Counted from the first letter of the stretch, positions 1 through 64,000 are shown. The stretch is 64,000 nucleotides of DNA from an uncultured Acidobacteriota bacterium (GCA_963813155.1 CAWEYG010000003.1:160001-224000), one strand, 5' to 3'. The notes: generated from the sequence alone by a model not told the origin. A program made the numbers and translations.

Positions 1-2
1 CG

Positions 3-1046
3 GCCGTCGGGAGCATCGAGTCCCTCCTCGAGGCGGGCCGGATCGACGAAGCGCGCTCCGCCTGCGGGCAGACGCTCCAGGGCGGCCTCGAGACCGCGCC
101 GGTTCTCGCCGCCTGCGGGGAAGCGGCCTCCCGGCAGGGTTCCTGGTCGGAGGCGTTCGACCTCTTCGAAGCCGCCGGCCTGCGCGCGCCGGGCTCGGGC
201 GGTCTGAGCGAGCTCAAACGGGCCGCCGCGCCGAAAGCCGTCGCCGAGCTCGTTCGAGACGGCGAAGAGGCGCTCGGGGACAACGAGGTCGCGGAGGCCG
301 AAAACGCGGCGGAGCGAGCTCTCGCGATCGCGCCGGGAAGCCGTCCAGCGCTCCGGCTCTCCGGAGCGTCGGCCGTCGCGCGCGACGACCCGGAAAAGGC
401 GTTCGGCCGGTACTGGGCCGCGTGGAAGCTCGATCGCGCGGATGCGGATTCGGGCGAGAAGGCGGGAGACTTGGCGCTGAAGGTCGGGCGCTACGACGCG
501 GGTTACGAGATTTTCGGCGAGCTCTCCCGGCACGATTCCCGCTTTCTCTCCCGCGCGGAGGAATGCCAGGAGGAGTTTGTGATTTCGAACTGGCCGTCTC
601 CGGACCGGCAGAGCGCCCACGCCGCCCGACTGACCCGGGCCCAGGCGGCGGCGCTGCTCTGGAGGCTCCTTCCCGAGATCCGCGCGGTCCCCGTGCCGTC
701 TTCCGCGCCGGTCGCCTCCGACATTCTCTCGCGCGCCGACCAGAAGGTCCTCGCGCACTGCCTCGGAATCGGCCTGCTCACCGTCGACGGGTCGACGCAC
801 CGGGCTCGTCCGGACGTGTTCCTGTCCCGCGCGGAGGCCGTGCGCTTCCTGCTTCGTGCGGCGGCCGTCACGGGGCTCGGCCGGGCGGCGTCGTGCGTCG
901 ACGACAGGGCGTCCGGGGAGAGCCTCCTCGCCGCGGCCGCCGAGTGCGGCATTCTGCCGGCGGGGAAGGCCTCGGCCGTCTCCGGTCGCGAGTTTCGGCG
1001 CGGGATCGCCGCGATCCTCTCGGCCGGAGGGAGGGCGCGAAAATGA
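3..1046 (+). CDS. TPR-repeat protein, 5' end outside the window
   Basis: Frame of ORF 471..1046 stays open back to position 3 (AVGSIESLLEAGRIDEARS...AENAAERALAIAPG...) with TPR-like helices; stop overlaps next ATG (ATGA). Confidence 0.7.
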   Translation, partial: AVGSIESLLEAGRIDEARSACGQTLQGGLETAPVLAACGEAASRQGSWSEAFDLFEAAGLRAPGSGGLSELKRAAAPKAVAELVRDGEEALGDNEVAEAENAAERALAIAPGSRPALRLSGASAVARDDPEKAFGRYWAAWKLDRADADSGEKAGDLALKVGRYDAGYEIFGELSRHDSRFLSRAEECQEEFVISNWPSPDRQSAHAARLTRAQAAALLWRLLPEIRAVPVPSSAPVASDILSRADQKVLAHCLGIGLLTVDGSTHRARPDVFLSRAEAVRFLLRAAAVTGLGRAASCVDDRASGESLLAAAAECGILPAGKASAVSGREFRRGIAAILSAGGRARK

Positions 1047-1624
1047 GGGCGGAACGAATGCGCGGCCCGTGGACGATTCCCAATCTCATCACGCTCCTTC
1101 GCCTGGCCGTTCTTCCCGTGTTTCTCTACGCGATCGCGACGGCTCATCCGGTCGCCGCGCTCTCGCTTTTCGTTGTCGCGGGAGTCTCCGACGGCCTGGA
1201 CGGATACCTCGCCCGCGCCCTCAACATGAAGTCCGCTCTGGGCGCCGTCCTCGATCCGCTCGCCGACAAGCTGCTGATGATGTCCTCCTACGTCATGCTC
1301 AGCATTCCCTCGTACCCGGCCCGGCTCCACATCCCCCTGGGCGTCACGCTCCTCGTCCTCTCCCGGGACATCCTCATGCTGCTCGTCGCCCTGCTCGTCA
1401 TTCTCACGACGGGGCTCAAGGACTTTCCCGCGACGTTCGTGGGAAAGACGAACACCGTCGTTCAGATCCTCGCGGTCCTCGCGGTGCTGTGCGCCGACGT
1501 CTGGCCGCTGCCGGGCCCGTTCGTGTGGGTCCCGTTCGGAGCGGTCGCGGCGTCGACGGTCGTTTCGGGCTTCCACTACGCGGTTCTCGTCTCCCGGCGC
1601 GTTGCGGAGAAGGAGAAGGCGTGA
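1043..1624 (+). CDS. CDP-alcohol phosphatidyltransferase (PgsA/cardiolipin synthase-like)
   Basis: WTIPNLITLLR start and SDGLDGYLAR...GAVLDPLADK signature; ATG at 1043 overlaps upstream TGA. Confidence 0.9.
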   Translation: MRAERMRGPWTIPNLITLLRLAVLPVFLYAIATAHPVAALSLFVVAGVSDGLDGYLARALNMKSALGAVLDPLADKLLMMSSYVMLSIPSYPARLHIPLGVTLLVLSRDILMLLVALLVILTTGLKDFPATFVGKTNTVVQILAVLAVLCADVWPLPGPFVWVPFGAVAASTVVSGFHYAVLVSRRVAEKEKA

Positions 1625-1640
1625 TCTCGCTGCGGCTCCT

Positions 1641-1895
1641 ATGATTTCGCTCCGCCTCTACAGCCGGCGCGAGTGCCGTCTCTGCGAGGAGATGCAGGCG
1701 ACGGTGAACCGGGCCTCGGAGGGATTTTCAGTCCGCCTCGAGATCGTCGACGTCGACCTGGATTCCGAGCTGATCGGCCATTACGGCGAGGAAGTTCCCG
1801 TTTTGTTCGTCAACGGCGAGAAGTTCGCAAAGTATAGGATTGGGGAGACCCGACTGCGCTGGAAGTTGATGCGCGAGGCGTCGAAAGCGCGATGA
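1641..1895 (+). CDS. Glutaredoxin-like protein (DUF836 type)
   Basis: LYSRRECRLC (CxxC), VDVD...YGEEVPVLFVNG. Confidence 0.85.
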   Translation: MISLRLYSRRECRLCEEMQATVNRASEGFSVRLEIVDVDLDSELIGHYGEEVPVLFVNGEKFAKYRIGETRLRWKLMREASKAR

Positions 1896-1917
1896 GCCGG
1901 CCGGGCCGGGAGGCACG

Positions 1918-2223
1918 ATGAGCGAGTGGAAACGGATCCGGAAGGAAACGCGCCGGAAGGTGCGGGGCGGGCTGACGCAGGCGCGCCGATACGCGAAGCG
2001 TCTCGACGAGGAGACGGAGCCTCAGCGCCGGCGTCTGGGAGCGGAAGCGCGCCGGCGCGCCCCGGGATTCGCGGCGTTCGCCATCGCGACGGCGATCGAA
2101 ATGATGCGCCAGCGCCGCGGTCCGGAGAGGCGTCCGCGGTCGCTCGTACGATTTGGCCAGACGGTCGTCCTGCTGGGAATCGCGGCGTTTCTGGCCGCGG
2201 TCTTCCTGAAGCCGAAGCGCTGA
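1918..2223 (+). CDS. Small hypothetical protein with C-terminal TM helix
   Basis: GGAGG upstream of ATG; basic N-terminus, hydrophobic C-terminus. Confidence 0.6.
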   Translation: MSEWKRIRKETRRKVRGGLTQARRYAKRLDEETEPQRRRLGAEARRRAPGFAAFAIATAIEMMRQRRGPERRPRSLVRFGQTVVLLGIAAFLAAVFLKPKR

Positions 2224-2383
2224 GTTCCTCAGGCCGGGCGCAGGGCTCGGAACCTCCCGCCTAAAACTTTGCCCGAGAAGCGGTTCGCCGAGGGATCGAA
2301 TGCCGATCCGCTTGCTGGCACACCGTTTGCTTTTGGCGGTGGTTGTCCTGCTACCACAGCTTGGAAGCAGAAGGAGGATTTCG

Positions 2384-5300
2384 ATGCGCTGGCGTGAGAC
2401 CCGGTTCTTCGGGACTACTCTGGAAGTCGCGGCTCTACTCCTCGCGGTTCCCCTCTCGACTCGAGCGGCAACCCCCTCCTCCGGAACTCTCTCGGACGTC
2501 TCGGGTCCCCTGAACTACACGGCGGGGCCTTTCATGGCGGCCAACCCGACTCCGATTCCCGAAGTCGACAGCGGCCCCGAATGCAACAACCCGACGCAGC
2601 CCTGCGACGATTTCGCGCTGACCGTCGCGATGCCGGCCGGCTACGCGGCAGCTCATCCGAACGCCGCTATCCGGGTCGCGATGAGCTGGACCGACAGCGG
2701 CAGCGGGAAGTCGGACTACGACCTCTATATCTACAAAGGCACCGTCATCGGCACGAGCGGGAATCAGCCCTCCGATTTCGGATCGGTCAGCAGCGCGAAC
2801 CCGGAGATTGCCTACGTGAACCCGGTCGCCGACGGCTCCGCCTCCTACACGGTGAAGATCCTTCCCGCCACGCCGACGGGTGAAACCGTCCACGTGAAGA
2901 TCGATCTCCTGCCCGGTTCTGGCGGCAGGGGCGCGTTCGGAGGGCCGGACCCCGCGACACCGGGCGTTCCGCGCTACCAGAACTTCCTCGCGCCCGCGGG
3001 TTCCACGGCGGAGAGCTCGCAGGGCGAATTCAATATCGGGTTCAATCCCCGCACCGGACGCATTCTCACGATGAATATCGGGCCGATCTGGCGGCTGACT
3101 CCTCCCGAAAGACTGACGCCGAGCCTCCCGGCCTGCTGCGAGGCGCTCTGGGAGGATCGGTCGACGTTGACGACGAATACCGGCCTGGATCCGATTCTCT
3201 GGACCGATCAGAAGAGCGGGCGCACGTTCGCGTCCAATTCCACGGCCGGCGCCGATGCCGTCTATGCCTACAGCGACAACGACGGCGACCAGTGGACGGA
3301 GATCGGGGCCGGCCCTCCCGACGGCGGGGCGGACCACGAGACGATCGGAACCGGACCGTTTCCCGCAAGCCTGTCGCTTCTCACGACTCCCCTGAACCAG
3401 GGGCAGTTCGCGCTGTACTGCTCCCAGGACATCGTCGGTCCCGCCATGTGCCAGCGGAGCCTCGACCTCGGGGTCACCTGGGGTCCGGGCGTGCCGGCCT
3501 ACACGGGAAGCGGCACCTTCGGTTGCGGCGGCCTCCACGGGCACGTGCACATCGCGCCGAACGGCACCGCCTGGCTGCCGGTCAGTCAGTGCACCGGGCG
3601 GCAGGGGGGCGCGACGAGCACGGACGGCGGAATCACCTGGAATGAATTCGCCGTCACGGGGAGCGTCTCCCAGGCCCAGGGCGCCGATCCCTCGATCGCG
3701 CTCGACAGCGACAGCACCGCCTACTACTGCTACGTCAATCGAGAGCCGGTAGCGGCCGGCAATCCGCCCGAAGGCCACGTCCACGTGAAAGTGAGCCAGG
3801 ACGGAGGCCTGACCTGGATCAACGATTTCGATCTCGGCGCGTCGCAGGGCATCAAAAACGCGGCCGAGACTGAGGCGGTCGGCGGAAGCTCGGGCCGCGC
3901 CGCGTGCGGTTTCCTCGGGACGAACGTGAACGGCGACTACCAGGCCGACGGTTTCCCGGGAGTCTGGTACGCGTTCATCGCGACGACTTACGACGGCGGA
4001 AAGAGCTGGGTGACGGTCAACGCCACGCCGAACGATCCCGTGCAGAGCATGACCGGCGTCTGGCAGCAGGGCGGCGCCCACCCCGACCGCAACCTGCTCG
4101 ACTTCAACGAAATCACGGTCGACGACAAAGGCCGCGTTCTCTACGGCTACAGCGACGGCTGCGTGACCCCGGGATGCATCGCCGGCACGGCGGCCAACGA
4201 CGGCACGGCGTTCATGCGCGTCGCCCGGCAATCGGGCGGCAAGGGGCTCTTCGCGAGCCTCGACGCGGCCGAACCGGTTGCGCCGAGGCCGCCCTGTCTC
4301 TCCGGAACGCGGGATTCTTCCGCCGCGCACCTGTCCTGGAAGGCTCCCGACAACGGCGGCTCCGAAATCGTGAACTACCAGATCTTTCGCGGCACGTCCC
4401 CGGGCGGCGAGGTGCTGCTCGCGCAGACCGGAAACGTCAAGACTGCGTACAACGACGCGACGGCCGATCCCGGCGTGACGCGCTATTTCTATGTCGTCAA
4501 GGCGATCAACGCGCTCGGCTCCGGCTTTTCGAGCAACGAGGCGAGTCTCGCGGTCGTGAACCCGCCGCCCGCGGAGAACGTGTGCGCGTTACCCGGCCTG
4601 ACCGAGCTCACGGACGCTTCCGGCGACACGAGCGCCGCCGAAGGCATCGTGAGCACTCCGGCGCCTCCGGGGTCCGACCTGCTCTCGTTCCAGCTCTCGC
4701 AGCCCTATTCCACCGACGGCGTCGTGCGCCTCGCTTTCACGCTCAACACGGATCCGGGGGAGTCTCCGCAGCTTCCCGGCTCCGCGTGGTACGTCGCGAT
4801 GAAGATTCCCGACCCGGCTCCGGCGACGACGTTCCACTACCGCGCCGTCCACATGGCATGGTCCGGCCCGACGCCCGTCTTCGAGTCGTACACACCGAGC
4901 GCGGGCAACAACGGCGCCGTCGACGGACGTTTCGTGACTCCCGGCACGGCCGTGCCTGCCGAGGCGAGCAGTGCCTACGCTTCGCCGTTCGACACGGTCG
5001 TCATCGTCGTCAAGGCGAGCGACCTCGGCCTGGTCCCCGGAAACACGATCGCGGGATTCGTGTCGGGCGTCTCGCAGAGTACCGATGTGACGAATCTCGG
5101 CACCGGCGCCTCGTCCCTCTATGACCAGATGCCGGACAGCCTCGCGTTCACCGGTTCCTACACGGTCCGGAGCAACCAGCTGTGCAGTCCGGAAGGCCCT
5201 CCCATCGCCGTTCTCCAGGCCACTCCCAACACCGGCTGCTCGCCCCTGACCGTTTCGTTCGACGGATCGCAATCCTACGATCCGGACGGCGACACGATCG

Positions 5301-5731
5301 CGTCCTACAAGTTCAACTTCGGAGACGGCACGGCGACGGTCAGCCAGTCGTCCCCGACGGCGGCCCACACGTATCCTTCGGCCGGCACTTTCTCGGCGTC
5401 ACTTTCCGTGAGCTGTTCCCGGGATGCCGAGAGCGTGAAGTCCGCGCAGGCTATCGTCTCGGTCGCCGCGGCGCCCGCGGCGCCGGTGATCTCGGCCCCG
5501 GCGTCGGCGAAGCCGAATCAAACCGGGTTGAAGGCGTCGGTCGCGAGCCACGCCGGGAGCCAGTACTCGTGGAGCGCTTCCAACGGCTCGATCACGGCCG
5601 GTCAGGGGACGAGCCAGGTCGCGTTCACGGCGGGAAGCAAGGGAACCGTCGGCCTTTCGGCGACCGAGATCTCGGCCGGAGGGTGCGTCTCGCCCGCGGG
5701 GCAGGCGTCGATCCCGATCGGCAAGAAGTAA
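2384..5731 (+). CDS. Large secreted protein: BNR/sialidase-like propeller, FN3 and PKD domains
   Basis: AAGGAGG then ATG at 2384; signal peptide; Asp-box repeats (SDNDGDQW, STDGGITW, SQDGGLTW, TYDGGKSW); LSWKAPDNGGS FN3; SYKFNFGDG PKD. Confidence 0.85.
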   Translation: MRWRETRFFGTTLEVAALLLAVPLSTRAATPSSGTLSDVSGPLNYTAGPFMAANPTPIPEVDSGPECNNPTQPCDDFALTVAMPAGYAAAHPNAAIRVAMSWTDSGSGKSDYDLYIYKGTVIGTSGNQPSDFGSVSSANPEIAYVNPVADGSASYTVKILPATPTGETVHVKIDLLPGSGGRGAFGGPDPATPGVPRYQNFLAPAGSTAESSQGEFNIGFNPRTGRILTMNIGPIWRLTPPERLTPSLPACCEALWEDRSTLTTNTGLDPILWTDQKSGRTFASNSTAGADAVYAYSDNDGDQWTEIGAGPPDGGADHETIGTGPFPASLSLLTTPLNQGQFALYCSQDIVGPAMCQRSLDLGVTWGPGVPAYTGSGTFGCGGLHGHVHIAPNGTAWLPVSQCTGRQGGATSTDGGITWNEFAVTGSVSQAQGADPSIALDSDSTAYYCYVNREPVAAGNPPEGHVHVKVSQDGGLTWINDFDLGASQGIKNAAETEAVGGSSGRAACGFLGTNVNGDYQADGFPGVWYAFIATTYDGGKSWVTVNATPNDPVQSMTGVWQQGGAHPDRNLLDFNEITVDDKGRVLYGYSDGCVTPGCIAGTAANDGTAFMRVARQSGGKGLFASLDAAEPVAPRPPCLSGTRDSSAAHLSWKAPDNGGSEIVNYQIFRGTSPGGEVLLAQTGNVKTAYNDATADPGVTRYFYVVKAINALGSGFSSNEASLAVVNPPPAENVCALPGLTELTDASGDTSAAEGIVSTPAPPGSDLLSFQLSQPYSTDGVVRLAFTLNTDPGESPQLPGSAWYVAMKIPDPAPATTFHYRAVHMAWSGPTPVFESYTPSAGNNGAVDGRFVTPGTAVPAEASSAYASPFDTVVIVVKASDLGLVPGNTIAGFVSGVSQSTDVTNLGTGASSLYDQMPDSLAFTGSYTVRSNQLCSPEGPPIAVLQATPNTGCSPLTVSFDGSQSYDPDGDTIASYKFNFGDGTATVSQSSPTAAHTYPSAGTFSASLSVSCSRDAESVKSAQAIVSVAAAPAAPVISAPASAKPNQTGLKASVASHAGSQYSWSASNGSITAGQGTSQVAFTAGSKGTVGLSATEISAGGCVSPAGQASIPIGKK

Positions 5732-5759
5732 GCTCGGCGTCCGCGTCCGTTTTTTCTCA

Positions 5760-5793
5760 GAGCTCCCCGCGCTTCGGCGCGGGGGGCTCTTTG
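5760..5793 (+). terminator. Rho-independent terminator
   Basis: GAGCTCCCCGCGC-TTCG-GCGCGGGGGGCTC hairpin followed by TTTG after the 5731 stop. Confidence 0.7.
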
Positions 5794-5811
5794 TCGTGAG
5801 ACAATTCCCCC

Positions 5812-8245
5812 ATGGCCTGGACTGCCGCGAAGATTTCGCTATTCGCCCTGGCGGCGTCGAGCGCCGCGGGCGCGACGACGTGGCCGCAATTCGATTTCGA
5901 CTCCCAGCACAGCGGAAACAACACACAGGAGTCGATGATCGACCGCACGAGCGTCACCAATCTCACGCAGCAATATCAGGTCGCGCTTCCGAGCATTGCG
6001 GACGGCGCGCCAGCTTACCTGCCCGGCGTCTCGACCTCCCAGGGAACGCTCGACCTTCTGTTTCTGACGACGAAGGCGGGTCACCTGCTCGCCATCGACG
6101 CGGCGACCGGAACGATCATCTGGTCGCACCAGTACGCCGCGGGAAGCTGCAAGATCAACAACGGCTCCAACGCCTGTTACACGACGTCGTCCCCGGCGGT
6201 GGACCCGACCGGCGCGTTCGTCTACGGCTACGGTCTCGACGGGAAGGTCCATCAATATCGCGTCGGGGACGGAGTCGAGACGACGACCGGAGGGTGGCCG
6301 CAGGTCACGACGCTCAAAGGGTTCGACGAGAAGGGATCTTCGGCCCTCTCGATCGCCGTCGCGAAGGACGGGCATGCCCGTCTCTACGTCACGAACGGCG
6401 GCTATCCCGGCGACGGGGGCGACTACCAGGGGCACGTGACCGCGATCGATCTCGCGAGCGGGGCGCAAAACGTCTTCAACGCGAACTGCAGCAATCAGGC
6501 CGTGCACTTCGTCACGACTCCGGGGACGCCCGATTGCGCCGCGGTGCAAACGGCGGTCTGGGCGCGGCCGGGCGTCATCTACGAGCCGTCGCTGGACCGG
6601 CTTTTCTTCGCGACGGGAAACGGCAACTTCGACGCCCCGAGCGTCTCGCCGCCGAACCACGACTGGGGAGACTCGGTGCTCTCGATTCGGGCGGACGGGA
6701 CGGGCTCGTCGGGCAATCCGCTCGACAGCTACACGCCGACGAATTTCCAGCAGCTCGACGACCAGGACCTCGACCTCGGCAGCGCCGCCCCGGCGATTCT
6801 CCCGTCGTCGTACTCGGGCGGAGTGCTCGCGGTCCAGAGCGGGAAGGACTCGAAGCTTCGCCTGCTGAACCTCTCGAACCTGAGCGGGCAGGGCGGGATC
6901 GCCCACGTGGGCGGCGAGCTTCAGACTCGTCTCCGTCCCGCAGGGGGGCGAGGTCCTCACGCACCCGGCCGTCTGGGTCAACCCCGCGGACCAATCGACT
7001 TGGTTCTTCGTCGCGAACGGGAACGGAATCTCCGGATTCAAGCTCACGATCAACGGGGCGGGAACTCCGTCGATTGCCTCTCAATGGTCGAATTCGGGAG
7101 GCGGAACGTCCCCCGTTGTCGCAAACGGGGTTCTCTTCTACGCCGGAAGCGGAATGCTCCGCGCGCTCAACCCCGAAACCGGAGGCCTCTTCTGGAGCAG
7201 CGCGCAGATCGGCGGAATCCACTGGGAGAGCCCGATCGTGGTCGACGGTGCGGTCTACGTCACCGACGAATCTCTGCACCTGACGGCGTTCGCGCTGCCC
7301 GCGGGGCCCGGTCCGGCGCCGAACGTCGACTCTTTCACCGCGACGCCTGCGGTGCTGGGGAGCGCGGGCTCCTCGACGCTCGCGTGGGCGACGTCGCGCT
7401 CGACCTCGGTGACGATTTCCGGGGTCGCCGGATCTTTTTCTCCGAGCGGAAGCCACGGCGTGTCGGTCTCTTCGACGACGAGCTACACCCTGACCGCGAC
7501 GGGGCCCGGGGGCAGCGCTTCGGCGGTCGCGACCGTCAACGTCCTGCCTCCCGGCGGCGCGGGGCTCGCGCAACCCGCCATCAGCTCTCCGACTCCCGGC
7601 CAGGTCGTCGGAACGACGAACGTGAATTTCTCCTGGGGGGCCGTCGCGGGCGCGGACGGGTACGGATTTCGAATTTTCAACGCTTCCAACGGGCAGATCG
7701 AGCTCACCGGTTCCACGAGCGGCGCGGCGTCGACTTCGACGGCGGCCGGTCTGGCCGGGGGAGCCCACACGTTCGCCGTGCGCGCCTGCGCCGGAGGGTT
7801 CGCGGACGCCAACTGCGGCCCCTACGGAACCGTCAACTTCAGCGTTCACGTGAGCGCTCCGACGTCTTCTCAGGTGAGATTCTTCACCCTGACGCCGTGC
7901 CGGATCGCCGACACCCGAAACGCGGCCGGGCCGTTCGGCGGTCCTGCGCTCGCGGCGGAAACGGGACGGGTCTTCACGCTCGCCGGGCGGTGCGGAATCC
8001 CTTCCGGGACGAAGGCCGTATCGCTGAATTTCACCGTCGTCACGCCGTCGACCGACGGGTCGCTGCAGATCAACCCGACGGGTGCGCAGCCGGGATCCGC
8101 GACCGCGATGTCGTTTCCGGCGGGGCGGGTACTGGCGAACAACGCGATCGTGTTTCTCGGGACCGACGGCGCGGTCGTCGTCACGGACGGTCAGATCACC
8201 GGCAGCGTGAATCTCGTCATCGACACGAACGGCTACTTCAAGTAG
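5812..8245 (+). CDS. Secreted PQQ-like beta-propeller protein with Ig-like and C-terminal 'LTPCRIADTR' domains; frameshift near 6930
   Basis: ORF 5812 is plausible until ...GGELQT and continues in the frame of ORF 7154..8245; DLDLGSAAP propeller motif. Confidence 0.75.
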
Positions 8246-8249
8246 ATCC

Positions 8250-9868
8250 TTGAATTCGAGGTCGATCGACCGGCTTCTCGCCGGTCTCGAAGAGGCGCGC
8301 GGCCGCCGGGGAGACCAGGCGGGCGTCGAATCGATTCTCTCCGCTCTGGCGCGCGCGACGATTCCCGACGCGCGCCGGCTGATCCGCCTTCACGAAGCGC
8401 TTCTCTACTTCCGCGCCTTTCCGAGCCGGAATGCAGTCGCGAAGCGGGCGGAAAAGCTGCTGGCCGGGTTCTCGGCCCGCGTCGAAGCGCTCCGAAACGC
8501 CGGAGGCGACATGTCTCCGTTCGACGATCCGGCAACCTCCGGAATCGCCGGGACTTCGGTTGCGATGTCGTTCTCTTTCGAGATGCTGCGCTGGCTCGAC
8601 CGCCGCTGCGGCAGGAACGTCCGGATTGCGTGGGACGGGTCCGACAACGGCGATCGCCTCGGCGAGACGCTTCCGCGATTCGTGCCGCTTCTCGAAGAGG
8701 AATCCCTGGCCGACGCCAATGTTCCGTACGTCTCCTGGCTCGACGCGGCCCGCGGCCGGTCGAGCCCGATCGGCTGGCTGTTGCGAAAGTTCGAGGGTTT
8801 TCGAGCCTCCCGAACGGCCGCCGCGGAGCTCTTCGATTCGCTCGACCTGCCGGTCGAATGGGATCTGGGGCGGCTGCCGCTCTCCCGCACGATGCTGCGT
8901 CTTCCGTCGCCGCCCCTGTTCTGTCACGGCGGCCGTCTCGTGCCGAGCCGGGACGTGCGGATCGAATCCGCGCTGGCGGGGCCGCCGCTGCGGGTCGCGC
9001 GCCTGTCGCCGGCGGGGGCGGAGCGCGCCCTCGACGGGGCCCGGGCGGCGCTCGCGACGCGGTACCGCGAGCTGCACGGCTTCACGCACGCGGACCCGCG
9101 CACGGCGATCCGCGCGCAGGGGAGCCGGGGAATCGCGATCTACATCTTCGGCCTTCGCCCGGAGCGGCGCCTGCCGATCCGCGCCGGGTTCGCGCACCTC
9201 GTGACGCGCAACGGCGTTCCAATCGGCTACGGGGACGGCCTCGCGCTGTTCGAGCGCGCGGACCTCTCTTTCAACATCTTTCCGGAGTACCGCGACGGGG
9301 AATCGGCGTTCGTCTTCGCGACGCTGCTGAAGACGTACAACCAGTTCCTCGGCGCCACGACGTTTTCGATCGAGCCGTACCAGATCGGCGCCGAGAACGA
9401 GGAAGCGATCGCGTCGGGCGCGTTCTGGTTCTACAGGAGGCTCGGGTTTCGCCCGGCCTCGAAGGAGCTGGAGCGGCTCGCGCAGCGCGAAGAGACGCGC
9501 ATCGCGGCGGACAAGTCCCATCGCACGTCTGCGGCGGTGCTGCGCCGCCTGGCCGGCTCGAACATGCTGCTCGAGACCGGGCGGTTCGGAAAAGGCGACT
9601 GGGATCGCTTCCACATCCGCAACCTCGGGCTCGCGGTCAACCGGAAGGCGGCATCCGGAACACGGACGCGGCCCTCGGACTCGGGTCTGGCGCTCGTGCT
9701 GGGAGTTGATCCCCGATCGGGGCCGCTGGAACCGTGCCGAGAAGAAAGCTCTCGCGGAGATCCTCCGGGCGAAATCGGCTCAAGTCGGAACGCCGCTATG
9801 TCCGGCTGCTGCAGAAACACGAGCGACTGCGCAAGACGATTCTGAAGCTCGGGTCGAAGCGACGGTGA
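8250..9868 (+). CDS. Conserved hypothetical protein with GNAT-like C-terminal motif; frameshifts near 9705 and 9780
   Basis: Long ORF with IEPYQIG...SGAFWFYRRLGF; the tail reads ...RYVRLLQKHERLRKTILKLG in a shifted frame. Confidence 0.65.
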
Positions 9869-9909
9869 TCCACCGTTCGGCGCGGGCGGAACGCACCCTC
9901 TGGTAAACT

Positions 9910-11265
9910 TTGACCAGCAAAATGGTAGAGGGGAGTGGGAGCGTGGCGCCCGGACGCAGCGACGTTCGCATCAGCATGCTGCTGGGGCTCGTCTGCCTGC
10001 TCGTCTACAACGCGAACCTGAGGTCGATCGGCGCCGGCGACACGCTTCCGCGCCCGATACCTGCCGTTCGGCATCTGGCACTACGGCAGCGTGCTCCTCG
10101 ATCCGATCCGCGACGCGACGGCCGAGGGCCAGGCCACTCCCTACTGGATCCAGACGGGTCGGAACGGGCATTCGCTGTCGTTGTACCCGGTCGTGCTTCC
10201 GGTGCTCGTCGCGCCGCTTTATCTTCCGGCGGTCGTCTACCTGAACGCTCGGCGGATGGACTCCGGAACATCTGCGGCTGCGTGGCGGCCGTGATGGAGA
10301 AGTTGACGGCCTCCCTGATCGCCGCCGCGGCTTCGAGTCTGCTCTACCTGCTCCTTCGCCGCCGGGCCCGGCCGGCGGACGCGCTGCTGCTCACGCTGGC
10401 CTTCGCCTTCGGCACGAATACCTGGATGATCGGCAGCCAGGCTCTCTGGCAGCATGGACTTGCGGAGCTCCTCCTCGTCGGCCTCCTGCTCCTGCTCACC
10501 GCGCCTTGCAGCACCCGCGCGCGCGCTGGCGGCGGGCGTGCTGTGCGGCCTCATCGCGGCCAACCGACCTCCCGATGCCATCCTGGCGGGGGCGCTCGGG
10601 CTCTTCGGTCTCTTCTGGGCGGGGCGCCGGGCGCCCTGGCTGGCGGCGGGGGCCGCCGTCCCCCTCGGCCTGGTGCTGACCTACAACCTCGCTGCGGCGG
10701 GGCACCTCGCCGGCGGCTACGGGATACCCCGGACGGCGGGGTTCTTCCACCACGGACTGTTGACCGGCGTCGCGGGCCTGCTGTTCAGCCCGACGCGCGG
10801 GCTATTCGTCTTTTCGCCGTTTCTCCTCCTCTGTGCCCGCCGGCTCTCCGGCTCCGCGATCGCGACGGCGAGCGGGATCGAACGCTGACTCTCGTCATCG
10901 GTGTCGCCGCGGTCACCCAGATCCTGTTTTACGCGAAGACCGACTGGCGGGCCGGCTATTCCTGGGGGCCGCGCTGGCTCACCGACGTCCTTCCCCTGTT
11001 GGTCTGGCTGCTCCCGCCGGCGCTCGCGGCCCTCCGTCGGCGGGCCGTGCCGCTCTTCGTGCTGGCGAGTCTGCGCCTCGATCGCGATTCAGGCGATCGG
11101 CGCGTTCTGGTACACGGGCGCGAGCGACGGGCGATTTTCGCGGTCCGTTCCGGCCCCGGAGAGATGCGGGCGGCCTGGGATCCCCGGAACACTCCGTTCA
11201 TCGCCGAGCTGCGACACGAGCGGGCCTCCCCGCAGCCGGAATTCGCGAACTGGACGAGCATCTGA
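9910..11265 (+). CDS. Polytopic membrane protein, GT-C/PMT glycosyltransferase-like; multiple frameshifts
   Basis: Hydrophobic segments split across frames (GDTLP, SLYPVVLP, SQALWQHG, GLLFSPTRGLFVFSP, WGPRWLTD). Confidence 0.6.
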   Translation: MTSKMVEGSGSVAPGRSDVRISMLLGLVCLLVYNANLRSIGAGDTLPRPIPAVRHLALRQRAPRSDPRRDGRGPGHSLLDPDGSERAFAVVVPGRASGARRAALSSGGRLPERSADGLRNICGCVAAVMEKLTASLIAAAASSLLYLLLRRRARPADALLLTLAFAFGTNTWMIGSQALWQHGLAELLLVGLLLLLTAPCSTRARAGGGRAVRPHRGQPTSRCHPGGGARALRSLLGGAPGALAGGGGRRPPRPGADLQPRCGGAPRRRLRDTPDGGVLPPRTVDRRRGPAVQPDARAIRLFAVSPPLCPPALRLRDRDGERDRTLTLVIGVAAVTQILFYAKTDWRAGYSWGPRWLTDVLPLLVWLLPPALAALRRRAVPLFVLASLRLDRDSGDRRVLVHGRERRAIFAVRSGPGEMRAAWDPRNTPFIAELRHERASPQPEFANWTSI

Positions 11266-11289
11266 AGGGCGGACATCTGGCCATCGCCC

Positions 11290-12282
11290 GCGGGAGAAGA
11301 ACGACCTCGCGGCCGCGGCCCGGAACGCGGCAGCGCTCCTCACCTCCCACCAGCAGGCGGCGGGCTTCTGGCTCACGTCCTACACGGCGACACCGCGATT
11401 CGAGAACCCACGCCCGGAGAACAACACGTTCCTCACCTCGATGATGGTGGATCTGCTCGACGCCGGTCGCCGCGGGGGCGGGCGTCGAGCGAGAGCCTCG
11501 CGCGCGCGCGCGCTTATCTCCGCGACCAGATCGAGGCGAGCGGGCTCGTGCGCTACCACGGCCGGCCCGACGGGCCGACCATTCCCGCGCTCGGTTGCGC
11601 GATCACGCCGGATGCGGACGACACCGCTCTCGTCTGGAGGATCGCGGGACGCGACCGCGGAACGCTCCTGCCGCAGGCGCTCGCGGTCCTCACGCAATAC
11701 CGCACCCGCGAGGGTCTCTACCGCACCTGGCTGGCGCCGCGCGAGCGCTATGAATGCATCGACCCCGGAAAGGACCCCAACCCGGCCGACGCCGGCATTC
11801 AGATGCACGTGTTCCTGCTCCTCGCGCAGGCGGATCCGCCGGCGGCCCGCTGCCCTCTGCGGCGCTCTGCAGGGCGCGATCGGCGAGGACCGGTCTGGGT
11901 CTACTACGAGAAGGCGCCTCTCGTGCCGCTGCTGCGGCAAGCCGATCTCCGCCGGGCGGATGCCCGCTCCGCGTCCCCGAGGAGCGCGTGCGCGTCGCGG
12001 CGGCGGATCAGGAGGTCTGGCTCTCCGCGGTTCGGCTGCTCGATCGGCTGCGGAGCGGGGAGAATTCCGCTTCGTTATCGTCGGAGACGCTCTCCGTGCT
12101 CCGGGTTCTTTCGGCCGACGGGTTTTCCCTCGTCCGCCGCACTCCGCCCCTGCTGTACCACAACGATTTCACCGCGCGAACGTCCGCGCTTCTACTGGTC
12201 GGAAGACTTCGGGTACGCGCTCTGGCTGAGGCTGTACCTGGAGAGCACAGGTCGGGTTCATGGCGGGTTGGCGCATTCGTAA
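11290..12282 (+). CDS. Prenyltransferase/squalene-cyclase-fold protein with DxDD motif; frameshifted, possibly fused to the upstream membrane protein
   Basis: HQQAAGFW (QW-like), QIEASGLVRY, ITPDADDTAL, FYWSEDFGYALWLR distributed over three frames; start not resolved. Confidence 0.5.
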   Translation, partial: AGEERPRGRGPERGSAPHLPPAGGGLLAHVLHGDTAIREPTPGEQHVPHLDDGGSARRRSPRGRASSESLARARAYLRDQIEASGLVRYHGRPDGPTIPALGCAITPDADDTALVWRIAGRDRGTLLPQALAVLTQYRTREGLYRTWLAPRERYECIDPGKDPNPADAGIQMHVFLLLAQADPPAARCPLRRSAGRDRRGPVWVYYEKAPLVPLLRQADLRRADARSASPRSACASRRRIRRSGSPRFGCSIGCGAGRIPLRYRRRRSPCSGFFRPTGFPSSAALRPCCTTTISPRERPRFYWSEDFGYALWLRLYLESTGRVHGGLAHS

Positions 12283-13153
12283 CGCGGCTTCCGGAGCCCT
12301 TCGGCGCTATCTCTCCTGCATCCGCTACCGCGAGATCCTCCTGCTGCAGGGCTCGCCCCTGCTCGGCGCCGCCTTTTCCCTGCCGAACGCGAGCGCAGGC
12401 CGGCTCCTGTCGCTCTCCATCTTCGTGTGCGCCAGCGTCCTTCTCGTCGCCCACATCTTCGTTTTCAACGACTGGGCCGGGATGGAGGGAGATCTCAACG
12501 ATGCCAACCGGGCCGCGGGGGTCTTCGCGGCGAAGGGAATTCGCCGCGAGGCGATCGGCACGCTGTGGCTCGCGCTTCTGGCGCTGAGCGTCGCGCTGTT
12601 CGGCTTCCTCGGGGTCCGCCCGCTGGCGATCGCCCTCGCGATCGCCGCCTGCAGCTTCGTCTATTCGCTGCCCGGCTCCCCGGCAAAGGGCATTCCGATC
12701 CTCGGATCGGCGATTCATCTTGGCGGGGGAATGCTCCATTTCCTCCTCGGCTATTCGCTGTTCCGCGCGATCGACGGACGGGGAATCGCGCTGGCTTCTC
12801 TTTTCGGCCTCGCCTTCGCGGCCGGACACCTCAACCAGGAAGTGCGGGACATCGAGGCCGACAGCCGGAACCGGATAAAAACGAACGCCGTGGCGTTCGG
12901 CGAGAGAACCACGTTCCTCGCCGGCCTCGCGCTCTTCACTCTCGCCTACGCGCAACTGGCCATCCTCGCGGCCGCCGGAGTGATCCCGGGCTGGCTCGGC
13001 TTGCTCGCCCTCCTCTATCCCTTGCACCTCTACTGGTCCTGGAAGACGCTCTCGGCGGGACTGAGTTTCGAAAGCATCCGCAGTTTTCAGACGCGCTACC
13101 GCGCGCTCTTCGCCGTCATCGGCGCGAGCATGGGGGCGGCGATGCTGGCCTGA
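12260..13153 (+). CDS. UbiA family prenyltransferase
   Basis: FNDWAGMEGDLND and QEVRDIEADSRNRIKT aspartate-rich motifs; many TM helices. Confidence 0.85.
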   Translation: MAGWRIRNAASGALRRYLSCIRYREILLLQGSPLLGAAFSLPNASAGRLLSLSIFVCASVLLVAHIFVFNDWAGMEGDLNDANRAAGVFAAKGIRREAIGTLWLALLALSVALFGFLGVRPLAIALAIAACSFVYSLPGSPAKGIPILGSAIHLGGGMLHFLLGYSLFRAIDGRGIALASLFGLAFAAGHLNQEVRDIEADSRNRIKTNAVAFGERTTFLAGLALFTLAYAQLAILAAAGVIPGWLGLLALLYPLHLYWSWKTLSAGLSFESIRSFQTRYRALFAVIGASMGAAMLA

Positions 13154-13187
13154 CGATTTCGCGCACGTGGAGTCTGTGGATCGTGCG

Positions 13188-13282
13188 GGCCATCACCGAT
13201 CCCGATCCGGCCGCCGCCAAGCGCGCGTTCGACGCGATGATGGAGATGACGAAGATCGACATCGCGGCAATCGAGGCAGCGC
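13188..13282 (+). repeat. 95 bp direct repeat, copy 1 (3' tail of a VOC/PhnB-type gene)
   Basis: 94/95 identical to 17630-17724; encodes AITDPDPAAAKRAFDAMMEMTKIDIAAIEAA. Confidence 0.9.
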
Positions 13283-13385
13283 CGGCGGGTCGGGCCTCTT
13301 CCCGTTTCGGCGGTCCCCAATCGGAAAGACGGAGGGCAACGGCTTCGCTCGGGGAACGTACATGGTTTGAGAGGTCCAGAACATT

Positions 13386-13861
13386 GTGAAACAGCCAGCA
13401 GTTACGAATTTGGCACGTCGGCGCACGACCCGGGTTCTCTTGCTCGGCGCAGTCTCGCTCGTGCTCCTCTTGGTCGGTTGTCACGATTCAAATAATCGTC
13501 ACCGGCCAAGAAGTCGTCATGGGCCTCGCAGTCAAGGGGACGTATCGGCGGACCTCGCCGTACCTGTGGAGGATCTGGCCCGGTGGTCGTTTCGGTTGTT
13601 CAAACAGGGTCGGAAGTTTCAGCGGTCATACCGGGATTTGGTCATATCGAGTGTACCGCGGCGCCGGCGGGCACGCTTCCGCGGGTTACCGGCGCCACTC
13701 TGACAGTGGAGAACGTCTGCGGGCATCTCACCGAGACCTACAGCTACTTGCCCACGGATGATGGCCGGGTGCTGACGTGGTTTTTGCGGCCGAGCGCGGC
13801 GAGTCGTGCGGTTGCGGATCCGGAACGCTGGCAATTAGCCTCTAAGCTGACGCCCAAATGA
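13386..13861 (+). pseudogene. Frameshifted putative lipoprotein
   Basis: Lipobox LLVGC in ORF 13386; plausible continuation in ORFs 13519 and 13583. Confidence 0.4.
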
Positions 13862-14355
13862 TCCCAGCGTCGCGGAAGGGTCCATCATTCGCCGCAGTAC
13901 TAGCCTTGCTGCTGAGTTGCTGCGTAGCCTTCGCCGGTGATGCCCAGATCAAATCCCCATCGGAGTGGCGGTCGGAACCGTCCTCGTACCGGGGAGTCGA
14001 GTGGTGCGCCACGGAACAGTCGGTCCGCAAGACCTTGCCGACAGAAGAATGCAATGCCATGTCGCAGGCCGAACCCGAACATCGGTTTTGCACCGTGGAA
14101 ATGCTGTTTCCAAAATCAATGGCGCGGGTGGCAGAGGTATATGAGTTCAAGAGCGATCATCTGGCGTCCGTCTCGGTCGAGTTCCGAAAGAAGTCATTTG
14201 CGAGCGCGGTGTCGCTCCTCGAGAAACAGTTCGGGCCGCCCAGCAGCGTCGCACCATCGGGCGACTTCCTCTGGCGTGGGGAGAAGGTCAGGCTGACCGC
14301 TCGACGTGATCGGCCGTCGCCGCTTGCGTGGTTCGAGGTTCTAAAGTGCCCTTAG
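13858..14355 (+). CDS. Secreted hypothetical protein (cassette-like)
   Basis: Signal peptide VLALLLSCCVAFA; followed by a degenerate attC-like hairpin. Confidence 0.65.
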   Translation: MIPASRKGPSFAAVLALLLSCCVAFAGDAQIKSPSEWRSEPSSYRGVEWCATEQSVRKTLPTEECNAMSQAEPEHRFCTVEMLFPKSMARVAEVYEFKSDHLASVSVEFRKKSFASAVSLLEKQFGPPSSVAPSGDFLWRGEKVRLTARRDRPSPLAWFEVLKCP

Positions 14356-14368
14356 CTTCAGCGGGCCC

Positions 14369-14425
14369 GGCGAGCATGTCGTTGCAGCGGACCGCGGTTC
14401 TCGCCGCTGTAGCTGGGTCGGATGG
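14369..14425 (+). other. Degenerate attC-like site
   Basis: TTGCAGCGGAC...GCCGCTGTAGCTGGGTCG matches the core of the attC family at 23.9-27.3 kb; R boxes eroded. Confidence 0.55.
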
Positions 14426-14433
14426 GATTCAAG

Positions 14434-15636
14434 CTATGGGGTGCGATGAATTGGCGCAACAGTGACTGGCAGGGCCGGCGTGATCCGTGGAACAGAGCGC
14501 CCGACCATGAGCTCTAAGATACCTGGCCCGCCGACTGCGTAAAGGCGGGTTCCGTCAGTTGAAAGGACGAGTTGAAGAATATGCGTTCGGGGTAGATTCC
14601 GCTCGATCGTCATCCAAGTCAGGCCGCCGTCAGTACTCTCGTAGGCGTCTCCGGCGCCGATTTCGCAATATCCGAAGCTTCCGGCAAAGACGTGCGAGGG
14701 GTTTCGAGGATCCACCGCCAGTGTAAGGCCGAAGGTGTCCCCCGGCGGCGTGCTCATCGGCTCCCAGGTTTCACCGGCATCTACGCTCCGAAAGAAAAGA
14801 GGCGGCACGTCGTCACTCTGCGCGCTCTCGAGGTTCAGGGCCGAGGCGGAAGACGGACAACCGATCGAGGTACCAAAAATCGCGTACACGACCGCGGAAC
14901 CACTTCCCATACCGGCCAGCCCCGGAGACCAGTCGGTCAGCTGCGGGAAGCCCGTGTTGACCTCATACCAGGACGCCCCGCCGTCAGTCGTTTTTTCCAT
15001 TCCAAGATAGGAGTCGCACAGATGAATGACGGACGAGGAGTCGGGATCGACGAGAAAGCCTGAAAAGTTGAGAGTCAACGGCTGATGAGTGTTCGTCGAT
15101 TTCGGGCCGATCGAAACCCAGTTTGCGCCGAGATCGGTACTCTTGAGTAGGGCATCATTCGTGAGCAGGAACAGGCCCCTTGGGTTGGAAGGGTCGGGTT
15201 GGAGATCGATAACGTAGGAGTTCGGGGCCGCGGGAAAGGGAATTGGATACCATGACTGCCCCAGATCGTTCGTCGCATCGATCTCGGCCTGATTCTTAGC
15301 ATAAGACGAACCGCTCGCGAAAAATGTTCCGCCGGCATATGCGCGAACGATCGTGTTAGCTGGTGAGGGAGTTCCTCTTGGGAGCCAGGTCGATCCTCGA
15401 TCGTTGCTTACATAGAGGCGATCGCAATACGCATACAACTGTGACGCCTCCGCCGGATCGACAAAAATCGTCCAACAGCCTACCGCCCCCAACCCCACGC
15501 TCGCGCTTTCCCATTCCCCGCCCGAAGCCGGTGCCGGCCGTGCGGAAATCAATGACATTGCTCCGACGAAGAGTGCCAAAAGCACCTTAATCCGCCTGGA
15601 TCGCGGCCCGCCGCGGCGGCTGGGTTGGTCTGTCAT
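14434..15636 (-). CDS. Secreted BNR/Asp-box beta-propeller protein
   Basis: SNDRGSTW, TNDLGQSW, STDLGANW, TTDGGASW, SVDAGETW, STDGGLTW repeats. Confidence 0.8.
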   Translation of the reverse strand: MTDQPSRRGGPRSRRIKVLLALFVGAMSLISARPAPASGGEWESASVGLGAVGCWTIFVDPAEASQLYAYCDRLYVSNDRGSTWLPRGTPSPANTIVRAYAGGTFFASGSSYAKNQAEIDATNDLGQSWYPIPFPAAPNSYVIDLQPDPSNPRGLFLLTNDALLKSTDLGANWVSIGPKSTNTHQPLTLNFSGFLVDPDSSSVIHLCDSYLGMEKTTDGGASWYEVNTGFPQLTDWSPGLAGMGSGSAVVYAIFGTSIGCPSSASALNLESAQSDDVPPLFFRSVDAGETWEPMSTPPGDTFGLTLAVDPRNPSHVFAGSFGYCEIGAGDAYESTDGGLTWMTIERNLPRTHILQLVLSTDGTRLYAVGGPGILELMVGRSVPRITPALPVTVAPIHRTP

Positions 15637-15901
15637 GATCTTGCGGAAGAAGAGAACATAGGAATACTCCCAAGGAATCACCCCACCACTGTACGTCCGA
15701 GCGCCAAGCCGCGCACTTCATTTTCCGATCTTTCACGATTTTTGGCTCTTCGGCGGGCCGGCCACAACGTGGCCGTTTCGAACGCTTCTCGGCCATTCCT
15801 CCGATGGCGACGATTTCGATGTCCTCGCTTTCCTCCGGGCGAACCAGTCTCTGGAGCGAGGCGTCGACCTGGGAGTCCGGTCTTTCTGGCGAGCGCCTCC
15901 C

Positions 15902-16750
15902 CTAAGGGTTAAACCCCGAGTACGTGCTGACGGACCCCGAGCTATTCACGCAGTACAGCTGACCCCACAGAGCCGCGCCCCCTGCATCCTGGGTGACGTC
16001 CAGGACACCGTTTGACAGCGACACGCCACCGAGCTGGCCGCCGATATCGGGGATGAAGAGATTCGCACACCCCTTGGAGAGAGATGGCGCATTTAGGGGG
16101 AGAAGGCAATCACTGCTGCGGTTAGAGACATTCGTGGAACCGAGTACTTGACCCGATGAATCACGCAGTGTCACCGTGGCCGTGAGGCTGATTGTACTGA
16201 AGTCGGTATCGATGCTCGTCAGGACGAGGTTGCAATGCGCCTCGTCGTTCTTCGAGATTCCGGGGAACGTGAGGTGTGTCGGCTGGGGACGTGAGAGTAT
16301 CGTCGGCACGCTCAGTACTGGGAATTCTGTCTGTGCGTTCGTTCCGCGATTCACAGCGTGAACGTGGGCGACCGGAAGCTGCGTCGGTGAGCCCGGACAC
16401 GCCGCGCATGACGCGATGAATAGGGTGAAGACGTGGCCCGGGCCAAGGGCGGCGATCGGAGGCGTACCGTCGGGGTTGATACCGTCGCTTGGTATCGTGA
16501 GCGTTTGGCTACCATGCGGAGGAAGTGTCGCGCTCGTCGTATTGCAGCCGAAGTCGCAGCCACCGATCGCGTTGAATGCGAATTCCGAGATCACCACGGT
16601 GATCGGCAGGTCGAAGGGGTTCGCAAGCTCGATTTGGCTGTCCCACAGCCCGAGTGATCCAACCCCAGCGGCGACCAGCGCGTTTTGGGCGCGTACCTGA
16701 GACACCACCAGGAAACCTACGAGCAGCAAAGCTAGTACCCTGATTTTCAT
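15902..16750 (-). CDS. Secreted beta-sandwich hypothetical protein (paralog of 17847..18902)
   Basis: GGAGGT RBS, MKIRVLALLLV signal peptide; motifs shared with the 17847 protein. Confidence 0.8.
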   Translation of the reverse strand: MKIRVLALLLVGFLVVSQVRAQNALVAAGVGSLGLWDSQIELANPFDLPITVVISEFAFNAIGGCDFGCNTTSATLPPHGSQTLTIPSDGINPDGTPPIAALGPGHVFTLFIASCAACPGSPTQLPVAHVHAVNRGTNAQTEFPVLSVPTILSRPQPTHLTFPGISKNDEAHCNLVLTSIDTDFSTISLTATVTLRDSSGQVLGSTNVSNRSSDCLLPLNAPSLSKGCANLFIPDIGGQLGGVSLSNGVLDVTQDAGGAALWGQLYCVNSSGSVSTYSGFNP

Positions 16751-16922
16751 AACCACCTCCACGTAATCGTACCGCGGGTTGTTGCGCTTCCATGGGTTGC
16801 CAGAGAGGGGGCAAGGTCAGCTGTTGTCACGGGGTTGAGGCGTCTCAGACCCCACTTCCGTTCGCCTCCGGAGCTAACGCTGGTGGTTCCAGATTCCACC
16901 TCGTCCCGGTTGGGAAAACGGG

Positions 16923-17178
16923 GGGCATGGACAACTTGGGTCGAGACGAGACGGTCACCCGGAGCCGCCGGGGAGAGGGAGCTCTGGGGCAATCGGAACG
17001 ATTTCTTGGCTTGGTGTGGCTGTGGCTGTTTTTCCCGTCCACCGGAGGAAATTCGTGGCGCGGGCGAGCACGGGAGGCAAACACGAAAATAACGGCGGGG
17101 GATCGTGATTGCCGGCCTTCACTCAAGAACCCCTTTGCCCGCTTGCGAGAAAGTTTGGAGCGGGCAATCGGGGTCGAA
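16923..17178 (-). repeat. Inverted diverged copy of the tRNA-Gly 3' end plus island left arm (att-like)
   Basis: Reverse complement begins TTCGACCCCGATTGCCCGCTCCA (22/23 to the tRNA 3' end) and aligns to 21899-22164, including identical CACGAATTTCCTCCGGTGGACGGGAAAAACAGCCACA and CCAAGTTGTCCATGCCC. Confidence 0.9.
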
Positions 17179-17237
17179 GCGGTGGTAAACTAACCCCAGT
17201 TTTCGTGTCGAAACGTTCGGGGAGAGGGGGGGCCGAG

Positions 17238-17612
17238 ATGTCGCTTTCAACCCGCCTGTTCTGTCTGACGCTGGCAATTTCGTTGATCTCCTGCGGTGGC
17301 GGTGATTCTCGCTCGTCGCCAACCGAAAGTGTTGTCGTGCCGAACGCGAGTTTCTCTTACGTGGCCTGGAACGCGGTCGGGAGCACGGTTCAGTTTCGGA
17401 ACGCATCGACCGGCAACCCGACGCAATGGTCATGGAATTTCGGAGATCCAACCTCGGGAGCGCGCAACACGTCAACCCTTCCGAACCCTACCCACGTTTA
17501 CTCCACGGCAGCCATCTACGTGGTTACTCTGACCGTATCGAATGCGCGAGGATCATCCGCGCCGGCAACCGGAACCGTGAATGTGGGAGTTGGGAGCCCC
17601 TGGGATTATTAG
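17238..17612 (+). CDS. PKD-domain lipoprotein
   Basis: Lipobox SLISC; QWSWNFGD and HVYSTAAIYVVTLTVSN PKD motifs. Confidence 0.8.
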   Translation: MSLSTRLFCLTLAISLISCGGGDSRSSPTESVVVPNASFSYVAWNAVGSTVQFRNASTGNPTQWSWNFGDPTSGARNTSTLPNPTHVYSTAAIYVVTLTVSNARGSSAPATGTVNVGVGSPWDY

Positions 17613-17629
17613 AACCACCAGTTGACCCA

Positions 17630-17724
17630 GGCCATCACCGATCCCGATCCGGCAGCCGCCAAGCGCGCGTTCGACGCGATGATGGAGATGACGAAGATCG
17701 ACATCGCGGCAATCGAGGCAGCGC
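17630..17724 (+). repeat. 95 bp direct repeat, copy 2 (VOC/PhnB tail, continues to RHG-stop at 17735)
   Basis: 94/95 identical to 13188-13282. Confidence 0.9.
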
Positions 17725-17783
17725 GCCACGGCTGAGGAGCCTGTCCCTAATTCGGGGGTCCCGCGATGAGAAGTGGGGAGACG

Positions 17784-17810
17784 TGCGGCCTCGCCGCAGA
17801 AGTCGGGTCG
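17784..17810 (+). other. attC-like 3' half-site
   Basis: TGCGGCCTCGCCGCAGAAGTCGGGTCG vs array consensus TGCGGCCTTGCCGCTGAAGCCGGGTCG; precedes a co-oriented gene. Confidence 0.6.
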
Positions 17811-17846
17811 GGGTGGAAAGGTATTGCTTCGTTGAAGGAGTGTTCA

Positions 17847-18902
17847 ATGTCCTATCGGGCGAGATCGATTTTCTATGTCATCGTGAGTGTGGCCGTGGTT
17901 TTGCCGCATTTGGGCGCCGACGAGGGGCCACCATTCATCGCCGGAACCTTTCATGTCGCGTCGGGACTGATTTCCGAGGCCGATCCGGCAAACGGGCCCA
18001 GGGCGTTCGCGGGCAGCCCGATCGCGTTCGAAGCAGATACGACGCCCGACATTGCGAAATTCGAGTGGGACATGGGCGATGGCACTCACCTGACGGGGTG
18101 GACGGTTACTCACGCGTTCTCCAGCCCGGGAACGGAGACAATTTCGCTCAAAGTCACTGAGTTGAGTGCGCCTTACACCATGTCTTCGTCGGCAAGAAAT
18201 ATCCGGATCGTGCCGAATTTCACGCAGGGGGATTCCTTCGTCACGATCGGAGGCAACCTTGGAAACTGGGGGATCGAGGCGTTGGTTTCCAATCCGTTGG
18301 ACGAAGCGGTCGCGTATGGTTACGTCCATTGGCCACAAGCATGTCCCGGAGAGTGTTTTCCGGGACGCTTTCAAATACCCCCTTACGGAACAACCTACGT
18401 AAATCTAGGCGGGGAGGACTTTCTCTCGACCGGATACATCACGATCCCGGAGGGAGCGCCGGCTCCATCGATCCGTGCGCGGGCGGTCAACGCCACGGAC
18501 TCGAACAAAACGAACGACATTCCCGTCGCTCGCCTCTCGAATTTGGTCATTTCAGACCCGTCCTCGTTATCGTTCCCGGGGGTAAAAAAGACCTCCACAG
18601 CTCAGAGCAACCTGTTTCTAACCGCCCTTTCACTCCCGGATCTGTCCTGGGGCTCTTCGGCTTCCGGCATGATCGAGATCCGCGACTCGACTGGAACTCT
18701 TCTCGCAAGTACGCCTTTCAGCGTTGACGCTGGCGGCGAGGTCCTTGTCGTGGAAGACGTCGTAGGCACGCTCGGAATCGAGTCGCTCGATCAGGGTCAG
18801 GTTCGTGTCGTCAGAACGTCTCCGGATGGTTATGTGTGGGGTCTGCTCGCGACCACGAACATCGACGGGTCTACATCAATCAGCGTGGGAACGAATCCCT
18901 GA
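17847..18902 (+). CDS. Secreted PKD-domain protein with C-terminal beta-sandwich region
   Basis: AAGGAG RBS; FEWDMGDG PKD motif; C-terminal region paralogous to 15902..16750. Confidence 0.8.
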   Translation: MSYRARSIFYVIVSVAVVLPHLGADEGPPFIAGTFHVASGLISEADPANGPRAFAGSPIAFEADTTPDIAKFEWDMGDGTHLTGWTVTHAFSSPGTETISLKVTELSAPYTMSSSARNIRIVPNFTQGDSFVTIGGNLGNWGIEALVSNPLDEAVAYGYVHWPQACPGECFPGRFQIPPYGTTYVNLGGEDFLSTGYITIPEGAPAPSIRARAVNATDSNKTNDIPVARLSNLVISDPSSLSFPGVKKTSTAQSNLFLTALSLPDLSWGSSASGMIEIRDSTGTLLASTPFSVDAGGEVLVVEDVVGTLGIESLDQGQVRVVRTSPDGYVWGLLATTNIDGSTSISVGTNP

Positions 18903-18979
18903 AGGGGATGATTCAGAGTGTTCAATTCGCGGGAGTGAGAATCACGTCGCCGCTGAATCTGGGCCTCTTCGATGGGCCT

Positions 18980-19492
18980 TCAGTCCGGTAGCGGCGGTCG
19001 TGGGACATCACCCCAGCGGGTTCCGCAGGCTTTGCACTGCCACTTCGGCAACTTGCCAGCATACTTCGCGAGGGCGATGAGTCCGGCGAGAAGAATCGGG
19101 AATCCCCAGGCTGCGGAGACGATCTCCCGCGTGATCAACGCGAGCATCGCGCCGATGAACGGGACCGCAATAAAGACGACATAAGGCGGCAGGGGGCGTG
19201 GATCGCCGGTACGGCACAGAGGGCACGTGAGCTCGGGGTCCGGTTCTTCTAGCTCGTCCGTGCTGACGTCGTCGAGTGTCGTCGGCGGACCAAGAATTTG
19301 GTTGGCCTGATCGGCCTGGCTCTGGGGAACCCGAAGCTCGACGACCGCGCTTCCGAATGAATACGCCCCGGATTCGCTCGAGAGCGACGCGTCGACACCT
19401 CCCGCAGCCAGCTTCTCTTGGTCCTGCTTGGCCAAATCGGGTGTGGCATAGCTTCGCACGATCGCGAACTCGCCGGTTTCGGCGTCGCTCAT
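18980..19492 (-). CDS. DUF2007-like membrane protein with split Cys-pair (zinc ribbon) motif
   Basis: LAAGGVDA...VELRVPQSQADQANQIL, CPLC, two TMs, CKAC. Confidence 0.7.
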   Translation of the reverse strand: MSDAETGEFAIVRSYATPDLAKQDQEKLAAGGVDASLSSESGAYSFGSAVVELRVPQSQADQANQILGPPTTLDDVSTDELEEPDPELTCPLCRTGDPRPLPPYVVFIAVPFIGAMLALITREIVSAAWGFPILLAGLIALAKYAGKLPKWQCKACGTRWGDVPRPPLPD

Positions 19493-19634
19493 TGGCGCGT
19501 GACGGTATCACGACCCGCCTTGAGATCAGGACCGAGAATAGGCTAACCCTTCGCCGTGAAAGGGCGGTGCCCGCCACAGTCTCACCCTCTTGGTTGAAGC
19601 GGCGTATGCTTCGTGAAAAGCGAGGAAGTCGAAG

Positions 19635-20129
19635 ATGCGAAGACAGCTCGTGATGGTTGCCGCCTTGTCGGCCATTCTCGCCGGGTTCGCGAATGCGCAG
19701 ACCGTGTCGGCCATATCCCCCGAAATGCATATCTTCAGCTCGCCGATGATTCTTGAGGTAGCCCCTTTAATGTTTCAAGGCGACGTTTTCCAGGTCGACC
19801 TCAAGAACTATTCGTGCCGAGGCGTAACGATTGAGAACTTTTTCATATTCAGAAATTGGGGCAGTTCGAACCGGAAGACCGCGACGACTCCCGAAAACCG
19901 CGCTCTCGATCTTCGAGCGGCTCTCTTCAACAGCAGCGCCAAGGATAAGCAGTCAGTCCTGAGAGTAGACCTGATCGCTGGAGAGAGTGTGGTATCGAGT
20001 GGAGCATTGGCCATGAATACGAGTCCTGACGAAAAGAGAGTCGATCATCGCCCCTTTCCAAACCCACCAAACCCAGAAGAACTCGCGAAAGCAAAAATCC
20101 GAATCACGATGACTTGCCCGGACCGTTAG
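19635..20129 (+). CDS. Secreted hypothetical protein
   Basis: Signal peptide LVMVAALSAILAGFANA. Confidence 0.65.
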   Translation: MRRQLVMVAALSAILAGFANAQTVSAISPEMHIFSSPMILEVAPLMFQGDVFQVDLKNYSCRGVTIENFFIFRNWGSSNRKTATTPENRALDLRAALFNSSAKDKQSVLRVDLIAGESVVSSGALAMNTSPDEKRVDHRPFPNPPNPEELAKAKIRITMTCPDR

Positions 20130-20162
20130 CGTGATACCCGGCGCGAGAAAACACGACAGCCT

Positions 20163-20263
20163 CCCTAACGCCCAAATCGTCACGGTCGAGGTTGTCGCGG
20201 AGCCGGACCAACCCCCCATGTGAGCTGAACCCGAAGCCCGGATGGGTAACGCGCGAGTTAGGT
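20163..20263 (-). other. Candidate longer attC of a different family
   Basis: Minus strand ACCTAAC (contains the TAA stop of the 20258 ORF)...GTTAGGG, with inner CGTTAC/GTGACG complement. Confidence 0.5.
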
Positions 20264-20785
20264 CTCCTCTTGCAGCGCCTTCAAGGTTTCGTCGGCTTCC
20301 AGGATTGCGGCGCGCGCAGTTTCGGCGATTACGCCTTCCCTGCCTCCGCCGTATGAACCCGATGAAAGGGAAGTCGCCAAGCTGCCAAGACCCGTGACCG
20401 ACTGATAGAACTTCATGAAGGGGGTAGTCGCGTCGGGAACAAGGCTGAGAGGTCGGCTGTCAATCCGGAAGTCTGCCAATTTTGCCGTGAGCCTCAGCTG
20501 GTCCATGTCGCTCGGGTTTACTCGGAGGTTTTCGCATCGAGACCTGGCAACCAGAACCTCGGTTCTCAGAATTGCACGAGCGGCCCGAACCTCGGCGCTT
20601 CGTTGTTCGCGTTCCGGCTGACGGTCGCGCTCACGCTCGGCCTCGTTTTGCTGCCTGACAGCTCTGAGGGTATAGCGACCACCTACTACAGCGCCGACGA
20701 CTGCACCGACGAGGGCGCTCACGAATCCGATCGCGGCAGAGAGTAACTCGGGCACATTCGATCCGCTGATCTCAACGCTGGACAC
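20258..20785 (-). CDS. Hypothetical protein with N-terminal TM anchor
   Basis: ALVGAVVGAVVGG TM followed by coiled-coil; stop lies in a candidate R'' box. Confidence 0.6.
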   Translation of the reverse strand: MSSVEISGSNVPELLSAAIGFVSALVGAVVGAVVGGRYTLRAVRQQNEAERERDRQPEREQRSAEVRAARAILRTEVLVARSRCENLRVNPSDMDQLRLTAKLADFRIDSRPLSLVPDATTPFMKFYQSVTGLGSLATSLSSGSYGGGREGVIAETARAAILEADETLKALQEET

Positions 20786-21240
20786 TCAAGGATCCTATCT
20801 CTGACGGAACCGAGTTTCGCTACCTATCCATTGTCAGGCAGACCAGAACGGCCGCCACGAAAACGGCTACCCACCAACCCCACAAGTGAGCGGCGATTCC
20901 GCAAGCAATCAAACCGACGCAGACCCGGACGACCTCGATGGCACACCCGGTAGAGTCGAATCCCTCGCGGTCCATGCGATTCGGCGCCCTCATTCCTCTT
21001 CGGGAAGCTTACCTCTGTCGCAATCAGAGCAAAACGCCGGACCTTCGCCGGGCTTGAGTGGCTGGTGACACAGGTCACAATTCCGCGGCGTCGCCGGGTT
21101 CGTCATCGGAGCGTTCGGGTCGCGATCGTTCATCCGCATTTCTCCCTTCGCAGAAAAGAATAATCCTACCTGACCGCCTCTCGCGCACGTTCCGTCTTCT
21201 CGCGGAAGCGAGAGTAAAGAGTACCCGTTTCATTGGCCCG

Positions 21241-21756
21241 TCAGGGTTTCAGCTTGTACTCGGCGGCCATCGGGCCGGCGCCGGCCTGGTACTTTCGGGC
21301 GCGGGCGAGTTCGGCGATCTGGCGGATGTGGCCGAGGTCGTGGAGCGCCCATTCATTCAACATCTGCGCGAGGGTGATCTCGCCGTACTCCTGGTGCAGG
21401 GCGAGGCGATCTCCCGCGCCGGCGGGGAGGTTGCGGAGAAACGCGATGTTGTCCTCGCGCTGCTCCTCGAACTGATCGAAGGCATCTTCGGGGTCGGCGT
21501 CGCGATAGAGGTCGAGATACATCTGAGCGTCGTCGGGCTCGAACTCGGGACGCGTCTCCGCCAGGAAACGGTCGAGGCGCATGCGGTAGCAGTGGCCTTC
21601 GGAGTGCGAGAGGTGGGCCAGCACCTCGGCGACCGAGAAGCGTTCGGGCGCAGGCTTCCAGCGGGCGTCCGCCTCGGTCAGTTCCGTCATCAGTCCGCGG
21701 AGAATTCCCGGGGTGGCCTCCAGCAGATCGAGACAGGGCAGCCCGCTTTCCGTCAT
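21241..21756 (-). CDS. DinB family protein
   Basis: WKPAPERFSVAEVLAHL...ALHDLGHIRQI. Confidence 0.9.
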   Translation of the reverse strand: MTESGLPCLDLLEATPGILRGLMTELTEADARWKPAPERFSVAEVLAHLSHSEGHCYRMRLDRFLAETRPEFEPDDAQMYLDLYRDADPEDAFDQFEEQREDNIAFLRNLPAGAGDRLALHQEYGEITLAQMLNEWALHDLGHIRQIAELARARKYQAGAGPMAAEYKLKP

Positions 21757-21804
21757 GGGCTCATCGTACTTCCGAAGGCGCGGGAATCGGGCGAGGGGCC
21801 GCCG

Positions 21805-21833
21805 TTGCCGACTGCCGACGACTCCGATAAAAT
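21805..21833 (+). promoter_or_regulatory. Sigma70 promoter of tRNA-Gly
   Basis: TTGCCG-17 bp-TAAAAT, 13 bp upstream of the tRNA. Confidence 0.75.
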
Positions 21834-21846
21834 CCGGCTTCGCTGA

Positions 21847-21921
21847 GCGGGCATAGTTCAGCGGTAGAACGTCAGCTTCCCAAGCTGAATGTCGTCGGTT
21901 CGATCCCGATTGCCCGCTCCA
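21847..21921 (+). tRNA. tRNA-Gly (CCC)
   Basis: GCGGGCA/TGCCCGC acceptor stem, TCAGC-TTCCCAA-GCTGA anticodon arm, GGTTCGATCCC T arm, encoded CCA. Confidence 0.98.
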
Positions 21922-21958
21922 CTACTTCACCCAGGCGGGCACAGGAATCGTGAATAAC

Positions 21959-21990
21959 GGCGGGGGAGTACGATCCCCCGCCTTTCTTTT
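21959..21990 (+). terminator. Rho-independent terminator after tRNA-Gly (inside the island)
   Basis: GGCGGGGGA-GTACGA-TCCCCCGCC-TTTCTTTT. Confidence 0.8.
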
Positions 21991-22263
21991 CGTCTTTGCC
22001 ACCCGTGCTCACCCTCGCCACGAATTTCCTCCGGTGGACGGGAAAAACAGCCACAAAAACAGCCACAGCCACACCAAGCCAAGAAATAGTTTCGATTGCC
22101 CACAGCTACCGTGCCCCAGCGGCTCTGGTGGCCGTGTCCGCCTCGAGCCAAGTTGTCCATGCCCGCCGCCCCCATCGTCCTGATCGTGAAGGTGGAAACT
22201 AGGCTTTTCCGAAGATTCGTGCGGTGAAGCAGGCGCTATTCAGCCCGATTTCGGGCGGTTCCC

Positions 22264-24006
22264 CTATCGGTGAAGGCGGAAATTCACGGTTACGGTCAAG
22301 TACACGGCGACCGGATTCCCGTTGAGCTCAGCTGGTCGGTAGGTCCACTGGGAAATCGCGTTCATCGCCGCGGCATCCAAAGCGAGTGCGGAGCTTTTGA
22401 TGATGTGCAAGTCTTTGACGCACCCCACCCTGCTGATGACCGCCTCAATGATCGTAATGCCCTCCAGATGCGCCTGCCGTGCGCCAATCGGATAATCCGG
22501 CTCGACCCGTCCGGAAATCGTCGGTGGTTTGATTCCTCCCCGTATCCTCACCGTTTCGCCCCTTGACGTGATTGGCCGCGATTCCTCGTCGCACGAAAAG
22601 AATCCGCTCTGCAACGAGGTTTCGATGGTCAACGGATCGTCGATCGTGGTCGGTTCGTTCGCTGGGGCAAGGGACAACAAATATAGGCTCTTGAATGCGT
22701 CGAAGCAGGCGACCTTGATCGGGTCACCGACGAGCATCGTGATCGTGGCCGGTCGCCCATCGGGCCGGTATCCGACCTTAGCAAGCCCTGCGACATCGCA
22801 GGAAGCCACTTTGCGGAGATCTATCCCCAGGCCATGCGGCAAGTCTTGCGCCATCCACATTTTCGGCTGGGTGAGAAACGCCGGTTCGGTGCTTGCGTGT
22901 GGCTTGGAAGGTTCTTTCATGTGCTCGAGGAGGCTTGATTGCAGCTCCGGCGGCGCATTCTTCACATTTCGCTCGTCGATCGCGGAACGCTCGCCTTCGG
23001 TCAGATACCGTCGAAGAGGGCTCAAGTCGAGGTCGCTGTCGAGGTGACAGTGTTCATTGGTGCGAAGGCAGGCGATCCAATCCTTGTTCTCGACGGCAGG
23101 CTGGCCGAGAACCCGGCGCAGTAGTTCCTGACCGAACGCCACTTCCGGGTCGGCCGAGGCATCGTGCGTGGAAGTCTCCGCGTTCTTGAGGATCGCGAGG
23201 AGCTGGCTCCCATCGGGGGGAGGTTGGTCGCAATACTCTCTCGCCAGATACCAGGCGGTCTCGCTGCGGAGGGCGGGAGCCTCGGAGCCGAGCGCGGTCC
23301 TCACCACGGGCGAAGATGCAAGCGCGGGGTCATGTCGAGCGTCGGACAGGATCGCCCTCCACGAAGTGAGATCGTTGCGACCAAGGGCCATCGAGGCGGC
23401 CCCGAGAAGGCTGTCCTGTCCTCGAGTGGCGATGCGGAAAAAGGCCGCGCGATCTCCATCCAGGAGGTGCAATTTGTCGAGCTTGTCGAAATACATCGGC
23501 AACGCCGCGAGCCCCCGCGCACGGGCAAGCGCGAGCACGAGGTCGGCGTCTATGGCGCCGCCGAATCGCGAAGCCGCCTCGAGAACGAAAGAATCCTTGT
23601 TTCCAGGCCCAACGAGGATGATCGCCCGGATCTCTTCACGGGCGGCGGTGACGGCTGTTTCTTTCGCGAGTGCGGATTCCACGTCTGGAATGAGAGCGGA
23701 AACACCGCACGTCGTAACGGCTCGCGCCGCAACGCCGCGCACGTCGGGATTGGAATCTGCAAGCGCCGCCCTCCAGCGAGCAACTACCTGGGGGTCCTTG
23801 GAGTAAGGAGCCAGGAGCGCGATCGAGGCTGGCGAAACGGGCTTCCTCAGCAGAGATGACAGCCCGTCGGCAAAGGCGACCGGGGCGAGGCTCAACGAGC
23901 AAAGGAATAGAGCTCCGAGAATGGATGGCGCCAACGACCCGGCTTCAGCGGCAAGGCCGCAGGCCGAAGTCCGCTGCAAGCCGATGATGGGTGCGAAGCT
24001 TGTCAT
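22264..24006 (-). CDS. HEAT-repeat plus TonB C-terminal domain protein (cassette); start uncertain
   Basis: ALADSNPDVRGVAARA HEAT-like repeat; PDYPIGARQAHLEG...ISQWTYRPAELNGNPV TonB_C. Confidence 0.8.
   Translation of the reverse strand: MTSFAPIIGLQRTSACGLAAEAGSLAPSILGALFLCSLSLAPVAFADGLSSLLRKPVSPASIALLAPYSKDPQVVARWRAALADSNPDVRGVAARAVTTCGVSALIPDVESALAKETAVTAAREEIRAIILVGPGNKDSFVLEAASRFGGAIDADLVLALARARGLAALPMYFDKLDKLHLLDGDRAAFFRIATRGQDSLLGAASMALGRNDLTSWRAILSDARHDPALASSPVVRTALGSEAPALRSETAWYLAREYCDQPPPDGSQLLAILKNAETSTHDASADPEVAFGQELLRRVLGQPAVENKDWIACLRTNEHCHLDSDLDLSPLRRYLTEGERSAIDERNVKNAPPELQSSLLEHMKEPSKPHASTEPAFLTQPKMWMAQDLPHGLGIDLRKVASCDVAGLAKVGYRPDGRPATITMLVGDPIKVACFDAFKSLYLLSLAPANEPTTIDDPLTIETSLQSGFFSCDEESRPITSRGETVRIRGGIKPPTISGRVEPDYPIGARQAHLEGITIIEAVISRVGCVKDLHIIKSSALALDAAAMNAISQWTYRPAELNGNPVAVYLTVTVNFRLHR
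23929..23992 (-). other. attC-like site
   Basis: ACCCATC-ATCGGCTTGCAGCGGACTTCGGCCTGCGGCCTTGCCGCTGAAGCCGGGTC-GTTGGCG on the coding strand. Confidence 0.8.
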
Positions 24007-24371
24007 AGGTGCTTCCACTCTTCGACGACTACTTGGAACGGGTCTTCATAAAGGACTTCCCCCGGGTTCTTTGACCGCAGAAGTCTCACGGGAACACCAT
24101 GATCTTTGAGGAGTGATGTGAGTTCCCAGAGCCTCCGGATCGGCTCTCCCGCTCCATCCTTGAGCCATGCCACCGCCTCTTTCGTCCAGCCGCTGCTCTT
24201 GAAAGGCGGGCAAGGAAGGTTTGCGTCGAGCCATTCGTATGTTTCTTCGAGACGATCGGCCTGATAACGGTCCAGCTCTCCACGGTCCCGAAGGAGGCGC
24301 GCCTCCGCGACGATGCCCGTGAGCCCCCAATGGTGCTCGTGGTCATGGCCGACTACAAACCGCACGAACAT
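24003..24371 (-). CDS. Hypothetical protein (cassette)
   Basis: Clean 122 aa ORF lying between two attC-like sites. Confidence 0.75.
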   Translation of the reverse strand: MFVRFVVGHDHEHHWGLTGIVAEARLLRDRGELDRYQADRLEETYEWLDANLPCPPFKSSGWTKEAVAWLKDGAGEPIRRLWELTSLLKDHGVPVRLLRSKNPGEVLYEDPFQVVVEEWKHL

Positions 24372-24379
24372 CTTTGAGC

Positions 24380-24437
24380 ACCGGACGCGGCGTCAGCGGT
24401 GGCGCGAAGCGACATCCGCTGGACGCCAGTGTCGAGC
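24380..24437 (-). other. attC-like site with mutated R boxes
   Basis: GCTCGAC-ACTGGCGTCCAGCGGATGTCGCTTCGCGCCACCGCTGACGCCGC-GTCCGGT hairpin. Confidence 0.7.
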
Positions 24438-24440
24438 GAC

Positions 24441-24772
24441 TCAGCCCGATGGTGCTGCAAGATATATCCTCACAGTTCGGCCGTTAGCGAATGTTATGGT
24501 GAAGCCATTCTCGATCTCGCACGAGCATTCCGTAGCGTATCGCCACTCGTTCGTCCCGGTACCATTTTCTGGCGGACCGAGATTCTCAAGAACTTCCATC
24601 CTGGTGGACCCGAGGTGGAGAGCGCCCCAGTTGCCGAACCCTTCGCGCGGGTTGAAGTAGGCCCTAATAGCCTTTTTCTGCTCCCTTGGCGAAAGCTCTG
24701 GATCTACGCCGGTAGAAAGGGTGAGATCCCCAACGACGTTGTCCGTGTAGCACTTTGCGTGAAGCTTAGAGG
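24441..24772 (-). pseudogene. 5'-truncated cassette gene (BamE-like VLENLGPPE...EWRY...ITFANG)
   Basis: The ORF's N-terminus runs into an attC half-site, suggesting deletion of the original start. Confidence 0.5.
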
Positions 24773-24795
24773 CCCGTTGCCAGCCGATGTTAACC
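24773..24795 (-). other. attC-like 5' half-site
   Basis: GGTTAAC-ATCGGCTGGCAACGG; TAA stop of the 24790 ORF lies inside the R'' box. Confidence 0.65.
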
Positions 24796-25200
24796 GTTCT
24801 CACGGTTGACACCTTTCGAAAGCAACGAGAAGGTTATGGCGGCAAAGACTCCAGCCAGCAGAGCTCGGCCGGCCGCCTCGCCGACCTTTCCCGGCCAAGG
24901 TGCACCGCTGTAGTGAACGTCAGTCAGAAAGAACACTCCGGTTATTACCGCCAAGCCGATGACCCATGCGAGACGAGGCGGACGGCGGATCAGGAACGCG
25001 ATGCCGCCCCCCGTGATTGAACCGGCAACAATCCACTGCAGGGCGAATAAAGTTGGAAACGCCCAGGGCTCGCGGCGCACCAGACTGCTCCCCAGAGCGA
25101 CGCTGACAACCCCGACGGCGAGACCTGATAGCCAGAATGCGACGTAAGCGATTCCAACGACCGCGGCAGCATCGGCAATATTCTGGCGATCGTCAATCAT
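24790..25200 (-). CDS. Four-TM membrane protein (cassette)
   Basis: Hydrophobic 136 aa ORF; ATG about 8 nt after the R' box. Confidence 0.7.
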   Translation of the reverse strand: MIDDRQNIADAAAVVGIAYVAFWLSGLAVGVVSVALGSSLVRREPWAFPTLFALQWIVAGSITGGGIAFLIRRPPRLAWVIGLAVITGVFFLTDVHYSGAPWPGKVGEAAGRALLAGVFAAITFSLLSKGVNRENG

Positions 25201-25208
25201 TTTGAGCC

Positions 25209-25273
25209 ACCCAACGCCCCGCCCCCAGCGGCAAGGCTGCAGGCCGAAGTCCGCTGCACGCCGATGGTCGGGT
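25209..25273 (-). other. attC-like site
   Basis: ACCCGAC-CATCGGCGTGCAGCGGACTTCGGCCTGCAGCCTTGCCGCTGGGGGCGGGGC-GTTGGGT; flanks GCCACCC/GGGTGGC are complementary. Confidence 0.8.
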
Positions 25274-25281
25274 GGCGTGGG

Positions 25282-25557
25282 TTAGCTTTCGTCATCGCGC
25301 GCCTTGAGGTCTCTGATGCCACCCTTGACATTCCACACCCATACCGCAAGGAGAATGGGGATACCGATGGCTAGGAAGAGTCCCCCTGTCACATTGGCTC
25401 CCGTGCGGAGGGCTTTCACCACGCCCGAGAGTACTAAGAGCCAGACTCCGGAAAATACGAGGAAGAAGAAAACCGAACCTATCACCCGCGCCCTCGCCAA
25501 TCGTCGCCGAGTGTGGACCGGCCAACCCTTGATCATGCGCTCACCGCTGCCCGACAC
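25282..25557 (-). CDS. Two-TM membrane protein (cassette)
   Basis: Hydrophobic ORF between an attC half-site and a full site. Confidence 0.65.
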   Translation of the reverse strand: MSGSGERMIKGWPVHTRRRLARARVIGSVFFFLVFSGVWLLVLSGVVKALRTGANVTGGLFLAIGIPILLAVWVWNVKGGIRDLKARDDES

Positions 25558-25874
25558 CCGAACGACCCGGCTTCAGCGGCAAGGCCGCGGGGCGCCTGCC
25601 ATGCCGAGGCCTCAACCCCAAAGTCGGCCCGAGCCTGTTCAAGCGCATCCTCGAGCGAAGAATGCCACGAGTCGTTCATGGAGGTTCCATCTTCTCTTGA
25701 CCACTCCAAGATGAAACCGCCGTCTTCCTGAAGAATCCTCAGGTTCAGGCGGTCTACCTGAGATGGAGTGGCTGGAGGGGCCGCTGCATTAGGCGGTAGC
25801 CAACCATGAGCCTGCGCGCCGCCAGAGCGAACCACGCAGCCGAGAGCTTCCTTGATGAGAATGCTGTTACCCAC
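25533..25874 (-). CDS. Hypothetical protein (cassette) whose C-terminus reads through the attC half-site
   Basis: DSWHSSLEDALEQARADFGVEASAW followed by attC-encoded GLAAEAGSF. Confidence 0.7.
   Translation of the reverse strand: MGNSILIKEALGCVVRSGGAQAHGWLPPNAAAPPATPSQVDRLNLRILQEDGGFILEWSREDGTSMNDSWHSSLEDALEQARADFGVEASAWQAPRGLAAEAGSFGCRAAVSA
25557..25588 (-). other. attC-like 3' half-site
   Basis: GCGGCCTTGCCGCTGAAGCCGGGTC-GTTCGGG. Confidence 0.75.
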
Positions 25875-25878
25875 GGCC

Positions 25879-25945
25879 CTCTAACGCCCCGGCTTCAGCG
25901 GCGGCCGGCCGCAGGCGCGACATCCGCTGCACGCCGATGTTAGAA
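25879..25945 (-). other. attC site (best preserved)
   Basis: TTCTAAC-ATCGGCGTGCAGCGGATGTCGCGCCTGCGGCCGGCCGCCGCTGAAGCCGGGGC-GTTAGAG; RDD stop codon inside R''. Confidence 0.9.
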
Positions 25946-26491
25946 AGCATTGGTTCCAAGCGGTTTCTCGACGACCACAACCGTACCCGCAATGAAGTCA
26001 TGCAGGGCGCGTTTCTTCCGGTTGCTGACCAAGACGATCGCTTCGGCGAGTACCCAGGCGAAGATGCTCCACCTGAAAAAATATAACGAATGTGGCTCTA
26101 ACTGCCGGAACTGCTTCGACCGTTCTCGCCAACTCAGCGCTGCAAAGGTGACGGCCGGCATTCGGGAATACGCCACGAGGCTCCGAAGGAACGACGCTAT
26201 CGATGGAAACACATCAACGCATAGGCGAATGCTCGCCTGAGTCCAGGTCGCTCGCGTTCCGTCAAGGGCAAGAACCTTGATACCCGCGACCGACTTGCCA
26301 ATCGTCTTTCCCCACCGTCCGACGAAATAGATCGGATAAGCCAACGCTGCGACCTCGAACACGATCAGCGCCGAGATGGTGGCTTCTTTCGAATGGGAGT
26401 ACGCAACGAAGAACACCACGTAGAGCGGAACGAACACAACGAAGTCGATGAGGTGGGCTGCGACCCGGCGCCAGAACCCGGCGTAGATCAT
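25940..26491 (-). CDS. RDD family membrane protein (cassette)
   Basis: YAGFWRRVAAHLID...GKTIGK...RALHDFIAGTVVV. Confidence 0.92.
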   Translation of the reverse strand: MIYAGFWRRVAAHLIDFVVFVPLYVVFFVAYSHSKEATISALIVFEVAALAYPIYFVGRWGKTIGKSVAGIKVLALDGTRATWTQASIRLCVDVFPSIASFLRSLVAYSRMPAVTFAALSWRERSKQFRQLEPHSLYFFRWSIFAWVLAEAIVLVSNRKKRALHDFIAGTVVVVEKPLGTNAF

Positions 26492-26514
26492 CGTCGCTCA
26501 CCCCGTTTGATGCT

Positions 26515-26576
26515 TCCGAACGACCCGGCTTCAGCGGCAAGGCCGCAGGCCGAAGTCCGCTGCAAACCGGGTCGCC
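26515..26576 (-). other. attC-like site lacking R''
   Basis: GGCGACCCGGTTTGCAGCGGACTTCGGCCTGCGGCCTTGCCGCTGAAGCCGGGTC-GTTCGGA. Confidence 0.8.
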
Positions 26577-27269
26577 TCACGGCTTGGTTTTCTTCACGCA
26601 TAGGGTGTCCGCCTCAATCGGAGCGCACGGCCGAAGATCTGAATAGCAGCCCTCGGGCGCACGAAAGAAACAATCGATCACTCTCAGGTTGCTTGACGCT
26701 GGGCTTCTTTCGTTCGGATGCTGAAGCGCATAGACCTCGCCACTGGCCATGGCAACGGCAGTGAAAACCGTGTTGCCGTACCACTTCTCGTCTTCGGTCT
26801 TCTCGAATGAAGCGACCACTTTCATCTCGGCGGTCACCGCTCTCAAAGCCGCAGACGCATCGGCCGGCACAAGCGGAACGGCCTGGAGCGCGGAGTGTGC
26901 AGTTCTCACGAACTCATCGAGTCGCCTGAACTGCTGATGGTCGATCCGGTTCCTCACTCCCGTCCCGCCAGACGTGGCCGTATGGGTTGACGCGCATCCG
27001 GTGGCGAGAAAAGCCACAAAGATCGCACCGACCGTAAGAGGATGCGACATCCGCCGCACGCCGGTGTTAGCCCGCACGCCTTCCAGCTCCCTGCACTCCT
27101 GGACGATGAGGATAGCGACCGCTACCGCCAAGACCCACCAGACCGGATGAGGAAGGTCGAGGCGAGTCGCCGCCAAGAACATGGCGCAAGGTGCCGCGAT
27201 CAACAAGACAATTCTCAAGAACAGCTTTCCGGAACGCGATGTCTCGACGGGTTGCGACGATGCCATCAC
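26577..27269 (-). CDS. Chimeric ORF: two-TM cassette fused to a lipoprotein-like cassette
   Basis: GAGGAGG RBS; internal attC half-site at 27044-27072; internal lipobox FLATGC. Confidence 0.65.
   Translation of the reverse strand: MMASSQPVETSRSGKLFLRIVLLIAAPCAMFLAATRLDLPHPVWWVLAVAVAILIVQECRELEGVRANTGVRRMSHPLTVGAIFVAFLATGCASTHTATSGGTGVRNRIDHQQFRRLDEFVRTAHSALQAVPLVPADASAALRAVTAEMKVVASFEKTEDEKWYGNTVFTAVAMASGEVYALQHPNERSPASSNLRVIDCFFRAPEGCYSDLRPCAPIEADTLCVKKTKP
27044..27072 (-). other. attC-like 5' half-site inside the ORF
   Basis: GGCTAAC-ACCGGCGTGCGGCGGATGTCGC, close to the left arm of the 25879-25945 site. Confidence 0.75.
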
Positions 27270-27288
27270 ACCCTCCTCAACTTTTGCC

Positions 27289-27326
27289 GCCTAACGACCC
27301 GGCGTCAGCGGCGGCGAACCGCCGGA
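27289..27326 (-). other. First recombination site of the array (attC 3' half with perfect R')
   Basis: CGCCGCCGCTGACGCCGGGTC-GTTAGGC (GTTRRRY) about 20 nt before the first cassette start. Confidence 0.75.
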
Positions 27327-27441
27327 ACGACGTTTGCTGCGAGATGCTAACCCGCTTACCGCCTGGCGGGAACCGTGTCGGCAGCCACAGGAAAAAGGTG
27401 CGGAGGTATCGATCTCATAGCTCGCCCCTTACAAGAACCGG

Positions 27442-27493
27442 CGTCAGCTTCCCAAGCTGAATGTCGTCGGTTCGATCCCGATTGCCCGCTCCA
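27442..27493 (+). repeat. attR: displaced 3' 52 bp of tRNA-Gly
   Basis: CGTCAGCTTCCCAAGCTGAATGTCGTCGGTTCGATCCCGATTGCCCGCTCCA identical to 21870-21921. Confidence 0.97.
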
Positions 27494-27510
27494 ATTTTTT
27501 CTCACCGGTG

Positions 27511-27623
27511 CCCCCTCACCCGGTCCTCGCTCGCCGCGCTCGCGAGTCCCACCCTCTCCCTCGAGGGCAGCCTTCGAATCGCTTGGTGAACGCGGGAGGG
27601 CAAGCGCAGCGCGGGAGAGGGGG
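27511..27623. repeat. REP-like palindrome
   Basis: CCCCCTCACCCGG...CCACCCTCTCCC...GGGAGAGGGG. Confidence 0.55.
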
Positions 27624-27669
27624 AACCTGGGTTGTCATTTCCGGCCCGGGGAACTAAACTCGGGATTCC

Positions 27670-28158
27670 ATGGCTTTGTTCGGGAACAAGGAAAAAGAAA
27701 GATCGTTGCCGCCGAGCCCTCCGCCCGCAGCCGCGCCCAGCGCGGGGCCGGCGAAGGCGGCGAGCAAGGCCTCGGGAGGATCTACCGTGATCGGAAGCCA
27801 GATCAAGCTGACGGGCGAAATTTCGGGCGATGAAGACGTCGAGATCCAGGGACGAGTCGAGGGGACCATCAGCCTCAAGAAGAACCTCGTCATCGCGACC
27901 GGGGGCTCGGTGGACGCGAAGATCCACGCGAAGAACGTCACGATCTCCGGAAAGGTCAAGGGCGATGTGACCGCCGACGAGCGGGTCGAGCTGCTCGCAT
28001 CGGGCTCGCTGGAAGGAAACGTTCGCGCGCCGAAGATCGTCATCTCGGAGGGCGCGCACTTCCGGGGCAGCGTCGACATGTCGGCCTCCCGGCCCGAAGC
28101 CGCGAAGATGAGCGAGCCGCCGAAGCCGCCCGTTCCCGGGCCGCTGCCCGGCCACTGA
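27670..28158 (+). CDS. Bactofilin (polymer-forming cytoskeletal protein)
   Basis: [28 protein letters not shown]...ISEGAHFRG. Confidence 0.92.
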
Positions 28159-29642
28159 TGGTATCCGCCGAAAATCAAAACTGGATCGGGGGCCGCCGGG
28201 TCGCCTCCGCTTCCGGGAAGACCTTCGAGAATCGCAACCCGGCCGACCGCGACGACCTGATCGGGGTCTACCAGAAGTCGAACGCGAAAGACGTGGATGC
28301 CGCCGTCGCTGCCGCGAAGAAGGCCTACCGCGACTGGCGCCTGACCCCCGCTCCGAAACGCGCCGAGTACCTCTACGCCGCGGGCGACGTGCTCAAGCGG
28401 CGCAAGGAAGAGATCAGCCGGATCATGACCCGCGAGATGGGCAAGGTGCTCGCGGAGACGCGGGGCGACGTGCAGGAAGCGATCGACATGGCCTTTCTCG
28501 CCGCCGGCGAGGGGCGGCGCCTGTTCGGCGTGACCGCTCCGTCCGAGCTGAAGAACAAGTGGGCGATGGCGACGCGCGAGCCCGTCGGCGTGTGCGGGTT
28601 CATCACGCCGTGGAACTTTCCGATCGCGATTCCCGCCTGGAAATCGATGGCGGCGCTCATCTGCGGCAACACCGTCGTCATCAAGCCCGCCACGGACACC
28701 CCCGCCTCCGTCCTCGAGCTCGCGAAGGTGTTCGAGGAGGCTGGCCTGCCCGAAGGGGTTTTCAACGTCGTCACGGGAACGGGATCTGAAGTCGGGGACC
28801 CGCTCGTTCACCACCCGGACGTCCGGGTCGTCTCCTTCACCGGCTCGACGTCGGTCGGAAAGGCGATCGGCGTGGAGTGCGCGAAGCAGAATAAGCGCTT
28901 CCACCTGGAGATGGGCGGCAAGAACGCGATCCTGATCCTCGACGACGCGGACGTGGACCTCGCGGTCGACGGCGCGCTGTGGGGGGCGTTCGGCACGACG
29001 GGCCAGCGCTGCACGGCGTCGTCCCGGCTTCTCGTTCACAAGGACGTCCTCAAGTCTTTCGAAGAGAAGTTCGTCGCCCGCGCGAAGGCCCTGCGCGTCG
29101 GAAACGGATTGGCGGAGGGGATTGACATGGGCCCCTGCGTGTCCGAATCGCAGCGAGAAACGGTTGCGCGCTACGTCGAGATCGGGAAGGGCGAGGGCAA
29201 GCTGCTCGCCGGCGGAAAGAAGCTGACCGACGGCGCCTGGTCGAAGGGCTGGTTCCACGAACCGACGGTCTTCGAGGCCAAGCGCGACGCGCGGATCTCC
29301 TGCGAGGAGATCTTCGGCCCGGTGACGACGATCATCCCGATCGGTTCTCTCGAGGAAGGGATCGACGTCGCGAACGGCGTGGCCTACGGCCTGTCGGGCT
29401 CGATCTACACGCAGGACGTCAACAAGGCGTTCACGGCGATTCGCGATTTCGAAACGGGGCTCTTCTACGTGAACGCCGCGACGATCGGCGCGGAAGTCCA
29501 CCTGCCGTTCGGCGGGATGAAAGACACGGGCAACGGCCACCGCGAGGCCGGCATCGCGGGGATCGACGTCTTCACGGAATGGAAATCGATCTACGTCGAC
29601 TTTTCGGGAAAACTCCAGCGAGCGCAGATCGACAACAACTAG
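28158..29642 (+). CDS. Aldehyde dehydrogenase
   Basis: [35 protein letters not shown]. Confidence 0.97.
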
Positions 29643-29653
29643 GAGAGCGCCCC

Positions 29654-30766
29654 ATGATCGTCGGCCTTCCGAAGGAGATCAAGAACAACGAAAACCGTGT
29701 CGGCCTCGTGCCGGCCGGAGTCGCCGCGCTCACGAAGGCGGGGCACGAGGTGCTCGTCGAGAAGGGCGCGGGAGTCGGATCGGGAATCGAGGACGAGGAA
29801 TACCTTCACGCCGGCGGCAAAATCGTCCCCTCGGCCGACGACGTTTTTTCCCGGGCGGACATGATCGTCAAGGTGAAGGAGCCGATCGAGCCCGAATACG
29901 CGCGCATGCGGCCGGGCCAGATTCTCTACACCTATCTGCATCTCGCGCCCGCGGGCAAGCTCACCGACGTTCTCCTCGAGCGGCAGGTCACCGGCGTCGC
30001 GTACGAGACGATCACGGGGCGAAACGGGAGCCTGCCTCTCCTCACTCCGATGTCGGAGGTCGCCGGGCGGATGTCGGTTCACGTCGGCGCGTACTACCTG
30101 CAGAAATCCAACGGCGGGCGCGGCGTTCTTCTCTCCGGAGTTCCGGGAGTTCCGCCGGCCGACGTCGTCATTCTCGGGGGAGGCGTCGTCGGCACGAACG
30201 CCGCGAAGATCGCGGCCGGCATGGGCGCCGACGTCACGATTCTCGAAATGTCCCCCGACCGCATGCGCGAGCTCGACGACATCTTCATGGGCCGCGTCAA
30301 GACCGTCGCTTCGAATCCCGTCACGCTCGAAGAGGGCTGCCGCCGGGCGGATCTCCTGATCGGGGCCGTGCTGATTCCGGGCGCGGCGGCTCCGAAACTG
30401 GTGACGCGCGACCTCATCGCGAAGATGAAGAAGGGCTCTGTCGCCGTCGACGTCGCGGTCGACCAGGGCGGCTGTTTCGAGACGACGCACGCGACGACGC
30501 ATTCGGATCCCGTGTACACGGTCGACGGGGTGATCCACTACTGCGTCGCGAACATGCCGGGCGCCGTCGCGCGAACCTCGACGTTCGCGCTTACGAACTC
30601 GACGCTTCGCTACGCGCTGGAGCTCGCGAGCAAAGGCTTCGCGAAGGCCGTCAAGGAAAACGCGCATCTCGCGGCGGGCGTCAACACGTACAAGGGAAAG
30701 CTCACGTACGAAGCGGTCGCGATCGCCCAGAACAAGCCGTTCGTCCCGCTCGAAAAACTTCTGTAA
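29654..30766 (+). CDS. ald: Alanine dehydrogenase
   Basis: [35 protein letters not shown]; AGGAG RBS. Confidence 0.97.
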
Positions 30767-30787
30767 ATCCGGATTGCGAGCCGGTCG

Positions 30788-31759
30788 TCAGCCGGAGACC
30801 CGCGCCACGAGCGCCGTCAGGTCCTCCGGCCAGGGCGCTTCGACGGTCACGAGCTTCTGCGTCGCCGGGTGATGGAACGTGATTTTCTCGGCGTGGAGCG
30901 CCTGCCGGGGAAACGCGAGCAGAGCCTTTTTCAACTCGGCGTCCTTGATCTGGGGATAACGCGGCCTTCCATAGACCGGGTCGCCGACGACGGGGCAGCC
31001 GATCGACGCCAGATGGACCCGGATCTGGTGCGTGCGGCCGGTGATCAGCTGCAGCCGCAGGAGCGAGAGGTCGAGGGCCGGCCACTCCTTCTCGATCGCG
31101 TACATCGTGCGCGCCTCGCGGATCGACGGGGGAGCGGCAGTCTTGAACCCCTTCATCTTCTTGCGGTCTTTCGGGTCGCGCCCGATCGCGAGCGCGATCT
31201 CGCCCTTCCGCAGCTTCGGCCTTCCGGCTGCGAGAGCGACGTATTCCTTCCGAACCGACCTCTTCTTCATCTGGCGGGAGAGCGACTCGTGCGCGCGATC
31301 GGTCTTCGCGACGATCAGGACGCCGGACGTGTCGCGGTCCAGGCGATGGACGATGCCGGGCCGCTCTTCTCCGGAGATTCCCGGGAGGGCCCTCCCGCAG
31401 TGGTGGAGGATCGCGTTGACGAGCGTGCCCGACGCGTGCCCGGGAGCCGGGTGGACGACGAGGCCGGGAGGCTTGTTGAGGACGAGCAGGTCCGCGTCCT
31501 CGAGGAGGACGTCGAGCGGAATGTCCTCCCCGAGGTGCTGCGTCTTCGCCGGCTCGTCCGGAAGGCGGACCTCGATCGTCTGGCCCTCCTCCGTCGTGCG
31601 GGAGTTGCGGCGCTCGACGCCGGCGTCGATGGAAACGGCGCCCTCTTCGATCAGCTTCTGGATCCGGGAGCGCGAAAGGTCGCCGCACGCGGCGGCGAGG
31701 AATTTGTCGAGTCGTCTTCGCGCGGAGGCCGGGCCAACGGAAAATCGCCGGCTGGCCAT
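30788..31759 (-). CDS. rluD: RluA/RluD pseudouridine synthase
   Basis: S4 domain, RPGIVHRLDRDTSG, TGRTHQIRVH. Confidence 0.92.
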   Translation of the reverse strand: MASRRFSVGPASARRRLDKFLAAACGDLSRSRIQKLIEEGAVSIDAGVERRNSRTTEEGQTIEVRLPDEPAKTQHLGEDIPLDVLLEDADLLVLNKPPGLVVHPAPGHASGTLVNAILHHCGRALPGISGEERPGIVHRLDRDTSGVLIVAKTDRAHESLSRQMKKRSVRKEYVALAAGRPKLRKGEIALAIGRDPKDRKKMKGFKTAAPPSIREARTMYAIEKEWPALDLSLLRLQLITGRTHQIRVHLASIGCPVVGDPVYGRPRYPQIKDAELKKALLAFPRQALHAEKITFHHPATQKLVTVEAPWPEDLTALVARVSG

Positions 31760-31763
31760 TCTT

Positions 31764-32558
31764 CTACGCGGGTTGGGGGCGACGGGCGGCCCTTCGCGAG
31801 AGGACCCAGAGCATCACGGCGGAAAGGATCGCGAGGAGAGCGCCGATGAACTGGGCGGTCGAGAGGACCCCCGGGATGACGAAGCCCCGAACGAGGTCGC
31901 CGCGAAACTCCTCGATCACGCCGCGCGTGATCGCGTAGCCCAGAACGTAGATCCAGAAGACCTGGCCGTGGAATTTCTTGTGGCGATACACGTACTCGCA
32001 CACGAGGAAAAGGAGAAGGGCGTTGAGCGAAAGGTAGATCTGCGTCGGATGGAGCGGGACGTTCAAGGGCGTTCCCACCGCCTCGTGGGCGAACGGGTTC
32101 GTGAACGTGATCGCCCACGGCACGTGCGTCGGCTTCCCGTAGCAGCAACCCGCCGAGAAGCAGCCCCAACGGCCGATCGCCTCGCCGAGCGCGATCGACG
32201 GCGCCGCGATGTCGGTGACGCGCCAGACGGGGAGGCCGTGCTTCCGGATGTACCAGATTCCCACGATGCTCGCCGCGATGAAGCCGCCCTGGAAAACGCC
32301 GCCCGAGCGGATGAGCTCGAGGGCCGCGCGGGGCTCCGCGACGTAGTCTTTGAAATCGACGATCGCGAGCAGGAGTTTCGACCCGAGAATCGCCGCCGCC
32401 AGGATCGCGATCGAGAGATCGGCGATCTCGTTCTTCGGAAGGCCCTCGCGCTCGGCTTTGCGCGTCAGCAGCCAGATGCCGACGAGGTAGGCGATCGCGA
32501 GCATGACGCCGTACGTCGGAAGGTAGAAGCTGCCGATCTCGAAGATTTTCGGATGCAT
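31764..32558 (-). CDS. lgt: Prolipoprotein diacylglyceryl transferase
   Basis: MHPKIF...YGVM, IGRWGCFSAGCCYG, HPTQIY. Confidence 0.95.
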   Translation of the reverse strand: MHPKIFEIGSFYLPTYGVMLAIAYLVGIWLLTRKAEREGLPKNEIADLSIAILAAAILGSKLLLAIVDFKDYVAEPRAALELIRSGGVFQGGFIAASIVGIWYIRKHGLPVWRVTDIAAPSIALGEAIGRWGCFSAGCCYGKPTHVPWAITFTNPFAHEAVGTPLNVPLHPTQIYLSLNALLLFLVCEYVYRHKKFHGQVFWIYVLGYAITRGVIEEFRGDLVRGFVIPGVLSTAQFIGALLAILSAVMLWVLSRRAARRPQPA

Positions 32559-33082
32559 CAGGAAGCGGCCGGCGGCGCGGGCTCGGGCGCCTTCTGCCGG
32601 AGCATGTCGAGAGCGAGCAGCCCGACGCCCACGCAGATCGCGGAATCCGCGACGTTGAACGCCGGCCAGTAGTGGCCGCCGACGCCGAAGAGCAGGAAGT
32701 CCACGACGTAGCCGAACCGGACCCGGTCGACGAGGTTCCCGACCGCCCCGCCGAGCACGAGCGCGAGGCCCATCTGCAGCCGCACGCTCTTGAAGTGGGA
32801 CCGGAAGGCGTAAAAGCTGACGGCGAGAAACGCGGCGACGGCGACGCTGTTCAGGAAGATCGACTTGAACACGGATTCGAAATTCGCGAACAGGCCGAAC
32901 GCCGCCCCGGAGTTCCGGACGAACGTGAGGAGGAAGAACTGTCCGAGCACCTCCCGCGATTCGTGGGGGGCGAACGCGCGGGTGACGACGCCCTTGCTCC
33001 ACTGGTCGAGGAAAAGGATCGCGACCGAGACGAGGAGGTAGGCGGACCGGTACAGCGTGCGCTGGGAGAGGACGCGGTTCAC
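32558..33082 (-). CDS. lspA: Lipoprotein signal peptidase
   Basis: LDQWSK, NSGAAFG, GNLVDR, VVDF, FNVADSAI. Confidence 0.95.
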   Translation of the reverse strand: MNRVLSQRTLYRSAYLLVSVAILFLDQWSKGVVTRAFAPHESREVLGQFFLLTFVRNSGAAFGLFANFESVFKSIFLNSVAVAAFLAVSFYAFRSHFKSVRLQMGLALVLGGAVGNLVDRVRFGYVVDFLLFGVGGHYWPAFNVADSAICVGVGLLALDMLRQKAPEPAPPAAS

Positions 33083-36019
33083 GAGGCCGGAACTCCCATT
33101 TCCGAGAGCACCCGGCGGCACCGGTCGCAGAGGCCGCCGTCGGCGGCTTCCCGGGCGATTTTCCAGCAGCGCGCGCACTTCGATCCTTCGGCTTTCCGGA
33201 ACCGGATCGAGACGCCGGGATAGGCGGCCGAAGGGACCGCCGAGGAGTCCTCGCCGGCCGTCATCGGGGCGACCTCCGAAACGATGAAGAAGTCCGCGAA
33301 GTCCGATCCCCAGCCCGCCGCCTCTCGATCCCGGTCCAGTCCCGGATCGGGCGAGAAATCCAGGGCGGCTTCGAGAGAAGACCCGATCACGCGTTCCTTC
33401 CGTTTGTCTTCGAGAATTTTCGTCGCTTCCTCGCGGAGCTTCAAGAGCCGGCCCCAGGCTTCTTCCGCTTCGGGCGAGAGCAGACCGCCGGCTTCCGTCT
33501 CCCAGCGGCCAAAACGCTCGAGGTGAACCGATTCTTCCCGCTTTCCGGGAAGGGTCTCGTAGATCTCCTCGGCGGTGAAGGGAAGAACGGTTGCGGTGAG
33601 GATCGCGAGGAGGCGCCCGATCCGATAGAGAGCAGTCTGCGCGGATCGCCGCTCGGGCGACGCGGCGGCCGAGGCATAGAGGCGGTCTTTCAGCACGTCG
33701 AGGTAGAACGAGGACATCGAAACGACGCAGAAGTCGTGAATCGCTCGCACCCCCATGTGGAATTCGAACGCGTCGAACGAGGCCCGGACCCTTCGCTCGA
33801 GCTCCGCGGCCCGGGCGGCGGCCCACTGGTCGAGCGGCCGAAGCGAGGCGTCCGGCAGCGAGTCGCGCTCCGGATCGAAGTCGAACAGGTTCGAAAGCAG
33901 GTAGCGCGCGGTGTTGCGGATCTTTCGATAGGCGTCCGAGTTGCGGGCGAGGATCTCGGGCGAGAGCGGCTGATCCTCGCGGTAGTCCTGCCCGAGGACC
34001 CAGAGTCGGAGGATGTCCGCGCCGTCTTTCGCGACGATGTCCTGCGGTGCGATGACATTGCCGAGCGACTTCGACATTTTCCGGCCCTGCCCGTCGACGA
34101 CGAACCCGTGCGTGATCACCGTGCCGAACGGGGCCTTCCCGTTCTCCAGAGCGACGGACGTCAGCAGCGAGGACTGGAACCATCCGCGGTGCTGGTCGTG
34201 GCCTTCGACGTAGACGTCGGCGGGCCAGGAGAGCTCCGGCCAGACGCCGGACTTCAGGACCGCCTCGTGCGAGACGCCGGAGTCGAACCAGACGTCGAGG
34301 ATGTCCCGCTCCTTTTCCCAGCTCCCGCCGCAGGAGTGCGCGGGAGAAGCGCCGGCGGGCAGGAACGCGGACGGCGGGAACGACGCATCGTCGAACCACG
34401 CGTCGGCGCCGTGCTCGCGGAAAATGTCGGCGACCCGCCGGAAGAACGCGTCGCGGGAAGCGGAGTCCCGTCCCTCGGGGTCGGGGAAGAGCTCGCGGCA
34501 CTTCTCGCAGCGCAGCACCGTGATCGGCGAGCCCCATCGTCGCTGGCGGGAGACACACCATTCGTGGCGGTTCGCCACCATCCCGCCGATCCTTTCCTTG
34601 CCCCAGGCGGGGATCCAGCGAACACGCTCGATCGCCTCCGCGGCGCGCTCGCGGATGTTGTCGCCGCCGCGCTCGAGGTCGATGAACCACTGTTCGGTCG
34701 CGCGGAAGATCACCGGGTTGTGGCAACGCCAGCAGTGCGGGTACTCGTGGCGGAAATGCTTGTCCTCATGGACGAGAGCGCCCGCTGACTTCGAGGTCCT
34801 TCACGATTTCCACGTTCGCCTCGAGGACTTTTTTGCCGGCGTACTTCTGAACCTCGTCCGTGAAACGACCCGCGGCGTCGACGGGCGACAGCACCGGAAG
34901 ACCTTCCCGTTGTCCCGTGCGGAAGTCGTCTTCTCCGTGGCCCGGGGCGGTGTGGACGAGACCGGTCCCCGTGTCCATCGTGACGTAGTCGGCCGCAACG
35001 ATTCGGAAAATCTCCGAGCCGTCTTTCGGCTTGCCGCGAGCTTCGGCAGGAAGGGGATGTTCGTACCGGAGACCGACGAGTCGAGCGCCGCTCACGGTCG
35101 CGAGGGCGCCGATCCCCGTCGCCGCGTCCCAGTTCAGCAGACGACGGATCGATTCCCGAAGTTTCTCCGCGACGACCCAGAGCCGTCCCTGAGCGGGGAG
35201 AAGCGTGTATTGCTCGTCCGGATGCACCGCGATCGCGAGGTTCGACGGAATCGTCCACGGCGTTGTCGTCCAGATGATCGCGTAGGGTCCGGCGAGCGGT
35301 CCCGATTGGCCGACCTGCTGCTCGTCGACACCAAAGGCATTCAGGATAGCCGCGCGATCCGAGAATTTGAACGCGACGTAAATCGCCGGGTCGTGCTGGT
35401 CCTCGTATTCGAGCTCCGCCTCCGCGAGCGCGGTCCGGTCGGTGAAACACCAGCGGACGGACTTGAGGGCCTTGTAGGCGAGCCCCTTCGCGTAGAAGTC
35501 GCCGAAGCACCGCGCGATATCGGCTTCGTACGCGTACGCCATCGTCTCGTAGGGCCGGTCCCACTCGGCGAACACGCCGAGGCGCTTGAACTCGGCTCTC
35601 TGGATGTCGATGAACCGTTGCGCGTACTCGCGGCAGGCGCGCCGGATTTCGAGGTCGCTCATGTCGCGCTTCTTCGCGCCGAGCTCCTTGTCGACCTGGC
35701 GCTCGATCGGCAGCCCGTGGCAGTCCCAGCCCGGAACGAAAGGCGCGTCGCGGCCCTCCATCATGCGGGAGCGGACGACCGCGTCCTTGACGATCTTGTT
35801 GAGGGCCGTTCCGAGATGGATGTGGCCGTTCGCGTAGGGTGGGCCGTCGTGGAAGATGAACTTCGGGGACCCCTTCGCCTTCTCGCGGATCTTCTTCTGG
35901 AGGCCGATCTTCGCCCAGGATTCGAGCCTCGCCGGCTCTCGCGTGGCGAGGTCGGCCTTCATCGGAAAAGCCGTCGACGGCAGGTTCATCGTCGACTTGT
36001 AGTCGCGGGATTCAGTCAT
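33079..36019 (-). CDS. ileS: Isoleucyl-tRNA synthetase; one frameshift near 34770-34790
   Basis: HDGPPYANGHIH, GWDCHGLP, KMSKS, C-terminal CARCW; two ORF halves. Confidence 0.95.
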
Positions 36020-36051
36020 GTAAGTCGCTCAAACAGCGAAACATAACATAA

Positions 36052-36447
36052 TCATCGAGGATGGCAAAGCAGCGCGACGACGGCGGCGGCCATCTGGCCG
36101 GTGTGGGTGATCGTGACCTCCGCCTGAAAGACTCCCATCGACTCGGCGCGGGCTTTCGCCTTGCCGGTGAAGAGGAGCGTCGGCTTGCCCGACCTCTCGC
36201 GCCCGACGACGATGTCGCGGAACCCGAGGCCGCGCCACCCCGTGCCGAGCGCCTTCATCCCGGCCTCCTTCGCGGCGAAACGGCCGGCGACGTGCTGGGC
36301 GAAGGCTTCCGGGTGAACGCGGCGGGTCGAGAGCTCGCCGTCGACGAAAATGCGGGACAGGAAGCGGTCGCCCCAGCGGCCGATCGCGGCGGAGATCCTC
36401 GGGACCTCCGCGAGGTCCAGGCCCAGGAAGAGAACGGGATCGCTCAC
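36052..36447 (-). CDS. acpS: Holo-ACP synthase
   Basis: GLDLAEVPRI, AGRFAAKEAGMKALGTG, TITH. Confidence 0.93.
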   Translation of the reverse strand: MSDPVLFLGLDLAEVPRISAAIGRWGDRFLSRIFVDGELSTRRVHPEAFAQHVAGRFAAKEAGMKALGTGWRGLGFRDIVVGRERSGKPTLLFTGKAKARAESMGVFQAEVTITHTGQMAAAVVALLCHPR

Positions 36448-37061
36448 GGCGATCCCATCGCTCGCATCGCTTCGACCTCCGCGGCCGGATCGTCGGACGT
36501 TTCGAAGGCGCGGATCGCGGCGACTCCGCTGAATCGGCCGCGAAAGGGCGCGATCTCCTCGAGGCGGGTTCGATCGATGCCGCCGACGAGGAAGAGCTCC
36601 GTTCCCTCGGGAGGCTGCTCCGGCAGGTCGTCCAGGACTTTCGGGGAAAGGGGAGGCCCGAACTGCGCTTTCGACGGCGTCTCGAAGATCGGGCCGAGGA
36701 GGACGAGATCCGCGCCCTGTTCGAACGCCGCGCTCACCGACGCCGCCGAGTGCGTTGAGCGGCCGATGACGAATCCCCGGGGCGTCTCGCGGCGAACGGG
36801 CGCGATCGGGAGGCCGGCCTCGGGCAGGATCACTCCGGCGGCGCCCGCCGCGAGCGCGAGGTCGAAGCGGCCGTTCGCGAGGACGCGCGAGCCCGCAAGA
36901 GCGTCCACCGCGCGCCGAAGGAGCCGCGTGACCGCGCGGTCCGAGGCCTCTTTGTCGCGCACCTCGACATAGTCGGGGCGTCCGGGCGCGACGCGCGCGA
37001 GAAACCGATCGAATTTCTCCTCGGAAGCGGTCGAGTCGCCGGTGATGCACATCACTTTCAT
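36444..37061 (-). CDS. thiE: Thiamine phosphate synthase / TenI family
   Basis: GRSTHS, GPIFETPSK, VGGID. Confidence 0.75.
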   Translation of the reverse strand: MKVMCITGDSTASEEKFDRFLARVAPGRPDYVEVRDKEASDRAVTRLLRRAVDALAGSRVLANGRFDLALAAGAAGVILPEAGLPIAPVRRETPRGFVIGRSTHSAASVSAAFEQGADLVLLGPIFETPSKAQFGPPLSPKVLDDLPEQPPEGTELFLVGGIDRTRLEEIAPFRGRFSGVAAIRAFETSDDPAAEVEAMRAMGSP

Positions 37062-37077
37062 TCGTCGCACATCACCT

Positions 37078-37320
37078 TCACTCTTCTGCGGCTCCTTCGG
37101 AGCGGTGATCGGCGGAAACCCGCCGGAAGAGAAGGCGAAAATCATTGATCCCGGCGACGAGATGGAGAATCCCGATCCCGGAGACGAACCCGCGCAGGTA
37201 GGGCGAGGCCGGGCCCGAGTCGGGCGCCCAGGGGCGAAGAAGCAGGTACATTCCGATTCCCGTGCAATAAAACACGAACAGGATGCTCCCGCCGTACTCT
37301 CTCCACTGTTCGCCCTTCAC
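37078..37320 (-). CDS. Small membrane protein
   Basis: ILFVFYCTGIGMYLLLRPW...RGFVSGIGILHL. Confidence 0.6.
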   Translation of the reverse strand: MKGEQWREYGGSILFVFYCTGIGMYLLLRPWAPDSGPASPYLRGFVSGIGILHLVAGINDFRLLFRRVSADHRSEGAAEE

Positions 37321-37371
37321 GATCGCCCGCCATTGTAGCGGATGGGGTTCGGGCCATAATCTCGCGACGAG

Positions 37372-38115
37372 ATGAAGAAACCCCCGTCGTTCGTCGTGTC
37401 CGGTCCGCTCGAGCCCGGCGGCCTCGTGAGCCTCGCGGACGAAGAGCGGCGGCATGCGCGCGCTCGGCGCCTGCGTCCCGGCGCGGTCGTCCGGCTCGTC
37501 GACGGCGAGGGCTCCGTCGGAACCGGAACGATCGAACGGTTCGACCGCTCGGCCCTCGAGGTGCGCGTGGATGAAATCCGCACGGACCCGGTTGCCGCGT
37601 TCTCGATCCTGGTTCTCGCGCCGGTGCTGCGGGCATCGAGGCTGTCGTGGCTCGTCGAGAAAGCGACCGAGCTCGGCGCGTCGAAGATCGTCCTCGTGGA
37701 GTCGGCGCGCGCCCAGGGCGATCGCGCGGAGGACGCGCAGAGAGACGGCGGGCGGCTCGGCCGGATCGCCCGCGAAGCCGCGAAGCAGTGCGGGCGGACG
37801 TCGTTTCCCTCGATCGAGGGCCCCGTTTCGTTCGCCGAGGCCTCCCTCCTGCCGGCCGGCCGCCGGCTGCTGCTCGATCCTTCCGGCGACCCGTTCCCTC
37901 CGTCGCTCTCCGGAGAGAGCATTGCTCTCTGGGCGGGCCCGGAAGGGGGCTTCACCGCCGCGGAGCTCGCCGCCGCGGTCGGCGCGGGATGGGAAAGAGT
38001 GCGCCTCGCCGGGTCCGTTCTGCGCGCGGAAACCGCCGTCCTCGCCGCGCTCGCGCTGGCCGCTCGAGCGATTGACAGCGCCGCCGGGCGGGCGGACAAT
38101 AGTCCGACACCGTAA
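37372..38115 (+). CDS. rsmE: 16S rRNA m3U1498 methyltransferase
   Basis: EKATELG, EAAKQCGR, GPEGGF, LRAETA. Confidence 0.93.
   Translation: MKKPPSFVVSGPLEPGGLVSLADEERRHARARRLRPGAVVRLVDGEGSVGTGTIERFDRSALEVRVDEIRTDPVAAFSILVLAPVLRASRLSWLVEKATELGASKIVLVESARAQGDRAEDAQRDGGRLGRIAREAAKQCGRTSFPSIEGPVSFAEASLLPAGRRLLLDPSGDPFPPSLSGESIALWAGPEGGFTAAELAAAVGAGWERVRLAGSVLRAETAVLAALALAARAIDSAAGRADNSPTP
38072..38100 (+). promoter_or_regulatory. Putative sigma70 promoter for ilvE inside the rsmE 3' end
   Basis: TTGACA-17 bp-GACAAT. Confidence 0.5.
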
Positions 38116-38138
38116 AGCTCCGAACGAGGAGGCGCCCG

Positions 38139-39110
38139 ATGGCATTCGAGGACGTCAAGAAGGTCTGGATGAACGGAAAGTTCGTGGACTACAAGGACGC
38201 GACCGTCCACGTCTTCTCGCACGTCATCCACTACGGATCCGGCGTTTTCGAAGGGACGCGGTGCTACAAGACGCCGCGGGGGCCCGCCGTCTTTCGCCTG
38301 GCGGACCACACCGACCGCCTGTACGCCTCGGCGAAGATCTACCGGATGGAGATTCCGTACGAAAAGGCGCAGTTCAACGAAGCCATCCTGGAGACGATCC
38401 GGGTCAACGAGTTCGAGGAGTGCTACATCCGCCCGGTCGCCTACCGGGGACACGGAACGCTCGGCGTGAATCCTTTCAATTCCCCGATCGACGTCGTGAT
38501 CGGAGTCTGGAAGTGGGGCAAGTACCTCGGTCCCGAGGCGCTCGAAAAGGGAGTCGACGTTTGCGTCTCGTCGTGGAACCGGATGGCGCCGAATACGTTC
38601 CCCGCGATGGCGAAAGCGACGGCGAACTACATGAACTCCCAGCTCATCAAGATGGAGGCGCTGACGAACGGGTACGTCGAAGGGATCGGCCTTTCGAGGG
38701 ATGGCACCGTCGCGGAGGGAAGCGGCGAGAACATTTTCGTCGTCTGGCGCGACCGCGTGATCACGCCGCCGACCGCGAGCGCGGGGCTTCCGGGCATCAC
38801 CCGTTCGACGGTGCTCGAGCTCGCGCGGGAGTGCGGGTTCGACGTCGTCGAGCAGCAGATTCCGCGGGAGCTCCTCTACATCGCCGACGAAGTGTTCTTC
38901 TGCGGCACGGCCTCGGAAATCACGCCGATCCGCTCCGTCGACCGGATTTCGATCGGCAACGGGGCGCGGGGCCCCGTCGTCGAGCGGCTCCAGAAGGAAT
39001 TCTTCGCCATCGTCGAGGGCCGCGTGCCCGACCGGCACGGCTGGCTGACGCCCGTCGAGGTTTCGGTGGAAGCGGGGATCGCTGCGGGGATGGCGGCGGG
39101 CAAAGCCTAG
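38139..39110 (+). CDS. ilvE: Branched-chain amino acid aminotransferase
   Basis: HYGSGVFEG, AEGSGENIF, LPGITR, GTASEITP. Confidence 0.96.
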   Translation: MAFEDVKKVWMNGKFVDYKDATVHVFSHVIHYGSGVFEGTRCYKTPRGPAVFRLADHTDRLYASAKIYRMEIPYEKAQFNEAILETIRVNEFEECYIRPVAYRGHGTLGVNPFNSPIDVVIGVWKWGKYLGPEALEKGVDVCVSSWNRMAPNTFPAMAKATANYMNSQLIKMEALTNGYVEGIGLSRDGTVAEGSGENIFVVWRDRVITPPTASAGLPGITRSTVLELARECGFDVVEQQIPRELLYIADEVFFCGTASEITPIRSVDRISIGNGARGPVVERLQKEFFAIVEGRVPDRHGWLTPVEVSVEAGIAAGMAAGKA

Positions 39111-39152
39111 GGGCCCCCCGGGCCGCGAGGCGGGCAAGAAAGGGCGGTTTCC

Positions 39153-40343
39153 ATGCATATCAACGATCTCCTGAGAATCGCGACCGAGCGGAAGGCCTCG
39201 GACCTTCACCTCAAGGTGGGCGCCTATCCGGTGATCCGCGTCGACGGAACCCTGATCCCCCTCGTCGAGATGAAGCGGCTCGTCCAGGAAGACACGATCG
39301 CGATGGCGTTCTCGATCATGAGCGCCCGCCAGAAGGAGAAGTTCAAGAACAATTTCGAGATCGACATCGCGTATTCGGTGCCGGATCTCGGCCGGTTTCG
39401 ATGCAACATCTTCCAGCAGCGCGGCACGGTGGGCCTCGTCCTTCGCGTCATTCCGTCGCGAATTCTCTCGTCGCGGGACCTGCTTCTGCCCCCCGTCGTC
39501 GACCGGATCGCTTCGGAGCAGCGCGGCCTGATCCTCTGCACCGGGACGACCGGCTCCGGCAAGTCGACGACGCTCGCCGCGATGCTCGACTACATCAACA
39601 CGACGCGAAACGAGCACATCATGACGATCGAGGACCCGATCGAGTTCCTCCACCGGGACAAGAAGTCGATCGTCAACCAGCGCGAGGTGGAGGTCGACAC
39701 GAAGGGCTTCTCGATCGCGCTGCGAAGCGCCCTGCGGCAGGACCCGGACGTGATCCTCGTCGGCGAGATGCGCGACTACGAGACCGTCGAGACCGCGCTG
39801 ACCGCGGCGGAGACCGGCCACCTCGTGCTCTCGACGCTGCACACGCTCGACGCGACCGAGACGATCAACCGCATCGTGGCCATCTTCCCCCCTCACCAGC
39901 AGAAGCAGATCCGGCTGCAGCTGTCGGCCGTTCTGAAGGCCGTCATCTCCCTGCGCCTCATGCCGCGCGCCGACGGGCTCGGGCGCGTCCCGGCCGCCGA
40001 GATCCTGATCTCGACGGCGCTCGTGAGGGACTGCATCGAGAACAAGGAGAAGACGAAGCTCATCAAGGACGCGATCACGGCGGGCACGTCGCAGTACGGC
40101 ATGCAGACGTTCGACCAGTCGCTCTTCAGCCTCTACAAGTCGGGGCTGATCACGCTGGACGAGGCTCTCAAGCGATCGACGAACCCGAACGAGTTCCGTC
40201 TGAAGCTCCAGGGGATCCAGTCCACGTCGGATGTCGCCCAGGAGGAGATGGACGCGTCGCTGGAGGCGCCTTCGGAAGCCGACCCGATGTCGGAGAATTC
40301 TCCTTTCGATTTCTCGAACCAGCTGCCCGGCACGAACAGATAA
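39153..40343 (+). CDS. pilT: Type IV pilus retraction ATPase
   Basis: ASDLHL, GTTGSGKSTT, LRQDPDVILVGEMRD, GMQTFDQ. Confidence 0.93.
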   Translation: MHINDLLRIATERKASDLHLKVGAYPVIRVDGTLIPLVEMKRLVQEDTIAMAFSIMSARQKEKFKNNFEIDIAYSVPDLGRFRCNIFQQRGTVGLVLRVIPSRILSSRDLLLPPVVDRIASEQRGLILCTGTTGSGKSTTLAAMLDYINTTRNEHIMTIEDPIEFLHRDKKSIVNQREVEVDTKGFSIALRSALRQDPDVILVGEMRDYETVETALTAAETGHLVLSTLHTLDATETINRIVAIFPPHQQKQIRLQLSAVLKAVISLRLMPRADGLGRVPAAEILISTALVRDCIENKEKTKLIKDAITAGTSQYGMQTFDQSLFSLYKSGLITLDEALKRSTNPNEFRLKLQGIQSTSDVAQEEMDASLEAPSEADPMSENSPFDFSNQLPGTNR

Positions 40344-40349
40344 GAGCCC

Positions 40350-40841
40350 GTGGCTCATCGACGTCCCCGGATCGCCCGCGCCGTCTCCGCTTCTTCGCTG
40401 GAGGAATGCCGCAAGCGGGCGTTTCATCTCCTTTCGATCCGTTCCCGCTCGCGCGAAGAGCTGCGGCGGGCGCTCCAGATCCGCGGCCACGACTCCGAGG
40501 CGGTCTCCGAAACGCTGGACGCGCTGGAAAAAGGCGGTCTCCTCAACGAGCAGGCGGCGCTGGAAGCGTTCCTGCTGGACCGGGAAGACCGTTTCGGAAA
40601 AGGGCGTCTCCGCCACGATCTGCGGCGGCGCGGCTTTCCGGCGGAATCGATCGACAGGGCGCTCGCGGAAATCTCCGATGACGACGAGCGCGCGCTCGCG
40701 GAAACGCTCTTCCGCCGCCGATGGGCCGAGCTGTCGAAGCTGCCGCCCGAGAAGCGAAAAAAACGGGTTTTCGACTTTCTCGACCGCCGCGGGTTTTCGA
40801 AGTCGCTGATCTTCGAGTTGATGGGGGAAGAGACGGATTGA
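40350..40841 (+). CDS. recX: Regulatory protein RecX
   Basis: LLSIRSRSREELR...LRRRG...FLDRRGF. Confidence 0.88.
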   Translation: MAHRRPRIARAVSASSLEECRKRAFHLLSIRSRSREELRRALQIRGHDSEAVSETLDALEKGGLLNEQAALEAFLLDREDRFGKGRLRHDLRRRGFPAESIDRALAEISDDDERALAETLFRRRWAELSKLPPEKRKKRVFDFLDRRGFSKSLIFELMGEETD

Positions 40842-41560
40842 GGGGCTATCGGTCGTTCCTACGATTTGATTCCTTTGTCACGGACGACCGCCCCAATACA
40901 GGCTACAAATTGGCGTTTGCCTGTGTCGTAACGCTGGGTTGCTCGATCGCACCACCCTCAACGGCCTCGCCGGGAAAAGATCACCGCGCTGTGTCCTGCG
41001 GCATTAGCTTTAGAGGCCCCGATCGTCAAAGGGACCTAAAGGGGTTTGACGACCTGCCTGTCGCTCTTCAGCGATTGGTGCGGCAGCACATAGTTGACCG
41101 TCTCGGTAGTCGATACGCTTCCGAATTAGTGTTTGATCGTGGACAGTTAAAGAATCTCGACTCTCCATCATCTTCCGAGCAAGTCAGCGATCCGCTGGCT
41201 AGGCGGCTTTACAACCTGCTCTACCAATTTAGACTCTCCGCAGGCCAGAGCGTTACTGCCTGCATTTTGCTAGAGCCGAATGGAAACATGGTCCAGCCAC
41301 TTTCACTCCCATCTTGGGCGCGCGGCTCCGCTCCACCACGCGTCATGACCAAGAGCGAGGCCAGCGCGGTCGCGAGTAAGCATCGCGTACCCGCATCAGC
41401 TGGAGTCGAGATCTCATATTTTCCTGACACGGATACGCTCGAATGGCTATTTTCATTCCCAACCGCGGATGACGGCTCGACGGTGAGAGGGAAGACTCTC
41501 CATATTCCGATCCAGGATTCGGCAGGCATACATTGGTCCGATTGGGAGGCAATTCATTAG
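40838..41560 (+). CDS. Hypothetical lipoprotein-like protein, lower GC; start uncertain
   Basis: LAFACVVTLGC; long open frame with atypical composition. Confidence 0.55.
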   Translation: MRGYRSFLRFDSFVTDDRPNTGYKLAFACVVTLGCSIAPPSTASPGKDHRAVSCGISFRGPDRQRDLKGFDDLPVALQRLVRQHIVDRLGSRYASELVFDRGQLKNLDSPSSSEQVSDPLARRLYNLLYQFRLSAGQSVTACILLEPNGNMVQPLSLPSWARGSAPPRVMTKSEASAVASKHRVPASAGVEISYFPDTDTLEWLFSFPTADDGSTVRGKTLHIPIQDSAGIHWSDWEAIH

Positions 41561-41622
41561 TGACACGCAATCTTGATTTCGCCTCGACCTCGGCGTAGAG
41601 TCATTGTAGATACGGAGGCGAG

Positions 41623-41862
41623 ATGAGAACCAGGGTTCAAAAGTGGGGAAACAGCCTGGCCGTCCGGATTCCCAAACCCTTCGCGGAAGGAGCGGGGTTG
41701 GGCCCGTCATCGGAGGTTGAGGTTTCGCTCGAGAAGGGAGAAGTTCGCCTCTCGCCCGTTCGCCCTCGTTGGGGTCTGAAGAGGCTGCTTTCAGGTGTTT
41801 CGAAGAAGAATATTCATCGTGAAGTCGACGCCGGGGCCTCGGTCGGTCGAGAAGTCTGGTAG
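41623..41862 (+). CDS. mazE: AbrB/MazE antitoxin
   Basis: VQKWGNSLAVRIP...GREVW. Confidence 0.95.
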   Translation: MRTRVQKWGNSLAVRIPKPFAEGAGLGPSSEVEVSLEKGEVRLSPVRPRWGLKRLLSGVSKKNIHREVDAGASVGREVW

Positions 41863-41866
41863 CGCC

Positions 41867-42199
41867 ATGGCCTACGTGCCGGAACGCGGCGATGTCGTGT
41901 GGATCAGCCTGAATCCTCAAGCTGGTCACGAGCAGGCGGGACGCCGCCCCGCGGTCGTCGTCTCGCCGCGCGCGTATAACTCGAAAGTCGGCCTGGGCCT
42001 CTTCTGCCCAATTACGAGTCAGGCCAAGGGCTACCCGTTCGAGGTCGTCATTCCCGACGGTTTGCCGGTCCGGGGTGTCGTCCTGGCGGATCAGGTCAAG
42101 AGTCTGGATTGGCGCGCTCGTGAGGCCGAGTTCGCGGCCCGCCTTCCACCCGCCTCCCGTGCGGAAGTTGTGGGCAAGCTCGCGGTTCTGCTCGCGTAG
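41867..42199 (+). CDS. mazF: MazF endoribonuclease toxin
   Basis: YVPERGDVVW...GHEQAGRRPA...DQVKSLDWRAR. Confidence 0.96.
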   Translation: MAYVPERGDVVWISLNPQAGHEQAGRRPAVVVSPRAYNSKVGLGLFCPITSQAKGYPFEVVIPDGLPVRGVVLADQVKSLDWRAREAEFAARLPPASRAEVVGKLAVLLA

Positions 42200-42306
42200 C
42201 GCGTCGCCCGGCAGCGCGGGTCCTGTCGCGGGACTCGCTCCGCTTTTCCGCTCGCCGCGAGCCGGAGGACTCTGCTACACCCCGTCGCGAGCGGCAAAAG
42301 GGGGTC

Positions 42307-43241
42307 TCACCCCCCGATAAAGCCCAGGAGGTCTGCGTTCAAGCGGTCCCCGTGCGTGAGCATGAGCCCGTGGGGCGCGCCTTCGTAGACGACGAGGCGG
42401 CTGCCCGGGATCAGCGCGGCCGTCCTTCTCCCGGTGAGCTCGAGAGCCGCGGAGACGTCCTTGTCGCCATGAATGATCAGGCTCGGAAGGGAGATTCGAG
42501 GCAGCTCTTTTCGAAAATCGGTCTCCATGTCCGCGCGATTGCACTCGATCAGGGCTTTGAGCGAGGCCTGCAAGCACATGTCGACGCCCCATTGAACCAT
42601 TGCCGGCGAGGTTTCGGGGGTGAAGAACGGGCGCGCGTTGTCGGCCAGCCAGCTCGGGAAGTCCCTTCGCCACAGCGCGTGCAGCCGGTCGATGGCCGCC
42701 GGGTCCGCGCCCTGAGGATTATTCGGAGTCTTCAGCAGTAGCGGGAGGGTGGGCGCGACGAGCACGATGCGCGCGACCCGGCCCGGGCCGTTGCGCGTCA
42801 AATAGCGGGCGATGACGCCGCAGCCCATCGAGTGACCCACGAGAGTCGTTCCGCGCGCGTCAAAGTGCTCCAGTACCGCCGCCAGATCGTCGCTCAGGGT
42901 GTCGTAGTCGTAGCCCCTCCCCGGGTCGCTCGAGCGGCCGTGTCCCCGTTGGTCGTAGGCGATGCAGCGCAGGCCGCGATTGGCGAGATGGATCATCTGG
43001 TATTGCCAGAGATCGGAGTGCACGGCCCAGCTGTGAACGAAGAGAACGGGTCGGCCCTCTCCCATTCCTTGAGGAACAGCCGGGCTCCATCGACGGTGTC
43101 CATGTATGGCGCGCGAGGGGCGCGAACCTTCGCGGGAGGAGCGGCTCGGCGTTCCGCCCACGCAACCTTTCCACTGGCGGCGGCCAATCCCGCGCCGGCC
43201 GCGCCGTGAACGACCGACCTCAACACATCACGCCTGTTCAT
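42307..43241 (-). CDS. Tat-signal alpha/beta hydrolase (non-heme chloroperoxidase-like); frameshift near 43065
   Basis: MNRRDVL Tat signal; YDQRGHGRS, GHSMG, GAPHG. Confidence 0.85.
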
Positions 43242-43308
43242 GAGAAATTCCTTCCTGGCGCGTCATCCTGCGCAACTCGGAGGCTACGGAGTGGGTCACT
43301 GCGAGGCA

Positions 43309-43325
43309 ATTACCTGAGAGGTAAT
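43309..43325. promoter_or_regulatory. Palindromic operator between the divergent hydrolase and XRE regulator
   Basis: ATTACCT-GAG-AGGTAAT perfect inverted repeat. Confidence 0.75.
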
Positions 43326-43361
43326 GGAGACGAGCGATATCGCGTGCTAGTGTCGCGCCGG

Positions 43362-46930
<3,569 letters not shown>

Positions 46931-46962
46931 AAAATGGTATCCTAGCCGCAGCGATTCATCGG

Positions 46963-47677
46963 ATGAAAAGGACTTTCTGCGCCCTCCTGCTTGCCGTTGT
47001 GCCCGTGTCGGCCGCGCGCGCGGGCGTTCACCTGACGGTCCGGCCCGGACGGAACGAAGGTGATTTACAACGACGACGTCGACAGCCGGCGCTATCGCCC
47101 GGTGCTGAGGAGCGACGGCTGGCTCGCTCAGCGGCTCAGCCGGCCGTGCGTCTACGACGGCCTGATTCGGGAAGCCGCGCTCGCGCACGAGATGGACCCG
47201 CAGCTCGTGAAGTCGGTCATGCTCGTCGAATCGGGATTCAACCCGTCGGCCCGCTCCCGCAAGGGCGCGCTCGGCCTCATGCAGCTCATGCCCGCGACGG
47301 CGCGAATGTACGGAGTCCAGAACGCCTTTGATGCGCGCGACAACATTTTCGGAGGAACGCGGTATCTCACCTACCTGCTGAACCTCTACCGAGGCGATCT
47401 CGAGAACACGCTCGCGGCGTACAACGCCGGGGAGGGCGCGGTCGAGAAGTATCGCGGCATTCCCCCGTACGACGAGACCCTTCTCTACGTCCACAAGACG
47501 CTGACGGCGTACTACGGAAAGCCGTACCTGAGCGGAGGCTTCGGGCGGGCGTTCACGAGCCGGTACCGGCTCCTGGCCGATCTTTCCCCAGGCAATCCCG
47601 TCCGAATGGTTCGCGACGCCGAGAACCGGGCGGTGCTCACGACCGACTTCCGCGCCGCGGACTCCCGCCGCAAGTAA
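46963..47677 (+). CDS. Lytic transglycosylase (SLT); frameshift near 47050
   Basis: Signal peptide in ORF 46963; VESGFNP, GLMQLMP, AAYNAG in ORF 47060. Confidence 0.9.
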
Positions 47678-47679
47678 GG

Positions 47680-48882
47680 GTGGCTCACACGCGGTACGAC
47701 GCGCCTCCCTTCGACCAGGGGCTCTTCCTGCTTCACCTGAACAAGGGCCGCGAAGCTCTTCGGCTCGGCAACACGGCTCTCGCGCGCACGGAGCTGGAGC
47801 TCGCCCAGGCGATCCGGCCGGACGACGAGGACGTGCTCAACCTTCTCTCGGTCGTGTACTTCAAGGCGGGCGAGATGGAATCGGCCGAGAAGATCACGCG
47901 GCGTCTCGTCGCGGAGAACGCGGAATCCGCGGTGCTGCACTCGAATCTGGGAGTGATCCTCGTCAAGCGCGGCGCGCTCGACGACGCGGAGGTCGAGCTC
48001 CGCCGGGCGATCGAGCTCCGGCCGGATCATTCGAAGAGCCACCTCTATCTCGGATTCATCTACCGGCAGTACGGCAAGCTCGGCCTCGCGCTCGAGCACT
48101 TTCGCTTCGCGGGCGCGGAGAAGCTCGTCGCCGAGCTGGGCGAACAGCTTCGCCGGTCGACGCGCGACAGCGGGGAGCTGCGCGCGATGGCCGCGGGGGA
48201 CTCTCCGCCGAAGAGCACGACGGCGAAGCTCGTCATTCCGAAAGAGTTCCGCGCGACCGCTCCCGCGCGTCCCGCGGCGGCGGAGACGGCCCGGCCCGAG
48301 GATCGCGGCGCCCGCCTCTTCCGCGTGCGGGATCATGGCGCCGTCGAGATCAATTTTCGAGGAGAGGTCCTCGTCCGGCGCGGCACGGTGGCCTCGTACG
48401 GGGGCCGTATCGGCTTCGCGGCGGATCCCAAGCTGGAGGGCACGAAAGCCGAGCCCCTGCTCCGCGCGTCGGGTCAGGGCACGATCTTTCTCGCGGACCG
48501 CGGACGCAAGCCGATGCTGATCGAGCTCAAGAACGAGTTCTTCTCGGCGGAAGGCTCCCGGATCCTCGCGATCGGGCCGACGCTGTCGTTCCGGTACGAG
48601 CCCGTCCACGACTTCCCCCGACGGCGCCGCGTCGACGTTCTCCGGATCTTCGGACGCGGAAGCCTCGTGCTCTCGCCGGCGCGCGACACGTTTTCGATTC
48701 CCGTGTCGGCGGAGTTTCCGCTGAACGTGTCCTCGCGCGACCTCATCGGCTGGACGGGGAACCTCGTGCCTTCGGTGCTTCCCGATCGGTTCCTCGACGA
48801 GGTGATGCTCCCCGACAGCGAGGACCCGCCGAAAATCCGGTTCGAGGGCGAAGGCACGGTCATCACGGAAGCCCCCGCTTGA
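47680..48882 (+). CDS. TPR plus AIM24-like domain protein
   Basis: N-terminal TPRs; C-terminal beta-rich GQGTIFL/GRGSLVL/GEGTV repeats. Confidence 0.7.
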
Positions 48883-49292
48883 CCGACCCGGAGCGGACCG
48901 AAAAACTTCGCACGTCCCTGAAAACCGGAATGGTCGGCTGCGGGAGCGTGTTGTTGTTCTTCCTCGTGATGGCGACCCTGATCGGCTCCCTCGTTTCCCG
49001 GCATCCCGACAGCTTCCGCCCCGTGCTCGCGAAGCTGTTCGACACGCTCGAGGACGGCCTCGCCCAGGACTTCGGCCCGGACGTCACGGCTGCCGATCGT
49101 GCGGCCTTCGCCGGGGCGCGGGATCATTTTCGCCGGGAATGGACCGCGAGCCGCCTGCCGGCCTCGGCGGCCGACCGCCTGCGGCGCCGCCTCATCTCGG
49201 ACTCGCGAAAGGGCCGGTTCGGCGCCGCGGAAGTCCGGTCGCTGACGAACTTCCTGAACAATCTGGCCTCGCCGGCCGCCCGCGCCGCGTGA
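48879..49292 (+). CDS. Hypothetical membrane-anchored protein
   Basis: Overlaps both neighbours by 4 nt; N-terminal TM. Confidence 0.65.
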
Positions 49293-51373
49293 AGGTCAAG
49301 AAAGTCCCCGGGCGAACGGCCCGCCCGGACTCGCCCGCGCGGGAGACGGACCGCCCGAGTTTCGCGGAGTCCCGCGCGCGAGCCGGCGGGATCTTCCGCG
49401 TCGTCTCGGAGTTCACGCCCCAGGGAGATCAGCCGGCCGCGATCGAAGCCCTCGTGGCGGGACTGCGCTCGGCGAAGCGGGACCAGGTCCTGCTCGGCGT
49501 GACGGGCTCGGGCAAGACGTTCACGATGGCGAAGGTCATCGAGGCCGTGAATCGCCCGACTCTCGTGCTGTCGCACAACAAGACGCTGGCTGCCCAGCTG
49601 TACCAGGAATTCCGAGGATTCTTCCCGGACAACTCGGTCGAGTATTTCGTGTCGTACTACGACTACTACCAGCCGGAAGCGTACGTTCCCCAGACGGACA
49701 CCTACATCGAGAAGGAGACTTCCCGAAACGAGGAGATCGACAAGCTGCGGCTCTCGGCGTCGAAGGCCCTCTTCGAGAGGCGCGACGTCATCGTCGTCGC
49801 GTCGGTGTCGTGCATCTACGGACTCGGAAGCCCCGAGTCGTACTACGACATGCTCGCGTTCCTGGAGGTGGGGGACACGGCGGGCATCCCGGCCCTCCTC
49901 AAGCGGCTCGTGGAGATGCAGTACGAGCGGACGAACGCCGACCTGGCCCGCGGGATGTTCCGCGTGCGCGGGGACGTCGTCGAGGTCGTTCCCGCCTACG
50001 AGGACACGGCCGTGCGCGTCGAGTTCTTCGGCGACGCGATCGAGAAGATCTCCCGGATCGACCCTCTCCGCGGAACGGTCCTCGCGCGCGTCCCGCGGCT
50101 CGCGATCTATCCCCGGACGTTCTACGCGACGCCCCGGAGCATCCTGGAGCTCGCGATCGCGGACATTCAGGTGGAGCTCGAGGAGCGGCTCGCGCAGCTC
50201 AACGCCGAAAACAAGAAGCTCGAAGCCCAGCGCCTGCACCAGAGGACGATGTTCGACATCGAAATGATCCGCGAGCTCGGGTTCTGCAACGGCATCGAGA
50301 ACTACTCGCGCCACCTCTCGCGCCGGCTTCCCGGCCAGCCGCCGCCGACGCTGCTCGACTACTTTCCCGACGACTTTCTCCTCATGGTCGACGAGTCGCA
50401 CGTCAGCGTGCCGCAGGTCCGCGGTATGTACTTCGGCGACCGCTCGCGCAAGCAGACGCTCGTGGATTTCGGCTTCCGGCTCCCGTCCGCCCTCGACAAC
50501 CGCCCGCTGACGTTCGACGAGTTCAACGAGAGGATCGGCCAGACGGTCTACGTCTCGGCGACGCCCGCGGCCTACGAGCTGGAGAGGGCGGGAGGCGAGG
50601 TCGTCGAGCAGCTGATCCGGCCGACGGGGCTGCCCGACCCGGAAATCGAGATCCGGCCGGTTCGGGGCCAGGTCGACGACCTGCTCGCCGTCGTTCGCGC
50701 CGCCGCCGAACGGTCGGAGCGCGTCATGGTGACGACGCTCACGAAGCGCATGGCCGAGGACCTGACGAATTACTTCACCGAGCTGGGAGTGCGCTGCCAG
50801 TACCTGCACTCCGACATCGAGACGCTCGAGCGCGTCCGCCTGATCGGGGAGTTTCGGAAGGGGAGCTTCGATTGCCTCGTCGGCATCAACCTTCTCCGCG
50901 AGGGCCTCGACATTCCGGAGGTCGCGGTCGTCGCGATCCTCGACGCCGACAAGGAAGGTTTCCTCCGCAGCACGACGTCGCTGATCCAGACGTCGGGCCG
51001 CGCCGCGCGAAATCTCGAGGGGCGGGTGATCTTCTACGCCGACGCGGTGACGGATTCGATGCGGCGAGCGATGGACGAGACGAAGAGGCGCCGCGAAATC
51101 CAGATCGCCTACAACACGGAGCACGGAATCGAGCCCGCGTCGATCGTGAAGAAGCTCGACTCTCCGCTCGTCGCGCTGTCGAACCTCGATTACCTGGAGC
51201 CGATGCAGATCCGCGAGCGCCCCGACCCCGCCCGCGAAGAGTCCCTCGCCCGCCGCGCCGCGTCCCTGGAAAAGGAAATGAAGGCCGCGGCCCGCGAGCT
51301 CGATTTCGAGCGCGCGGCGAAGCTGCGCGACGAGCTCAAGGCGATCCGGGAGATGGAGATTTTCCGGAGCTGA
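49289..51373 (+). CDS. uvrB: Excinuclease ABC subunit B
   Basis: [38 protein letters not shown]. Confidence 0.98.
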
Positions 51374-51380
51374 CGAGGGC

Positions 51381-51623
51381 TCAGGGCCGCGCAGAGTGGG
51401 GCGTGCGCGTCGGCTGGTTGCAGGCGCGGGTCAGGCCGAACGCGAGGAGAGCGACGGCGAGCCCGGCCACGACCCAGATCGTCGCGGTCTTCTTCTTCGA
51501 CAGGTCGGGTCGCGTGAAGAACCCCGTCCGAAAGATGTCCACCTGATTCTTGCAGTGCGGGCACTCGACGACGTCGTTTCCGATCGGGCGCAGGCAGAAG
51601 GGGCACTCTTTCACAGGCTCCAA
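51381..51623 (-). CDS. Small zinc-ribbon membrane protein
   Basis: CPFC...CPHC followed by a TM helix. Confidence 0.7.
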   Translation of the reverse strand: MEPVKECPFCLRPIGNDVVECPHCKNQVDIFRTGFFTRPDLSKKKTATIWVVAGLAVALLAFGLTRACNQPTRTPHSARP

Positions 51624-51659
51624 TCATACATATTCGCGCTTTCCGTTTATAATTTGAGC

Positions 51660-53465
51660 GTGACGGCGCCACATTCTCCAGCCGCTCCGGAGAACCTGCC
51701 GGACGCGCCCGGCGTCTATCTCTTCCGGAACTCGAACGAGCGCATCCTCTACGTGGGAAAGGCGCGTTCGCTCAAGAAACGGGTCCTCTCGTATTTCCAC
51801 AAGAACGTCGAGGACACCAAGACCCGGGCGCTCCTGGCGGACCAGCGGTCGGTCGAGACGATCGTGACGCGAACCGAGCTGGAAGCCCTCCTCCTGGAAA
51901 ACTCGCTCATCAAGAAGCACAAGCCGCGCTACAACGTGTGTCTCCGCGACGACAAGACCTATCCCTACATCAAGATCACGACGGGGGAAGAGTGGCCACG
52001 CGCCCTCGTGACGCGCCGCGTCCTCGACGACGGCCACTCCTATTTCGGGCCTTTCTGGGGCGGTCTCGCGCGCCGCACGATGAAGATGATCACCCGTCAT
52101 TTTCAGATCCGGACCTGTTCCATCGAGATCGACGGGCGCCTTCCGAGACCGTGTCTCTACTACGACCTCCACGCCTGCCTCGGACCGTGCGTGGCCGGCC
52201 TCACGACGAAGGAGGCCTACGCCGAGGCGGTTCGCGACGTCATCCTCTTCCTCCAGGGGAAGAACGCGGACCTCGAGCGGAGCCTTCGCCAGAAGATGGA
52301 GGCGGCGTCGGCGTCGGAGAATTTCGAGATGGCGGCCGCTTACCGCGACGCCCTGAAGACGGTCGAAGAGGTCGCCGAACGCCAGGTCGTGCAGCGGATG
52401 TCGGGCGAAGACACGGACACCTGGGGGCTCTACGAAAGCGACGGGGACGTCGCGGTGCAGATCCTCGTCGTGCGCGGCGGCACGATGGTCGACCGGCGCG
52501 AGCTGTTCTTCGAGAAAGCGGCGATCGTCGACCCGGCCGAGTCGCTCTCGAGCCTGCTTGCGCAATTCTACGAGCGGAACTCCTTTCTTCCCGAGGAGAT
52601 TCTCGTGCCGATCGACCTGCCGGACGCCGACCTGTTGGAGGAGTTCTTCTCGGGCAAGAAGGGCTCGCGCGTGGTCGTGCGACGGCCGCAGAGGGGGCCC
52701 GCCCACGACCGGCTCGAGATGGCCGCGACGAACGCGAGGAGCCGGCACGAGGCGCGTTTCCGGAAGGCCGCGACGGCGGAAGAGGAAGCCGTCTCCCGGC
52801 TCGCGCGCCTGCTCGAGATGCCCGCTCCCGTGCGCCGGATCGAGGGATTCGACATCTCGCACATCCAGGGCACGGACTCGTACGCGTCGATGGTCGTCTT
52901 CGAGGCGGGGAAGCCGAAGAAATCCGACTACCGTCTCTTTCGGATCCGCTCGCAGCGCCTTCTGGAGCCCGACGATTTTGCGTCGATGGCCGAGGCCGTG
53001 ACGCGCCGTTACTCGAGGCTCGCGGCGGAGAACCGCCCGATGCCCGACCTCGTCCTCGTCGATGGAGGCCGCGGCCAGCTGTCGGCCGCGCTGACCGCTC
53101 TGGACCGCATCGGCGTCAACGTCGCGGTCGCGGGGCTGGCGAAGAAAGAGGAAGAGATCTTCGTGCCGGGCCGGCCCGAGCCGATCCGCCTCTCCCGCCA
53201 CGACCCCGCGTTGAAGCTCGTCCAGCGGGTGCGCGACGAGGCGCATCGCTTCGCGATCGCCCGGCACCGCAAGACCCGGTCGAAGAACGCGCTGACGACC
53301 GACCTCCGGAGCATCCCGGGAGTCGGTCCGGCGAGGGCGCGCGCCCTGCTTCGCCAGTTCGGCTCCGTCGACGGAATGAAGAGCGCCCCGGCGGAGGAAA
53401 TCTCCCGGATCGTCGGGGCGAAGGCCGCGGACGCCGTTCTCATCCATCTTCACGGTGAAGCTTGA
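51660..53465 (+). CDS. uvrC: Excinuclease ABC subunit C
   Basis: PGVY...YVGKA, IEGFDISH, VDGGRGQ, RDEAHRFA, HhH. Confidence 0.98.
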   Translation: MTAPHSPAAPENLPDAPGVYLFRNSNERILYVGKARSLKKRVLSYFHKNVEDTKTRALLADQRSVETIVTRTELEALLLENSLIKKHKPRYNVCLRDDKTYPYIKITTGEEWPRALVTRRVLDDGHSYFGPFWGGLARRTMKMITRHFQIRTCSIEIDGRLPRPCLYYDLHACLGPCVAGLTTKEAYAEAVRDVILFLQGKNADLERSLRQKMEAASASENFEMAAAYRDALKTVEEVAERQVVQRMSGEDTDTWGLYESDGDVAVQILVVRGGTMVDRRELFFEKAAIVDPAESLSSLLAQFYERNSFLPEEILVPIDLPDADLLEEFFSGKKGSRVVVRRPQRGPAHDRLEMAATNARSRHEARFRKAATAEEEAVSRLARLLEMPAPVRRIEGFDISHIQGTDSYASMVVFEAGKPKKSDYRLFRIRSQRLLEPDDFASMAEAVTRRYSRLAAENRPMPDLVLVDGGRGQLSAALTALDRIGVNVAVAGLAKKEEEIFVPGRPEPIRLSRHDPALKLVQRVRDEAHRFAIARHRKTRSKNALTTDLRSIPGVGPARARALLRQFGSVDGMKSAPAEEISRIVGAKAADAVLIHLHGEA

Positions 53466-54973
53466 GGGAGGCGTTCGAGGCCGAGGGAGAGGTCGAGTCG
53501 CTCGATCTCCTCGCCGCCCTGTGCGCGCTCGGGCGCGAGGGGTCGACGGGAAGGGCGATTTTCTCCCGCGGGCCGGAGCGGGTCGTCTTCGTCGTCGAGA
53601 GGGGCGTTCTCGTCGACCTCGAGTCCCCGGGCGAGTCGTCGCCTCCCGAGGTCCTGATTCGAGGCGGGAAGCTCCAGCGCGAAACCTACGAAGCCCTCAT
53701 GATCCCGTCCGGGGAAGATCGGTTCGCCGTCGCGACGGCCTCCGGAGTCGTGTCGAAAAAGGAGGCGGCCTGGGGCCGCAAGATCTCCGCGATCGAGTCG
53801 CTCGCCAGCCTGCTTTCGTGGACCGACGGGTACTACGTTTTCGAGCCGCTCGCGCCCGAAATCTCGACCGGGTTCCGGCTGCCGATCGACAAGTGGATCC
53901 TCGAGCTTTTTCTCCGCTCGAACGACCGCGCGCTCGTCATGTCGCGCGTCGGGCCGACGGATCTCCCGCTGCTCAAGGCGGAATCCTTCGCGCCCGCGTT
54001 CGCGGCGCTCGGTCTCACGGCGGACGCGGACGCGGTCGCGTCGTTGATTGACGGCGAGCGCAGCGTCGAGGAAATCGTTCGCAAGTCCCGGGCGGACGAG
54101 TTTGCGGTGCTCAAGCTCCTCGCCGCGCTGATCTCGCTGCGCCTCGTCCGGCCCTCCTACGAGGCGCCCTTTCCCGAACCCGCGGAGGCGGCGCCGCCTC
54201 CGGCCGAAGAAGCGCCGGATCTTCCCGAGGAGTCCGTTGCCGAGCCGCCGAGTTCGGACCCGTTCGCGGAAATCGGAGAGGCGCCGGCCGCGGCCGAGCC
54301 AATCTCGATCCCCCTCTTTGCCCTCACCGCGCCGGAGGCGCCGATTTCCGCCGAGCCGTCGAGCGAGCCATTGGTTCTCGACCCGCCGGCGCGACCTCGG
54401 GGCCGCACCCGGCTCTGGCTTGCGCTGCTGTTCGCGGTCTTCGCGGCCGCGCTGTTCTGGAAGCTTCGCGCACGGGGACCGGCGGCTGTCCGGCCCATGC
54501 CACCCCCGAAAGCCGAGCAAAGGGCTCCCGCCCCGGCGCCGGCCTCTGCCCCCGCACCGCCGGACAGTCGAAAGTCGATCGTGGCGGTCACACCGCAACC
54601 GCTCCCCGCTCCGAAAGCGCCGCCCGAAGCGAGCGCGCGGCGACCGGCCGCCCCGTGGAAGCGCACGCTGGCCGCGAGCCGGCGAGCGTTCGAACATCCG
54701 GGAGGTTTCGCCTACGCGATCCAACTCGAGCTCGCCTGCGAGGAATCGACCGTGACGAAGGCCGTTCACGCCGACCCGTCCGGCCGCCAGATCTGGATCG
54801 TTCCTTACGACTTTCGGGGGCGAAGTTGCTACCGGGTTCTCTGGGGCAGGTACAAGACCCTTCCGAAGGCCAGGGACGCGAAGACCTCGGTGCCGGCGAT
54901 GTTTCTCCGGGGGGGCAACCGCCCGGCCGTGATCGCGCTGGCCGGCGCGGGGACTACGGAGGGCTCCCGATGA
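53462..54973 (+). CDS. DUF4388-like N-terminus, TM helix and SPOR-like C-terminus
   Basis: STGRAIFS...SWTDGYYVFE; YAIQLELAC...YRVLWGRY. Confidence 0.65.
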   Translation: MREAFEAEGEVESLDLLAALCALGREGSTGRAIFSRGPERVVFVVERGVLVDLESPGESSPPEVLIRGGKLQRETYEALMIPSGEDRFAVATASGVVSKKEAAWGRKISAIESLASLLSWTDGYYVFEPLAPEISTGFRLPIDKWILELFLRSNDRALVMSRVGPTDLPLLKAESFAPAFAALGLTADADAVASLIDGERSVEEIVRKSRADEFAVLKLLAALISLRLVRPSYEAPFPEPAEAAPPPAEEAPDLPEESVAEPPSSDPFAEIGEAPAAAEPISIPLFALTAPEAPISAEPSSEPLVLDPPARPRGRTRLWLALLFAVFAAALFWKLRARGPAAVRPMPPPKAEQRAPAPAPASAPAPPDSRKSIVAVTPQPLPAPKAPPEASARRPAAPWKRTLAASRRAFEHPGGFAYAIQLELACEESTVTKAVHADPSGRQIWIVPYDFRGRSCYRVLWGRYKTLPKARDAKTSVPAMFLRGGNRPAVIALAGAGTTEGSR

Positions 54974-56235
54974 GCGGGATGTCCGCGGCGGCCGGATCGG
55001 CCGGCAACCTCCGGGACCTTCCGCTTCCGGAGGTCTTGAAATCGATTCTCGCGAGCCGCGGGACGGGAACGCTGAGGATGAGCCGGCCGGGCGAGGAAAT
55101 TCGACTCTTTTTCGAATCGGGAGAGTTGCGAACGGCGATCTCGACCGCCGAAGGGCGCCGGCTCGGCGATTCCCTTCTGAGGGACGGAATCATTTCCGAG
55201 GAGGCGATGGACGCCGCGATCCGCGATTTTTCGTCCGAGGGCCACGGCCGTCTCGGAAAGCATCTCGTCGACAGCGGGCGGATCACGGAAGAGGCCCTCG
55301 AATCGGGGACGAGAAAACATTTCGAGGAAATCGCCCTGTCCGCGTTTTCGTGGCCCGAGGGCGACTTCGAGTTTCGCGTTTCCGGCGGCCGGCTCGATCC
55401 CATCGTCGCGTTTCCTCTCTCGCTTCCCGCCGTGTTGATGGTCGGAATCCGAAGGATCCCGGAGAGCGAGAAATTCGTCGAGCTGCTCGGGGACCTCGAC
55501 CGCTACGCGGCCGCGGTGGCGGCCTCCTTCGAGCACTACGAGGCGCTCCGCCTCGAGCCCGGAGAGGCCTATCTTCTTTCTCTCTGCGATGGAAAGACGA
55601 AAATCCGGTCGATCCTGCAGCTGTCGCCCTCGCGCCTCGCGGCGGCGAGGACGCTCTACGCGCTCGAATTCACGGGCCTCGTCGCGATGCTCGACGAGCC
55701 GGCACGCGCGGCCGAGACCGCGGAGCCGCGCGCCTCCGCGGTCTGGTCGGAGAGCGCGGCGCCGGACCTGGACGCCCGCGCCCGCGTGGCCCGCGGCGAC
55801 TACCTGGAGGCGAGGCGGCTGCTGGAGCGAAAGGACTTTTACGGCGCGATCGTTCTCCTTCGCGAGTGCGTTCGCCTGGCTCCGGAGAACTCCGAGTACC
55901 ACTTTCGGCTCGCGCGCGCGCTCGCGAAGAACGCGAGCTGGCGAACGAAGGCCGCCGAGCACTACAAAGTGGCCTTCAACCTCGATCCCTTTCGGGAGGA
56001 GCTCATGCACGATTATGCGGAGTTTCTCGAGGAGGAAGGGGATTGTCGGGCGGCGCAGACGATCGTCCGACGTCTCGTTCAGAAATATCCGGAGGACCCG
56101 CGCCATCGCGACCTGCTCGCGAAATGTGACGAGGCGGTGCGGGTCCGGGACGGAGATCCGGCGGGCGATGCGGGGGCGGGGGATTCGGAGAAGAGATCCC
56201 TGTTCTCCCGCCTCTGGGGCCGGCGCTCGCCCTAG
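54970..56235 (+). CDS. DUF4388 plus TPR protein
   Basis: GNLRDLPLPEVL...GTGTL...FSWPEGDFEF; C-terminal TPRs. Confidence 0.8.
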   Translation: MSGMSAAAGSAGNLRDLPLPEVLKSILASRGTGTLRMSRPGEEIRLFFESGELRTAISTAEGRRLGDSLLRDGIISEEAMDAAIRDFSSEGHGRLGKHLVDSGRITEEALESGTRKHFEEIALSAFSWPEGDFEFRVSGGRLDPIVAFPLSLPAVLMVGIRRIPESEKFVELLGDLDRYAAAVAASFEHYEALRLEPGEAYLLSLCDGKTKIRSILQLSPSRLAAARTLYALEFTGLVAMLDEPARAAETAEPRASAVWSESAAPDLDARARVARGDYLEARRLLERKDFYGAIVLLRECVRLAPENSEYHFRLARALAKNASWRTKAAEHYKVAFNLDPFREELMHDYAEFLEEEGDCRAAQTIVRRLVQKYPEDPRHRDLLAKCDEAVRVRDGDPAGDAGAGDSEKRSLFSRLWGRRSP

Positions 56236-56237
56236 CG

Positions 56238-56861
56238 ATGCCGATGGAAGCGGGTCTGGCGACGGCGCTCGGTCTCGCGATGGCCGCGGGGTTCAACGCC
56301 TGGGCGGCCGTCCTGGTCTTCGGCGGCTGCGCGCGGCTCTTTCCGTCGCTCCTGTGGGGACCGGCGGCGGACGTGTTTCGGTCCGGTCCGATTCTGACGA
56401 TCGCGCTGTTTCTCTTTGTCGCCGAGTTCCTCGCGGACAAGATTCCGCTGCTGGACCATTTCTGGAATTTTGCGCACACCTTTCTGCGGCCGGCCGCGGG
56501 CGCCGGCCTCGCTCTCGCGTGCGTGCCCGCGGAATCCCCGCTCGCGAAGATCGGGGTGGCGCTGCTCGGGGCGCTCGTGACCCTCGTCGCGCACATGGCG
56601 AAGGCCACCTCGCGCCTGACGTCGACGGCCGCGGTCTCCGGCCTTCGCCAGTTCAGCATCTCCATCGCGGAGGACGTCATCGCCGTTTCGATCGCGGCCG
56701 TCGCGATTTTCTCGCCGACGATCTCTCTCGCCGTCCTCTTCGGGGTGGTGATTCTGATGTGGATCCTCTTCTCGCGCGTCCGGCACGCGGCCGCGATTCT
56801 CTTCTTCGCCGCGGCGCATCCGCGGCGCGCCTTTCGACGCAAGCCGGAGACAGCCGACTGA
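56238..56861 (+). CDS. DUF4126 membrane protein
   Basis: AAGFNAWA, EFLADKIP, SIAED. Confidence 0.85.
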   Translation: MPMEAGLATALGLAMAAGFNAWAAVLVFGGCARLFPSLLWGPAADVFRSGPILTIALFLFVAEFLADKIPLLDHFWNFAHTFLRPAAGAGLALACVPAESPLAKIGVALLGALVTLVAHMAKATSRLTSTAAVSGLRQFSISIAEDVIAVSIAAVAIFSPTISLAVLFGVVILMWILFSRVRHAAAILFFAAAHPRRAFRRKPETAD

Positions 56862-57313
56862 TGCCCTACCTGGTCGACGGCAACAACCTCCTCGGTCTCG
56901 TGACGGGGAAATCGCGCCCGTCGGAGCAGGAGCGGCGGGACCTCCTTCGCCGGATCGCGGACCGCCTTCGGGCGGAACGCGGGCGGGTGCTCGTGGTTTT
57001 CGACGGGCCTTCCGAGAGCGGACGGAGCGAGTCGGCCCTCGGGACCCTCACGGTGCGGTATTCCGGCAACCGTTCCGCCGACGACGTGATCGTCGAAGCG
57101 GCCTCGCGGTCGCGGGCGCCGGCGGACCATTTCGTCGTGACGGACGACCGCGGCCTCGCGGCGCGGGCCCGCGAGGCAGGGGCCCGGACGCTTCCGGCGG
57201 CGACGTTCATGGATCGGATTTCGCGCTCGTCGACCTCGGAGGGGAAGCGCGACACCGTCGACGTGGCGGACTGGGTCGATTTTTTTTCCGACGATCGAAA
57301 CCGGCTTCCGTGA
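56861..57313 (+). CDS. YacP-like NYN domain RNase
   Basis: YLVDGNN, VVFDG, SADDVI, VVTDDR. Confidence 0.85.
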   Translation: MPYLVDGNNLLGLVTGKSRPSEQERRDLLRRIADRLRAERGRVLVVFDGPSESGRSESALGTLTVRYSGNRSADDVIVEAASRSRAPADHFVVTDDRGLAARAREAGARTLPAATFMDRISRSSTSEGKRDTVDVADWVDFFSDDRNRLP

Positions 57314-57334
57314 ACGTTCTGTTACACTCCTCGC

Positions 57335-57718
<384 letters not shown>

Positions 57719-57720
57719 CT

Positions 57721-58632
57721 TTGAAGCCCCCGCGGCTGCGACCCGGGGCCGCGATCGGCGTCGCCGCCCTTTCCGGCCGGGTCGACCCGGAAAAGCTCGG
57801 CCGCGGCGTCGCCTACCTGCGCTCGCGCGGGTACGCGGTCGTCGAGGCGAACAACGTCCGCGCGGCGGACGGCGATTTTGCGGGAGACGACCGCGAACGC
57901 GCGGAAGGCTACCGGCGGTTGTTGCGCGATCCGGGCATCGCCGCGATTTTCTTCGCGCGCGGCGGATGGGGGGCGGCGCGGACGCTGGCCCATCTCGATG
58001 CCGCGGAGATCGCCGCGAATCCCAAGATCCACCTGGGCGGCTCGGACCTCGCGTCCCTGTTCTCGTTCGTCCGCCGGCGCACCGGCTTGGTCTGCTTCCA
58101 CGGCCCGATGGTCGCCGTCGATTTCGCGGCCGTCCCTCCCGATCCCGAAACGGCGCGGTCGTGGGAGGCGCAGCTCGGGGGCGAGGCGCCCGAGTTTCCG
58201 ATCGACCCCGCGGAAGTCGTTCGCCCCGGCGCCGGCGCCGGGCCGCTCGCCGGCGGCTGCCTTTCGATCCTCGCCTCGATCGAGGGGACTCCGGAATCCC
58301 TCGACACGCGCGGCACAATCCTCTTCTGGGAGGACGTCCGGGAGGAAATCTACCGCCTCGACCGGATGCTGACGCAGCTTCGGAGGGCGGGGAAGCTCGA
58401 GGGCCTCGCCGGCGTTATAATCGGCATGTTGGAAGACATTCGTCATAACGGCAGGCCGGACGAGGAGCGCCTCTCCTCGCTCTTGCGCGACCACTTCGGC
58501 GACGCGCCCTATCCCGTCTTGCGCAACTGGCCCTCCGGGCATGGTGTGCGCAACCGGACGCTGCCGCTCGGAGCCCGCGTGTCCCTCGATACCGGCCTCG
58601 GCGTCGTGCGGTTCGAGCCGGGGGTCGAATGA
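57721..58632 (+). CDS. LD-carboxypeptidase (S66)
   Basis: ARGGWG, GGSD, HGPM, ILFWED, GHG. Confidence 0.92.
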   Translation: MKPPRLRPGAAIGVAALSGRVDPEKLGRGVAYLRSRGYAVVEANNVRAADGDFAGDDRERAEGYRRLLRDPGIAAIFFARGGWGAARTLAHLDAAEIAANPKIHLGGSDLASLFSFVRRRTGLVCFHGPMVAVDFAAVPPDPETARSWEAQLGGEAPEFPIDPAEVVRPGAGAGPLAGGCLSILASIEGTPESLDTRGTILFWEDVREEIYRLDRMLTQLRRAGKLEGLAGVIIGMLEDIRHNGRPDEERLSSLLRDHFGDAPYPVLRNWPSGHGVRNRTLPLGARVSLDTGLGVVRFEPGVE

Positions 58633-59414
58633 AGGCGGTCTTCAAATCCGGAACGGGCAAGGGCGCGTCCGAGCAGTTCCTCGTGACGTACCTGATGGGC
58701 GACATCATCTTCTCCGAGGGAGACCTCGGCACGGAGATGTTCATCGTGCAATCGGGGATCGTCGAGATCTTCAAGAAGATCGGCGGCCGCCAGAAAGTCA
58801 TCTCGACGCTGGAGAAGGGGGACTTCTTCGGCGAGATGTCGGTTCTCGAGGACGTCTCGCGCACCGCGTCGGCGCGCGCGAAGACCGACGTCGAGCTCGT
58901 GAGGATCAACCAGACGACGTTCGACCAGATGATCAAGAGGGACACCGAAATTGCCGTCCGGATGCTGCGCAAATTTTCGCGCCGGCTTCGGGAAACGACG
59001 GAGCTTCTCGAGGAGGCGCTCGGCCGCAAGGTCGACTCGGTGGACTCGCCGTCGGGCGCGCATCCGGTCGAGCGCGACGAGCACGAGGTCTACCGGCTCG
59101 TCTCCCCGGACGGAAAGACCGAGTTCTTCCTCAACCGGGGCGGCGAAACGGTGATCGGGCGCGCGGACCCGGTCACCGGAATCAATCCGGACGTCGATTT
59201 GACGTCGCTCGACACTCAGCGCTCGACGTCGCGGAGCCACGCGAAGATCTCCCAGACGGACGACACTTTTCACCTGGTCGAGGAGATCGGCGTCATGAAC
59301 GGGACCTACGTCAACGATCGGCGGCTCGCGACCGGCACCCCGACCGCGATCAAAGACGGCGACATCCTGAAGTTCGGCCTGATCGCTCTCATCTTTCGGA
59401 TCACCAAGAATTAG
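58629..59414 (+). CDS. cNMP-binding plus FHA domain protein
   Basis: GDFFGEMS...RTASARA; IGR...SRSHA...MNGTYVN. Confidence 0.9.
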   Translation: MKAVFKSGTGKGASEQFLVTYLMGDIIFSEGDLGTEMFIVQSGIVEIFKKIGGRQKVISTLEKGDFFGEMSVLEDVSRTASARAKTDVELVRINQTTFDQMIKRDTEIAVRMLRKFSRRLRETTELLEEALGRKVDSVDSPSGAHPVERDEHEVYRLVSPDGKTEFFLNRGGETVIGRADPVTGINPDVDLTSLDTQRSTSRSHAKISQTDDTFHLVEEIGVMNGTYVNDRRLATGTPTAIKDGDILKFGLIALIFRITKN

Positions 59415-59514
59415 CGGATCTCCAGGGATTCACCCGCCCCTTCGACTCTCCGATTCGCTGCTGGAAGAATCGGCCATCGCCCCGTCGTCCCGCCGCAAGC
59501 TTGCGGCCGCCGGC

Positions 59515-61494
59515 ATGGAGACGGCCGCCGACCTCTTGCTCCACCTGCCGTTCCGGTACGAGGACCGGTCCGCCTTCGCTCGGATCGCCGACCTGCACGA
59601 GGGGCGGCCCGCGACCGTCTCCGCTCGCGTCGTGGACGCGCGCCTCGTTCGAACGCGGAGGCGCGGATTCACGATCCTCCGGGCCGTCGTCGAGGACGAG
59701 AGCGGGTCGATTCGCGTCACCTGGTTCAACCGGGCTTACCTCGCGCGCGCGCTGACGGCCGGAAGGCGGATCGTGCTGTACGGCGCTCCGGAAGCCGAGA
59801 AGTCCGCCCTCGTTCTGAAGAACCCGGAACACGAGATCCTGGACGAAGAAGGAGAGGATCCCGTTCACCTGGGCCGCGTCGTCGGGATCTACCGTCGGAT
59901 CGGCGAGCTCTCCGGAAAATGGGCCCGGGGGACGATCGCGGGGCTTCTCGGCCGCCTGGACGCGGCACCCAGGTCCGCCTCGAACGCGGCGGAGCTGCTG
60001 CAAGCCCTGCGGGACGTTCACTTTCCGCCGGGACCCGACTTCGAAGCGGCCGCGGGCCGGGCCCGGCGGGCGATCGCCTGGGAGGAACTGCTCGCGTTTT
60101 CGGAGCTCGTGGAGGAGCGCCGGGAGCGGCGTCGCGCAGTCTCCGTGCGGGCATGGTCCTGGTCGCCGGAGACGGCTCGCCGGCTCGTCGACCTGTTGCC
60201 CTTTCCGCTGACGAACGCGCAGAAAAAAGCGGCCTCGGAAATCGCCGCCGACCTTCGCAGCGGCTCGCCGATGGCCCGGCTACTGCAGGGGGACGTCGGG
60301 AGCGGCAAGACCGCGGTCGCGCTCCTCGCCGCCCTGCTCGCGGCCGAAAACGGGTCCCAGTCGGCGCTCATGGCGCCGACGGAGATCCTCGCGGAGCAGC
60401 ACGCCGAGACGTTCGCCCGCTGGCTCGGGGGAAGCCGCTACCGTCTCGCTCTCCTGACGGGGCGAACTCCGGAGCGCGCGCGTCGGCCCCTCCGCGCGGC
60501 CCTGCGAGCCGGGGAGATCGACCTTCTCGTCGGGACCCACACGCTGATCGAAAAACCCGTCGAGTTCCGGGATCTCGGGCTCGCGATCATCGACGAGCAG
60601 CACCGTTTCGGCGTCGTGCACCGGGCGCGGCTCTCCCGAAAGGGGCAGAAACCGCACGTTCTCGTCCTCTCGGCCACGCCGATTCCCCGTTCGCTCGCCT
60701 GGACCGTCTTCGGAGACCTCGACGTCTCCCGCATCGATGAAAAACCCCCGGGCCGGGGAAGGCTCCGGACGTACCTGCGCGGACCGGAGCGAAAGCCGCA
60801 GGTCCATCGATTTCTGGCCGAACGGCTCGCCGAAGGAGAGCGCGCGTACGTCGTCGTTCCCGCGATCGAGGATTCCGGCTCCGAGGTCGCCGCCGTGGAG
60901 GCCACCCACCGGGAAATCGCGGCATCGGTGCCCGAAGCGCGCATCGAGGACCTCCACGGAAAGCTCCCCGCGCCGAAGCGCCAGGGCGCGATCGCGGCAT
61001 TCGCCTCGGGCTCCGCGAACGTGCTCGTCGCGACGACCGTCGTGGAAGTCGGCATCGACGTGCCGGAGGCCACCGTCATGCTCGTGGAGAACGCGGACCG
61101 GTTCGGGCTCGCGCAGCTGCACCAGCTCCGCGGCCGGATCGGCAGGGGAGAACGAACGTCGCATTGCATTCTGCTCTGCTCGGAGACCGCGTCCGCCGAG
61201 GCGCGGGAGAGGCTCGCGTTCCTGGAGAAGTGCTCGGACGGATTCGTCATTTCCGAAAAAGACCTCGAGCTTCGCGGGCCGGGAGACCTGCTCGGGGCCC
61301 GGCAATCGGGCGTCCCGGGCTTTCGGGTCGCCGATCCGGTCGGGGGAGTGGAAGAGCTTCGAAAGGCCCGCGAAGAGATCGCCCGCCGCCGGGCGCGGGG
61401 AGAGAAGACCGCGAGCGATCTCTTTCCGGAGAAGCGCGCTGTGATAGAAACCGGATCTACCGGGGAAACAGACAGGGAGGGGCAAGAGGGATGA
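59515..61494 (+). CDS. recG: ATP-dependent DNA helicase RecG (start may be slightly upstream)
   Basis: LPFRYEDR, LQGDVGSGKT, DEQHRFG, QLHQLRGRIGRG. Confidence 0.97.
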   Translation: METAADLLLHLPFRYEDRSAFARIADLHEGRPATVSARVVDARLVRTRRRGFTILRAVVEDESGSIRVTWFNRAYLARALTAGRRIVLYGAPEAEKSALVLKNPEHEILDEEGEDPVHLGRVVGIYRRIGELSGKWARGTIAGLLGRLDAAPRSASNAAELLQALRDVHFPPGPDFEAAAGRARRAIAWEELLAFSELVEERRERRRAVSVRAWSWSPETARRLVDLLPFPLTNAQKKAASEIAADLRSGSPMARLLQGDVGSGKTAVALLAALLAAENGSQSALMAPTEILAEQHAETFARWLGGSRYRLALLTGRTPERARRPLRAALRAGEIDLLVGTHTLIEKPVEFRDLGLAIIDEQHRFGVVHRARLSRKGQKPHVLVLSATPIPRSLAWTVFGDLDVSRIDEKPPGRGRLRTYLRGPERKPQVHRFLAERLAEGERAYVVVPAIEDSGSEVAAVEATHREIAASVPEARIEDLHGKLPAPKRQGAIAAFASGSANVLVATTVVEVGIDVPEATVMLVENADRFGLAQLHQLRGRIGRGERTSHCILLCSETASAEARERLAFLEKCSDGFVISEKDLELRGPGDLLGARQSGVPGFRVADPVGGVEELRKAREEIARRRARGEKTASDLFPEKRAVIETGSTGETDREGQEG

Positions 61495-62426
61495 GAGTCG
61501 CCGTGACCGGTGCGACCGGATTCGTCGGGGGATACGTCGTCAACGAATTGCTGCGCCGGGGGCATGCCGTTCGCGTGCTCGTGCGGGGCGACGCCGCGCG
61601 CTCCCGATTCAACCGTCCCGTGGAGTCGGCGCAGGGAGACGTCACCGACCCCGCCTCGCTCGACCCGTTCGCCTCGGGCTGCGACGCGCTCGTCCATCTC
61701 GTCGGGATCATCCACGAAAAAGGGGGACGCTCGTTCGACCAGATCCACCGGCAGGGGACGGAGAACGTCGTCGTCGCCGCGACCCGGGCGGGCGTGCGCA
61801 AATACGTTCACATGTCCGCGATGGGCGCGTCGGCCTCCGCTCCGTCGGAGTATGGCAGGTCGAAGGCGATGGGGGAGGAGGCGGTAAAGCGGTCGAAGCT
61901 CGACTGGACGATCCTGCGCCCCTCGATCGTCTTCGGGCCGGGGGACGGGTTCGTCTCGCTCTTCGCAAAGATCATCCGTCTCAACCCGGGGTTCATCCCC
62001 GTGATCGGCCCCGGGACCGTGAGGTTCATGCCGGTCTCGGTCTTCGACGTGGCCCGCCTCTTTGCCGACTCGCTCGACAAGACGGAGGCGTCCCGCAAGT
62101 CGTTCGAAGTCGGCGGCCCGGACATCTTCACGATGGACGAGATCGACCGCGAGATCGCCGCCGCGCTCGGCAAGCCGGGAAAGCCACTCGTTCACTTTCC
62201 GGTCTGGGTCGGGTCTCTTCTCGCGGCGGCGACGTCGCTCGTTCCCCGGTGGGTAATCCCGAAGCCGTTCCTGACGCGCGACCAGCTGCGCTCCCTCTCC
62301 CAGGACAACGTCGGCGACACGTCGGCGACCCTTGCGACGTTCGGTCCGATTGCGCGCGACTTCCGATCCGGAATCCGCGAGTACGTCCGGCCGAAGTCTC
62401 GCCACGATCCGACGATCGGGATCTAG
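61491..62426 (+). CDS. NAD-dependent epimerase / NDUFA9-like SDR
   Basis: TGATGFVG, YGRSK, RPSIVFG. Confidence 0.9.
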   Translation: MRVAVTGATGFVGGYVVNELLRRGHAVRVLVRGDAARSRFNRPVESAQGDVTDPASLDPFASGCDALVHLVGIIHEKGGRSFDQIHRQGTENVVVAATRAGVRKYVHMSAMGASASAPSEYGRSKAMGEEAVKRSKLDWTILRPSIVFGPGDGFVSLFAKIIRLNPGFIPVIGPGTVRFMPVSVFDVARLFADSLDKTEASRKSFEVGGPDIFTMDEIDREIAAALGKPGKPLVHFPVWVGSLLAAATSLVPRWVIPKPFLTRDQLRSLSQDNVGDTSATLATFGPIARDFRSGIREYVRPKSRHDPTIGI

Positions 62427-62482
62427 CGGGCCGCGAAACCGTCCGCCTCGACCATTCCGCCGCGATCTGCTAAATTCGATCG

Positions 62483-63166
62483 ATGTCTTTTCAAGTCGTG
62501 GAAATCGCGGTCGTCGTGGCCGTCGTGCTTTTCGCGATCTCGTTCCACGAGTCCGCGCACGCCTGGACGGCGCTCAAATTCGGGGACCCGACCGCCCGGG
62601 ACCTCGGCCGTATCTCGTTGAATCCGCTTCACCACATCGACCCCTTCGGAACGGTGCTGCTCCCCCTGATCCTGGTGCTGATGCACCAGCCGCCGTTCGG
62701 GTACGCGAAGCCGACGCCCGTCGATCTTCGCAACACGAGCAATCCGCGCCTCGCGAATTTCTGGGTGTCGGCAGCGGGACCCGGCTCGAACTTTGTCGCC
62801 ATGCTCGGCAGCGCGATCGTGCTGATCGTGATCGGAAGAAGCGCCCCCGACGCCGTCCTGGCGGCGTTCCAGGGGGCGCCGGGAACCGGTATCCTCGCCC
62901 CGATCGCGTTTATTCTGGTTCAACTCGTCCAGATCAACCTCGTTCTCGGCGTCTTCAACCTGATCCCCGTCCCTCCCATGGACGGCAGCGGGATCCTGTT
63001 CTCCGTTCTGGGACGCCGGGGGCTCGCGCTCGAGATGTTCTTTCACCGTTACTCATTCCTGATGTTCATCCTGATCATGCTGATGTTCTATGCGGGAATT
63101 TTCCAGATGATCCTGACCCCGATTCTGCGGGTCGCCATTGGACTGATCCTGCGGGGAATTTCGTGA
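62483..63166 (+). CDS. Site-2 protease (M50)
   Basis: HESAH, AAGP, FNLIPVPPMDG. Confidence 0.92.
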   Translation: MSFQVVEIAVVVAVVLFAISFHESAHAWTALKFGDPTARDLGRISLNPLHHIDPFGTVLLPLILVLMHQPPFGYAKPTPVDLRNTSNPRLANFWVSAAGPGSNFVAMLGSAIVLIVIGRSAPDAVLAAFQGAPGTGILAPIAFILVQLVQINLVLGVFNLIPVPPMDGSGILFSVLGRRGLALEMFFHRYSFLMFILIMLMFYAGIFQMILTPILRVAIGLILRGIS

Positions 63167-63951
63167 ACGAGACCGCGCCCCACGGAGGCTCCGGGCAGGA
63201 ACTTCCCCCGGTCGACATCGGGGCGTTCTCGGGCCCGCTCGATCTCCTGCTCCACCTGATCCGCATCAACGAGGTCTCGATCACCGACATCCCGATCGTC
63301 GAGATCACGCGGCAGTACACGGATTACCTCGACCTGATGAAGGAGCTGGACCTCGACGTCGCGGCCGACTACATCTACCTCGCCGCCGTCCTGGTCCACA
63401 TCAAGTCGAGGTGTCTTCTGCCCCGCGACGAGACCGCCGGCGACGCCGAAGACCCGCGCAGCGAACTCGTCGCCCGGCTGCTCGAATACGAGAAATTCAA
63501 GCGCGCGGCCGAGAGCTTCCACGAAATCGACACTCTCCGGGCGGGGCTGTGGGCTCGGCCCGAAAAACCGCCGAAGATCTCGGCGGAGGAAGGCCTCGCG
63601 ACCCTCGAGGTGTCGCTCGTCGATCTCGTCGGGTCGTTCCGCATCGCTCTCGACCGGTACCGCCTCGCCCATCCCGCGACGATCGAGCTCGAGCACCCGC
63701 GCTTCTCCCTGCGCGACAAGATGATCGAGCTGCTCGCCCGCGCGGAAGAGCGCGGCACGCTTCCGCTCCTCGAATGGCTCGGGGCGCTGCGATACCGCGC
63801 GGAAGCGATCACGACGTTTCTCGCCGCTCTCGAGCTGACGAGGCTCGGCGTTCTGCGGATCTTCCAGTCCGCGCCGTTCGCCGAAGTGCACGTCTCCCGG
63901 ACCGACATGGAATTCGACGCGGCGCGCATTCGGGACGACTACCATGACTGA
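63163..63951 (+). CDS. scpA: Segregation and condensation protein A
   Basis: FSGPLDLLLHLI, DPRSELVARLLEY, FLAALEL. Confidence 0.95.
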   Translation: MNETAPHGGSGQELPPVDIGAFSGPLDLLLHLIRINEVSITDIPIVEITRQYTDYLDLMKELDLDVAADYIYLAAVLVHIKSRCLLPRDETAGDAEDPRSELVARLLEYEKFKRAAESFHEIDTLRAGLWARPEKPPKISAEEGLATLEVSLVDLVGSFRIALDRYRLAHPATIELEHPRFSLRDKMIELLARAEERGTLPLLEWLGALRYRAEAITTFLAALELTRLGVLRIFQSAPFAEVHVSRTDMEFDAARIRDDYHD

Positions 63952-64000
63952 CGCTCGCTCCCGGCTCGGCGCCGCGATCGAGGCGATCCTGTTCGCCTCG
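63944..64000 (+). CDS. scpB: ScpB N-terminus (partial)
   Basis: MTDARSRLGAAIEAILFAS directly after scpA. Confidence 0.8.
   Translation, partial: MTDARSRLGAAIEAILFAS

Follow-up and report, generated by a model that had tools for sequence, protein, structure and literature searches.

A probable integrase-less islet at tRNA-Gly(CCC) with a worn integron cassette array as its cargo in a soil acidobacterium

The stretch of DNA analysed here (the window, 64,000 nucleotides) is from the draft assembly of a soil acidobacterium (G000; 23 contigs, 90.8% complete, 3.76% contamination). The reading that we prefer, with a probability of about 0.6, is that its tRNA-Gly(CCC) gene holds an integrase-less islet resembling a cis-mobilizable element (CIME), with a fossil integron cassette array (CALIN) as cargo. 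The islet unit probably comprises 21922-27441 and one 52-bp core, inserted in the 3' part of the tRNA gene. Apart from about 0.4 kb of arms, the cargo is wholly made of integron cassettes of the host's attC family. The tandem-islet context at tRNA-Gly(CCC) is the new part of these findings.

The tRNA-Gly(CCC) locus in G000 and in related genomes

An intact tRNA-Gly(CCC) gene was found at 21847-21921 on the plus strand (ARAGORN; Rfam tRNA, 69.1 bits), and in an Rfam scan of positions 20000-30000 it was the sole match; the attC covariance model of IntegronFinder is absent from Rfam. The end of this gene is repeated directly at the far end of the island (Table 1). The two copies are identical at 52/52 positions (BLAST, 100% over 52 nt) and enclose 5.5 kb of minus-strand genes, which upholds the coordinates and the identity given in the initial annotation for an exact tRNA 3' repeat around co-oriented genes. 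The last 31 nt of the repeat occur twice in the window compared to 0.00 expected from 100 shuffles. The repeat starts at the final base of the D stem, immediately 5' of the anticodon arm, and its other end coincides exactly with the CCA end. In the BLAST comparison of the repeat no chromosomal DNA was duplicated beyond the tRNA part.

The two arms contain iterated motifs, as attP arms do, and in the tRNA-proximal arm ACAGCCAC occurs three times (22047-22072). A second, inverted copy of this arm, 79% identical, lies at 16919-17151, where it adjoins a tRNA fragment (16919-17181) with no attC beside it. The proximal arm had no match among the 174 other genomes of the order, and therefore no autonomous relative of the G000 islet is known. 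About 4 kb away there is another bracket of similar style, a 95-bp repeat (99%) whose source is a gene's 3' end. The orientation of the tRNA gene in G000 is inverted compared to the four family-mates examined, G001, G004 and G005 among them, and therefore at least one further rearrangement has touched this locus.

Comparison of this locus with relatives had been proposed in the initial annotation. The genus-mate G001 has a single tRNA copy without an island, and its conserved flanks are 2.1 kb apart; in G000 they are separated by 14.4 kb of DNA of low GC content. In G018 the right-flank gene, which is the same, stands only 0.2 kb away from the tRNA. Of the 174 other genomes, 22 have one to three co-oriented copies of the tRNA's 3' part after the gene, 1-9 kb apart, and the boundaries of the repeat, from before the anticodon arm to the CCA end, are common to about 29 islets in these 22 genomes. 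Six such loci were fetched; in four of them the repeats are 44-56 bp (exact pairs of 46-49 bp) and in the other two the similarity extends over 130-164 bp. In four annotated loci the islets have one or two genes each and none of the 12 ORFs is a recombinase. G010 and G063, with flanks that are 91-93% identical, have the same islets in a different order. G030 and G032 have an integrase 0.4-1.1 kb from the tRNA. Thus, in the relatives integrase-less islets have inserted independently at a site that integrase-bearing elements use as well. The initial annotation had named an integrase simply deleted from related islands as evidence that would count against it, and this is partly what is seen, in that both ends of one integrase-less islet of G010 match those of a 70-kb integrase-bearing element in G030 (186 nt, 86%; 79 nt, 98.7%).

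Table 1. Positions in the window of the islet ends, attC sites and open reading frames
Feature	Position	Strand	Remarks
attL-side core	21870-21921	+	last 52 nt of tRNA-Gly(CCC)
tRNA-proximal arm of islet	21922-22200	+	terminator-like hairpin at 21959-21982
Last cassette gene, 556 aa	22264-23934	-	Pfam TonB_C 3.6e-17; TIGR01352
attC site 6	23927-23995	-	56/56 core positions as in main-array site; R'' ATC instead of AAC
Cassette ORF, 122 aa	24003-24371	-	no family
attC site 5	24375-24440	-	R'' GAC; R' GTT missing
Cassette ORF with uncertain start, listed at 123 aa	24441-24812	-	
Truncated attC, R''-L'' half	24769-24795	-	weak profile match, E 0.099
Cassette ORF, 136 aa, hydrophobic	24790-25200	-	no family
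attC site 4	25207-25275	-	R'' GAC/ACC instead of AAC; R' GTTGGGT
Cassette ORF, 91 aa, hydrophobic	25282-25557	-	no family
Cassette ORF, 113 aa as listed	25533-25874	-	C-terminus runs into truncated attC
Truncated attC, L'-R' half	25553-25598	-	profile E 3.7e-9
attC site 3	25877-25948	-	R'' TTCTAAC, R' GTTAGAG
Cassette ORF, 183 aa, RDD-family membrane protein	25940-26491	-	Pfam RDD 5.1e-21
attC site 2	26513-26580	-	3' 49 nt exactly as in main-array site; R''/spacer part altered (GAC)
Open frame, 230 aa	26577-27269	-	reads through truncated attC
Truncated attC, R''-L'' half	27043-27074	-	profile E 8.7e-4
attC site 1	27287-27358	-	R' GTTAGGC intact; 5' half decayed (R'' AGC); no preceding ORF
tRNA-distal arm of islet	27359-27441	+	non-coding; unique in genome
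attR-side core	27442-27493	+	exact copy of tRNA positions 24-75

The attC sites and the cassette genes

With a profile built from all the sites, six full sites (matching at 23929-23992, 24371-24439, 25199-25274, 25874-25946, 26507-26569 and 27280-27350) and three partial sites were found in the island, a total of nine, which agrees with the approximately nine full and half hairpins of one family described in the initial annotation. The motif CAGCGG..CCGCTG matches six times in the window, five of them in the island, compared to 0.44 expected, and all six window matches of a 19-nt arm motif are in the island compared to 0.90 expected. The six full sites span 3.4 kb and the island sites come after minus-strand ORFs; attC sites in general stand behind co-oriented ORFs, most of which lack a promoter, in an array beside intI. 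Sixteen sites of this repeat family make up an array at C3:296709-303962, on the 1.05-Mb contig that also carries the island, and this array begins 0.6 kb downstream of an integron integrase gene; its sites have canonical cores, for example GCCTAAC...GTTAGGC. The hairpins of the island are thus the attC family of the genome's own integron, and therefore the island is a CALIN. When the attC core feature was taken as the inverse core R'' (RYYYAAC) and the core R' (GTTRRRY) at the ends of a site, the family as a whole fits it and most of the island copies do not. The R'' AAC triplet is present in only one of the six full island sites compared to 16/16 in the main array (Fisher p = 2.3e-4), R' GTT is present in 5/6 compared to 16/16, and site 3 is the sole island site with both cores canonical. 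As single strands, attC sites fold from imperfect palindromes of R and L boxes around a central spacer that stays unpaired, and some bases of the bottom strand are extra-helical. In an alignment of 25 sites the bottom strand is predicted to form a 10-pair stem that is conserved and leaves a single base unpaired on the R''/L'' side; canonical attC sites have two or three such extra-helical bases. In a 20-pair model 80.1% of the cells pair compared to 29-44% when the partner is slid, and the covariation is no better than in shuffles. Decayed attC-like relics are also seen to the left of the tRNA (14374-14431 and 17784-17810), and there are single sites elsewhere in the genome at C1:552643, C2:372451 and C2:497429.

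The long ORFs of the island are all on the minus strand and are mostly short (91-230 aa) with one of 556 aa. When the eight ORFs were searched with Pfam and NCBIfam, only TonB_C, RDD and HEAT_2 were obtained, the last as a weak match that misses the Pfam cut-off (E 2.4e-4), and no integrase, relaxase or transposase family was detected in them. The 556-aa protein has a signal-peptide-like N-terminus, HEAT-like repeats and a C-terminal TonB domain; its ORF starts with a TTG that falls within the preceding attC's R' box (GTTGGCG), and there is no attC after this ORF. The 230-aa frame is probably two former cassettes; read by eye, one would encode a small membrane protein with two helices and the other a protein resembling a lipoprotein (LATGC). 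The proposal that stop codons fall in R'' boxes is only in part correct: it is clearly true of two of the eight ORFs, those of 183 aa (TTCTAAC, in site 3) and 136 aa (GGTTAAC, its TAA being within the truncated site at 24769-24795), and two more stops, read by eye, are 1-4 nt from the box. Apart from one diverged paralogue of the 123-aa ORF at C2:310612-310942, the island cassettes were found neither elsewhere in their own genome nor in the other loci fetched. The GC content is 0.605 in the island, 0.608 in the main array and 0.659 in the genome.

The resident integron and the recombinases of the genome

The intI gene of the resident integron, at C3:295127-296120, is the nearest to the island and is 107.6 kb from it. 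The island thus contains two or more attC sites with no intI nearby, which is the definition of a CALIN and is in line with the initial annotation. This gene has the marks of an IntI, a tyrosine recombinase with a specific extra domain: the motif LPDALARKYP..WAWQWVFP is read in it. It matches TIGR02249 in two frames, over positions 1-192 (238.3 bits) and 185-315 (212 bits), and each half alone is under the 265-bit cut-off. Likewise, the IntI protein of G001 aligns over residues 22-220 in frame 3 and 213-338 in frame 1; in G001 itself the gene is in one frame and an array of 18 sites of this attC family comes after it. A frameshift thus splits the resident intI. It coincides with a run of six G and could be an assembly error instead of a real frameshift.

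A six-frame search of the whole genome with PF00589 gave four matches, none of them in the window, and the tyrosine recombinases of the assembly are XerC-like, XerD-like and IntI only. The absence of a tyrosine recombinase from the island and the window, as originally described, is confirmed both by this search and by Pfam and NCBIfam on the ORFs. A six-frame search of the assembly with PF00239 detected no serine recombinase, and tblastn of the assembly with the integrase of G030 returned only the Xer genes and no cognate tRNA integrase. The expectation that the enzymes are supplied in trans is supported for IntI, whose gene is in the genome though frameshifted, but not for an integrase of the tRNA type. 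Two nested recombination systems were proposed and are indeed present, with attC-type sites inside a tRNA att bracket.

Relation to known systems and probable origin

Integrons are reportedly found on tRNA-Gly ICEs and genomic islands that have their own integrase, as in Pseudomonas aeruginosa, and on SGI1. These resemble the G000 island in having cassettes within an island integrated at a tRNA or at a gene's 3' end, but they carry their own integrase and a complete class 1 integron on a transposon, whereas the G000 island is without intI, attI and integrase. Nor is it an autonomous tRNA-integrating island, as it has no integrase of its own beside the tRNA. The ssrA islands of Dehalococcoides are also said to carry their own recombinase, unlike the islets of G000 and of the four annotated relatives. 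Like the islets described here, these ssrA islands are reportedly inserted one after another at a single RNA gene, whose 3' end is present in repeated copies (PMC3146451). According to the section of Cury et al. 2016 (PMC4889954) on CALINs, they arise by cassette genesis, insertion at secondary sites, loss of intI or rearrangement. In the terms of that section the island is similar to a CALIN in that it has two or more attC sites and no intI nearby, its replicon also encodes IntI, it is small (six full sites) and its cassettes are of unknown function. It differs in that it lies inside an att-flanked islet, between exact copies of a tRNA 3' part, and carriage on an integrative element is not among the four origins named there. 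The entry on CIMEs in ICEberg 2.0 (PMC6323972) describes them as elements that have lost the genes for integration and transfer and have kept attL and attR intact. The island likewise has intact attL and attR cores without integration and transfer genes, at a site of tandem accretion; it differs from the CIMEs of that entry in being in an acidobacterium and not in streptococci, in its attC-array cargo, and in that no partner ICE is known and cis-mobilisation is putative. IntI also inserts cassettes outside att sites by attC x attG recombination, as summarised by Loot et al. (10.1101/2022.09.11.507474), which accounts for cassettes and small CALINs that lie elsewhere than at the integron when a genome has an IntI. 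This reaction gives no long direct repeat and predicts an array with the ORF first and the attC last, the opposite of what is seen in the island.

A probable explanation for the islet is that a circular form, in which attP would be the distal arm, the 52-bp core and the proximal arm, recombined with the tRNA gene. The enzyme would be a tyrosine integrase of the tRNA-anticodon-loop type encoded on a larger element, and the insertion would have restored the tRNA with its terminator and placed the 52-bp copy at the opposite end. Before or after insertion of the islet, IntI would have assembled the cassettes. By analogy with the G010 islet and the G030 element, it may have originated from, and may be cis-mobilised by, an ICE at the same site, though the G000 islet has no such partner. 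The anatomy of the islet, the attC family of its hairpins, the condition of the sites, the set of recombinases in the genome and how sister islets behave in relatives are shown by the data, and the integrase step, the order of events and the present immobility are what we infer. The array today looks like a fossil, with R'' mutated in most sites, three sites truncated and intI frameshifted, and for these reasons cassette excision should be rare or nil. The islet itself would move only upon entry of a cognate integrase into the cell. That the 52-bp cores are identical while the attC sites are decayed requires either that the array had decayed before a recent insertion or that the sites are under selection.

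The initial annotation went further and had the element ferry cassettes. That this is an active non-autonomous element, now shuttling exchangeable cassettes with IntI and a tRNA-Gly integrase acting in trans, is in our view unlikely. In favour of it, the att cores are intact, IntI is present in the genome and its frameshift, lying in the G6 run, may be due to a sequencing error, site 3 has fully canonical cores, and sister islets of relatives inserted independently. However, R'' AAC is lost in five of the six full sites and R' GTT also in one of them, three sites are truncated, the assembly is without a tRNA integrase, and the diverged paralogue is the only sign of an island cassette elsewhere in the genome or the other fetched loci; with the sites in this state and intI frameshifted, there is no sign of present ferrying. 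An inversion or segmental duplication that separated part of a cassette array from the integron and copied a portion of the tRNA, with no mobile islet at all, is improbable even though rearrangement is listed among the CALIN origins in the above section of PMC4889954, the tRNA is inverted compared to G001, G004 and G005, and attC-like relics lie to the left of it, because the duplication is confined to the tRNA part, the repeat has the boundaries seen in about 29 islets of 22 other genomes, and in G018 the tRNA lies next to the same right-flank gene. Least credible is a misjoin of cassette DNA at the repeated tRNA sequence. Repeats invite such errors in a draft genome of this completeness, but two coordinated errors would be required, both junctions are internal to the 1.05-Mb contig, on which the integron with this attC family lies as well, and both flanks continue into DNA syntenic with G001.

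What the circularised islet would look like leads to another possibility. The array begins with an attC without an ORF and ends with an ORF without an attC, so that in a circle the 556-aa ORF, the proximal arm, the 52-bp core, the distal arm and attC site 1 would close into a 2.2-kb cassette containing a tRNA-like stretch, and a multi-cassette circle excised by IntI could have entered the tRNA gene through this stretch, with either a visiting integrase or a single RecA-dependent crossover as the means of entry. There are as many full attC sites as units, neither end cuts an ORF, the TTG of the last ORF is within R' and thus places its start precisely on a cassette boundary, and the bracket of similar style nearby is also derived from a gene's 3' end. 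The second copy of the proximal arm beside a tRNA fragment, however, has no attC adjoining it, and therefore arm and core exist apart from cassettes; moreover, 52 bp is short for RecA recombination and the arms have iterated motifs like those of attP. We regard this origin too as rather unlikely. A broader view is also doubtful, namely that tRNA-Gly(CCC) is a second integron-like capture platform in this acidobacterial order (the relatives are labelled Thermoanaerobaculia) and that the two platforms intersect in G000. Islets of one or two genes, all of them having a conserved arm of iterated motifs and, as a copy of the tRNA end, 46-52 bp, would be stacked and re-inserted independently by an integrase encoded elsewhere, and in G000 the minimal circle of 556-aa ORF, arm, core, arm and attC would serve as an integron cassette and as an islet with attP at once. 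If true, such a dual minimal circle would be an exit route for cassettes from the integron and a new origin for CALINs.

On the reading that we prefer, that of a CIME-like islet with a fossil cassette array, a recombinase-less insert bracketed by a tRNA copy holds worn cassettes, and therefore cassette clusters can reside on small helper-dependent islands.

The tRNA-Gly(CCC) bracket and its cargo

The window corresponds to C3:160001-224000 of the studied assembly. Its single tRNA gene is a tRNA-Gly(CCC), and its final 52 nt have an exact second copy, with 5520 bp separating the two (Table). The repeat extends from tRNA position 24, one base ahead of the anticodon arm, to the CCA end, and the final 31 nt of the tRNA occur twice in 64 kb when 0.00 occurrences are expected. 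All the long ORFs between the two copies are on the minus strand and they are divided by one repeat family, present as six full and three truncated copies. All six matches to the repeat motif in the window fall inside the island, compared to 0.90 expected. The initial annotation had described a tRNA-bracketed island of cassettes, and the exact repeat, the minus strand ORFs and the repeats between them confirm that observation. It had also placed the stop codons in R'' boxes, which, read by eye, is clear for two of the eight ORFs and not for the remainder. When the island proteins were compared with the genome of the studied assembly (G000, GCA_963813155.1) and with all the loci fetched from related genomes, the 123-aa ORF had one diverged paralogue, the 230-aa frame matched C2:633130-633258 over 43 residues (65%), and nothing further was found. 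The 556-aa ORF had just one weak partial match, 44% over 34 residues, in metagenome contigs. In viral contigs the 31-nt tRNA end was found at three loci, all phage tRNA-Gly(TCC) genes within tRNA clusters, and these were rejected as unrelated.

Table. Coordinates of features; plain numbers are window coordinates, and C1, C2, C3 and C6 are contigs of the studied assembly
Feature	Position	Strand	Remarks
tRNA-Gly(CCC)	21847-21921		ARAGORN; Rfam 69.1 bits
52-bp repeat, tRNA copy	21870-21921
52-bp repeat, distal copy	27442-27493
556-aa ORF	island	minus	TonB C-terminal domain, Pfam 3.6e-17
RDD-family membrane protein	island	minus	5.1e-21
Six frames of 91-230 aa	island	minus	no Pfam or NCBIfam family
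Island site retaining R'' AAC	25877-25948
Island site differing at R'' triplet	23927-23995
Island site differing in R''/spacer part	26513-26580
Second proximal arm	16919-17151		inverted, 79% identity
95-bp direct repeat	13188-13282 and 17630-17724		99%, brackets 4.4 kb
DinB_2 gene	21241-21756	minus	just upstream of tRNA
Decayed attC-like match	14374-14431	plus	E 0.0035
Decayed attC-like match	17784-17810	plus	E 0.0046
intI	about C3:295127-296120
Profile matches, island	island		7
Profile matches, main array	C3:296709-303962		16, one co-oriented array
Profile matches, cluster	C3:583084-587566		7
Profile matches, pair	C3:144710-145248		2
Profile matches, singles	C1:552643, C2:372451, C2:497429, C3:320577		4
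PF00589, two IntI pieces	C3
PF00589, XerC-like gene	C2:645743
PF00589, XerD-like gene	C6:93798

The resident integron and the state of the island sites

A profile built from six island copies gave 36 matches in total when it was run on the 3.8-Mb assembly, and the sites of the main array have textbook cores such as GCCTAAC...GTTAGGC. This array starts 0.6 kb downstream of an intI gene whose product has Phage_int_SAM_4 and two PF00589 pieces, matches TIGR02249 at model positions 1-192 (238 bits) and 185-315 (212 bits) and, as read from the sequence, contains the IntI-type insert LPDALARKYP..WAWQWVFP. The intI gene is split, in that the integrase of the genus-mate G001 aligns by its residues 22-220 in one frame and 213-338 in another. 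The break sits at a run of six G, and both a true frameshift and a homopolymer error fit. In G001 the integrase is one open frame and is followed by 18 sites matching the same attC profile. The integron as a whole (C3:295127-304000; 5127-14000 of locus L035) lies outside the window, with intI and the 16-site array co-directional and the array after the intI stop, and its first cassette encodes, by eye, a small TonB_C-like protein. The integron of G001 has the same layout, and in G010, a related genome of the same order, the repeat array is on the 3' side of intI.

For 25 bottom strands RNAalifold predicted a conserved stem of 10 pairs in which one base is unpaired on the R''/L'' side, and in a 20-pair hairpin model 80.1% of cells were paired compared to 29-44% with the partner slid. 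The covariation test was no better than shuffles because the hairpin copies are too alike, and an Rfam scan of 20000-30000 with E up to 10 returned the tRNA and its partial copy only and no attC-like family. The GC content was 0.605 in the island, 0.608 in the main array and 0.659 in the genome. Since the attC family is the genome's own and the nearest intI is 107.6 kb off, the island, judged by its sequence, is a CALIN (an attC cluster without a nearby intI) as defined by Cury et al. 2016 (PMC4889954). Clusters and singles of the resident family away from intI also occur at the six other places listed in the Table, and no bracketing repeats or tRNAs were found at the other CALINs examined (C3:583-588 kb and C3:144.7-145.2 kb). 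The island sites and the two weak, decayed attC-like matches left of the tRNA occupy opposite strands, and the first of these matches comes after an ORF at 13858-14355.

In the main array, R'' AAC and R' GTT are present in all 16 sites. In the island, R'' AAC is kept by only one of the six full sites compared to 16/16 in the main array (Fisher p = 2.3e-4); the other five have ATC, GAC, GAC/ACC, GAC and AGC, and one of these five is also without GTT. The decay is uneven between sites. One of them agrees with a main-array site in all of the 56 core positions, the R'' triplet excepted, and another agrees with a main-array site over the 3' 49 nt and departs from it in the R''/spacer part. There are also three half sites, and the 230-aa frame runs uninterrupted through one half site. 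The family would be classed as attC but most of its island copies would not. In otherwise well-kept sites the changes cluster on the R'' triplet, which suggests that a cassette may persist away from the integron once it is no longer excisable.

The variable region and the islets of related genomes

The conserved flanks (left, window to 13197; right, window from 27629) lie 2.1 kb from each other in G001, where they enclose only the tRNA, without a second copy, and 1.9 kb. In G000 they are separated by 14.4 kb, and this stretch has a GC of 0.60 compared to 0.67-0.68 outside. In G018, which belongs to another family, 0.2 kb separates the tRNA from the bactofilin gene of the right flank, and the tRNA is oriented as in G000; in other genomes of that family this distance is 6-84 kb. 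The tRNA has the opposite orientation in G001, G004, G005 and G002, of which G002 also has a single copy, and because of this reversal at least one inversion is to be placed, on sequence comparison, between G000 and its nearest kin. The part inverted relative to G001 (L047), G004 and G005 is the tRNA with 23 upstream bases. A single inversion of 21824-27628 would give a G001-like order, and all three tRNA-end copies would then be co-oriented like a tandem stack.

The proximal arm, the 250-280 nt of island DNA after the tRNA, contains a terminator-like hairpin and three ACAGCCAC repeats. Its second, inverted copy adjoins a 26-nt tRNA-end fragment and has no attC beside it, and among the 175 genomes of the order both copies were found in G000 only and the 174 others were without the arm. 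The copy with its tRNA fragment (16919-17181, minus) comprises the last 26 nt of the tRNA and 246 nt of arm (79%), with two ACAGCCAC repeats and a 12-nt deletion, and a PKD-domain lipoprotein gene lies on its other side. By eye, the 95-bp direct repeat matches the 3' end of a gene; G001 has this gene complete (L047, about 11000-11480), and in G000 its body is missing. The repeat gives this variable region another bracket of the 'gene 3' end' type. The 135 nt from the distal tRNA copy to the conserved right flank (27494-27628) hold two short dispersed repeats with a REP- or MITE-like look and copies on C1, C2, C3, C6, C12 and C13 (76-97% identity). At 21233-21769 there is 89-91% DNA identity to DinB_2 genes of G012 and G022, which are of another family, and among the matches listed none is in a genome of the same genus or family save G006 at 71%. 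Because the gene is closer to those of another family than to any listed kin, its sequence suggests horizontal transfer.

When the last 34 nt of the tRNA were searched for with up to 3 mismatches, which puts genera with more than 3 tRNA differences out of reach, 55 of the 175 genomes were matched. In 22 of the 174 other genomes, 21 of them in one genus, a single contig carries 2-4 co-oriented copies at spacings of 1-9 kb, which makes 29 such tandem intervals. Six loci were fetched: L058 (G010), L059 (G014), L060 (G060), L061 (G063), L062 (G061) and L063 (G055). In these tandem stacks each islet terminates in a repeated 3' portion of the tRNA. The tRNA-end repeats are 44-56 bp in four of the six (the exact ones 46-49 bp), similarity extends over 130-164 bp in L062 and L063, and no G000-type attC was found in any of the six. 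The four annotated loci contain ten islets of 1.5-3.8 kb with one or two ORFs each, and their cargo includes a MacB/FtsX permease, an amidohydrolase, a P-type ATPase, a kinase-TPR protein, an SLH protein and a cyclase with RidA. A scan of 12 of their ORFs revealed no recombinase. Many islets have in common a distal arm of 120-170 nt with iterated motifs, of at least two arm families. The motifs observed are CTGTTCGCG twice, GGGGATG-like, or GAGTTCAA three times.

The flanks of G010 and G063 are 91-93% identical, as are 94.7% of positions in their MacB islets and 88.5% in their amidohydrolase islets, and the order is tRNA-MacB-amidohydrolase-ATPase in G010 and tRNA-SLH-amidohydrolase-MacB in G063. 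In tandem accretion new insertions go next to the RNA gene. Provided that insertions land beside the tRNA here, the difference would mean that the same islets entered the two lines in a different order. In G030 and G032 an integrase lies 0.4-1.1 kb from the tRNA 3' end; a 399-aa tyrosine integrase is at 0.4 kb (L068/L069 of G030:C57; L070 of G032:C87). The next tRNA-end copy in G030 is 70 kb off. At the far end of this element 186 nt have 86% identity to the distal arm of the G010 ATPase islet, and at the tRNA end 79 nt (core and 33 nt) have 98.7% identity to the start of the same islet. Since both ends match, at least some islets are integrase-less miniatures of integrase-bearing elements.

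Origin of the island and its place among known elements

A six-frame search of the G000 genome with PF00589 gave four matches, and serine recombinases (PF00239) were not found. The G030 integrase in tblastn hit only the Xer genes. No cognate tRNA integrase was found in the assembly, which is 90.8% complete, and for that reason the absence of further recombinases is unproven. Action of IntI or XerCD on the tRNA was also weighed, since the islet-bearing genomes G014, G055 and G063 have two Xer-like and one IntI-like recombinase only. As the main reading this was rejected because the identity block, like that of classical integrases, begins at the anticodon arm, because G030 and G032 carry such an integrase beside the tRNA, and because a separate array of at least 24 repeats belongs to the IntI-like gene of G010.

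The reading that we prefer, with a probability of about 60%, is that the island is an att-flanked, integrase-less islet that was inserted by a helper integrase and whose array was built by IntI and is now a fossil. A tyrosine integrase carried by a larger element and using the block from the anticodon arm to the 3' end of tRNA-Gly(CCC) would have inserted a circular form, the arm would provide the terminator of the tRNA, and the cassette array, once assembled by IntI, would now persist as a fossil. The basis seen for this is the recombinase-less 5.5-kb att-flanked insert, the cassettes of the resident family, the decayed sites, the split intI and the turnover of islets in relatives. The initial annotation had proposed an active shuttle served in trans; its nesting of attC cassettes in a tRNA bracket is real but present activity is doubtful, given the decayed sites, the split intI and the failure to find a cognate integrase, and such a shuttle is unlikely. 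A cassette that is a substrate of both systems is quite unlikely. It would agree with the observations that the islet closed to a circle gives a complete 2.2-kb cassette (556-aa ORF, arm, core, arm and attC site 1), that both islet ends leave ORFs uncut and that the TTG start of the last ORF falls within an R' box, but the second arm copy is without a neighbouring attC. A rearrangement with no mobile islet, in a region that appears to have undergone inversion, is very improbable, and misassembly is scarcely credible.

Integrons on Pseudomonas tRNA-Gly ICEs reportedly come with their own integrase and a complete integron. In the literature, supplements aside, we found no paper on an attC array as cargo of an integrase-less tRNA islet and none on tandem islets at tRNA-Gly(CCC) in Acidobacteriota. 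Most CALINs, according to Cury et al. 2016 (PMC4889954), are far from any intI pseudogene. A CIME, as described in ICEberg 2.0 (PMC6323972), has intact attL and attR and is without integration and transfer genes, and the islet fits this definition in its structure. Insertion by attC x attG recombination, as presented in the Loot et al. preprint (10.1101/2022.09.11.507474), yields no 52-bp repeat, unlike the islet, and predicts the opposite end structure. The case is that of a CALIN lying within a CIME-like islet.

For the origin of CALINs this case offers a further concrete possibility, an attC array as the entire cargo of an att-flanked, integrase-less tRNA islet. The stacking of integrase-less islets, one gene each, in tandem at the tRNA-Gly(CCC) of soil Acidobacteriota points to a lineage-wide phenomenon, in which the insertion order differs in close relatives and one islet has the arms of a large integrase-bearing element. 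The stacks are testable as a helper-dependent gene-capture site, and we judge this order-wide stack of putatively helper-dependent islets to be the lead most worth following.
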